Origin: Octopus sinensis
Lineage: Eukaryota
Direction of reading: 5' to 3'
Length of the DNA stretch: 64,000 nt
Assembly: GCF_006345805.1 (NCBI RefSeq)
Contig: NC_043011.1
Span: 65,112,464 to 65,176,463, forward strand
In this document: positions 1 to 64,000 of the stretch, piece by piece
How positions within the stretch are numbered: position 1 is the first letter of the stretch
Layout of the letters: each line of letters begins with the position of its first letter
Program-made: the position numbers and the translations under genes
Notes under the pieces: generated by a model
The model's database searches: none
Seen by the model: only the letters and a program-made list of their open reading frames with translations
What the model was told of the DNA's origin: nothing

Positions 1-374
1 AACAAGATAAGGACAAAAATTCGTCAAATATAAATAATGTAAAAGCATCCTGCTGAAATTAAAGTTTGTGCAATGAATATTTCTAAATATATATTTTCCT
101 TTGTATTGCAAATTTTAAAAAAATTGATTCGGATAACATATTTAATATAAACATGTCTTTGTATTGGGCTGAAATTTTCTGGTTTTCAAAGAGTCGAAAA
201 TAATTCGCCAGAATACATTTAAATGTTGAACTGAATCGAACTGTTTTTGATTGTGTTTTTTAAAGGGTTTAGAAATACATCCGACGTTGCAATTGTTTTT
301 GTTTTGAGAACATGATCTCAGGTCACCATACGTTTTGGTTTAGATTTAGTATTAAATAAATATTTGTTATAATT

Positions 375-1245
375 ATAATTTAATGTTTTGAGATACCACA
401 TTCTATCGATTTCAATCCACAAACTTTTGCTTTTTATAAGCTTCCCTAATTCCTTGCCAGGAATATTACGTTCACAATATACGCTCAACTCAATCAATAA
501 AGACATATTATTTTGGGTTTCACTACAATATACGGTTTTAAAGCGTTGATAGTCCGCTCTCTATGAACAGAAATGTCACAATGTATCGTTACATTTTCTC
601 TCTCAGTTACAGACTCTAGATGATGCTTGTAACATTTGTCAGCAATTTCATTTTATAATAGTGACATATCGTTGCATTATTATCACTTTGATTCTTCTTC
701 ATTTCTAATACATTGGCCTGGCATTTCCCTGTTAATCATCTCTGAATTTGATCAACCTAGATAAAGCCTTCACTTTCTACCTTTAGCCCCGATCTCGGGA
801 GCTACTGATGGTTGTATTTCTTCTGTACATCATTGTATTTGCTACGGGCCACATTTTTTCCATGCCTATATTTTTGCTCCCACCTATCACTCATATGCAC
901 TAACTCTTTTTTGCTTACCATTGATTTAAACTTCTTTGCATCAATTGTGGTTGCACTCCCATCATGCTCTAAGGTCTGGATTTTATGCATAAACTCAGTG
1001 AAGGTTTTGCTCACTCTTCGATGGCAGAGTGAAACTTCTTACGTCTGAAGTGGATTTTAAGAATTCTATCATCACGCTGTTAATATTTCCAAGATATTAT
1101 TCAGTCCAATTGTTGGGCTTTTGTAAGAGATTTCAAACTGGATCAATCCTAGACTTGCTTGGGCTCTCAGAAAGTAAAAACGATGTTCGTCTGCCTTTGA
1201 TAGTTGCATCTTATTGCAAGTCAGCAGATTACAGATTTCCCTATG
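375..1245 (-). mobile_element. Degraded R4/Dong-like (RLE-type) non-LTR retrotransposon fragment
   Basis: RWEQKYRHGKNVARSK, LGLIQFEISYKSPTIGL and SKSLWIEIDRMWYLK resemble the more intact copies at 16017-22035. Confidence 0.7.
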
Positions 1246-1699
1246 AATCTTCCTTCTTTCGCGGGTATATTTTGAGGTTATATCAGCCGAAAGGTTTTTT
1301 TAACAATAAAAAAGTTGCGGGCAAATATCCGTCTAATGTGAATAATGTAAATGATGTAATAAAATCTCATATTACGAATTTTGTTTAGAAATTTATATGC
1401 ATGTAATAGATGAGCTGATATGTACACTCAATTAGACTTTGGGAAGATACAATTAGCAAGGTTGAGCAAAAACAATTGTAAAATATATAGATATATTGAA
1501 GGTGTTTTTATTCAATTTTCTAATTAAAAAGGTAAATATAGTTAATTATAATAATAGGAGTTTTGCATGGGAAAAATAGACTGGAATGAAAGATGCGGGT
1601 TCTGTATCGTAGTATATTCTTAAGTATTCAACCTGGATAATTAGAAACCAGCATTTAACCCTGGAAAATTAAACCAAAAGAAGAAAGTAAACTGATGAT

Positions 1700-1990
1700 A
1701 TTTCTGCTGTATTTAGATTTGCGAAACAAATTCCTGAAATTGTTCTGTGAATACTATGTGTATTGTGGAGGGTGTTACTGTTCCAGTCGTGTTCTCTATT
1801 GAGGCTCGCCTCTCTACAGATAAGTGTATAGCCTCTATAATCTGCCGAGGTGTCGTGTCTGTTCTGTGCGTCGAAAGTACTTAAACCACATTTTCTTTCG
1901 GGACTTTGGACAGCCGCAGCGCCATAGGCTGAGAGGATGCGAATGAGTGGAATGTCCACAGTGCTGTTAAAATTTAGAACACGTACACAA
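1700..1990 (-). mobile_element. Probable Penelope-like element remnant (also about 56270-56520)
   Basis: The second copy reads KVLSTHRTDSTPRQITEAIHISADRPSLNRVHD, resembling the EAIxI...PSLN C-terminus of PLE endonucleases. Confidence 0.4.
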
Positions 1991-2430
1991 TCAGACACTG
2001 ATGTACACACACAAGCACAGACACACACACACACACACAGAAGAAAACACAATTGCAGATGAACATAAGTATACACCTCTAAGAAGAACACAATAGTATA
2101 ATAGGAGAAAGAAGACACACCTAAGTGAAAAGTGGCGACAGATGTGTGACGAAAACCAAGCGGTCACACATGTATGAGGAAAAATACCAGGACAGTAGAG
2201 AGGAGTTAAAATTAAAAGAATAATAACAGCAAGAAACGAGTGATGAAACATATATATAGTAAGTGTTTTTTATTTGGGAAAAGAATATAATAGCAGAACA
2301 ATCGTTTCGGCTTCGGACTGTGTGTGTGGTATGATGTTATAACAGCAGATGCAACTCAAAGTGCTGTAGGCCTTATTCAGGCTATATAACATGCGTTAAA
2401 GTTTTATATTTCAGTTTCTCTGCCAGCAAT

Positions 2431-2465
<35 letters not shown>

Positions 2466-2989
2466 GCAGTGCAGATCCATTTGTTACTGTAAGAAAAATT
2501 AGGGTCAGGGACAAAATTTAAAAAAATAAATATACAAACTATCAAGCATGCATCAGGGTGTGGCTGTTTAAATTTGTAATGAAGAACCATTTGATAGTTA
2601 AATAAAAAGTAAATATTTCTAAGTATAGGGTGTATATGGAGGGACAAGAGAATGAAAGGCTACAGCGCGTGTAAGCTTTTGAAATATGACTGGGGCTATC
2701 AAAGAGAACACTGTGGTTAGAGTCATGTAATTAGAAGTTGTGGAGTCGTAGATTTACGCCCATACACAGACAGACACACAAAGACATTCATATGTATATG
2801 TGAACGCGAGGCATCACTCTTATACGCTCATATATAGACACATATAAACACACTTTTACACACTTCTAATAGGCAAACAAACAACCTTAGAATTTCCAAC
2901 TTAGATTTCAAAAGAAATTTTGGGATATTACATCTGAACTGGATTTGCACTCTTTCAGCCAAAAAGTCTAATTTATTCAGTACGTTCAC

Positions 2990-3600
2990 ATAAGTTTTGG
3001 AATTCTCAGTTATTTTCTATTTTATCACATGCGCTATTTCGTTAATTTTCATTGTGGAAGCGTTGCTGACAAACTTCGTAGCTTTACATTTAGCCGTATG
3101 CCGTAAGGGGGCAAATTGATTGACAGAGCGATATTTATACTCACTATCACATAATCCAATATAGGCCTTCGTATCAGTCGTAATATTTGTTAGGAATGCA
3201 GTAACGTTTGCCTCATATATGATAGATTTAGTCATGCATCGTTGGTCAATAAAGACGGTCCTGGGCTGCGACATTTGCAACTAGATGTAAGCTATTGCAA
3301 TTGACAACGTTTAACTATACTCTCTATATTGGGGCACTCTATTATAAATGTTATTATTACTAAGAAGAATCTTAAATATCGGCAAAATCAATTTATTTGG
3401 TTCACCACACATAATGCTGTCTTAGACAAACACTTTCCAGCAACTCCCAGTGAGAGAAAATATTCAATTGGTGTTCGGTAACATTATCTGCTGCCACAAT
3501 ATGAAGTCTATCATTACAGGTGGTCAATACCAAGAGCCTGCATCCAGTAGTAATTGTCGCCACGAATAATCCGGTTCACTTAAACAACAATGTATGATGA
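2990..3600. mobile_element. Penelope-like GIY-YIG endonuclease remnant, rearranged (paralog about 57800-58400)
   Basis: Minus strand CMTKSIIYEANVTA...TKAYIGLCDSEYKYR; plus strand LDKHFP segment next to it in the opposite orientation. Confidence 0.65.
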
Positions 3601-3974
3601 AATCTATCGTTTAAGTGGCAGAGGTTAGTGCAACCGTAAATAATAATAATAAAATTGATAAAAATGCGAAATAAGTATAACGCGTTAATTCAATTCGAAA
3701 CTGAGGCGACATATTTATCAAATAAATCCTGAAGATGTTTCTGTCATGCTGTTTATTAACTGTTATTACATATAATGTATGTCGAAATGTTCAAGAAGGG
3801 GAATAAAGGATTAATAAAAAAGAAAATACAGGATGAGACATTATGTACAATAAGATGAATAAGTTGGAATAACCGAAAGTTTGGAAATTGGAAAATGCAG
3901 TGAACATTGCTATAGAAAAGGCCCCGCACTTAATTTGCATATATAACTGCGTGTATATGTGCACGTGTAGAAAC

Positions 3975-4335
3975 GTGTTTCTATCTATGTATATTCACAC
4001 TTGGGCAAGTGTCTTCTACTATAGCCCCGGGCCGACCAATGCCTTGTGAGTGGATTTGGTAGACGGAAACTGAAAGAAGCCTGTCGTATATATGTATATA
4101 TATATATGTATGTATGTATGTGTGTGTTTGTGTGTCTGCTGTGTTTGTCCCCCTAGCATTGCTTGACAACCGATGCTGGTGTGTTTACGTCCCCGTAACT
4201 TAGCGGTTCGGCAAAAGAGACCGATATATTAAGTACTGGGCTTACAAAGAATAAGTCCCGGGGTCGAGTTGCTCGACTAAAGGCGGTACTCCAGCATGGC
4301 CGCAGTCAAAATGACTGAAACAAGTAAAAGAAAGA
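3975..4335 (-). mobile_element. Octopus-type SINE-like interspersed repeat
   Basis: Reverse complement contains cagtcattttgactgcggccatgctggagtaccgcc...gccgaaccgctaagttacggggacgtaaacacaccagcatcggttgtcaagc, recalled as an abundant octopus repeat. Confidence 0.7.
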
Positions 4336-4338
4336 AAG

Positions 4339-4403
<65 letters not shown>

Positions 4404-4406
<3 letters not shown>

Positions 4407-4612
4407 TTTATTCGTTTACTTGCTTCAGTCATATTGCTCCAGCCATGCTAGAGGACGGTCATAATGTTTTTAAGGCGCAGAAATAGACCCAGCCCTTATT
4501 TTTTTTTAAACTAGTACTTACTCTTTTACTTACTTTTTCGCAAGCCGGCCAATTAACGTGACATAACCAAATCAGAATCGGTTGACAAGCGATGGTGGAA
4601 TGACAAAGACAG

Positions 4613-4615
<3 letters not shown>
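4404..4615 (+). mobile_element. Older diverged copy of the same SINE-like repeat, head-to-head across (AT)n
   Basis: cttgcttcagtcatattgctccagccatgctagag...atcggttgacaagcgatggtgg followed by (CA)n. Confidence 0.6.
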
Positions 4616-4654
<39 letters not shown>

Positions 4655-4656
4655 CG

Positions 4657-4713
<57 letters not shown>

Positions 4714-4786
4714 TAATAGAAATATTATCTATATATATATAGATAATAGAAATATTAAAATTACTAAGTCTCTATGTTCCCGGAAA

Positions 4787-4927
4787 ATAATAGTTATCGC
4801 CATACTAATATGGCATTCTTATAAAAATAAGAATAAAGCTGTCCGCTTATTAGAATGGAGTTAACAAGCGGACAGCTTTATTCTTATTTTTATAAGAATG
4901 CCATATTAGTATGGCGATAACTATTAT
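4787..4927. repeat. Perfect inverted repeat, 62-bp arms and 17-nt loop
   Basis: 4787-4848 is the exact reverse complement of 4866-4927. Confidence 0.95.
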
Positions 4928-4978
4928 ATATAGATATATATATGTATATACATATATACATACATACATAATCACAAA

Positions 4979-5024
<46 letters not shown>

Positions 5025-5072
5025 TATATATATGTATATACATATATACATACATACATACTTAATCACAAA

Positions 5073-5115
<43 letters not shown>

Positions 5116-6389
5116 CTACTTATATATATAAGCATCCGTCTGCCAAATACCCTCACAAGGCATTCGCCGGCCAGAGACCATAGTTGTCACTTGCACATGG
5201 TGAGACTAAACTTCTGTTAGTAGCGCTTTAATAAAGGCGTTGTACTGATTCAGGTAAAGCGAACTTTGTATTGCACGGAGGATTATCTTGCGGTCAAAGT
5301 TATACAATTGTAATAACTGACAACCTGAATTTCAAAAATATATCGAAGAACAAGTAAAGCTGATGGTGCTTCAATACGTCGCCAGACAGAAATTACGAGT
5401 TCAAGCGTGCGGGAGATTCAATCACAGGTGAGACGTCACTAACGCAGAACCAGGGAACATCGAGGTACCGAAGTTCCCCACTCCAAACTGATGGCGATTA
5501 ACTATGGCAAATATTGTACGGGATGTGGACGTAAAATATTTCTAGTACTGCATATTTTCCCGTTAATAATTAGCAAGATGATAAAAAGAACCAAAACATT
5601 TATGTATTATTTTCGTTAGATATTTGTTGCAAGGAATCAGGTAAACATGCTGCTTTAGTGTACAACTTTAGACTTTAGATTTCTGGAGAAATAATACCAT
5701 CGAAGAATGAAAATTCTATGCAAGCCAAGACAGAGGGAAAGTATATATGCATAAACTTACAATAATCTGCCCCAAACGCTCAGAAATTGTGTTCTATAGG
5801 AAACCCGAAAATCATCTTCCCGTCAGATCCCTGAAACTCTCATTGTGAAATTTCACGTCCACATGCTGTCACAGACTAACCGTTTCTGTCAGATTTTCAT
5901 AAAAAAATATATATTGAGTATATTTAAGGGAGTTTAAAAAAACCTCACAATATCTATTTCCTATGATTTTATGAACATGGAAATCATAGTAAATTATTCT
6001 AAGATTCTTATAGTGCCGCCTGCTGTGGCGAGGACAGCAGATCAATTTCCCTTCAACATTAAATGTTCTGAAAAAACGGTATCTATAGCGTAATTTGTCA
6101 CAAACATAAAATAAATACTTGTAAATTATTTGAAAGGAAGTAACGTCTTGATTATGTCTTCTTGTCGTGCATTGGATTGATTTATCACGAAATTAATGCC
6201 ATCTGGGCAGCACATTTTTTTAAAATCTCATACATATGATAGCAGAGAGGCTCATAAAAATGTTTCTTCTTAAACTCATAAATTCTAAATAACTGACGTG
6301 CAAACACAATATTTCATCATGAACAATAAACATTTAAAGAGTTTATAGTCATAAATATACGGAGTGTAACGTATTTTAATTCATATTCA

Positions 6390-6426
6390 TATATAAAAAA
6401 GCTATCTTGAAGACAGCTTTATAAAA
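6390..6426 (+). promoter_or_regulatory. Candidate TATA-box region upstream of gene A
   Basis: TATAAAA at 6392 and 6420, about 60 and 35 nt before the ATG, also present upstream of gene B. Weak evidence in AT-rich DNA. Confidence 0.3.
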
Positions 6427-6453
6427 AAAAACCGGTGGTGAATAAGTGAAATT

Positions 6454-6493
6454 ATGATGAAAATTGCAGCTTTTATTTTTGTTCTCTTAATTA
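6454..6493 (+). CDS. Gene A exon 1: signal peptide MMKIAAFIFVLLI + phase-1 donor
   Basis: ATG ATG AAA ATT GCA GCT TTT ATT TTT GTT CTC TTA ATT A|gtaagt. Basic-then-hydrophobic N-terminus and consensus donor. A 40-nt exon with the same phase recurs at 26425, 38791 and 60159. Confidence 0.85.
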
Positions 6494-6653
6494 GTAAGTA
6501 TTTTTATTACTATCTTGCTAATTGATCTGACAATAATTATCAGTATATCTCTGAGTTTCAATCAGTGTAATTAAAAAAGAAAAAAAATAGAGCAGTAAAT
6601 ATTTATCATAATTCCTCTTTGTAAATATATTTCTGTATCGACTTAAACAATTA

Positions 6654-7540
6654 CACTGTACGATAGAAAAAAAACGGTTTCCTTGCTATTTAATAATTTT
6701 CAGCTGATTTAAGTTAATTTTGGGTTGCCGAATCAGAATCTGACATCAGTTGACAGAGAGCATGTGTAGTTGTTTAGTTATTCACAGCATATTCCACGCG
6801 GTTGATCATATTGACAATATATTAGACTATTTGATTTCGATTTACACTCATAAACTCATCACGGAAACAAAAAACAAGTGCTGATAGAAGAGAATATAGG
6901 CTGCGTGTTAAATTGCCACACAAGATGAGAATTCATTTTTCATTGACATCGCTGTGGTTGTAGTATTGAATGCGCGCCGAGTGATACAATGGATCACTGT
7001 GAATGACCAGGATCTTTAAAAAAGATTTCTCATTTATTAATTCAACCTGAGTGGAATGATTTAGTTAGACACTCGGATTTATCAAAACAAAAACGATCCA
7101 AAATACTGGAAACCAATTTGAAACAATGTTTTTTCCGCACAATGGCAATGAATATCATTCTATACCACAAGTACTAGCTGTAGGACTAAAGGATACTTAT
7201 GAATCAATGGATAGAATTTCGCTCTTGATTATATATTGTGAACACAAGTGTAATATATGCGGGGTCTTGAAAGTTATTGGTTTGTTTCTTGGGTTGCAAA
7301 TGGGCTATAAAAATCACCCGTGCATTAAGTGCCTTTGGAAAAGCCGAGATGACAATCATCACTTTGTTCAAAAAAATTGGCCAACGTGAAGTGATTTCAA
7401 TCAGGGAGATACAACGTTAAATAAATCCCTTTAGTTGACCCTCATAAAATTTGCCTTCCTCCCTTACACATTTAAGTTGGCTTGTTTAAGAATTTTGTTA
7501 AAGCTTTGAATGAAGATCGTCACGTGATTAGAACCACAAG
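6654..7540 (+). mobile_element. DNA transposon remnant, probably Chapaev3/CMC-like (paralogs about 26620-27460 and 60356-61450)
   Basis: CACTG terminus; FFPHNGNEYHSIP...LKDTYESM...ICGVLKVIGLFLGLQMGY...CIKCLW transposase motifs. Superfamily assigned from memory. Confidence 0.55.
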
Positions 7541-7829
7541 CTTTAATATGAAAAATGCCGCTAAGATTACTTATACTCCATTCTCCGTTTCGCACGTTAT
7601 TACAGGAGGCACTTTGTTATTCAGTAGAGAGTCCCATTTGTAAGGTATATTGCAATCACCACACAATGTCGGGAAAAAGAGGGTAAGTAATGATGTAGAA
7701 AAATCTACTAGATAGGTAAAATCGGTGTCTCCTTTAAGAAATACCGATGATGTTGAAGAAGCATTTTGGAAACACCAGTCCAAGGGGAATATATATATAT
7801 ATATATTGGGAATATGCAATAAGAACAAA

Positions 7830-8150
7830 AGACGTAGACGAGTGACAAAACGAGAAACAAATGTATCATTTTAAGGCACCGGAATTGAGAGTATTTAAAG
7901 GAACAAAGAAAAAAAAAGGGAGAGAAAATATAAAAGGTTTAATAGCTAGGGATTTATGATAGCGAATGCCGAACAAAGGGGCACGCCCTCCGTCTTCCCT
8001 TTCTCTTGGCCTTTCCACTGTTCTCTGATTCAGAAGAACAGTTTTGCTCGAATGTAGTGCTATCTTCCTTTCCTTCACTGAGTGTCTGCTAATGCGTTTC
8101 ATGTACCACGTCGTTGCCTTTTGTTTTTTCTTCGTTTTTTAGGGTGGAAC
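7830..8150 (+). repeat. Interspersed repeat in intron 1 (also about 42860-43230 and 61735-62095)
   Basis: Three homologous copies at equivalent positions in genes A, C and D. Confidence 0.7.
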
Positions 8151-8241
8151 TAATTATGTGTTTTTACATTAATATATATATATATATACATGTATGTATA
8201 TGTATATGTATGTATGTTTATATGTATATATATATATATAT

Positions 8242-9147
8242 ACATTTCCTCATCCAGGGAGCAAGAACGGCTGAGTGTGCTGCCCAGTTAGACAAACTTG
8301 TCTAGTACCTTCAGAATCGTTCCTTCAACCAATATAGCTGGTTCTATATATGGATTTCCTGGTGCAAGCTGGAACATTACAACAGTCTTGTCCAGGCTAA
8401 TGCTGAGTCCAAATGCCCTGCAAGAAGCAGAAATGCATGTCTCGTGTCTGGTCCCAACATGGCATCGCAAGGAGAACAAAGGTTGCTGTGTACCGTACTT
8501 GTGTACTGACATCGCTTCTCTACTTTTGTGAGACATGGACTCTGTACAAACGTCAGCTCAAGATCCGTGAACGTTTTCATCAGAGATTCCTCAGGCACAT
8601 TCTCAATGTTGGCTGGACCTCAAAAATTCCAGACACACAGATTCTGACGACAGCAGATATCTTGAGTATTGAGGCGATGTCACAAAGGCACCGGTTGCGT
8701 TGGACTGGACACATTAGAATGAAGGATAGAAGGATTCCTAAGCAGATGCTCTATGGAGAACTTGTGAATGGAAGGAGACTCCGGCAGAAACCAAGGCTGT
8801 GATATAAGGACTGTGTCAAGTCCTCGTTAAAGGCCTTTGATATGCAGGACGCTGACTGGGAGAACAATGCCAGTCATCGCCACAGATGGAGGAAGCAGGT
8901 TAAGGAGAGGATCGACACTTTTGAGAGAGCACGTATCCAGCATGAAGAACTTAAGCAAGCGGTGCAAAAGCGCACGGCTCGTATAGTGAATGGGAAAAGC
9001 TTGGTCTGCAATGTTTGCAGTCGTGTACGCTTGTAAAGAGCAGGGCTCATTAGCCAGCAACGGAGCCGCAAATGCAAAATATAAGATAGTCCTAGAGCGC
9101 ACAATTTTCCTGAACGTCGACATTGGTCTTGCTCGGTCACGAGTGGA
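8242..9147 (+). mobile_element. 5'-truncated RTE-clade LINE with inverted 5' segment
   Basis: Plus strand RTKVAVYRTCVLTSLLYFCETWTLY...RLRWTGHIRMKDRRIPKQMLYGEL. 8242-8436 encodes the preceding RT part CRAFGLSISLDKTVVM...KFV*LGSTLS on the minus strand. Confidence 0.9.
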
Positions 9148-9304
9148 CGGTCATCATGTATATATATATATACATATATGTATATGTATGTGTATATGTA
9201 CTATATATATATACACATATATATTACATATATATAATGTCTATCTATCTATTTATATATACAAGTTGTGACCGCGTGCGCATATATAAATATAAAAATA
9301 TTTA

Positions 9305-9351
<47 letters not shown>

Positions 9352-9493
9352 ATAAATATATATGTATGTATGTGTATATATGTATAATAAGAGATTTTCT
9401 GCTCTTCTTTCTGCTACCGATTTAAGTTAGTTCGACAGTTTAAATCAAAGATGAATGTAACTTCATGATTAAAAATTTTCCTTCAAATCCTAG

Positions 9494-9593
9494 GTGTATC
9501 AACGTCTTTCTTTATTCCCATGTGTACTGGTTACTCGGACATTCGTTGTGCCTACACCTATAGAAACAATGCAGCCGCACGCCCTGTCCATCG
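9494..9593 (+). CDS. Gene A exon 2: (S)VSTSFFIPMCTGYSDIRCAYTYRNNAAARPVH(R)
   Basis: ttttccttcaaatcctag| acceptor, CG|gtaggt donor. 100 nt, open in the phase set by exon 1, codon-aligned with three paralogous exons. Confidence 0.85.
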
Positions 9594-10139
9594 GTAGGTA
9601 TGAATAAAATAACAGATTACATTATTAATCTGAATGAAAGTTTGCAAACATAAAATACTTAAAATGTTGTTGTTCTTATGTCACCTTTTATCGTCAAATT
9701 GTGTCTATGTAAAATTCATATTTGACAAAATATAATTTATATATATTTTTGTTATATATAATCTATTGGAGAATATTAGAGAAGGAAATATAATTTATGG
9801 ACATTTGTATTTCTAACTCATTTTTTCCGAATATAATTTTTACTGTTCATTCTAAAATCTGTGTTCATTAATTAAAACATTGTTTGTACGATGTGATTAA
9901 TAACTAAATATTTTATAATGGAGAAAATATCAATTTGAAAAATTCATCATGTACAAAATTACAGAGAGTTTGAAGTAAAATTCATAATGTAATATCTGAC
10001 AACACTCCGACCTTGGTAAACTGATTGACCTAACAATACAAAGATTAATATGGTTTAGAAGTGAATATGTAATCATGAAAATACAAGGTAATTTTGAAAG
10101 TCTGAGGATGCGATTGGTTACATAGGAAAACAAAGAAGG

Positions 10140-10700
10140 ATTGGCATTTTTCTGATATTAGTATTAACATTAAAGGACCATGCCTGTTTCCCCATCATCA
10201 TGCATGTTAGTATGAGGAACCGAATATCGAGCTTAATCTTTGCCAATGAACCCGTACTTGGACGGATGACAAACTTTATGAAGAAACATGCTTGATTGTT
10301 TCATTAGAAAAACGGCAGAAACCACGGAAAACAGGTTTTTGCAAGACGATATGAAACAGAGGCTGCCATTAAGAGACAGTTTTAGAACTGCTACAGGATG
10401 TTGTGTGGTTCAACGTTTGAAAACAGTCGGTTGTCATGATTGTTCCCCCGTCACTCATTAGTATGACGGACGAAAAAGCGAGGTTAAGCTTTGCTAAAAT
10501 TATCGTAGTTTGGATGGATGACAATTGATTCTGTCTGTTCTTCAATGACAAATGCAAGTTCAGTTTGGTTGCCTTCGGTAATAGGCAGGACATGAGACGT
10601 CTGAAAATTGCAGGATTGCTACCTTAATGCCTGAAGATATGATGGAAACTTTGAGCTAGGCGTGTAATGGTATAGTGAAGGGCTTCTTCAATAATTTAGG
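10140..10700 (+). mobile_element. Tc1-like transposase remnant, 5' part (paralogs about 31900-32500, 45000-45640, 63160-63790)
   Basis: Degenerate ISMTDEKARLSFAK...DKCKFSL segment typical of Tc1 N-terminal/first catalytic D region. Confidence 0.65.
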
Positions 10701-10719
10701 CAGAATTACTTTCAGGTAT

Positions 10720-11190
10720 TCATCAAGTGTTCTGGTGGAATTTCGAACCGTATTAATTCCGAAGGTATTATTGTTTCCGTTCTCACATTTTTAGTAGCTT
10801 GCGCTCTTATCCACTGCGCTATATGTCCATAGGCATTTATAAAGCGAGTTGTGGGGCTTACAGGCCTAAACATTTTTGGTTTTCTTGATACCGTTTTCCA
10901 TATTACACTCAAATCAGTATTAGGTCTGCTTAACAGTTTACAGCGTCCTGACGCAATTGCCGCCAGTTTTAATTTTCCTATTTTCTAATGGTTTTCTCTG
11001 CCTATTAATTTAACTTCATCCCAGAGCGAAAGGTGGCCTCCGCTTTTCCATACAGGAACGGCTATGACCGCTTGTCAGAGCCTACCCCATTGATCAAATT
11101 CTGGATCAGGTAGGAAATTCCACCATGAAACCTGATAAAAGCTGTAGAGTAAATCAGCCGAAACGTTGACAACAAACACTATGCAGACAA
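10720..11190 (-). mobile_element. Penelope-like remnant inserted in the Tc1 (paralogs about 32500-33060, 45640-46200, 63790-64000)
   Basis: PTTRFINAYGHIAQWIR resembles the PLE GIY-YIG TTRRLxxRIxEHIPxWL motif. Confidence 0.45.
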
Positions 11191-11239
11191 ATAATGTGTG
11201 AGAATCAAAGTTCTTTGTTTGTCTAAAATATAACATCCT

Positions 11240-12200
11240 CCATTTTCTACACTGCTCTTCCACCCCTCTGGTAGACTTGTACGTCCCCTTTTTCAAACTT
11301 TAATTCACCCTGAAGAAATACACATTTCCAGTCTTTTTGTGGCCACGTCTACAGTATTCATTTTTTTCTGTCCAAATGATTTTGAACATTGCGGAATAAT
11401 TAATGATGGAATGGGGCAATGTCGGCGAATATGTTCGGGGGGGCATCGTGTCGCATTAAAACACGGCCAACATCCGAACCAGCCTTATTATTATCGTCAT
11501 GGAACCAATGATCGTCGATTTACTTCCAACGCTAACGTAAGACGCGCAAGTTGCTTGTAAATCTTCACAGTGGACACAAGCTTTTCAAACAGTGGGTAAA
11601 GTCCTTGTTTAATGTCTGTGGTTGGTGTTTCACCTTTCCCTACACACTCACTTCGACGCTTGATATTTCCAATGTGAACCCATTTTTAGACACCAGTCAG
11701 TATTTGGTCCAAAAATGGTTCATTCGTGAGACATGTCAGCAAAGAAGAAGGCACACACACTCTCTGCGCGCGATTTGATATGGACATTGTGTCAGTAACC
11801 CATCGACCTAATTTACTCACTTTTACAATGGTACGCTGTTGTCAATGAATGGTTGAACGACGAAGTCTAATTTTCTCTCCTTGTTCCTCAACATTTACGA
11901 TCGGATATCGTTCCACCAGCTTTTGCGGCACGTGGTGATTGATCGAACTTTTAGATCGAGGCTTGTCTACTAGTCTGTAGTTTCCGTCTCGCAATTTCTT
12001 GAACCGTCGTTGACACTGGTTTAAGCTAATTGTCGATGCCAAAATACTACATTTATATTCCACAAACATTCCGTTGCCTTGTTGCTTTGTCACTTTCTTT
12101 ATACCTTTGAAAATAACTGTTAAAATATTCACTCTTCAAATGTCTTACTGAGAAGTACAAACTAAAATTACTATAAATTACTTTTATAGCAAGTTGTTAC
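11240..12200 (-). mobile_element. Mariner-like transposase remnant (paralogs about 33070-34130 and 46230-46640)
   Basis: QRRFKKLRDGNYRLVDKPRS; paralog reads WETKPHPTYSPHITPSDHELFRS; EGTYKSTRG C-terminus. Confidence 0.8.
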
Positions 12201-12229
12201 AGGCGGTTTACCGGGTTACTCTCCGAATT

Positions 12230-12730
12230 TAGTTCATGCAATTGAAACATCTTCATTATTTATGGGATAGCCAAATGTAAAATCAATATTCTGAAGTAAG
12301 CCGTAATTGTTTTAGCGTCGTCTCAAACTGGTCAGCCGATATTTCTGCTGGATAATAAGTGCTAAAATATGACAGTGCTAACATAGATATGAAGGTGATT
12401 GAAGTTGGAAATAATTTAGTAATGCTTTGGACGACACTGTTCTTCAGTCCACTGAATATTTATGGAGGGTATTTGGTGAAAGATCAAACAGTACCGACCT
12501 GCGAATGTCATGATATTGTGGGAAATACATGAGGAAGAATGAAATACAATTACCTCAAAACAATATGAAAATTTAACCAAATACTCTGGCTGGAAATGTG
12601 TTGACACCCTTAAAGATAAAGGAATATAGATATCTTATTAATATAGTGATGCGGATTGGAAAAATATCTGGCATATTTGTTTTTGTTTAAATTTGTATTA
12701 GACGTGCTATAATTTGGACCGGCTTGTATT
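12230..12730 (+). mobile_element. Tc1-like remnant, 3' part (paralog about 34130-34680)
   Basis: Degenerate SPLNIYG / PQNNMKI / CVDTLKDKG Tc1 C-terminal motifs ending in a TIR-like ataatttggaccggcttgta. Confidence 0.55.
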
Positions 12731-12848
12731 TTCCAAATAAATATGTTTCGTTTCATAAATTATTTAGTTATTAATCAGTTCCTACAAATTTTATTATAAT
12801 TAATAAACATACTTTTATGTTAGGATCCCTTATTAGGTTCATAATATA

Positions 12849-13994
<1,146 letters not shown>

Positions 13995-14089
13995 GAAAAT
14001 ATACAGCTTGCGATGGGTAAATTGTCACTATTTGATATTTCTAATTTTGCGTATATGCATTATTTGTTTTGCTTTCGTCGACTCGTCCT

Positions 14090-14810
14090 CTATTCACCAA
14101 AGAATCATCGGTTAGGCTCCATTTTTGAGAATTACATCACGATATTGCAATTCACTATGACAAGAAGTGGAACATATGTTGTACTGGAATGGACAAGGCA
14201 CAGAATTCTGTATATGGGGGTGTGTATCTGAGGACAGCGCGTGTAATCAGTGTGACGAAATCAACCGTCATCGTGTTTGAAGTAATCACTAATAGTTGCA
14301 GCGTTGTGCCTGCTTTCCCCTTCCCACTCGGCCTCAAACTGAACTCGAAAGCCTGTATCACATGTCTGACGGAGGTAGTGAACAGTGGGAGAAAAGGGTG
14401 TCTACTGGAAGGCTGTATGTCTAGAGACAGGACTCCACACCCTGCCACATAAGCAGGAGAAAACAATCATGGCTGCCTGAAAATTTCTATGAGAACATCA
14501 ACCCAACATCAGCCCACGAACCTCCCCAGATTGCAGCCCATATGATTATCACGTGTCTGGAGCTCTTCATCGACAGAGCAAAAGATAGAAATCCTTATAA
14601 CACAAAAGATGGACTGAATGAAGGGATTATGGCAGCATTGAACAACTTAACCAAGGACACATTCTAGAAAAGTTGTACGTGATTCCAAGGTCGCCAATGG
14701 CAATTATTATATTCAAGGAATGTACCCTTTGGCTTTTCAAGATATTTTCGTGTCAAGTTGGGAAATATATCTTCTAAAATGAGGGATCAGAATTAATTCC
14801 CGTTGGGTAT
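14090..14810 (+). mobile_element. Tc3/maT-like (DD37D-type) transposase remnant (paralogs about 35680-36420, 46660-47420)
   Basis: VIVFEVITNSCSVVPAFPFPLGLKLNSKACITCLTEVV matches the VMVLGVVSxEGxVMPPHFFPxGLxVN pattern; QDSTPCH follows. Confidence 0.7.
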
Positions 14811-14935
14811 GATTTAGATGTCCATTTATTCACCCCGCATTGTATATATACCTAGATACAGAACTGACTGCAGTCAATAGACATCCCATAATATATCGTT
14901 TTATTTTTTATTTTCTTCTTTTCGTCTTTTCTCAG

Positions 14936-14993
14936 GTTATTTGGCTACGCTATATTAACAACTATTCTACAGACACAAATTATTTTAGAATGA
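14936..14993 (+). CDS. Gene A exon 3 coding part: LFGYAILTTILQTQIILE* (protein 65 aa)
   Basis: Long polypyrimidine tract ending ctcag|. Phase-2 frame supported by synonymous differences versus gene B (GCT/GCC, TTA/CTA). Confidence 0.75.
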
Positions 14994-15322
14994 AGTGCTA
15001 TATGAGAAGAATATTATGATGAAATCATGCCGATAAAAACTTGCTGTGGCTTGGAGAAATGAAAAAGAGGCAATTATTTGAAGAAGGTGAAATATTATTT
15101 TACTAGAAAAAGAAAACTAATATTATTTGAACTCAAATGAATCGGCAAAACGACACGAATATTTTCGGAGAAACATTCGTCGAAAAATATTGAACAGAAA
15201 TGTATTATGATTTTTGTTTGCAGATTCCTATGAATTTTTATTATTCTCTTTGTAATTATCAAACTATGTACATATTATTACTGTATTAAATTAATATGTA
15301 CATATAAAATCTGTATTAAACT

Positions 15323-15328
15323 AATAAA
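15323..15328 (+). terminator. Candidate polyadenylation signal, gene A
   Basis: AATAAA in the context ctAATAAA within the 3' region shared by A, B and C. Confidence 0.4.
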
Positions 15329-15877
15329 AATATTACGCATTAAAAAAATTATTATTAATTATTTAATAAGATATATTAGCATTTTCTATACTAAAAATGA
15401 TATAAAAATAATTATGTTTATGGTATATATACTGGTAGTTATCTTCTATCAATCTTTTGATGGATACAATTTCTATGATTCAAATAAACATTCGAAAATA
15501 TATATAAAATAATGGATTTTTCTTCAGTTGTATAGATAAATACTTTTAATTATAATATTACATTATAATATTACGTTATAATATTACGTTAGATGCATTA
15601 AAAATGACTTGTCTAAAAATAAATTACGGGAGCAGTATCATAGCATAGTCTTAAGTATTGAAACTGGATAAGTAGATTTAATCCTGGAAAAGAGCTAGAT
15701 GAAAGTACAGTTCTATATTTAAGAAATGGGGAAATATGTACGTTATTTTCATTATTTATATTTGACGAATATTTTTCCTCACGGTGTGTGTTGTTGACAC
15801 AACTTTTCAGCTGATATACTCTCCAGCTTTCATCATGGGAAAACTTCGAGCCTGGGTTTTCATTCCTAAGATATGTT

Positions 15878-15920
<43 letters not shown>

Positions 15921-16009
15921 CCGATTCCTAGCAAAGAAACTCATTGTATACATTGGTAGGCAATTAAACTAAACTCACTTGTTCGTTCATTTTTATTTCA
16001 TAGAAATAA

Positions 16010-17760
16010 AGTTAAATTAAAATACATGGGTAGTAATAGATCTCACAACGACAATGCTCTTCTCAATACGTGTGATGTACCAGTTAAGACAATCTTTTGC
16101 AGGGATCATTCTCATATAATTTCCGGTTCCCTTCTTGATCCTTCCTAGTGCTCCTACAATCACTGGTATTGTAAACGCCTTGAGATGCCACATTTTCTCA
16201 ATTTCAATGAGAAGGTTTTTATATTTTCTGAGCTTGTCAAGAACTTTCGCCGAGATATTATGATCACATGGGATGCTCATGTCGATCGATATGCAAATTA
16301 TACTGTTTAGGTCTTTCAAAACAATATCCGGTTTCTTGGCTTTGATGGGTCGGTCTGTATGTACTGGAGAGTCCAACAGAATCGTTACATTTTCTCCTTC
16401 AGTTACAGCTTCAGGGTGGTGATTATACCACTTGTCGGCAGTTTTGATTTTGTAATGTCGACCTATTAGCCAGTGTAGATATTGGCCAACTCTGTCACGT
16501 CTTAATTTATACTCCACTGGTGCTAAGACTTTACATCCAGAGATTAGGTGGTCTACTGATTCAATCATGTCATTGTAGAATCGGCATTTTGGGTCTGCTC
16601 CATTTTTCAACACATTAGCCTGGTAGTTCCGGGTTAATATGCTTTGATCTTGAGCAGCCAGGATGAAACCTTCACTCTCTGCTTTTAGCCCTGAGCTCCG
16701 TAGCCACTAATGGGTTTGCTTCTGGTCAACATCAGCTTGTTTGCTACGGGCCACATAATTGCCGTGCAGAGGTTTCTCCTCCCACCTATCAGTCAATTGC
16801 TCGTGTGTTTTTTCGTTGCCATTATTTTCACCTTTTTGCAACAATAGTTGCCGTACTTCCATCGGGTTGTTCAGTTTGGGTATCCTGCACGAGATCAATA
16901 GCAAGATTTTTGCTTTCCTCTATGATAGAAAGGAGCTTCTTTCGTCTCTCGTGATTTTCCACGAGCTTTAGCATCCAGTCATTCGTTATTTCAAGATATT
17001 TGGCCAGTCCAATTGTGGTTGTTTTGTAAGTTGGTTCAAATTGGATCAGACCTACACCTCCCTGGGCTCTGGGGAGGTAAAGGCGATCTACGTCTGCCTT
17101 TGGGTGGTGCATCCTATTACAACTCAGCAGCTTGCGTAATTTCAAGATCCATGAATGCGGTATACTGTCGAAGGCGTTTTTATAGTTAATCCATGCGGAG
17201 CTAAGTTTTCTGCGCTTGTTGTGCCAGTTCTCAAGGATCATACGATTAATTAGCAGTTGATCTTTGCCTCCACATGAGCCTCGGCGGCACCCTTTTTCTT
17301 CAGTGGGGAAAATATCGTTCTTCTCTATGAATGCATGTTTTCTCCGCCAGGATAGATGTAAGGATTTTATACGTGGTGGATAAACAGGTTATATGGCGAT
17401 AGATTTTTGGAAGCTTAGTTTCGTTATTCTTTGGGAGTAGGTAAGTAATGCCACTTGCTAACCATTCAGGTGTTTTCTTTGGGTCTCTCGTAATTCCATT
17501 GAGCAGCTGAACTAGCTTACCGTGTGCTCATGAGTGCGAGAAATTCGGCACCCTATATTCAACGGGGAATTTCCAATTATGGGCCTTCGCGAGTGCCTTT
17601 CTTGGGTCTGCTATTGTGATGTCTTCCCATGCTTGTTGTTGTAAATTTTGGTACGATCCTTCTGTTTGTATAATCCAGTGTACATTTATGTTGTACGTCT
17701 TCTTGTCACTCCTAATCCTTTTCCAAATGTTTTGAACTTCTTCCATTGGAGGGGGGTCTT
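16010..17760 (-). mobile_element. R4/Dong-like LINE fragment (RT, CCHC zinc knuckle, restriction-like endonuclease), internally deleted
   Basis: WINYKNAFDSIPHSW, RMHHPKADVDRLYLPRAQGG, KCRFYNDMIESVDHLISGC, KPDIVLKD...IDMSIP; flanked by (ATT)n. Confidence 0.9.
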
Positions 17761-17924
17761 TAACGGTTACTTTCTCCTTCCCTATTTCTTAGTAGAATGT
17801 TTTGGCATTGGATGTGAACAGCGTATTTTGCTTGTAAAAGTTGTTTCTCTTCTCAAATCTTCGTATTCTTTGTGCTTTTGTTTGGACTTTTTGTTTCAGC
17901 GTTTCTTTTATGGATATCGTATTA

Positions 17925-17977
17925 TTGTTATTATTATATTTATTATTATTATTATTATTTTTATTATTATTATATTT

Positions 17978-18070
<93 letters not shown>

Positions 18071-18072
18071 GA
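17925..18072 (+). repeat. (ATT)n microsatellite, one of many (also 18410-18540, 20660-20835, 22020-22100, 48415-48510, 49240-49345, 50300-50690)
   Basis: Direct tandem repeat. Confidence 0.95.
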
Positions 18073-18410
18073 GTGAGAGAGCAGTTCATGCCATCAAAGT
18101 GACACTGGGGTAAAATATACGAAGCCCAATATACCCATCATGACTACCCGTCTGATAAGGGTACACCAGGCACATGCATCACAACCATATGTGCGCGACA
18201 TGGTGATCTCATATCAAGATAAACAGCACATGACCTTGCAGGTGGGGCCCAGTTAGAATTTTCTTCAGGTTGAGTAGCCCATCCCGCTCAAAAGGTCCCT
18301 GAATAAGGGTTGTTTAAGGATGTTGAAAGAACCACCCATGTTTCCAGAGGTGAATTATTCAAACCCCAAAGAATCCCTCTCAACACATGGCTATGATGCT
18401 CCCCCACTTA
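18073..18410. repeat. About 340-bp interspersed repeat embedded between (ATT)n tracts
   Basis: Non-coding, GC-richer segment recalled as a common octopus repeat; possibly a LINE UTR or SINE. Confidence 0.55.
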
Positions 18411-18540
<130 letters not shown>

Positions 18541-18734
18541 ATGTTTGACTTTTGCTTTATATTTTTACAAGTTTGCTCCATGTCTCACCCAAAGATTTCA
18601 AGAGACAACAGGTTGGAAGTTCACGTCGTTGTTATGCCTAGTGCGCCATATATTTGAGGGTTATTTTGGTGTTGTACTAGTGAATGTCTAAAAAATAAAT
18701 TAAAAAAAAATAATTAAAAATCTGTTTGTTTTAA

Positions 18735-20630
18735 ACCTTGAGATTACATAGAAAGAATTTTGCGTAGGATACGAGCTGTTACCATGAGCACTAACTTTTG
18801 AATTTTTGCCATTTTGGGGTTTCCTGGTATCTGAGTTAGGTGGCAATCAGCCCCTTTTGCTATCATTCCCAGGGCACCTATGACAACAGGTGTTTTTCTA
18901 GTCTTCAGGTTCCACATTTTGGTGATTTCTATTTCATGATCTTTATATTTGCTCAGTTTTTGGTAGGTCTTGACAGATACGTTTATATCGATTGGGACAG
19001 TTTTATCAATGAGGAGGCATGTTCTTTGTCTGAAGTATTTCAATATGATGACTGGCCTATTTGCATCTATCTTTCTGTCAGTTTGAATGGTGAAGTTCCG
19101 GAGGAGTGAGATGTGGTCATTTTCAAGCACTGGAGGTGGATTGTGTTCTCACCAGTTTTTTTCATGTGGCAAATGTAGGTTTTTGCATATTATCCAGTGA
19201 ATATATTGTGCATCTCTATCATGCCTGTTGAGATAATTTGTAGGCGCATGAAGACTGCACTTGGAGACAACATGATCAATGGTTTCATTTTGATGTTGAC
19301 GTTCACGACATGTTGAGCTACTGCCGCTCTTTAATATGTTGGCCTGGTGGTTTCTTGTTGGTAGGCATTGATCTTGAACTGCTATGATAAACCCCTCTGT
19401 TTCAGATTTTAAGTCAGAGGCCATTAGCCATTGATGGGTCAGGGATTTCTCAATATGTGCATTATTCGCTCTCTTTGGGTATTTGCCATAGAGAGGTTTT
19501 TCTTGCCATTTATTATTCAGAATATCAAAGGCCGCAGTTTTAGCACGGGTTTTCATGCGCCTAGCTTTTTATGTGCTTGCTTCTTGTATGTCTATCTCTA
19601 ATTCCGAGATTTGTTGTATTCGGAATTCACTTAGATATTCCTTTGCCTGTTTTGTTACTGAGTATGATGCTTTCTTGTTTTCATGTTTTGAGACAAGTTT
19701 TAACATCCAGTCCTCAGACTTTTTCAGGTAGGTGTCTAGGCCAATTGTAGCAATCTTCATTGTTATTGCCAGTTGTAAAAGACCACGGCCTCCCTCTTTT
19801 CTTGGCAGATAAATTCGTTCTGTATCTGCCTTAGGGTGGTGCATTCTATGCATTGTCAACAGTTTTCGTATTTTTCTGCGAAGATTACATATTTCAGTAA
19901 TCGACCAGTTAACGATATTGAAACTGTAAGTCACGACTGGTATGGCTAATACATTGATCGCTTCGATCCTGTTTCTTGCATTCAGCTCTGTCTTGAGTAT
20001 TGCTCTCACTCTTCGATAACATTCTCTCCTGATCCTTTCCTTCATCTCTGAAAGCCTTATTCCGTTCCCTTCAATTACCACTGGGTACTTGTAGCTCTCC
20101 GCTTGATCTAGTTCTTTTATTACATTCTGCTGGTCAAGGTTAACGTTAGATGTTTCTGTCATTTTTCCTTTGATAAAGGTAGCTTTTGCACATTCATCGA
20201 GGCTAAATTGCATTCTGATGTCGTTACTGAATTGTTTGACAATCGCTAGTAAGCCCTTGAGTTGTTGATCATTTTTTGCAAAGAGCTTTAAATCATCCAT
20301 GTAATTGAAATGATTTATATTTTTATCAAACATTTTATATCCGTACTGAGCGTCATTGAGCAGTTTTGAGAGAGGTATTAAGGCTAAACAAAAGAGGAGT
20401 TGTGATAGTGAGTCACCCTGGAAAATGCCACATGAAATTTTTACATCACCAGCATTTAGAGATTCATTGTCGCTGTTCACAGTTAGTGTGGTTCTCCATG
20501 ATCTCAAATTTATAGTCAAAACGTTTCGCAGAGTAGGTGCTATCTTATACATATCCAGGCATTTCTTAACCCAGCTATGTGGTAGGCGAGCAAAAGCCTT
20601 TTTATAGTCTATCCAAGCTATTTATAAGTT
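18735..20630 (-). mobile_element. R4/Dong-like LINE, 5'-truncated, RT to endonuclease with frameshifts
   Basis: CGIFQGDSLSQLLF, NYMDDLKL, SETEGFIIAVQDQ, ETIDHVVSKC, NRPVIILK...KYKDHEIEITKMWNL. Confidence 0.92.
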
Positions 20631-20733
20631 TTTGTGACGTTTGTGACAATTTTCTAAGATTATTATCATTATTATTATCATTATTATATTATCATTATTA
20701 TCATTATTATCATTATTACTATTATTATTATTA

Positions 20734-20815
<82 letters not shown>

Positions 20816-20859
20816 CATTATTATTATTATTATTCAGTAGTTTTATTTTTATTTTTATA

Positions 20860-22020
20860 GTGTGCTTTCACTTCACTACCGAGCGTAGATCTGTGTGCCT
20901 TGGGTATGTGCTGTGATTTGTTGTGATGCTCTGATGGTTATTGTATGGAAAGTGTTCTGCGTAGGATGTGTGCAGTGCCTAGTAGTGCAATTTTCTGTAT
21001 GTTATATGTGTTTGTAAGTCCTGGTGTTTTTGTTATGTATTTGTCTGAATATTTTTTTATCATGCCTAATGCACCTACTATGATAGGAATTGTTTCTGTT
21101 TTCAGATTCCGCATTCTAGTTACCTCTATTTCCAGGTCTTTGTATTTTGAGAGTTTCTCCATTTCTTTTAGAGACACGTTGTCATCTGCCGGTACTGATA
21201 CATCAATTAGAAAGCATTGTTTTTCTTCATGGTCTCTGACAACTATATCTGGTATGTTGGCCTTAATTTCTCTATCTGTGTGTATCGGCATATCCCAGAG
21301 TATGGTTGCTTTCTCGTTTTCTGTGACCTTTTCTGGTGTGTGCCTATACCATCTTTTTTCTGTTGTTATTCCATAATGTTGGCATAGCTTCCAATGTATG
21401 TAAGTTCCAACTCTGTCGTGTCTGTGAATATATTCCTTCTTAGCCAGGACTGGGCAGCTAGAGATAATATGATTTATTGTTTCTTGTCCATCTCCACATA
21501 TTCTGCAGTTACTTGTAATATTTCTTTTCATTACATGTTTTTGGTAATTTCTGGTGGGGAGGCTTTGGTCTTGTGCTGCAATTAAAAATCCCTCTGTTTC
21601 TGCTTTGAGTCCTGAGCTTCTCAACCATTGCTGGGATTTTTCTTTGTCTATTTCTTTTGCGTTTAGTGTAGTCCAGTATTTAGCATGAAGGGGCTTTTCT
21701 TGCCATCGTTTTATCATGGTTCGTTGCTGTTCTATTTTTAGTTTGGATTTCATTTTTTTTATAGCTTTTGTTGTTTCTTCATCTTCTTCTTCTTCTTCTT
21801 CATGTTTATTAGGTGGTATGATTTCTTGTTTGTATTTGTCAGCTTCCTTAAATACTGAGAACAGTTTTTTGTTTTGCTCGTGTTTTGCCGCTATCTGGAT
21901 CAGTTTTCCTTCCTTCTGAAGTAGATATTTTTGCAGTCCTATGATGGTTATTTTATAGTAGTTTTCCAGCTGTATAAGGCCTCTACCACCTTCTATACGT
22001 TGTATATATAGTCTTTCTAT
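20860..22020 (-). mobile_element. R4/Dong-like LINE 3' portion (365-aa ORF) with 3' UTR
   Basis: ERLYIQRIEGGRGLIQL, CRICGDGQETINHIISSC, ANIPDIVVRD...KYKDLEIEV, GTAHILRRTLSIQ*; bounded by (ATT)n. Confidence 0.92.
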
Positions 22021-22031
22021 TATTATTATTA

Positions 22032-22075
<44 letters not shown>

Positions 22076-22179
22076 ATTATTATTATTATTATTATTATTA
22101 TTTTTTTTTTTTTATTTTTTAATTCACTGTCTTTAATCTAACTCGGAGACTAGGTGTTTGTAGCTCGTGCTCTATGGGC

Positions 22180-22250
22180 ATATGGCTTAGTGATTAATAG
22201 CGGGTGGTACCAACGATGAAATTCCGCGTTCGATTCCAGACAGTGACCTT
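22180..22250 (+). mobile_element. tRNA-derived SINE head fragment
   Basis: A-box-like tggcttagtga and B-box-like gttcgattcc; no full cloverleaf. Confidence 0.45.
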
Positions 22251-22989
22251 AATAATAATAATAATGATAATAATAATAATAATAATATTGATAATAATAA
22301 TAATAGTAAAAATAATAATAATAACAATAATAATAATAATAATGATAATAATATTAATAATAATAATAGTAATAATAATAATAATAATAATATTAAGTAT
22401 AATAATAATAATAATAATCACACGTATTGAGAAGAGCATTGTCGATGTGAGAACTGTTGCTGCTCATGTATTTTAATTTAACTTTAAAAAATAAAAAAAA
22501 TTAACGAACTACTGAGTTTGGTTTAATGACCTACCAATATACACTATGAGTTTCTTTGCCCTAGGAGTCGGGAAGACACTCGGCAAGAAATGGAAGAAAA
22601 TTTGAAAGAAGAAAAAAAAGTAATAAAAATAATAATAATAATAATAATAATATCGAACATTAACTTATTAATAAGAACCCAGGTTCCAAATTACCCCCAA
22701 GATATCCGATGAAGTCTGTAGGGTATATCAACTGAAACGTTGTCTTAACAACAAGCAAGATGAGACCAAATGTCCGTCAAATACAAATAATGTAAACATA
22801 ATTTATGCTTAAAAACTTTCTGTTGAAGTTAAAAGTTGTGAATTAACAGTCTAAATTTAATTTTTTAGTGAGTGCGATGAGTTCTAAGCATATTTGTTGT
22901 TTTGTTTTGCAAATTTAAAAAAAGGTTCGGATAAAATATTCGATATAAACGTGTATCTGTATTGAGCTGAAAGATTTCTGGTTTTGTCA

Positions 22990-24815
22990 AGCAACGTGGA
23001 TTGAGGACATACGTCAATGTAATGTTCGAATTTGAAAATATTGGATTGGGAAGAATGTAATTTTGTTGGGTTTTTTTTAGTGTGAAATAAAAGTCAATTT
23101 ATTCATAGAAAGTTTGAACTGAAATAAATTCTATATTTTCCATTTTGTTCAATGACCTTTTGCCATATTTGGGGCATCGGTTTCAGGGCATCATCGATAT
23201 TCAAAGTTTTATCATTTCAAAAATTTGCAATCTTCGAAATAAATGGTCACATGATGATGAAGGTTATGTGGGGAACGGAAGAGAACTTCCAATCCTAGCC
23301 CCAATAAAGTTTCTTGTATGAGCAAAGATGTGTGTTGTCTAGTGTTGTCAAGGAAGAACGCGATTCCTTTAAGATACGCCAATTCTGAAATTTTTGTTTG
23401 ATTCCTGCATCCAGCCTCATTAGTAGTTGAGAGTAAACAGCTGAATTGGTCGTTTGGTTCCTGGGAAGCAGATCAAAGTACACAATACTCTTGCGAACCC
23501 ACCAAACTGACAGCATGACCAATTTTGGATGCAAATCAGCTCCCGATGTTGCTAGTGCTGGTTCATTACGCTTGACCCATGATCCATTTAGATTGTTCTT
23601 TTTGCAGACTATCCTTGTTTCATCAGCAGAGATGATGTTTCAAAACAAATTTCAATTCATTGCGTTCGAGAAGCATATTGAAAACACTGATTCCTTTTGT
23701 AAAATGAACCGCTTAATTAATTTTGAATTCCTGTGTTTCATACATTGAACCTCTCTCCATATCACTCGCACAATTATATGACAATCAGATTCAAATATTG
23801 CTTTGAATCTGTCATCATCATCGTTAGTAGGTTAACCAAAGCGTTGTTCAACTTTCAGTGAAAAATCTCCAGAACGGACATTTTAAATACATTTTGCGCA
23901 TGTGCCAATTCTATTAAGCAAACAACACCATATAATCTTCACATATACCTTTGTGGACCTAGGCAACAGTCTTGCCTTTACAGAAATAAAAATGCAAAAT
24001 AAGACGAAAACGCCATATGTCCTAACGCTTGTTGCCACCTCCGCCCGATTTTGTTAGAGCTGTGCAAAGATGTAAAGGGATTATTATTAGAAGTAGAAGT
24101 AGTAGTAAACCTATGCTGATAATTATTATGATTTCTGTTATTAGTATTAATTTTATTTTCTTTCAATTAGTTTCCATGCCTTGAAGAGTGTCTTCTAAAC
24201 ACCTAGACACTCACATTCGTAGACAAAGTCACTCACATTCGTAGGCCATTGGAATAAGCACAACAAACTTTTCAGTTACAAAGCCATGCGATAAAATAAA
24301 ATAAAATAAAATGACAGAGGGGAGACGTTAAAAAGGAAAGATGACTACAGAAAGCAAATACGGGAGAAAAGGAAAGAAACATTGACAGCAGGAATGCTCT
24401 CGTCCGTACGTATGACGTTCCATAAGAAAAGGTTTTGCAGCATTTATGGCAAACCAGGTGTCGTCTTCAAATAATTCCGTGTTGTCTGCTTCATCATTCA
24501 AAGTGCTCCTACAATTACGTGAAATGTACCCGTTTTGAGATACCACATTCTATAGATTATAATCAGTAAACTTTTGTATTTTCTAAGCTTCTCTAATTCC
24601 TTGCTTGGGATATTACGTTCACAATATACGCTCAACGCAATCAATAAAGATATTATATTATTTTGGGTTTCACTACAATATACGGTTTTAAAGCGTTGAT
24701 AGTCCGCTCTGTATGTACAGGAATGTCACAATGTATCGTTACATTTTCTCTTTCAGTAACATACTCTAGATGATGCTTGTAACATTTGTCAGCATTTTCA
24801 TTTCATAATAGTGAC
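22990..24815 (+). repeat. Segmental duplication, near-identical to about 53255-55080
   Basis: Line-by-line match; paired ORFs 23295/53560, 23446/53711, 23978/54243. Confidence 0.92.
23270..23800 (-). mobile_element. Mariner transposase remnant (near-identical copy about 53540-54070)
   Basis: HPKLVMLSVWW...YFDLLPRNQTTNSAVYSQLL. Confidence 0.85.
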
Positions 24816-24983
24816 ACATCATCCAATGTATAAATGGCCAAACCTATCGTGCCAAATCTATCATTGCATATATAGTTTTGTGTTAGTGTGTGTGTGAATA
24901 TGTTTACGTGTAGAAACCTGTTTCTGTCCACGTATATTCACACTTCTGGTTTTCTCTCTCTTTATATATCTCTCTCTCTCTCA

Positions 24984-25059
<76 letters not shown>

Positions 25060-26424
25060 GGACATATGTATATATATATACGTTGTACTAGTTTAGATAA
25101 AGCGAACTTTATCTTGCACGTAGGACTATCTAGCTGTCCCAGTTATACATGGGAAGCCCATTTGTACAGGCATTCAGTTGTAATAACTAACAACCTGAAC
25201 TACAAAAATATATCGAAGAACAACGAATGATGAAGCTACCGCAATACTTCGCCAAACATAATTTCAAACTGCAAGCATGCTTGAGATTCAATGACAGGTG
25301 AGACGTCACCAAAGCAGAAGAAGGGAACATTCAGGTGCTGAATTCCCCCTCACCTTATTGATACATTATCGCAATTATTGTAGGGGATGTTGTGGTAAAG
25401 CAAGTGTAGTAATGAATCTTTCCCCGTGACATAATAGCAAGATGGTAAAAATTAAAAACAAGAAGAATGATTATGCATTGTTTTCGTTAGATATTTGTTA
25501 CGAAGAAGCAGGTAAATATGGTGCTTTATTGTACAAAATTAGGCTTTTGATTTCTGGAGAAATACTACCATTTATCGTCACCAAGCTTTATACAATTAAG
25601 AAAAGGTGAGCCCCATGAAACTTCCTGATTTCCAATACCTCAAGTTGGATAGGTAAATATTCGAAATATTAAAATTGTATGCAAGCGAAGAAAGCGAGAA
25701 AAATATGCATGCATAAACTTAGAATAATCTGCCCCAAACGCCCAGAAATTGTGTTCTTTAGGAAACCCGAAAATCAGCTCCCCTCCAGTTGCCTGAAACT
25801 CTCATCTTGAAATTTCACGTCCACATCCTGTCACAAACTAACCGTTTCTGTCAGATTCTTATCAAAAAATATATATTGAGTGTATTTAAGGGCGGTAAAA
25901 AATAAACCACAATATCTATTTCCTATGATTTTACGAACATGGAAATCATAGTAAATTATTCTAAGATTCTTATAGTGCCGCCTGCAGTGGCGAGGACAGC
26001 AGATCAATTTCCCTTCAACATGAAATGTCCTGAAGAAACGGTATCTATAGCGTAATTTGTCACAAACCTAAAATAAGTACTTGTAAATTATTTGAAAGGA
26101 AGTAAGTTTAAACGTCTTGATTATGTCGGCTTCTCTTTCATTGGAGTGATTTATCACGAAATTAATGCCATCTGGGCAGCACCGTGTATTTTAATCCCAT
26201 ATATATGATAGCAGAAAAGCTCAATAAAAAATGTTGCTTCTTAAACTCATAAATTCTAAATAACTGATGTGCAAACACAATATTTCATCATGAACAATAA
26301 ACATTTAAAGAGTTTATAGTTATAGATATACGTAGTGTAACGTATTTTAATTCATATTCATATATAAAAAAGCCATCTTGAAGACAGCTTTATAAAAAAA
26401 AACCGGTGGTGAATAAGTGAAATT

Positions 26425-26464
26425 ATGATGAAGATTGCAGCTTTTATTTTTGTTCTCTTAATTA
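26425..26464 (+). CDS. Gene B exon 1: signal peptide MMKIAAFIFVLLI
   Basis: One synonymous difference from gene A exon 1 (AAA/AAG); A|gtaagt donor. Confidence 0.85.
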
Positions 26465-27639
26465 GTAAGTATTTTTGTTACTATCTTGCTAATTGATCTG
26501 ACAATAATTATCAGTATATTTCTGTGTTTCAATCAGTGTAAATAACAAAAATCTAAAGCAGCGTCTATTTATCATAATTCCTCTTTGTAAATATATTTCT
26601 CTATCGACTTAAACAATTACACTGTGCGATAAAAAAAGGTTTTCTTGCTATTTAATCATTTTCAAAAGATTTGGGGTAATGTTTGTGTGCCGACTTCGAA
26701 TCTGGCATCTGTTATCAGACAACATGTGCAGTTGTTTAGTTATTCACAGCATATTCGATGCGATTGACAATATTCACAAAGTATTAGACTATTTGCTTTC
26801 GATTTACATCCATATGCTCATCGCTGGAACAAAAAATAAGTTCTGATAGAAGAAAATATAGGCTGCGTGTTAAATTGCCCCAGAAGATGAGATTTAATTC
26901 ATTTTTCTTCGTCATCGATGTCATTATAGTATTGAATGCGTGCCGAGTGATACAACAGATTGCTGTGATGAACCAGGATATTCAAAAAAGGTTTCTCATT
27001 TATTAATTCAAATTGAGTTGAAAAGTTTAGTTAGAGACTTGGGTGTAGCAAAAGAAAAACTGTCAAAAATACTGGAATCAAGTTTGAAACAATCAAACCT
27101 GTTACAGGATCGTATATAATGCTAGGCTTTTAGAAATTGACACACCTAATTGCATAATTGTTTTTTTTACGGAGAAAGACGATACTTGCTTTTGTTGTGA
27201 TAAAGATATTTATGTGAGATTGGTTATAGCTATTATCCTGAAGAATGGTGACGCTCCATAGATTCTAGCAAAGTAAGCCTACGGCCCGTTTTCCTGAATA
27301 ATGGCAATCAAAATCATTCAATACCACTAGTACTTGCTGAAGGACTATAAGATACTTATGAATCAATGGATAGAATTTCGCACTTGATTGTGCACACTTG
27401 AATGTGCACCTAAGTGTAATAAATGCAGGTTCTTGAAAGTTATTGGTTTGCTACTTTGGTTCTTCAGCAGGGAGTCCCACCTGTAAGGTATATTGCAATC
27501 ACCACACAATTTTGCAAAACAGATGGTAAGGAATGATGTCGAAAAATCTATTAGTTAGATAAAATCGGAGCCTCCTTTAAGAACTACCGATGTTTTGGAA
27601 GAAGAATTTTGGAAACACCAGTCCCAGAGTAACTCTGCA

Positions 27640-27900
27640 GGAGGTAGCATAGAAACGTGGCTTTGATCACTCAATTATTCATAGACAACTGCGTATCATC
27701 GGAGAAAATTTTTTTAAATTGTGTCAATGGGTTCCTCACATAATTTCCCTGTAGAATCGCACGCAGATTGTGAATGTGTCCTCTTCTCTGCTGTCAAGAA
27801 TAAAGAGTATTTTGGACCGAATAACGACTTGTGACTACAAATGGGTTCTCTATAAAAAATGTGAAGCGACGAGGTTAATTGGTAGTAAAGAGTGACACAT
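27640..27900 (+). mobile_element. Mariner remnant
   Basis: Degenerate QWVPH and DxKWVLYKNVKR motifs. Confidence 0.55.
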
Positions 27901-28959
27901 CGGATCCGGCGAACAGATCGACGGCGAACAGTATCAGTGGCTTAAGTCAGCGATAGTCGAACAGCAACCAACATTGTTGGTCGATTAAATGAACCTCAGT
28001 ACGCACCTGGTACTTCATTTATCGATCCCGAATGGATGAAAGACAAAGTCCACCTCAGCATAAAATTATACTTCTATTATTGCTGGGCGTATAGTTAACG
28101 GTGCTGATTTACATTACTATTGTTTTATTTTAATTATTCTTATGAAGCATGCATTTATTTTTGTGCAGGAAACAAAATCTCCCATCTCTCTTACTTATGA
28201 TCAATTTATCCTTGGATGGAATGATCTGGCAAATTTCCTCCTCCTATAGATCACACCTCTTATATCAATGCTATAAGACTTTCCTCTACTAATTACTTCC
28301 AAGATTTGCTTATAGTTTCTAAAGGTAGTGTTAGCTATTTTTCCCGTTGTCTCTAAATGAGTTTTCCTTGTTGTTGCTGCTTCATTTTTTTATTTTGATT
28401 TCGGTGACGTCTCAGTATTCCTCTTCATATTATATCACCCTCATATGTAAAATCGCTTTCTTTACGAAAATTTCCTAAAGTTCATCACAATATCCGTTAG
28501 GTATTTTGCAATCACATTTTTTAAATTTTCAATATCTTGTGCTGTTTCCTTATTAACGATTCTTTCCCTATAACGAACACTCCACCTATTAACGTGTAAA
28601 GGAATATACCGATTCTAGACAGCTTTCAGACAAGAATTTGATTTTACTGCAATGAAAATCTCAAAATTCTTTATATTATACAGCTAAGATTACTTTAGAA
28701 TATATAGAATCAGATGAAAACACCTGTACGGAATACTGAAACTGTCTAATGTGTATATTATTCGCGCCTAAGAAACACTAATATTAACACAGAGAAACAA
28801 AATCCTAGTAATTTCACCGTTATATATTTTAATCGCTCGACGCTTGGGTATAAGATATCCCTAGAAGGTGTAATGTCTTTCTTTGCAAAACCTAATCAAC
28901 ACTCTTTATAAACGTAGATTAAATAAAAGCTCTTACCTGTAAGATGAGGTAAATTGAAA

Positions 28960-30350
28960 ATAGAAATATCAACGAAAGCCATTCCGATACCATCCAAAAA
29001 CGAAGGGCCTAATTGAAAAGACAACAGAGTTCGTTCATTATGTTAGGTGGAGAGCATATTGTTATGATAGGGAAAGAGAAGCATCAGTGAATACCGCCAA
29101 GGATTGGGCAAAATTATTACAGAGGAACTATATTTCTAGGAAATAACCGCAACGAAGTAATAATTGACAGCTTTCGGAGAAGAATCATGGACCATTAATA
29201 TCCCCATGAAGGAGGGCATGAACAATTGAAAAATAGGAGAAAAACTAAAATATATTACTAGTAACTTTACGGCAGGAGAAGGAATTATTGCGCATGCGGT
29301 TAAGTCTGGTGTCATTTACAATCTTAGTAACCACCACTATCACAAATTACTTCGAGAAGAAATTTAAAAAATCTACAACATAACGTATAACAATACTTTA
29401 AGAATAATTGATGAACAGACCAAGGAAATAATGGCTGATTATAAAATAGATGAAAAGAACAGAAGCTTTTGTACCGCGAAACCAGAAATAGGCTAAAAAG
29501 AGCCCACACTGAATTTCAACATTAACCCAAGCATTAGATTAATGTGTTCAAGTTGAGAGTTCGGAAAAATAAGCAAACAAATAATTGAATGATGTATCGC
29601 AACGCTCAGTAAACAGCTAAGGTTATAAGTAAGGTTTAACTCAGAACAAGTAAGATGCTGGTTAAATAAATATGACAACAAGAAAAGCGGATACAAATTC
29701 ATATATAACCAAATACTTCATCAAATACACCATTACTTCAAAATGATTTCCTACTGATTGCGTGAAAGAGTACTAAACTACACATTAGGAAATCGATAAA
29801 ATATTAGCGGATACGAAAGCACTTAAAATCAGTATATTCAACACAGATCACTGATTTTGGGAGATCGCACATAGTATTGAAATTGGGTAGGGAATTTCAA
29901 GACTTTGGAGGTGGTCTTTACATGGATGACGCGCATTTTTAACTTGATAACCCATCTAATAGGAGTTTAGCAATATATATAATAAAACAATTTATAAATT
30001 CTTCAAGAACACATGAATATGAATATCTTTCGAAAACGAACACAGTTCCGTGAACAAATTTGACTTTATCCATAAACTAGAAACAGGTAAACATATGTCG
30101 TACTCTGAGCAGAATTCTAACCTCAGATGCATCTCTATGGAACGTAACCATCGAAATAGCATCACACATAGTTTAGTAGAAAATATATAATTTTTGCTAT
30201 ATCTAATGTCTGATCCATACACAAAACGCTAAAACCGGCCAAATTATGCACAGCAAGATCGTTAAAGAAGCAACTGAATATATTGAAAATAGAATTTGGG
30301 ATTGCATAATTAATAACCGGAGTCCATAAAGAAATTTTAAAGAAAAAGTG
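28960..30350 (+). mobile_element. Penelope-like reverse transcriptase remnant in gene B intron 1
   Basis: LIEKTTEFVHYVRWRAY, GKISKQII and GLYMDDA (PLE GLYRDDG-like motif); many stops. Confidence 0.6.
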
Positions 30351-30639
30351 TAGATTAATGGTGTGAAATAATATTTATTATCGTATCGGCGCCTTTGAAA
30401 TTATATAAGAAGAATATTAGGCAACCATGCAACACATTTAGAAATCAGAAGAAAAGAGCTAACACTAAGCCTTAGTAGAGGGATAAACAATACAAAGAAG
30501 GACTATAAGGATTAAAATGGAAAGTAATTAGCAGAGAAAAATCTTGGAGAGTTTCTCATCTAAGAGTAAATTAAGAAAAAACGATAATATTTGAGACAAA
30601 AAATAAATCAAATGTTTGAAGATATTTTCATAGTCTTTG

Positions 30640-31200
30640 AAGGGCGATGATATTTGGGTACCACATGTGTTGAGTGAGAAGAACCTTTTGGATCTCATTT
30701 GAACCTGTGAATCGTTTTATAAACGGTTTGAAAACGCGCCATTTAAAAAAAAACTGTATGAGGTGATGAGATATGGATTATCTATCGCAATGTTCAGAGA
30801 AAGCGTTCCTGGATTAAGCGGCTTTAGCCCCACCCCCTAGCAAAACCAGAAGAGGGTCGTCACTCTAAAAATGTCTTGCTTTATGTCTGGTGGGATTCGA
30901 AATGAATTCTGTACGATGAGCTTCTCCCAAGTAAGCGGCCAATTAATTCTGAGAAATACTGCACATTCCTGGACGAGTTAAAAGCAGCATTCGAAGAGAA
31001 ATATCCAGAATTGATCAACACGAAGGGTGTTGTGTTCCTACATGATAATGCAAGACTGTATGTTTCTTTAATAACCACACTAAAATTGCTCCAGCTAGCC
31101 TGGGATGTGTTACCCAACCTCCATATTCACCAGATATTGCCCCTTCGGATTTCAACTTATTCAGGACTCTGTAGAATAATCTTTAAATTAAAGACCGATG
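30640..31200 (+). mobile_element. Mariner transposase remnant ending about 35 nt before gene B exon 2
   Basis: WVPHVLSEKN, DEIWIIYRNVQR, KGVVFLHDNAR...LAWDVLP. Confidence 0.85.
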
Positions 31201-31237
31201 TAATGAAATGATTTTAAAATGTTCTTTCAAATGCTAG

Positions 31238-31319
31238 GTTTACCAACATGTTCGAACATGTGTGCAACACGCGCGGCCTACTATCATTGCAATAATGCAG
31301 ATGTACGCGTTGCCCCAGG
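31238..31319 (+). CDS. Gene B exon 2: (S)LPTCSNMCATRAAYYHCNNADVRVAP(G)
   Basis: ttctttcaaatgctag| acceptor, GG|gtacgt donor. 82 nt, exactly 6 codons shorter than the paralogs, so frame is preserved. Confidence 0.8.
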
Positions 31320-34300
31320 GTACGTATGAAAACATCGCTTACATTAATATGAAAGTTTGCAAAATGTAAAATATTTTCCAGCATTGTTGTTGTTGTGTCA
31401 CCGCCTATCGTTAAATTGTGTTATATTATAATTTCATATTCGACAAAATATATGTTTACATATATATATATATATATTTTATATATAGCCTATGTTTATA
31501 TATATATTTTTATAGATACGCTAATGGAGAAACTTAGAGAAGTAGATATAATTTATAGACATGTGTATTTCTACATCATTATTTTCCGAATGGCCTTTTT
31601 ACTGTTTATTCTATAAACTGTGTTCATTAATTAAAACATTGTTTGTACCATGTGATTAATAACTAAATATTTTATAATGGAGAAAATATCAATTTGAGAA
31701 ATTCATGATGTACAAAATTACAGAGTGTTTGAAGTAAAACTTTTAACGTAATACCTTACAACACTTTGACCTTGGTAAACTGATTGACCTAACAATACAA
31801 AGATTAATATGGTTTAGAAGTGAATATGTAATCATGAAAATACAACAAAATTTTGAAAGCCTGAGGATGCGATTGGTTACATAGGAAAAAAAAGAAAGAT
31901 TGGAATTGTCTGCTATTATTAGTAACATTAAAGGATCACGCTTGTTCTCCCATACTCAAGCATCTAAATATGAGAAACCGAAAATCGACGTTAACCGTTG
32001 CCAATGAGCACTAATTTGGACGGATGACAATCTTTATGAAGAATCATGCTTGATTGGGTCCTTAGAAAAACGGCAAAACCACGGAAAACATGTTTTGCAG
32101 GAAGGTATGAAACGGAGGCTGCCGTTAAGAGACCGTTTTAGAACTGCTGCAGGATGTTCTGTGGTTGTCCATTTGAAAGATGTCGGTTTTCATGCCTGTT
32201 CCCCGTCACTCATTAATATGAAGAACCGAAAAGTGAGGTTAAGCTTTGCCAAAGAGATCGTAATTTAGATGGATGACAATTGATTCTGTCTGTTCCTCAA
32301 TGACAAATGCAAGATCAGTTTGTTTACCCCCGGTAATAGGGAGGACATGAGACGGCTGAAAAATGAAGGATTGCTCCCTAAATGCCTGAAGATATGAGTG
32401 AAACATTCAGTTAGGCTTATAATGATATGGTGAATGGGTTCTACGGCAGGTGCTGGGCAATTTACCAGGGTCCATACTAATGTGAATGAATCATATATTG
32501 AATCATCCAACAAATTACGATAACAAATACTATTCTATATTTTCGGCATAACGTGTTACGTACATTATGTACATTGAACGGATAGCTGTCCTCACCTCGT
32601 CTCTTCTTACTATAACGTCTTAGCAGATGTACTTCCCAATATTCATCAGGGTTCTGGTGGAATCTCGAACCGTACTAATTCCGAAGCTATTATTAAGTAG
32701 CGTGCGATCTTATCCACTGTGCTATGTCCATAGGCATTTATAGAGCGAGTTTGGGGGGTTATAAGCCTAAATGTTTGTTTGTTTTCTTGATACCGTTTTC
32801 CATATTACTCTCATATCAGCATTAGGTCTGCTTAAGAGTTTACAGCGTCCTATTTTTTAGTGGTTTCTCTGTCTATTATTTTAACTCCATCCCAGGTGGG
32901 AAAGGTGGTCTCCGTTTTTCCATACAAGAACGGCTATGACCGTGGGTCAGCGGCTACCCCATTGATCAAATGCTGGATCAGGTTGGAAATTCCACAATGA
33001 CACCTGATGAAGGCTGGAGAGTAAATCAGCCGAAAAGTGACTACAAACACTATGCAGACAAATAATGTGTGAGAATCAAATTTCTTTTTTCATCTAAAAT
33101 ATAACATCCTGCATTTTCTCCATTGCTCTTCCATCCCTCTGGTAGATTTGTACGTCCCCTCTTTCAAAATGTACTTGTCCGTGAAGAAATATACATTTCC
33201 TGTCTTTTTGTGGCCACGTCTACAGTATTCCTTTTTTGTCTCAAAATTCTTTTGAATACTGCGGAATAATTCATGATCAGATGGGGTAATGTGCGGCGAA
33301 TATGTTGGGTGGGGCTTCGTTTCCCATTCCAACGGGTCAAACATGTGGAATGTCATACTCGAAATGTGCACCAGCCTTATTCCGATGGAGGAATACCTCT
33401 CGTTACGCAACCAAAGATCGTCGGTTTTCTTCCAACTCTGACTTAAGCCGAACGAGTTGCTTTCAGTTGTTCTCATTTGTTATTAGGTTTGGTTTTAACA
33501 CTTCAAAGTGGACAGAAACCTATCAAACAGTGGCTAAAGTCATTGTTTACTGTGAGTTGTTGTTTCTCCTTTGCCTACCTACTCTCTTCGGCGCTTGACA
33601 TTTCCAATGTGAACCCATTTTTAGACTATTTGGTCCACAAATGGTTTATTCGCGAGATATAGCAGCAAAGAAGAGGGCACACACGCTCTCTGTGTGCGAT
33701 TTGACACCGATCTTTTGTGAGGAACACATCGTCTAAATTTGTTGACTTATTCACTGTCGATGAATGGTTGAATGTTTCTCAAGATTTACGTTGGGATTTC
33801 GTTCCACCAGCTTTCGCTGGTTGAGTTCTACAGACGTTTTAGATCGAGACTCGTCTACTAGACTGTAGTTTCCGTCCCGCAATTTCTGGAACCGCCGTTG
33901 ACACAGGCTTACGCCAATTGTCTGATCCCAATATACTACATTTTTATTCCACAAATATTATATTGAATTCTTGCATTTATTGAAGTTATATAGCAAAATA
34001 TTCCGGATATGTTCCTTCATCACATCCATTATAGCTTCGAAAATAAACTGTTAAAATCTAATTGCATTCTTCAAATAGCTTACTGAGAAGTACAAACTAA
34101 AATTACTATAAATTACTTTTATAGCAAGTTGTTACAGGCGGTTTGTCGGGTCCCTCTCCGAATTTAGTTCATACAATAGAAACATCTTCACTATTTATGC
34201 GATAGCCAAATGCGAAATCACAATTCTGAAGTAAACCGTAATTGTTTTAGCGTCGTCTCAAACTGGTCAGCCAATATTTCTGATGGATAATAAGTAATAT

Positions 34301-35508
34301 GACCGTGCTAAAATAGCTATGGAGATGTTTGAATCTGAAAATTATTTAGTAATGTGTTGCACAGCTTTGGGCCCTGTCTATAAACCCACTGAACATTTCT
34401 GGAAGCTACTTGGTGATAAGATCAAACAGCACTGACCTGTGAAGGTCATGATATTGTGGGAAATACATGAGGAAGAATGGAATACAATTACCTCAAAACA
34501 ATATGAAAATTTAACCAAATTCTCTGGTTGGAAATGTGTTGACACCCTTAAAGATAAAGGAATATAGATATCTTATTAATATAGTGATGCGGATTGGAAA
34601 ACTATCTGGCAAAATTTGTTTTCGCTGAATTTTAGATTATATGTACTATAAACTGGACCGTCTTGTATTTTCCAAATAAATGTTTCGTTTTATGAATTAT
34701 TAATCAGTTCCTATTCATTTTTATAACAAGTAATAAACATACTGTAATGACAGGGTCCCTTATTAGGTTCACAACATCGAATTTGTTATAAGGAATTAAC
34801 CAGTTATTTTTAAGTTGTGGAATCTATGTCGCATGTCGCCCACAGACACCTTCCATTGCAAAGAGAAATAATGAGTGATAAAAATGGCTTTATTTATAGC
34901 GGTTTTTACCTGGTATTTCGAAACATTTAAGGTTTTTGAAACTGTCTTAGTCATAATGGTGACTCGTTTATAATTAAATCGATTTTTCGTCTGTTTTTAT
35001 AATAACATGTTAGGACATACATATATTCATAAATAATTTTTTACATTACTTTTGAATTATCTAACTCTCCCAACTCATTTCCGGTGGTTTTGCAGTGGCT
35101 CAAATTCGCCCGTCTTTTCTTGTAAACGCTGTGCACGGCATTTGAATGCAAAACTTGAATGTGTAGGTAGAGGACGATACAGTTCACTTGTCAGTCGGGA
35201 TAAATGTTAGTCCCAATATAAGGTCTTGTTTTGATTTCCCTCTAGCGAAGTATTCAAGAGACGAATGCGTCCCGTAATAGGTTCCTAGCTACGAAATTGC
35301 AAACGCCAATCAAACAGCGATTTTAAAGTTTTTGATTCTATTTGTAATGTCTCCTGCCGACAGTTCCTATCGTGAAAAGAAATAATATGAATGATTAAAA
35401 TGGCTTCAGTTATAACGGTTTTGACTGTTAGTTCTAAACATGTAAGTATTTTGATATTTTATTGATTATAATTATTCAATGTTCATTGTTATAAACATTC
35501 TTCTTACG

Positions 35509-35541
<33 letters not shown>

Positions 35542-36494
35542 GTGTGTGTGTGAGTGCGTATGTGTGTATTTATATATACATATGTACCATATATACATAC
35601 GTACATATATATTTGAAAATATACAGCGTGCGATGCGTAAATATTTATTATTTCTAATTTTGCATGTATGCATTATTCACTGGTTTTCGTCGATTCGTTG
35701 ACTATGCATCATAGAATCATCGGTTGGGCTCCATCTTTGAGAGTTACATCACCATGATGCAATTTATCCTGACAGAAATGGAGAAACTACATGCCGTACT
35801 GTTTGGCATTCGCCGTCGGATCTCCAATGCACAAAATGCAATGTATGGTGGTGTGGATCTGAGGCCAGCGCTTGTAATCAATGTGACAAAATCAAACGTC
35901 ATCCTGTTTGAAGTAATCACTAATAATCGCAGCGTTATCCCTGCTTTTCGCTTTCCACTCGGCCTCAGACACAACTCGAAGGCCTGTATCACATGCCGTG
36001 TGGTGGTAGTGCGACCGTGGGATAACAGGGTGGCTACTGACCCCATCATATGTCACACAGGGCGAACAAAACAAAGCTCGCTGCGACAACATCAACCCCC
36101 AACATCAACCCACGGAACTCCCCAAATTGCAGCCCACCTGATTATCACGTGTCTGGAGTTCTCCAAAATATAGAAATCCTTATAACACCAAAGATGGACT
36201 GAAGGAAGGGATTATGGCAGCATTGAACATCTTAAACAAGGACGAGTTCTAGAAAAGCGGCAGGTGATTCCAAGGTCGCCAATGGCAATTATAATATTCA
36301 AGGAATGTACTTTTGGCTTTTCAAGATATCTTCGTGTCAATTTGGGAACAATATCTTCTAAAATGTGAGATGAGAATTTATTCCATTTGGTTATAATTTA
36401 GATGTCCATTTATTCACCCCACACTGTATATATACATAGATACAGAACTGACTGCAATCCATTTTTTTATTTTCTTCTTTTCTTCTTTTCTCAG

Positions 36495-36552
36495 GTTATT
36501 TGGCTACGCCATATTAACAACTATTCTACAGACACAAATTATTCTAAAATGA
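36495..36552 (+). CDS. Gene B exon 3 coding part: LFGYAILTTILQTQIILK* (protein 59 aa)
   Basis: ttcttcttttctcag| acceptor; 3 differences from gene A in 58 nt, two of them synonymous. Confidence 0.75.
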
Positions 36553-36743
36553 AGTGCTATATAAGAAGAATATTATGAACTAATATTAGTTCAAGTCAAA
36601 TGAATCGGCATCACGAGACAAATATTTTTGGAGAAACATTTGTCGAAAAATATTAAACAGAGAAATATATTTTTTGCCAAATCATATTAATTTTCATTAT
36701 ACTCTTTAATTTGTACTTATCAAAACATGTACATAGTAAAACT

Positions 36744-36749
36744 AATAAA
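36744..36749 (+). terminator. Candidate polyadenylation signal, gene B
   Basis: AATAAA at the position homologous to the gene A site. Confidence 0.4.
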
Positions 36750-37244
36750 CTAAAAAAAACATTAAAACATTATTAGTATTATTTAGCATTTTCTATAATA
36801 AACATGATATAACAAATATATATGTTTATGGTATATATATATATATATATATATTACTATTTAAATTCTATGAATGATTGGATGGATACAACTTCTAAGA
36901 TTCAACAAAACATTCATAAAATATATATAATAACATAAAATATATAATAACAGTCATATATATAAATACATCTAATTATAATATTAGTAGTGTTACATGG
37001 AATAAAAATGACTTGCCTAAAAACAAATTGATGGAGCAGTATCATAGCATAGTCCTAAGTATTCAACCTGGATAAGTACAGAATAGTACTTAATCCTGGA
37101 AAAGAGCAAGATGAAATATAGTTCTATATTTAAGTAATAGGGGATTATGTACATTATTTATATTTTGACGGATATTTGTCCTAATCTTCTTTGTTGTTAA
37201 CACAAAGCTTCGGCTGGTATACCCTCCAGCCTACATCAGGTGTC

Positions 37245-37296
<52 letters not shown>

Positions 37297-37297
37297 T

Positions 37298-37298
<1 letters not shown>

Positions 37299-37390
<92 letters not shown>
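37299..37390 (+). repeat. (GATA)n microsatellite
   Basis: Direct tandem repeat. Confidence 0.95.
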
Positions 37391-37391
<1 letters not shown>

Positions 37392-37668
37392 GCAGGCATA
37401 CATATATTTATGTGTATGAGAATTTGTGTCTGTTTGTTCTCGAACCATCACTTGACAACCGCTGTTGCTTAGTTTATGCCGTCGTAACTTAATGGTCGGC
37501 AAAAGAAACGGGTATACAATGTACTATGCTTATAAAGAGTATGTCCTATGATCGATTTTGAGACTAAATTTACGCTATGTGTGTGTTTATATGTGAGTGT
37601 GTGTATCTGTGTGTGTGTACAAATTAGGAAAGAAATGCAGATAGTGTTTGTCTTTTCTCTCAATTTTC

Positions 37669-38506
<838 letters not shown>

Positions 38507-38790
38507 CGTGTCTTTGAACTACGTTTCAAAATGTTTGTGTTTAAATGCTTTCAGTAAATATCGGAATTTGCTTGATATATCGGTTAACAATATGTAGCGC
38601 TGAACAGCTTGCTAATTAGAGCTATAATTTAGATGATGTTAGCTGACACCATAAAAATTAGGCATCTTATTTTTACGAATGCACCTATTAAGAATTTTTT
38701 TACATATGAGAGACATATGTTACATTGTATTAAAAATAAGCAATCTAGAATTGTTCTTTATGAAGAGACCACTGTTGTTAAGAGACAAAC

Positions 38791-38830
38791 ATGATGAAGA
38801 TCTTTTGGTGCCTTTTAGTTTTTGTATCTG
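38791..38830 (+). CDS. Gene C exon 1: divergent signal peptide MMKIFWCLLVFVS
   Basis: ATGATGAAGAT start like the paralogs, same 40-nt length and phase, G|gtaagtat donor, hydrophobic codons. Flanks do not match A/B/D. Confidence 0.7.
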
Positions 38831-38973
38831 GTAAGTATCTGAAATTTTCCTTTCTAATAAAATAGGCAATGATGTTTAAATAGTACAACAATCAGTCTAA
38901 ATGCTAGCGATGTGGTTTTAGTTACAATCTTTCATTGTATAACGAAATAATCGTCTAACTATAAAGAGATAAT

Positions 38974-39013
<40 letters not shown>

Positions 39014-39086
39014 TTTTCTATTTATGAATCTATGTCTGCTTTCACTTTCTTTTCCAATCACACACGTAAACAAATTATATATGTGT

Positions 39087-39214
<128 letters not shown>

Positions 39215-39749
39215 GTATATGTATATGTATATCAACAATGATATGCAGCATAGACTTTTGTCAGTGAACACGTCACCGTCTCAAAGCATCGAAAATGATA
39301 TTTAAATGTTGAAATGAATCTAATTAAGCTTTAGTAGATTAAAGCGGGGGGAAAACAATAAAAAACAAGGACTATAAGGATTGAAATGGAGAGAAATTAC
39401 CAGTGCAAAATATTGGAGAGTTTTTCATCTAAGAGAAAATTAAGAAAAATCGATAAAATTGGAGACAAAACATTGAGTGAAATGCTTTGAAGTTATTTCA
39501 TAATCTTTGAATGGATAAATCTTGGGGTGTCCAGAAAGTTCGTGCTGATTTGTAGTAGCTTACATTTCGACTTAATTTAGAACAAAGCTGAGTCCATGAA
39601 ATAGGATTTGACTACACGTCCAGTTAGAACGCAGTTTAAGGTATCTTTTCTTGGAAGAATGTCTATATTCCTATAACCTGTGGTAATTCTGTAGGCCTTT
39701 AAAATGGAAGTTAAGAAAGTTCATTTTCTGCACTTAACGCTTTTCTTTT

Positions 39750-40400
39750 TCCGAAAAAAATATTATGTCAGGCGATGAGAAATGGATTATCTACCGAAAT
39801 GTTTAGAGAAAGCGATCCTGGATTAAGCGACATAAGCCACCCTCAGCCACCCCAAAAGCGGATCTTTACCCTAAAAAAGTATTGCTTTGTGTCTGGTGGG
39901 ATTCGGAAGGAATTCTTTAGTATGAGATTCTCCTAAATAACCAGACAATTCTGAGAAATTCTGCACACGACTTGATGAGTAAAAAGTATCAATTGAAGAG
40001 AAACATCCAGAATAGTCAACAAGAAGGGTGTTGTATTCCAACATGATAATGCAAGTCCGCGCGTTTGTTTGGGAACCACACACTCGGCTGTGATGCATTA
40101 CCCCACCCTCCATATTCACCAGATATTGCTCCTTCGGATTTCCACTTATTCAGGACTCTACAGAATACTCTTAATGGTAAAAAGTCCAATTTCTGGTATG
40201 ACGTAAAAAGATACCATGATGAATTCTTTACCATGAAACCATCTCAATTCTGGGAAGAAGGTATTTGCAAGTTAAAGTAAAGATGGAGACACATTGTCCA
40301 ACAAAATTTGGTTCATATTTTGTTGATTAAAAATTTAATGCCATGTATTTATTGATCTTTTTCTTTCCTTTGAAAATTTGCACGAACTTTCCGGTCAATC
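39750..40400 (+). mobile_element. Mariner transposase remnant in gene C intron 1
   Basis: GDEKWIIYRNV, HDNA, LPHPPYSPDIAPSDFHLFR; TIR-like gcacgaactttccggtcaatctaata. Confidence 0.85.
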
Positions 40401-40479
40401 TAATATTTCAATAGATTTCAGGCAGTCTCTCTCTCTCTCTCTGCCTTTCTCTGATCCTTTGTGAATGTCTGGTAGATAG

Positions 40480-40580
40480 GTGGGTAGGTAGGTAGGTAGG
40501 TAGGTAGGTAGGTAGGTAGGTAGGTTGGTAGGTAGGTAGTTAGGTAGGTAGGTAGGTAGATATGTAGGTAGGTAGGTAGG
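40480..40580 (+). repeat. (TAGG)n microsatellite
   Basis: Direct tandem repeat. Confidence 0.9.
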
Positions 40581-41518
40581 TTTATTGGCAGTAAATTTGA
40601 AAAAAACTTTGAGTTAAGATATTTGATCGTTTAAGCATGAACAGACTACTTTAAAGGGATTGGAACGTTGCTCCAAATTATCTGGGATGACAACTAGCCA
40701 CTGTACAATTGCGCTCAAACTTTAAGTGTCGGCTGTTTTTAGAACTGAATTCCAAAAATAAATATACTAACATAAATATAAAAGAGACACGTTGGGCTAT
40801 TCCGCTTCAGTACTCACACAGCCTCACCACACATATTAAGGTATTCTGTTATGGTAATCGATAATGTACATTCATTCTATTAGATTATAAAGAAATATGT
40901 CGATTTTAGCCCGGAGGAGAATTTTTAAATTCATAATATAATTATAAATTGTTAAATGATTGATAGAAGCTATTGAATGGATCGTAGCCCATAACTAATC
41001 GGCAATTGTGTTTTTGCAGTATTTAAATTTTCCTTTTTCGTTATATACAACGTAACAGTAGATAAATAGTTATTGTTTGAACAACACGTATATACGTGTA
41101 CAGGTGTGTGTTCATTCATAAGAATTTCAACTAATAAGAAAGGCAAAAATTAAGACTTCCCAACCCAGATATGAATATGTAATTGTTTATTTCTAAATAC
41201 GGCAGGATCCTGTGTAGCTTCGTTTTACTGACATCGAAGATGTGTCCGGGGAACCAAGTCTTATGCGTCCGGCTTGATGATTCGCGAGAATCCTTAGCTT
41301 CAAAAAGCAACACAGATATTTATAGCATAGTGTGTGTATTTATGTATTTGATCAGTAAGATCCTGTATTGTGACTCAGTGAGAAAATATAGAAGAATGCC
41401 AGGAAGATGGAGATTGTCCAGTCTATAATTAGTTATTAGGTGAAATTGTTTGACATTATCGGTGAGTTCATAATCTCAGAGAAATAGCATATGCAAACAT
41501 ATATGCGTTAAGAGTCAT

Positions 41519-41600
41519 GTGTATGTATGTATGTATGTATGTATGTATGTATGTATGTATGTATGTATGTATGTATGCATGTATGTATGTATGTATGTAT
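41519..41600 (+). repeat. (TATG)n microsatellite
   Basis: Direct tandem repeat. Confidence 0.9.
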
Positions 41601-41639
41601 ATGTGTATGTATATACAGACATGCAGGAAGTAAATAGAC

Positions 41640-42740
41640 AACCTTTTCTTCAAAATGTTTTATTCAATACGCAAAGTGATCAATTGAAATATAATCGATA
41701 AGTTGGAAACCATAATAATGTATTTAGTTGACATTCCGTCTGCAGTTTCCAATTCAGAAACTCTTTTTGGCATTGAACTAATGAGCTTTGTGATATCCTC
41801 TTGTCCATTCAATAATCGACACAATTCATCTTTAGATTTCGGTTTCTGTATGCTCTAAAGACTTTTAATCTGGCTCATGTCAGGAGATTGGCTCGGTCAA
41901 GGAAGCGTTTTGATCCCATTTCCTGTAAGCCATTTATGAGTGCTTTTCGCTGTGCGGCATGGAACCCCATCTTCCATGAACAAAACTCGTTATGTTATCG
42001 TGTAAATACATCTGAAGCAGTATTGCTTAAGTATTTCGATGTATTTTTCAGAAATTATGGTTCCAAAACATTCGACCATCTCAGAACGACCATTGCTTGT
42101 GACAGTTCCCCATACACTTACAGAGATACCGCTATGTTTAACAGTTATTTAGAGACTTTTCACATCAAATTCTTAATTGGGAAGACTTCAGACCCAAACA
42201 CGTCCACTGTCTGAAAATAATTCAAATCTGGATTCATCTGAGAACATCACTCTCTCCCAAATTGATCTGGATTTTTTTGACATCTACTTAGTTAATTTCT
42301 GTCTTTTCATGATATTAATTGATTGAAGGAGCGGTTTCCTTCTCGCTGCTCGTCCGTAATACCAAAGCTTATGCACATATGTAACACAAGCTCTTGGACT
42401 AACTTCTAACTGTTTTGCAATGTCAAATGCCTTCAAACAGGGTTCGTTTCTACAATTCTCTTAAAACAGCGTATCTTCGTTATCGAGTGCCCAGGTCAGC
42501 CGTGACGAGAATCTGTTGACTCTTGGCTTTTGAATTGCATTATGATTCTATTAACAGTATCAAGAGGAATTTGAAGATTGTCGGCAATTTCTCGCTGGGT
42601 AAAACCAGATAAAGTTTGCCCAACAATTCGACGTCTTTAAAAATCTGTGAGTTCTGCACAATATTGGGTGCGTGACATGGTTACTCTTTGCAAATGCTTA
42701 ATATAATGGCCCCTTGAATGAAAAAGAATAATTATATTTT
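41640..42740 (-). mobile_element. Tc1-like element remnant
   Basis: Minus strand SDESRFELFSDSGRVWV and other degenerate Tc1 motifs. Confidence 0.6.
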
Positions 42741-43564
42741 AAATTCCAGAACGCTGAAGACATATTAAGACGCTCAGAATATATGCATGTCTCTGTGTGC
42801 ACGCACACACACACACACACACACACATACATATATATATATGTGCTGAGTATATGCTAATTGACAAAAAGACGTAGATGGGTGTCTAAGCAAGAAAAAA
42901 TGTAAGGCTCGGGAATTGAGAGTCTTTTACAGTTCAAGCTTACGTTCTTCGACGGAAAGGAACGAAGAAACAAACAGGGGGAGAAAATATATAAGGTTTA
43001 ATAGCGAACGATTTATCATAGCGAATGCCGGACAAAGGGTACACTCTCTCCGTCTTCCCTTTCTCTTGGACTTTCTTCTGTCCTCTGTTTCACACGAAGA
43101 GCTTTGCTTGAACGTAAAGCTATCTTTTTTCCCTTCCCTGAGCCTCTGCTAATGCGTTGCGCGTAACACGTCCTTGCGTTGTTGTGTCTTGTCTTCTTGT
43201 TTTGGGGTGGAATTAATTATGTCTGTTTACATACACATATTTATATATATATGTGCGTCCCTTTTTGTGTCTCTAGCACTACGCTTCCTTACTTGGAAGC
43301 CTTTTATTATATTTCTCTCTCTCTATATATATATATATATATTTAAATATATATATACTCCATAAACACCAGTCGCGTTTTTCCCCCTCTATTCGCCCAC
43401 ATCGGGATCTTTCTTTCTTCTTTCTTCCTTCTCTTAAGCTTCCGACGAAGAGCTCCGCTCGAAACGTCATACCATCCTTCCTCCATTTTCCTGAGCGCCT
43501 AATAATAATAATACTGTAATTGTTCCACGTGTTGTTGTTTTTTCTGTTTTCCCGTTTGGATTAA

Positions 43565-43601
<37 letters not shown>

Positions 43602-43647
43602 ATCTATCACTCAACACGCAATATGTTGCCGCGTGCGTATACATATA

Positions 43648-43714
<67 letters not shown>

Positions 43715-44659
43715 CAGTTAAAATAAAAACGAAAATAAATAAATAGCCTTCTATTCTAGGGTTAACCTTGATTCTCTTACTGTATCTTTTTCTACCGATA
43801 ACTTAAGACCCTCTTATAGTTTTCCTTAGATCTTCCTTTTCTCCTAACACCCATTATAAATTCTAGTTGCTTTCATTTGAAAGCAAGGTGTGGTCAACGT
43901 TACAGTCTCTTAAGAATTTAATGTTTCTTCCACACTGACCTAGATTTTTGTCACCATAGAAATAGACTGACCTTTCTTTTTAGTGTCAATCCGTCTTTGT
44001 ACCTTTTACACCCCCAAAATCTTTTTCTCCTTCCGTTCTTTTCTCCAGCTAATCAGCTTCCTTGACCTACCCTAATACCATTCCTATCACTAAAGAAATT
44101 TTTTCTTGCAACAGTTACATGCGAACTTAATCGTGGTCTGACTGGCATCTTTCTTCATGTTTCCTGAAATTCATATCCACTACTTTATCGGTATATTTAC
44201 CTTCTCTGGGAGGTCACTAATTAATTTGAGAACTTTATATTGTTGGAAAGCATATATGAATTCAATCTTGATTTGCTTGGCATCTTGCTTCAAGTTCCTC
44301 AAACTCACATCTACAACTTTATCGGTATATTTACACTCTCTAAGATGTTAGTAATTGATTTGAGAACTCTACATTATTGGAAAACCTATATGAAATTAGC
44401 TGAAGATTACTTGACATATTATATTTGCTGTAATATTTGCAGCTTTAATAAATTGTTATAGTATGAAACAATTGTACTAAATTGCCGGATCCATTCTTGT
44501 TGCTTATTATTTTGGTATATATATATATATATATATATATGCTAATGTAAAACATGAGGGCTTCTGCAATTCTTTTTGCTACCGACGTAAGTTAGACAGA
44601 CAGTTTAAATTAAAGATCAACATAGTTTCATGATTTAAAAATCTTCTTTCATATCCAAG

Positions 44660-44759
44660 GTGTATCAAGTATATGCACGATGGACTTGTGTAAAAATGCC
44701 GGCGGATATTATTGGTGCAACACTTGTAAAGACAATGCAGCCGTGCGCCCTGTCCACGG
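44660..44759 (+). CDS. Gene C exon 2: (G)VSSICTMDLCKNAGGYYWCNTCKDNAAVRPVH(G)
   Basis: tcttctttcatatccaag| acceptor (AAG, less common), GG|gtaggt donor, 100 nt, open frame with four Cys. Confidence 0.8.
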
Positions 44760-47519
44760 GTAGGTATGGACAAATTAACTACTTCACACGTTTAATATTC
44801 TGAATAAAAATCCCTACACAATTACAGAACGTTTGCAGTAAAATTTTTAACGTAATATTTGACAACACTCCGACCTTTGTAAACTGATTTTACCCAATGT
44901 TACAAAGATTAATATGGTTTAGAAGTGAAGATGTAATCATGAAAATACAACGTAATTTTCAATGACTGAGGATGCGATTGGTTACATAGGAAAAAAAAGA
45001 AGGATTGGAATTGTCTGCTATTATTAGTAACATTAAAGGATCACGCTTGTTCTCCAATATTCAAGCATCTAAATATGAGAAACCGAAACTCGAATTTAAT
45101 CGTTGCCAATGAGCACGTATTTGGACGGATGACAATCTTTATGAAGAAGCATGATTGATTGTGTCCTTAGAAAAACGGCAAAACCACGGAAATAGGTGTT
45201 TTGCATAAAGGTATGAAACCGGATCTGCCGTTAAGAGACCGTTTTAGAACTGCTACAGAATGTTTTGTGGTTGTCCATTTGAAAGATGTCGGTTTTCATG
45301 CTTGTTCCCCCTTCACTGATTAATATGAAGAACCGAAAAGCGAGGTTAAGCTTTGCCAAAGAGATCGTAATTTAGAAGGATGACAATTGATTCTGTCTGT
45401 TCCTCAATGACAAATGCAAGATCAGTTTGTTTAGCTCCGGTAATAGGCAGGACATGAAACGGCTGATAAATGAAGGATTGCTCCCTAAATGCCTGAAGAT
45501 ATGAGTGAAACTTTCAGTTAGGCGTATAATGGTATGGTGAATGGGTTCTACGGCAGGTGCTGGGCAATTTATCAGGGTCCATACTAATGTGAATGAATCA
45601 TATATTGAATCATCCAACAAATTACGATAACAAATACTATTCTATATTTTCGACATAACGTGTTACGTACATTATGTGCATTGAACGGATAGCTGTTCTC
45701 ACCTCGTTTCTTGTTACTACAACGTCTTGATAGATGTACTTCCCAATATTCATCAGGGTTCTGGTGGAATTTAGAACCCTACTAATTCCGAAGCTATTAT
45801 TGTTTCTGTTGTTCCTTTTCTTAGTAGTGTGCGATCTTATCCACTTCGCTATATGCTCATCGGCATTTATGAAGCGAGTTTGTGGCTTATAGGCCTAAAC
45901 ACTTTTTGTTTTCTTGATATCAGTATTAGGTCTGCTTAAATGTTTACAGCGTCCTGACGTAAGTTCTGCCACTTTTAATATTCGTATTTTCTAATGGTTT
46001 TCTCTGCCTATTAATTTTACCTCATCCCAGAGGGGAAAGGTGGTGTCCGCTTAACCATACATGAACGGCTATGACTACGGTTCAGAGGCTACCCCATTGA
46101 TCAAATGCTGGATCATGTTCAAAATTCCACAATGACACCTGATGAAGACTGGAGAGTAAATCGGCCGAAAAGTGACTACAAACACTATGCAGACAAATAA
46201 TGTGTGTGAATCAAATTTCTTTGTCTGAAATATAACAACCTCCATTTTCTACATTGCTCATCCATCCCTCTGGTAGATTAGTAAGTCTCCTCTTTTAAAA
46301 TGTACTTGTCCGTGAAGAAATATACATTTCCAGTCTTTTTGTGGCCACGTCTACAGTATTCACTTTTTCTGTCCAAGTGACTTTGAATACTGCTGAATAA
46401 TTAATGATGAAATGGGGCAATGTCGGCGATAATGCTCGGTGCGGCATCGTCTCCCATCCCAACAGGTCCAACATTTGAACCAGCCTTATTCTGATGGAAG
46501 AATACATCTCGTCATGGAACCAAAGATCGTCGATTTTCTTCCAACGCTGACTTAAGCCCCTCGATTGCTTGCGATAGATGTCTTTTGTTATCGTAATGTT
46601 TGGGCTTGAATCTTCACAATGGAAATAAGTCCTTCAAACAATAGGTAAAGTCCTTGTTTTTGTCGACAATGCATCATAGAAACATCAATTGGGCTCCGGT
46701 TTTGAACATAAATGCATCATGACGCAATTCACCTTCACAGGCATTGGGAATCTTTAGACCGTATTGTTTGGCATTCGTAGCGTAAGGTCCAATGCACAAC
46801 ATTCAGTGTATGCGGGTGTGGTTCTGAGGACAGCGCATGTAATCAGTGTGACAAAATCAAACGTCATCGCGTTTGAAGTAATCACTAATCGTTGCAGCGT
46901 TATGCCCGCTTTCCCCTTCCCATTCGGCGTCAAACTCAACTCCAAGGCCTGTATCACGTGCCTGGTGGAGGTAGTGTAGCAGTGGGACAATAGGGTGTCT
47001 GCTGGAAGCAAGTATTCTACCAACAGGACTCCATACCCTGCCATACAAGCAGGAGAAAACAATCATGGCAGCCTTAAAATTTCTCCGACAATATCTACTC
47101 CAACTTCAGGCCACACAACGCCTCAGCATGTAGCCTATATGATTATCATGTGTTTTGAGCTGTTGAGCGACAGACAAAAAGACAGAACTCCTTATAACAC
47201 CCAATGAAGGGATTATGGCAGCATTGAACAACTTAACCAAGGACACATTCTACAAAAGCGGCATGTGATTCCAAGGTCACCAATGGCAATTATTATATTC
47301 AAGAAATGTACCCTTTGGCTTTTCAAGATATTTTTGTGTCAATTTGGGAAATATATCTTCTAAAATGAGGGATCAGAATTAATTCCAGTTGTGTATAATT
47401 TAGACGTCAATTTATTCACCCACACTGTATATATACATAGATACAGAACTGACTGCAATCAATGGACACATCATAATATGCCGTTTTATTTTTTATTCTT
47501 TTCTTTTCATGTTTCTAAG

Positions 47520-47589
47520 GTTATTTGGCTACGCTACATTAACAGCTATTCTACAGACACAAATTATTTTAACGGAAACTGTTATATGA
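47520..47589 (+). CDS. Gene C exon 3 coding part: LFGYATLTAILQTQIILTETVI* (protein 69 aa)
   Basis: Polypyrimidine tract and ctaag| acceptor; near-identical to A/B exon 3 with the stop shifted 4 codons downstream. Confidence 0.7.
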
Positions 47590-47873
47590 GAAGAATATTA
47601 TGATGAAACCGAGCCAATAAAAACTTTCTGGCGCTTAAAGAATGAAAAAGAGGCAATTATTTGAAGGATGTGAAATATTATTGTACTAAAAAAAGAAAAC
47701 TAATATTAGTTCAACTCATATGAATCGGCATCACGAGACAAATATTTTTGGAGAAACATTCGTCGAAAATATTAAACAGAGAAATATGATATTTTTTGCC
47801 AATTCAACTTAATTTTTATTATACTCTTTAATTTGTACTTATCAAAACATGTACATATTAAAACTATTAAACT

Positions 47874-47879
47874 AATAAA
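47874..47879 (+). terminator. Candidate polyadenylation signal, gene C
   Basis: AATAAA at the position homologous to the gene A site. Confidence 0.4.
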
Positions 47880-48425
47880 ACATTAAAAACATTATTAGTA
47901 TTATTTAGCATTTCTTATACTAAACATGATATAAAGAATATATACGTTTATGGCATATATATATTACTATTTAACCTCTATGAATTCTTGGATGGATAAA
48001 CTTCTAAGATTCAGCAAAACATTCAAAAATTATATATAATAGAACGAATTTTTTTTATTCATATAGTTAAATATATTTAATTATAATATTAGTAGTGTTC
48101 CATGCATTAAAACTGATTTGTCTAAAACAAATTACGGGAGCAATATATTTCCATAGTCTTAAGTATTGAACCTGGATAAGTACAGAATAGCATTTAAGTC
48201 TGGAAACGAGCAAGATGAAAGTATAGTTCTATATTTAAGTGTTAGGGAATTGTGTATTATTTACATTATTTATAATCGACGTTTATTTGTCCTTATCTTC
48301 TTTTTGTTGTGTATTGTTAACACAACGTTTCGGCTGATATACACTCCAACCTCCATTAGGTGTCTTGGGGGTAACTTCGAGTGTGGTTTCTCACCCCTAA
48401 GGTATTTTTATGCTATTATTATTAA

Positions 48426-48501
<76 letters not shown>

Positions 48502-48669
48502 GTTATTATTATGTTTTCCTTCGTTCTTGAAATTTTCTTCTGTTTTACGTCGAGTGTTTTCCATACACAGAGAAGGTCACTGTATGCATTTCCAGATTAC
48601 ACGCGTAAATTCACAGACAAAATATGTATGTAAAAATTAATAAATAAATAAATTTATGGATGGATGTTA

Positions 48670-49230
48670 TTTTCACAGTGATAGTGCTCTTCTCGGTACA
48701 TGAGCCTCTCCAGTTAATACGATTTTTTACACTTCCTGTAGGGATGGTAAGCCTGGAATCATTTTCAAATAGGTTTCAGTATCTTTTTTTTACCATTCTT
48801 AGAGATCCTACAATCACTGGTACTGTAGTCGTCTTGAGATGCCACATTTCTTCAATTTCTATTAGCAGGTCTTTATATTTACTAATCTTGTCAAATTCTT
48901 TCGCCGCTATATTGTGTTCACAGGGAATACTCATGTCAATTAATAAACACATCCTTTTTGTCTAATCTTTTATAATAATATCCGGTTTATTAGATGTTAT
49001 AGTCCTGTCGGTCTGCACGTGGAAGTCCCATAGAATCGACACATATACTTCCTCAGTCACAGCTTCAGGATGGTGTTTATACCATTTGTCAGTGGTTTTG
49101 ATTTCATAATGCCGACGTAATGTCCATTGTAATACTGGCCGACTCTGTCACGTCTAGCTTTATATTCTGCATGTCCTAAGACTCTACACCCTGAGATTAG
49201 GTGGTCTATTGTTTCAATCTTCAATATTAT
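48670..49230 (-). mobile_element. R4/Dong-like LINE 3' fragment, homologous to 16010-16600
   Basis: ETIDHLISGCRVLGHAEYKARRDRVGQY; shared end gtgatagtgctcttctc. Confidence 0.8.
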
Positions 49231-49279
49231 TATAATAATTAATTTTTTTATTATTATCATTATTTGTAATATTATTATA

Positions 49280-49324
<45 letters not shown>

Positions 49325-49344
49325 ATTATTATTATTATTATTCA

Positions 49345-50300
49345 GTAGTTTTATTTTTATAGCGTGCTTTCACTTCACTACCGAGCGCAGCTCTGTGTGC
49401 CCTGGGTATGTGCTGTGATTTGTTGTGATGCTCTGATGGTTATTGTATGGAAAGTGTTTTGCGTAGGATGTGTGTAGTGCCTAGTAGTGCAATTTTGTGT
49501 ATGTTATATGTGTTTGTAAGTCCTGGTGTTTTTGTTATGTATTTGTCTGAATATTTTTTATCATGCCTAATGCACCTACTATGATAGGAATTGTCTCTGT
49601 TTTCAGATTCCACATTCTAGTTACCTCTATTTCCAGGTCTTTGTATTTTGAGAGTTTCTCCATTTCTTTTAGAGACACGTTGTCATCTGCCGGTTTTGAT
49701 ACATCAATTACAAAGCATTTTTTTTCTTCGTGATCTCTGACAACTATATCTGGTCGGTTGGCCTTAATTTCTCTATCTGTGTGTATCGGCATATCCCAGA
49801 GTATGGTTGCTTTCTCGTTTTCTGTGACCTTTTCTGGTGTGTGCCTATACCATCTTTTTTCTGTTGTTATTCCATAATTTTGGCATAGCTTCCAATGTAT
49901 GTAGGTTCCAACTCTGTCATGTCTGTGACTATATTCCTTCTTAGCCAGGACTGGGCAGCTAGAGATAATATGATTTATTGTTTCTTGTCCATCTCCACAT
50001 ATTCTGCAGTTACTTGTAATATTTCTTTTCATTATATGTTTTTGTTAATTTCTGGTGGGGAGGCTTTGGTCTTGTGCTACAATTAAAAATCCCTCCATTT
50101 CTGCTTTGAGTCCTGAGCTTCTCAACCACTGCTGGGATTTTCTTTGTCTATTTCTTTTGCGTTTAGTGTAGTCCAGTATTTACCATGATGGGGCTTTTCT
50201 TGCCATCGTTTTATCATGGTTCGTTGCTGTTCTATTTTTAGTTTGGATTTCATTTCTTTTATAGCTTTTGTTGTTTCTTCATCTTCTTCTTCTTCTTCTT
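49345..50300 (-). mobile_element. R4/Dong-like LINE 3' portion, near-identical to 20860-21810
   Basis: MKRNITSNCRICGDGQETINHIISSC...ANRPDIVVRD; same truncation context after genes A and C. Confidence 0.9.
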
Positions 50301-50304
50301 CATG

Positions 50305-50361
<57 letters not shown>

Positions 50362-50363
50362 AA

Positions 50364-50427
<64 letters not shown>

Positions 50428-50596
50428 TTTTAATATTACTAGTATTATTATTATTATTAATATCATTATTATTATTATTATTATTGATTTATATATTATT
50501 ATTATTATTACATCCACTAAGTTCACAGTTCGATTCGAGGCAGTGACCCTAATAATAGTAATAATGATGATAATAATAATAATAATAATAATAATG

Positions 50597-50658
<62 letters not shown>

Positions 50659-51644
50659 TAATATTAATAATAATAATAATATTTAATAATAAAAATAATA
50701 ACAACAACAACATAAAAAATACCCCAAGAATGAGAACCCAGGTTGAAAATTACCCTCAGACACCTGATGAAATCTTGATAGTATATTCATTTGAAACGTT
50801 GTGTTATCAACAAACAAGATGAGGACAAATATTTGTGAAATATAAATAATTCTAATAACATAAATAATATAAGAAGAACATTAGCTGACAATTTTACTGC
50901 TAAAGTTAAAATTTGTTAAGTAAATTTCTAAAATTATTATTTTTCGTGAGTGCAATGAATTGTTCTAAATATATTTTTTGATTTCAATAGCAAATTTTAA
51001 AAATTGTTACGGATAATATATTTGATATAAATACGTATTTGTATTGAGCTTAAAATATTTTGCGAAATTAAATTTAAATGTTGAAGTGAATCGAATTGTT
51101 TTTGCGTGTCTTTTAAATGGTTTAGAAACACTTTCCACCTTGCAATTGTATTTGTTTCAGCACATGATCTCATATCGAGTCACTTGCTATGCAAATACAT
51201 TTCCATCAGTTTTGGTTTAGTTTTACTATTATATAAATATTTGTTTTAATTATAATTCAATTTCGAAATTCGTTATCAATTAATTTGAAATCCAGAATGC
51301 TGTGTTATTAAAAATGATATTTTCTATTTGCAGTTACAAGAATATTAAACACATTAAAGATAATAACGATTTTGTATGCAAAACGTAGAAAAACGTTAGT
51401 GTTTTAAAAAGAGGAATTTAGGGAATACAAGATTCAGTCAGGTTTAAATTTCGGTGATGGTATTCTTCAAACGTTCACGTCGGTGATGTCAAATGTTTAA
51501 TGTGTAATCTTCAATGCAATTATACATTTTACTCCAAATATAAATAGATACATAAGTATTTTAATTGAGATTTATTCGTAACAATAAGAATACCTGTATA
51601 AGCTTAAGGAAATATTTAATATATTGAGGTGAATAATTGTAATT

Positions 51645-52280
51645 ATGGAAACTACTAAGTGTGAATCTGAGGAGTCTAGAAGGGAAGAAATATCAGATAC
51701 GATACCGAAAATGATAGTACAGCCATCGTAAACAGCAGCGAAAACATATGTGTGTGGAATGCGTGGTAATACATTTTCTGAATATTGTCATTGAACTAAC
51801 CACAAATGTATTCGTGCAGCAAAGAAGGTACATCACTGTGGAGTCTTTTGCATTTCATTTCAGCGACATGATCAGTTAATTACTCACGTACCTATTCACA
51901 AGATTTTCGTAAACATATCAAAGTGATATCTGTAGTAAATCATTCGCTGGAAAATATGTCTTAACTAAATACGAACTGGAGAAAGACATTATCAATGAGA
52001 TATTCCGTGGCAAGTCTAGCTCTCTGGAATTAAACGATCTACTCATAGAGGATTTCATACCGCACGACAAACCATAGCCCTGTGTATCTACGGTAAGTTG
52101 TTCTCATTAGGAAATACCTTAATGCTCACAATGGTATTCATACAGGAGACAAACCATATTCACGTGACATCTGTGGTACATCATGCACTGAAAAATATCT
52201 CTTACGAAGTCTCAAACGTATACTTGCGATATCTGTGTGTAAACTGTGTTGAATCAACCACTAGAAGAGTATTCTTATAA
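51645..52280 (+). pseudogene. Decayed C2H2 zinc-finger gene
   Basis: Translates in pieces to YVCGMRGNTFSEYCH*TNHKCIR, HHCGVFCISFQRHDQLITHVPIH, YQSDICSKSF, TGERHYQ*DI and IHTGDKPYSRDICGTS (HTGDKPY at 52139-52159). Stops, frameshifts and lost Cys/His residues. Confidence 0.8.
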
Positions 52281-54789
52281 CAAACTTAGTTTGTGAAGTC
52301 TACTTTCCCCATGCTTAAATATTGTTTCTTCTTTACTTTTCCAGTTTTAACACAAGAATTGTATAGCATTGTGCACTGTTTACTTCATTTGTAGTTATAT
52401 TTATATAAATCTGAGTGTAGTGTATATATGTATGTATGCGGGGCTCATTATTTGTTATGCATATGTATTGCTGGTGAGTGTGTGCATGCATCTCTTTAGT
52501 GTGTGAAACAGTGTTTCTACAAAATTTATATTTATTCATTTGTGATATATGTTAAATCCATTACATGAATTATTTCTTATTTAAACGTGTTAATTATATC
52601 ACTTTTATCATAAGAAGTTCTTTTATTTCTCATATATCTACAAGTGTGAGTCAATGAATTACCATATTAAACCTGAAATAAATGAAATATAGCAGCACCT
52701 ATATTATTGTAATAACAACACATGCTACAATCAGTATAACTTTACTTATGACAATAATTTACAATTTCTCCTTATTTTCAATTTGAGGAAAGCCAATATT
52801 ATCAGTATAGTTATATGTTCGTTGATAACAACTTGATAACCGATGAGAAAAAACACTCGTGAAGTTAAAACGAAATTCTGAGCTTGGTAACATTATACAG
52901 AAATTCTGCCAAGAATATCCCGAGTAAATGGCTGGAAGCTTACAAGAAACAATGAAAAATATTTGTTCTTCATTGTTATTGTATCAACCCTTTAAAAATA
53001 CGAAGTTAATTAATTGGAAAAATTAAAAGCGTACAAAGACATTATCCCGAATGTCATAAATGTTCAAATATGAGCAAAAACATAAAACGAAAAGGTTTCT
53101 CCAGAGAAACTGAAAATTTAACACAGAGATAAACGAAGAAGACCATATATATAACACTCGATATATAGAATGATTAGCACAATGTAAATGACGTGATGCA
53201 TAAGAACACAGGAATACCATTGTGAAGGATGTCACGTAGAGCCACAAATATGTCAAACAACGTGGATTAAGTACATACGTCAATGCAACGTTCGAATTTG
53301 AAAATATTGGATTGGGAAGAATGTAATTTTGTTGGGGTTTTTTTAGTGTGAAATAAAAGTCAATTTATTCATAGAAAGTTTGAACTGAAATAAATTCCAT
53401 ATTTTCCATTTTGTTCAATGAACTTTTGCCATCTTTCTGGCATCGGTTTCAGGGCATCATCGATATTGAAAGTTTTATCAGTTCAAAAATTTGCAATCTT
53501 CGAAATAAATGGTCACATGATGATGAAGGTTATGTGGGGAACGGAAGAGAATTCCAATCCTAGCTCCAATAAAGTTTCTTGTATGAGAAAAGATGTGTGT
53601 TGTCTAGTGTTGTCAAGGAGGAACGCGATTCCTTTAAGATACGCCAATTCTGAAATTTTTGTTTGATTCCTGCATCCAGCCTCATTAGTAGTTGAGAGTA
53701 AACAGCTGAATTGGTCGTTTGGTTCCTAGGAAGCAGATCAAAGTACGCAATACTCTTGCGAACCCACCAAACTGACAGCATGACCAATTTTGGATGCAAA
53801 TCAACTTCCGATTTTGCTAGTGCTGGTTCATTACGCTTGGCCCATGATCCATTTAGATTGTTCTTTTTGCAGACTATCCTTGTTTCATCAGCAGAGATGA
53901 TGTTTCAAAACAAATTTCAATTTATTGCGTTCGAGAAGCATATTGAAAACACTGATTCCTTTTGTAAAATGAACCGCTTAATTAATTTTGAATTCCTGTG
54001 TTTCATACATTGAACCTCTCTCCATATCACTCGCAAACTTATATGACAATCAGATTCAAATATGGCCTTCAATCTGTCATCATCATCGTTAGTAGGTTAA
54101 CCAAATTGTTGTTCAACTTTCAGTGAAAAATCTCCAGAACGGACATTTTAAATACATTTTGCGCATGTGCCAATTCTATTAAGCAAACAACACCATATAA
54201 TCTTCAAATATCCCTTTGTGGACCTAGGCAACAGTCTTACCTTTACAGAAATAAAAATGCAAAATATGACAAAAACTCCATATGTCCTAACGCTTGTTGC
54301 CACCTCCCCCCAATTTTGTTAGAGCTGTGCAAAGATGTAAGGGGATTATTATTAGAAGTAGAAGTAGTAGTAAACCTATGCTGATAATTATTATGATTTC
54401 TGTTATTAGTATTAATTTTCTTTTCTTTCAATTAGTTTCCATGCCTTGAAGAGTGTCTTCTAAACACCTAGACACTCACATTCGTAGACAAAGTCACTCA
54501 CATTCGTAGGCCATTGGAATAAGCACAACAGACTTTTCATTTACAAAGTCATGCGATAAAATAAAATAAAATAAAATGACAGAGGGGAGACGTTAAAAGG
54601 AAAGATGACTACAGAAAGCAAATACGGGAGAAAAGGAAAGAAACATTGACAGCAAGAATGCTCTCGTCCGTACGTATGACGTACTATAAGAAAAGGTTTT
54701 TGCAGCATTTATGGCAAACCAGGTGTCATCTTCAAATAATTCCGTGTTGTCTGCTTCATCATTCAAAGTGCTCCTACAATTACGTGAAA

Positions 54790-55640
54790 TGTACCCCTTT
54801 TGAGATACCACATTCTATAGATTACAATCAGTAAACTTTTGTATTTTCTAAGCTTCTCTAATTCCTTGCTTGGGATATTACGTTCACAATATACGCTCAA
54901 CGCAATCAGTAAAGATATTATATTATTTTGGGTTTCACTACAATATACGGTTTTAAAGCGTTGATAGTCCGCTCTGTATGTACAGGAATGTCACAATGTA
55001 TCGTTACATTTTCTCTCTCAGTTACAGACTCTAGATGATGCTTGTAACATTTGTCAGCAATTTCATTTTATAATAGTGACATATCGTTGCATTTTTATCA
55101 CTTTGATTCTTCTTCATTTCTAATATTTTGGCCTGGCATTTCCCTGTTAATCATCTTTGAATTTGATCAGCTTAGATAAAGCCTTCACTTTCTACCTTTA
55201 GCCATGATCTCGGGAGCTACTGATGGTTGTATTTCTTGTGTACATCATTGTGTTTGCTACGGGCCACATATTTTCCATGCCTATATTTTTGCTCCCACCT
55301 ATCACTCATATGCCCTAACGCTTTTTTGCTTACCATTAATTTAAACTTCTTTGCAGCAATTGTGGTTGCACTTCCATCATGCTTTTAGGTCTGGATTTTA
55401 TGCATAAACTCAGTGAAGGTTTTGCTCACTCTTCTATGGCAGAGTGAAACTTCTTACATCTGAAGTGGATTTTAAGAATTCTATCATCACGCTGTTAATA
55501 TTTCCAAGATATTATTTAGTCCAATTGTTGGGCTTTGTAAGAGATTTCAAACTGGATCAATCCTAGACTTGCTTGGGCTCTAAGAAAGTTACAACTATGC
55601 TCGTCTGCCTTTGGAAGTTGCATCTTATTGCAAGTCATCA
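54790..55640 (-). mobile_element. Degraded Dong-like fragment, paralog of 375-1245
   Basis: Direct sequence match to the start of the window. Confidence 0.7.
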
Positions 55641-57021
55641 CATTAGAGGTTTCCCTATCTATCTACCATATTTCGCTGATATTCCATTTGAAACATTGGA
55701 AACTGTAAATAGCAACTGGAAATGTGATTACATTTATGCCTAGCCACTTGTACGTGGACTTAACTCGGATTAAGCTTATATCCGCTGGAGGGTATATCAG
55801 CCGAAACATTGTGTTAACAACAAAAAAGATGAGGACACATATCCGTCCAATATGGATAACGTAAATGGTGTAATAAAGTCTCATATTACGAATATTATTT
55901 ATGAATATTACGAATATAAAATATATATTTATGTAATAGATGAGCTGATATTCATACTGAATTAGTTTTTCGCTGGAAACAATTAGCAAGGTTGAACAAA
56001 AACAACTTTAAATTACATAGATAGAATGGTAGGTTTTTTTTCTAATTAAAAAGGTAAATATAACGCATGATAACAATAGGAGTTTTGCATGGGAAAAATA
56101 GACTGGAACGAAAAATGCGGGTTCTGTATCGGAGGATATTCTTAAGCATTCGACCTTGATAATTACAAGATTATATAATTATATAACCCTGTGAAATTAC
56201 GCCAAAAGAAGAAAGTAAACTAAAGATATTTCAGCTGTATTTAGATTTGCGAAAGAAATTCCTGAAATTATTGTGTGAATACTATGTGCAATGTGGTGGG
56301 TGTTACTGTTCTAGTCGTGTACTCTATTGAGGCTCGGTCTGTCCGCAGATATGTGTATAGCCTCTGTAATCTGTCGAGGTGTCGAGTCTGTTCTATGCGT
56401 TGAAAGTACTTTAACCACATTTCCGTTCGAGTCATCGGACAGCAGCAAAGCCATGGAGTGATGGGACTTGGATGAGGGTAAATTAACACTGCTGTTAAAA
56501 TTAATGACACGCACTCAATCATACACACACGTACACACAAACACACACACACACAAGACACAAACGCAGGTGAACATAAGGATACACATCTTAGAAGAAC
56601 ACAATAGTATAAGAGGAGAAAGAAGACGCACGAAAACGAAAAGTGGCCACAGATGTGTGACGAAAACCAAGCGGTCACACATGTGTAACGAAAGATATCA
56701 GGACAATAGACAGGAGTTAAAATAATAAAATAAGAACAGTGAGAAACATGTGGAGAAATATCTGTATAGTGAGTGTTTTATTTGGGAAAAGAAATGACCA
56801 TCTCGAAATAGAACAATGTGTATGTTTGAGAGATTGTAAGTAAAAATATCAGTACTGAAGACGAACTGTACCAAGCAGAATAAAATAGCAGTACAATCGT
56901 TTCGGCTTCGGACTGTGGGTGTGGTATGATGTAATAACACCAGATGCAACTCACAGTTCTGTAGGCCCTATTCAGGCGATATAACATGCGTTTAAGTTTT
57001 ACCTTTCGGTTTTGTTTCCAG

Positions 57022-57146
<125 letters not shown>

Positions 57147-58801
57147 CAGTACAGATCCATTTGTTACAGCGAGGAAGATTTGATTATTAGGAAACTAAAA
57201 AGATAAATACACAAACTATCAAGCATGAATCAGGGTGGGGATGTTTAAATTTGTAATGAAGAACCATTTGATAGTTAAATAAAACGTAAATATTTCTAAG
57301 TATATGGTGTATATGGAGGGACAAGAGAATGAAAACCTCCAGCGCGTGTAAGCTTTTGAAATATGACTGGGGCAATCAAGGAGAACACCATGGTTAGATT
57401 AAGGCAATTAGAATTTGTAGAGCCGTACCTTTACGCTCATGCACAGACACACACACACGGGTATACTCGCACGCACATACATATGCGCAAACATATATAT
57501 GCATTTAAGCACACACATAGAGACACACTCACACGTGTACATGCACACATAAAGACACACAAAAGTATATATAGAAATATGTCTCTGTACACACAGACAA
57601 ACGTGAAAGCTCACGCTCCCACTTCTACACAAATATACACATGGATACAGCCCCGTGCTTGCGAGCTCTCACTCATATACGCTCACATATTCACATATAA
57701 GAAAATATTTTTACACCCATCCCGTTGGCAGATATACAAACTTAAAATTTCCATCTTAGAGTACAGCAGAAATTTAGGGATCTTACATCTGAACATGATA
57801 TGCAATATTTCAGCCAAAATGTCTACATTTAGCCGTATTCTTTAAGGGGGCAAATCGATAGATATAGCGATATTTATATTCACTATCACATAAGCCAATA
57901 TAGGCCTTCGTATAATACGTATTATTTGTTAGGAAGGCAGTAACGTTTGCCTCATATATGATAGATTTAGTCATGCATCATTGGTCAATTAGACGTGGTC
58001 CTGTAGTGCGAAATTTGCAACTAGATTTTAGCTATTGCAATTGAGCACATGTAAATATATTCTCTATATTGGGGCACTCTATTATCAGTTAGATTATCAC
58101 TAAGAAGTATCCTAGACATAGGCAAAGGAGAATTATTTGATTCACCACCCATATTGCCCGAAATGGAAAACGAACTTAGGTAAAGGATTGTTGTCATTCT
58201 TAGACAAACACATTCCAGCAACTCCCAGTGAGAGAAAATATTTAATTGGTGTCGGGTAACACTATCTGCTGCCACAATATGAAGACTATCATTACAGGTG
58301 GTCAATACCAAGAGCCTGAATCCAGTAGTAATTGTCGCCACGAATAATCCGGTTCACTTAAACAACAATGTATGATGAAATCTATCGTTTAAGTGGCAGA
58401 GGTTAGTGCAACCGTAAATAATAATAATAAAATTGAGAAAAATGCGAATTAAAAGTAACACTTTAACTCTAGTCGAAACAGATGCGTCGTATTTTCCAAA
58501 TAAATCCTGAAGATGTTTCTGATTTGGTGCTTATAATATTTTATTACATATAATGTATGACGCAATGTCCAAGAAGGGGAATAAAGGAATAATAATAATA
58601 AAAAACAGGATAAAACATTATGTAGAAAAAGAAGAAAGAGTTGAATTAACGGAAAGTTTGGAAATTCGGAAATAATTTTGAACATTGCCATAGAAAAAAA
58701 TTGAACTTAAATTGTATATATAATTTTGTGTCAGTGTGTGTGAATGAGTTCACGTGTAGAAACTTGTTTCTGTCTATGTATATTCACACTTCTGGTTATA
58801 A

Positions 58802-58988
<187 letters not shown>

Positions 58989-60032
58989 ACGGTGTTCCGT
59001 TAGCTACCGTCTGCAAAACACCCTCAAAAGGCATTGGTCGGACAGAGTCTATAGATGTAATTTGCACAAGCTGAGACTGAACTTCTGTCAGTAGCGCTTT
59101 ACTAAATGCGTTGTACTAATTCAGATACGGCGAACTTCATCTTGCACGTAGGACTATCTTGCGGAACCACTTACACTTACACATGGGAAGCCCCTTTGTA
59201 CAAGCATTCAGTTGTAATAACTAGCAACCAGAACTACAAAAGTATATCGAAGAACAACGAAAGCTGATGCTATCGCAATAGTTCGCCAGCCATAAATTCA
59301 AACTGCAAGCATACAGGAGATTCAATGCCAGGTGACACGTCACCCACGCAGAAGATGCGAACATCCAGGTACCGAAGTCCCCCACCCCCAACCGAAGGCA
59401 ATTACACCATCACAATTATTATACGGATGGTGGTGCTAAAGCATGTGTACTAATCTATCTTTCCCCGTTACATATTGGAAAACTGATAAAAAGAAGCAAA
59501 ATTGTTATGCATTGTTTTCGTTAGTTATTTGTTACAAGGAATCAGTTAAAAGTGATGTTTTAGTGTACAAAATTAGACTTTAGATTTCTGGAGAAATAAT
59601 ACCTTGTATGGTCACCAAGCTTCATACAATTAAAAAAAGATGATCCCCATGAATCTTCACGATTTCCAATACATCAAATTGGATAGATAAAAATCTGCCC
59701 AAACGCTCAGAAATTGTGTTCTATAGAAAACCCAAAAATGATCTCCAGTCAGTTGCCTGAAAGTCTCAAGGTCCAGGTCAAATTTCAGGTCCCTATGCTG
59801 TCACAGCCTAATCGTATCTGTCAGATTCATATCAAATATATATATATATATATTGAGTATATTTAAGAGCAATAAAGAAGAAACAACAATATCAATTTCC
59901 TATGATTTGACAAATATGAAATCACAGTAAATTATTCTAAGTAAGATTCTGATCGTGCCGCATGCAGCGGCGAGGACAGCAGAACAATTGTCTTAAATAT
60001 ACGGAGTGTAACATATGTTATTTTATATTTAC

Positions 60033-60072
<40 letters not shown>

Positions 60073-60158
60073 GTATATTATATTATATATATATATATAT
60101 ACATAACCCATCTTGAAGACAGCTTTTTCATTAAATCCGGTGGTGAAGCAGTAAAATT

Positions 60159-60198
60159 ATGATGAAAATTGTCGCTTTTATTTTTGTTCTCTTAATTT
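60159..60198 (+). CDS. Gene D exon 1: signal peptide MMKIVAFIFVLLI
   Basis: 40 nt, T|gtaagt donor, 3 nt different from gene A exon 1. Confidence 0.85.
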
Positions 60199-62123
60199 GT
60201 AAGTATTTTTTAATTACTATCTCCCTAATTGATCTGACAATAATTTTCAATATATCTCTGTGTTTCAATCAGTGTAAATAACAAAACTCTAGAGCAGCGT
60301 CTATTTATCATAATTCCTCTTTGTAAATATATTTCTCTATCGACTTAAACAAATACACTGTGCGATGAAAAAAAGGTTTTCTTGCTATTTAATCATTTTC
60401 AAAAGATTTGGGGCAATGTTAGGGTGCCGGAGTCGTATCTTGCATCAGTTTTCAGACAACATGCGCAGTTGTTTAGTTATTCAAAGCATATTCGATGCGA
60501 TCGACAATATTCACAAAGTATTAGACTATTTGCTTTCGATTTACATTCATATTCTCATCGCTGGAACAAAAAATAAATTCTGGTAGGAGTAAATATAGGC
60601 TGCGTGTTAAATTGCCACCCAAGATGAGAATTAATTCATTTTTCTTCGTCATCGCTGTCATTATAGTATTGAAGGCGTTCCGAGCGATACAACAGATCGC
60701 TGTGATGAACCAGGATCTTCAAAAAAGTTTTTTCTTTTATTGATTCAACCTAAGTTGAATGATTTAGTCAGACACTCGGGGTAACAAAAAAATGTCAAAA
60801 ATACTGGAATCCAGTTTGAAACAATCAAACCTTTTACAGGATCGTATATAATGCTAGGCGTTTGGAAATCGACACACAGAATTGCATTTTTTTTTACGAA
60901 GAAAGACGAAATTTGCTTTTGTTGTGATGTTGGAGGACTATTATTTGAGACGGGTTCTGGCTATAATCCTGAAGAATGGTGACACTTAATACATTTTAGC
61001 AAAGTAAGCCTAAGACCTGTTTTTCTGAATAATGGCAATTAAAATCATTCAATACCACTAGTACATGCTGTAAGATTAAATGATACTTATGAATCAATGG
61101 TTAAAATTTCGCTCTTGATTATATATTGTGAACACAAGTGTAATATATGCGGGGTCTTGAAAGTTATTGGTTTGCTTCTTGGGTTGCAAATGGGGTATAA
61201 AATTCACCCGTGCATTATGTGCCTTTGGAAAAGCGAGAGGAAAATCATCACTTTGTTCCAAAAAATTGGCCAACGTGAAGTGATTTCAATCAGGGAGATA
61301 CAACGTTAAATAAATCCCTTTAGTTGACCCTCATAAAATTTGCCTTCCTCCCTTACACATTTAAGTTGGCTTGTTTAAGAATTTTGCTAAATCTATGAAT
61401 GAAGATCGTCCACGATTCAATGCAAGTCTCACGCGATTAGAACCAAAAGCTTTAATATGAAAAATATCGCTAAGATTAATTATACACTATTCTCTGTTTC
61501 GCACGTTATTACAGGCCGCGCTTTGTTCTTCAGCAGAGATTCCCATTTGTAAGGTATATTGCAATCACCACACAATGTCGGGAAAAAGCGTGTCAGTAAT
61601 GAAGGAGAAAAACAACTAGTTAGATTAAATCGGTGTCTCCTCTAAGAAATACTGATGTTTTGGAAGAACTTTGGAAACGCCAGTCCAAGGGGAATATATA
61701 TATATATAAATATACTGAAAATATGCAAAAAGAACAAAAGACGTAATGGGTGTATAAAAATATAAAAATGTATCATTCTAAGGTTCCGGAAGTGAGAATC
61801 TTTTACATTTCGATCTTACGCACTTCGACGGAAAGGAACAAATAAATAAACAGGGAGAGAAAATATATTAGGTTCCATGGCAAGCGATTTATCATCGTTA
61901 ATGCCGGACAAAGGAATTACTCCGACTTCCCTTTCCCTTGGCCTTTCCTTTGTCCTCTAATTCAGAAGAGCTCTGCTCAAACGTAATGCTATCTTTCTTT
62001 CCTTCCCTGAGCCTCTGCTAGAACGTTGCATGTACCTCGCCCTGGGGTTGTTTAGTTTTTTCTTCCTGTTTTGGGGTGGAATTAATTATGTGTGTTTACA
62101 CACCCACAAACACACACACACTT

Positions 62124-62163
<40 letters not shown>

Positions 62164-62242
62164 CATAATCTATCGGTCTGTATATACGTGACAGCGTGCC
62201 TATATATGTATGTGTGTGTGCAGATATGTATGTGTATATATG

Positions 62243-62361
<119 letters not shown>

Positions 62362-62486
62362 GTATATACTAATGTTAAATATGAGACCTTCTGTTCTACT
62401 TTCTGCTGGCAATTTAAGTTAGACTGACAGTTTAAATTAAAGATCAATGTAAATTTACGATTTAAAACTTTTCTTTGAAATCCTAG

Positions 62487-62586
62487 GTGTATCAAGTTCC
62501 TGCATTATCGGCATGTGTACAGGTTACTCTGGCTTTCGTTGTGGCACCTCCTATAGCGAAAATGCAGGCGTACGTCCTGCCCAGCG
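62487..62586 (+). CDS. Gene D exon 2: (C)VSSSCIIGMCTGYSGFRCGTSYSENAGVRPAQ(R); exon 3 expected beyond the window end
   Basis: ttttctttgaaatcctag| acceptor, CG|gtaggt donor, 100 nt open frame. Intron 2 homologous to B/C runs off the window. Confidence 0.85.
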
Positions 62587-64000
62587 GTAGGTATGAAAAA
62601 GTAAGAAGGTTACCAGCATTGTTGTCGTTGTGTCACCGTCTATCGTCAAATTGTGTTCTATTATAATTTAATATTAGACAATATATATATATATAAACAT
62701 AGGGTATATAATATATATATATATATATTATATACCCTATGTTTATATATATATATTTTTTTATATATACACTAGTGGAAAAATGGAAAAAATTAGAGAA
62801 GGAGATATAATTTATAGACATTTGTATTTCTAACTCATTATTTTGCGAATGGTATTTTGACTGTTTATTCTATAAACTGTGTTCATTATTTAAAACATTG
62901 TTTGTACGATGTGATTAATAACTAAATATTTTATAATAGAGAAAATATCAATTTTAGAAATTCATCGTGTACAAAATTACAGACAGTTTGCAGTAAAATT
63001 CATAATGTAATATCTGACAACACTCGGACCTTGGTAAACTGATTGACCTAATAATACAAATATTAATATGGTTTAGAAGTGAATATGTAATCATGAAAAT
63101 ACAACAAAATTTTGAAAGCCTGAGGATGCGATTTGTTACATAGGAAAAAAAAGAAAGATTGGAATTGTCTGCTATTATTAGTAACATTAAAGGATCACGC
63201 TTGTTCTCCCATACTCAAGCATCTAAATATGGGAAACCGAAAATCGAGGTTAATCGTTGCCAATGAGCACTAATTTGGACGGATGACAATCTTTATGAAG
63301 AAGCATGCTTGATTGTGCCCTTAGAAAAACAGCAAAAACCACGGAAAACAGGTGTTTTGCAGGAAGGTATGAAACGGAGGCTGCCGTTAAGAGACCTTTT
63401 TAGAACTGCTGCAGGATGTTCTGTGATTGTCCATTTGAAAGATGTCGGTGCTCATGCCTGTTCCCCCGTCACTCATTAATATGATGAACCGAAAAGCGAG
63501 GTTAAGCTTTGCCAAAGAGATCGTAATTTAGATGGATGACAATTGATTCTGTCTGTTCCTCAATGACAAATGCAAGATCAGTTTGTTTGTCTCCGGTAAT
63601 AGGCAGGACATGAGACGGCTGAAAAATGAAGGATTGCTCCCTAAATGCCTGTAGATATGAGTGAAACATTCAGTTAATCTTATAATGATATGGTGAATGG
63701 GTTCTACGGCAGGTGCTGGGCAATTTACCAGGGTCCATACTAATGTGAATGAATCATATATTGAAACATCCAACAAATTACGATAACAAATACTATTCTA
63801 TATTTTCGGCATAACGTGTTACGTACATTATATGCATTGAACGGATAGCTGTCCTCACCTCGTCTCTTCTTACTACAACATCTTGGCAGATGTACTTCCT
63901 AGTATTCATCAGGGTTCTGGTGGAATCTCGAACCGTACTAATTCCGAAGCTATTATTGTTTCTGTTGTTCCTTTTTTTAATAGCGTGAAATCTTATCCAC

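Follow-up and report, generated by a model that had tools for sequence, protein, structure and literature searches.

Introduction

The combination of conserved introns with a hypervariable exon is already well known from the genes of toxins and immune peptides. In MHC class I and class II genes, as Cereb, Hughes and Yang reportedly found in 1997, recombination homogenises the introns while the peptide-binding exons stay diverse. Sea urchins carry the Sp185/333 (SpTransformer) genes, small immune-type genes arranged in tandem, whose flanking microsatellites are thought to promote recombination and diversification. Substitution is elevated in the conotoxin genes of Conus, and on that ground targeted mutagenesis has been proposed for them (Wu et al., 2013, PMC3862624; Conticello et al., 2001, cited there). 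Most tests on myticin-C were neutral, with only local hints of selection (PMC4558851, PMC3164099), and both positive selection and targeted mutagenesis have been left open for the citrus SCAmPPs (PMC4409773).

Here we describe four tandem copies (A to D) of a predicted three-exon gene in the window, by which we mean the whole stretch of DNA that was analysed, 64,000 nucleotides from Octopus sinensis. Like the MHC genes, the array appears to set old exon lineages in young homogenised introns, and in the pair B-D the boundary likewise lies near the exon; MHC diversity, however, is allelic, and balancing selection acts on it, dN exceeding dS at binding sites, whereas the diversity of the array lies between tandem paralogues. 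The array also resembles Sp185/333 in forming a tandem cluster with flanking microsatellites, but those genes have two exons, the second a large mosaic of elements, and no sequence similarity to ours. Conotoxin genes share three exons with the array, two introns longer than 3 kb, a first intron in phase 1 and a conserved signal peptide; in both, the introns are conserved between members and rich in simple repeats, the exons are GC-richer than the introns, and the hypervariable exon carries trinucleotide (in-frame) indels. The hypervariable part of a conotoxin is nevertheless the last exon, which encodes the mature C-terminal toxin with a fixed Cys framework, whereas the array has a variable middle exon, a conserved, Cys-free hydrophobic last exon and only two shared cysteines, and its dN/dS is not significantly above 1.

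The Mytilus MgCRP-I genes (PMC4558851; PMC3164099, with myticin-C) have the same intron phases as the array and a middle exon of ~100 nt, but differ from it in six invariant cysteines, a dibasic cleavage site and hypervariability of the last exon with demonstrated positive selection. Myticin-C resembles the array in its tandem genes and in recombination or gene conversion between copies. The citrus SCAmPPs (PMC4409773) are likewise unannotated genes for tiny precursors, lie in clusters and place a short hypervariable peptide stretch beside near-identical flanks; unlike the array they are a plant family with a single intron, cyclic products of 5-10 residues and a variable stretch of only 15-24 bp. 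No sequence similarity to the conotoxin or MgCRP superfamilies was found in a search of 5.8 billion proteins, Pfam and PDB or in an HMMER profile search, and no homology to Mytilus MgCRP-I or myticin-C was detected. The array falls outside the compared families on three counts: it shares no sequence similarity with them, its Cys framework is not fixed, and its variable region is the middle rather than the last exon.

Results

Four collinear units carry a predicted three-exon gene

The window is eukaryotic, AT-rich (GC 25-40%) and rich in transposable elements, with (TA)n, (AC)n and (AAT)n microsatellites dense throughout and mariner-like remnants among them. Self-BLAST resolved four collinear tandem units (Table 1), and searches of the window by blastn and tblastn found neither a further gene copy nor a copy of exon 1 in unit C. 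Homology of unit C to A and D begins at A 7791 and includes no copy of exon 1 or of the promoter; exon 2 of this unit, whose branch is the longest, still has its splice sites and an open frame.

The predicted precursor is 59-65 amino acids long and consists of a signal peptide, a variable Cys-containing core and a conserved hydrophobic tail. Intact precursors of 65 and 59 amino acids are encoded by A and B, respectively, and every copy has canonical splice sites with matching intron phases (1, then 2). There are three coding exons; exon 1 encodes most of the signal peptide, which is split by the phase-1 intron. A reading made earlier from the sequence alone (hereafter the sequence-only reading) had placed exon 2 of copy A at exactly the positions given in Table 1, and its borders (acceptor tcctag/GTGTAT, donor CATCG/gtaggt) are conserved in all four units. 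In A, B and C a very strong polypyrimidine tract precedes exon 3, which encodes (R/G)LFGYAILTTILQTQIIL and a stop. In frame 0 of exon 3, a longer ORF, VIWLRYINNYSTDTNYFRMKCYMRRIL, ending in a common TGA, is conserved in the same three copies (14936-15019, 36495-36578, 47520-47603) and has no in-frame join to exon 2 as modelled. Copy D (60120-60158) has cattaaat in place of the TATAAAA of A and B, and its exon 1/2 junction codon is Cys, not Ser.

Kyte-Doolittle means over 9 residues reach 2-3.3 at the N-terminus and 0.8-1.7 in the last 18 residues, and the middle is hydrophilic. Within the core a C-x7/8-C loop is conserved, and its two cysteines are the only ones common to all copies, which carry totals of 2, 3, 4 and 4 in a framework that is not fixed. 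By inspection only, an invariant N-A is followed by A/G/D, then x-R-P/V-x-x-R/G and the tail. Going by residue order, this N-A-(A/G/D)...R-P spacer with a hydrophobic C-terminal tail would fit the rule-of-thumb layout of a GPI-attachment signal (small residues at the omega site, then 5-10 polar residues before the tail), which we offer as a lead only. Both parts of a CD52/CD24-like layout, an N-terminal signal peptide and a moderately hydrophobic C-terminal stretch, are present in the predicted precursor.

The spacers at 16017-22035 (minus strand) and 48755-51054 hold non-LTR retroelement ORFs. Retroelement ORF relatives at ~50% identity occur in corals, a sea star, shrimp, a killifish and hydrozoans, and the nearest are in Logan run SRR7158634 (90%) and assembly GCA_024449705.1 (76%). 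Two pairs of segments are closely alike, 20709-21811 and 49217-50311 at 95% identity and 22985-24820 and 53251-55085 at 96.8%, and these identities point to a probable higher-order duplication of spacer plus unit start. In A, a copy-specific insertion in intron 1 (8413-9123) with a retroelement ORF remnant lies directly 5' of the (TA)n array before exon 2. Copy B contains a mariner-like transposase remnant (~30480-31183, motif PDIAPSDF.LF) ~55 nt 5' of its exon 2 acceptor, where it may affect splicing of this copy; a related sequence lies at 39349-40172, upstream of unit C. Very long (AAT/ATT)n arrays (17900-18600, 20700-20860, 22200-22476, 48400-48600, 50122-50686) yield spurious poly-Ile, poly-Asn and poly-Tyr ORFs, and the density of simple repeats in the window is unusually high. 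A search of the whole window against Rfam gave no match.

Table 1. Positions of the units, predicted gene parts, repeats and divergence tracts, numbered from the first letter of the window.
Feature	Positions	Strand	Details
Unit A	385-16100	+	gene copy A complete; self-BLAST collinearity with B, C and D
Unit B	24467-37245	+	gene copy B complete; lacks ~3.6 kb present upstream in A and D; self-BLAST
Unit C	42827-48450	+	5'-truncated, exons 2 and 3 only; self-BLAST
Unit D	54720-64000	+	cut by the window end before exon 3; self-BLAST
TATAAAA, copy A	6420-6426	+	34 nt upstream of ATG; identical in B
Exon 1 coding part, copy A	6454-6493	+	MMKIAAFIFVLLI + 1 nt; donor gtaagt; phase 1
Exon 1 coding part, copy B	26425-26464	+	
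Exon 1 coding part, copy D	60159-60198	+	
Exon 2, copy A	9494-9593	+	100 nt; frame offset 2; VSTSFFIPMCTGYSDIRCAYTYRNNAAARPVH; GC 48% vs 12-31% in flanks
Exon 2, copy B	31238-31319	+	82 nt; net 18-nt in-frame deletion; LPTCSNMCATRAAYYHCNNADVRVAP
Exon 2, copy C	44660-44759	+	VSSICTMDLCKNAGGYYWCNTCKDNAAVRPVH
Exon 2, copy D	62487-62586	+	VSSSCIIGMCTGYSGFRCGTSYSENAGVRPAQ
Exon 3 coding part, copy A	14936-14993	+	(R)LFGYAILTTILQTQIILE, stop; preceded by 19/20 pyrimidine tract and cag acceptor
Exon 3 coding part, copy B	36495-36552	+	
Exon 3 coding part, copy C	47520-47589	+	stop 4 codons later; AATAAA 27 nt past stop
(TA)n microsatellite, A	9159-9386	.	108 nt upstream of exon 2; counterparts D 62134-62368, C 44516-44540
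(AT)n microsatellite, D	62681-62769	.	95 nt downstream of exon 2; counterpart B 31448-31518
Putative A-D conversion tract, intron 1	7167-7567	+	A-D 1-8%; A-B and B-D 15-16% where aligned; p=0.0005
Low-divergence island, intron 2	9811-10110	+	A-D 5-9%; all pairs 4-13% at 10000-10099; contains 9874-10030
Homogenised tract, intron 2 of B	31361-32694	+	near-identical to D 62596-63957 (1-5% per 100 nt) and to C; A 10-25% off
RVT_1	19569-20552	minus	spacer between units
zf-RVT	20938-22035	minus	spacer between units

Exon 2 is more diverged than homologous noncoding DNA in five of six pairs

The sequence-only reading had set a fast exon 2 against a slow intron in the pair A-D, and its counts were reproduced: exon 2 differs at 24/100 nt, with the amino acid changed in 15 of 32 codons, as against 7/157 nt in a piece of intron 2 (9874-10030 vs 62892-63048; Fisher p=5.6e-6). 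The low counts for the outer exons also held, at 1/40 (A-B), 3/40 (A-D) and 4/40 (B-D) for exon 1 and 3/58 (A-B) for exon 3, and the description of a conserved signal and tail with a variable core is correct. Over all six pairs, the claim that exon 2 is more diverged than the intron stands in five and is weakest in A-D itself. Exon 2 K is 1.5-5.3 times the homologous noncoding K, an excess that is significant in five pairs (p from 6e-6 to 1e-12). In the pairs other than A-D it is 2.7-5.3 times the mean noncoding K, and exon 2 ranks at or near the top among all homologous 100-nt windows; in A-D, the comparison with all homologous noncoding sequence gives p=0.058.

A-D is the weakest pair because the stretch used for comparison lies in a low-divergence island (Table 1) and the intron flanking exon 2 is as diverged as the exon. 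Noncoding divergence in this pair spans 1-28 per 100 nt, and the intron adjoining exon 2 (A 9320-9469 and 9570-9760) stands at 22-24 per 100 nt, equal to the exon; against its 100-nt upstream flank, exon 2 gives p=0.39. The diverged block of A-D is thus wider than the exon, so block boundaries do not always track it. The strongest pair is B-D, with 43% in exon 2 against ~12% just downstream. Here the excess is limited to exon 2, with 35/82 differences and a further 18 nt in indels as against 13/57 in the upstream and 37/300 in the downstream flank (p=1e-8), and the divergence boundary falls within ~40 nt of it.

Part of the island (A 9950-10100, B 31709-31860, C 44815-44965, D 62968-63118) is conserved in all six pairs at 4-13%, unlike the pair-specific tracts described below, and could be a repeat or a constrained element. 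The intron 2 stretch near it, A ~9862-9946, has an inverted 78% copy at 12725-12809 and so may be a repeat.

Noncoding DNA is a mosaic of pair-specific tracts

Gene conversion homogenising the introns had been put forward in the sequence-only reading as a possible contributor, and this part of it is well supported. The noncoding parts of the units form a mosaic of near-identical tracts, each specific to particular pairs: A and B are closest at 6300-6499 (2-3%), B and D at 6500-6999 (2-12%) and A and D at 7200-7499 (1-6%), and at 10100-10799 B, C and D differ mutually by 1-10% with A 10-25% from each. Sawyer-type concordant runs, following GENECONV logic and assessed by permutation, gave p=0.0005-0.0015 for B-D, p=0.0005 for A-D, p=0.004 for A-B and p=0.002-0.012 for B-C, the best of which survive correction for ~18 tests. 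The topology also changes along the unit. The outlying copy is B in exon 2 and in the flank before it (12 and 22 B/ACD sites) and A at 10100-10800 (78 A/BCD sites), ~500 nt downstream of exon 2. Judged from these alignments, the mosaic and the switch of outlier are the signature of gene conversion or unequal exchange, and we infer that the tracts come from conversion, not from staggered duplication. A recent duplication of B and D was rejected as a simple account, their identity being only 78-86% upstream, where other pairs are closer.

Wherever the flank survives, (TA)n arrays lie on both sides of exon 2, at a distance of ~110-120 nt on the upstream and 95-130 nt on the downstream side, and roughly delimit the diverged block; the downstream (AT)n is degenerate in A (~9740-9760) and deleted in C. 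Divergence within the exon is itself patchy. At sites that differ between A and D, C agrees with D at 10/10 in exon positions 10-60 and with A at 7/9 in positions 61-94 (permutation p=0.002-0.005). This clustering of lineage-specific changes suggests short patch exchange, possibly with paralogues beyond the window.

Our preferred reading, held with moderate confidence, is a concerted tandem array in which the introns, exon 1 and exon 3 have been homogenised and the exon 2 block is older or has been exchanged in patches. The gene, an orphan with three exons that codes for a small secretory precursor, would evolve in concert along the array, with patchy gene conversion or unequal exchange keeping introns, exon 1 and exon 3 alike in certain pairs of copies. 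This homogenisation would bypass a block of ~100-400 nt that has exon 2 at its centre and is bounded roughly by the two (TA)n microsatellites. It would consist of older or differently derived sequence, partly swapped in short patches, and its homogenisation may be disfavoured by selection for different peptides.

Synonymous sites of exon 2 are as diverged as nonsynonymous sites

The primary inference of the sequence-only reading, diversifying selection on the peptide, was not demonstrated by our tests: dN/dS in exon 2 is ~1 and dS is raised like dN, the very pattern that the reading had named as refuting it. The sample comprises four paralogues of 26-32 codons, with dS estimated on ~21 sites and subject to wide error. 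NG86 dN/dS was 1.06 for A-D, 1.55 for A-C, 1.33 for C-D and 0.5-0.95 for pairs with B, and was significantly above 1 in no pair (Fisher test of N vs S, p=0.46-0.78). dS was 0.29-0.41, rising above 0.75 in pairs with B, whose exon 2 core aligns poorly, so that dN and dS of these pairs depend on the alignment. As raised as dN, dS greatly exceeds the divergence of the homogenised introns and equals or exceeds that of the oldest noncoding blocks. Differences are spread evenly over the three codon positions, and 7 residues are invariant where 9.4 were expected by chance; conserved residues being no more frequent than that, the data do not indicate that sites under constraint are mixed with sites under positive selection. 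In B-D, synonymous sites alone stand well above the flanks (p=1e-5 to 8e-4), which is beyond what selection on the peptide can produce.

We consider it unlikely that positive diversifying selection mainly drives the core apart, with conversion doing no more than accentuate the contrast. On the A/C/D tree, nonsynonymous change does amount to 0.53 per site vs 0.31-0.32 in the oldest noncoding blocks (p=0.0006), a standard that is itself affected by conversion and an excess in which dS shares. The point estimates of dN/dS among A, C and D lean towards such selection, as do the reading frame kept at 24-46% divergence and the confinement of the B-D excess to the exon, but dN never significantly exceeds dS, codon positions have changed evenly, and the synonymous excess of B-D is left over. 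Two cysteines present in all copies, together with an in-frame indel, recall the hypervariable exons of conotoxins, yet the Cys framework around them varies, and unit C, with no exon 1, nevertheless has the longest exon 2 branch. Diversity-maintaining selection is plausible, the nonsynonymous excess and the intact frame being the two results in favour of some selection.

Exon 2 is probably coding

The GC content of exon 2 is 48-52% in all copies vs 12-31% in the flanks. Noncoding DNA of the units carries 0.076 indels per substitution, 27% of them multiples of 3; among A, C and D, exon 2 has 0 indels where 3.8 were expected (P=0.023), and the net change in B is 18 nt. The modelled frame is stop-free in 4/4 copies (P=0.04-0.08, neutral simulation). 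Plus-strand offsets 0 and 2 are both stop-free in 4/4 copies, with a joint P of ~0.001-0.003 in neutral simulation. Of the other frames, frame 0 was rejected as incompatible with the exon 1 phase, plus-strand frame 1 has stops in all copies, and no minus-strand frame is open in all exon 2 copies. An RNA gene was rejected because RNAalifold on the four copies found no compensatory pairs. Since the reading frame is preserved, with no frameshifts or stops, exon 2 is probably coding, to judge by the letters of four copies. The gene is presumed to be expressed.

The opposite possibility, a decaying or never-functional orphan ORF in which exon 2 drifts and conversion erased divergence elsewhere, strikes us as improbable, although several observations agree with it. 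The 65-amino-acid precursor has no homologue in 5.8 billion proteins, Pfam or PDB, and across ~15 billion predicted proteins, Pfam and PDB homologues are absent. A profile of the four copies, run exhaustively with HMMER against 1.84 billion representatives, matched only translated tandem satellite repeats, which we discarded as spurious. Exons 1 and 3 are conserved no better than flanking noncoding DNA, and three of the four copies are defective or incomplete: B has the mariner-like insertion, C is without exon 1, and in D the TATA is altered and exon 3 lies past the end of the window, leaving only A unblemished. A dN/dS of ~1, uniform codon positions, invariant residues at or below chance and a second open frame (frame 0) would also suit a sequence free of constraint. 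Such a sequence would, however, have had to escape frameshifts, take its one deletion in frame and avoid stops in four copies, with a joint P of ~3e-4 as a product that assumes independence. It would also have had to keep its high GC amid AT-rich surroundings and its splice sites in all copies, and drift cannot carry a sequence past the divergence of unconverted neighbours, as exon 2 is carried in five of six pairs.

Mutation at the exon 2 cassette

Error-prone repair or recombination targeted to an exon 2 cassette and possibly tied to (TA)n would raise dS and dN alike; no such process is known to have been demonstrated for the germline genes of animals. We judge it very unlikely: dS and dN are indeed both raised, lineage-specific changes cluster in patches, microsatellites bracket exon 2 in all units and transversions predominate (ts:tv 7:17 to 14:26 vs ~1:1 in noncoding DNA), but the last difference rests on few sites, the A-D flanks are as diverged as the exon, and the clusters are explained just as well by an exchange of patches with unseen paralogues. 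Targeted mutagenesis has been discussed for conotoxin and SCAmPP genes (PMC3862624, PMC4409773). Hypermutability driven by CpG or GC was rejected, given that transversions predominate and GC-rich noncoding windows are barely faster.

Discussion

The concerted array with an older or patch-exchanged exon 2 remains our preferred reading. With dN/dS ~1, dS raised and the frame kept, the contrast between exon 2 and the rest of the unit describes an old or patchwork exon among young introns more than an adaptive rate. The nonsynonymous excess over the oldest blocks fits an old exon alone only if those blocks have been partly converted.

A more specific possibility, which we regard as distinctly unlikely, is that the array belongs to a new family of very small GPI-anchored surface peptides (mature form ~20 residues). 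The tail encoded by exon 3 would serve as the anchor signal, and exon 2 would be a diversity cassette bracketed by microsatellites, shielded from homogenisation and diversified by patch exchange among many paralogues.

In a tandem array, even a large contrast in divergence between exon and intron is not in itself proof of positive selection, since synonymous sites here are as diverged as nonsynonymous ones. With four copies in 64 kb, the locus is a compact case that allows the tracts of conversion, the limits of these tracts and a protected exon to be read straight from the sequence. Provided that the gene is real, it represents an orphan family of peptides, secreted or at the surface and not annotated before, with the type of architecture seen in venom, antimicrobial and recognition genes. 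Should the surface-peptide reading prove true, the array would be part of a germline-encoded variable surface repertoire in an invertebrate.
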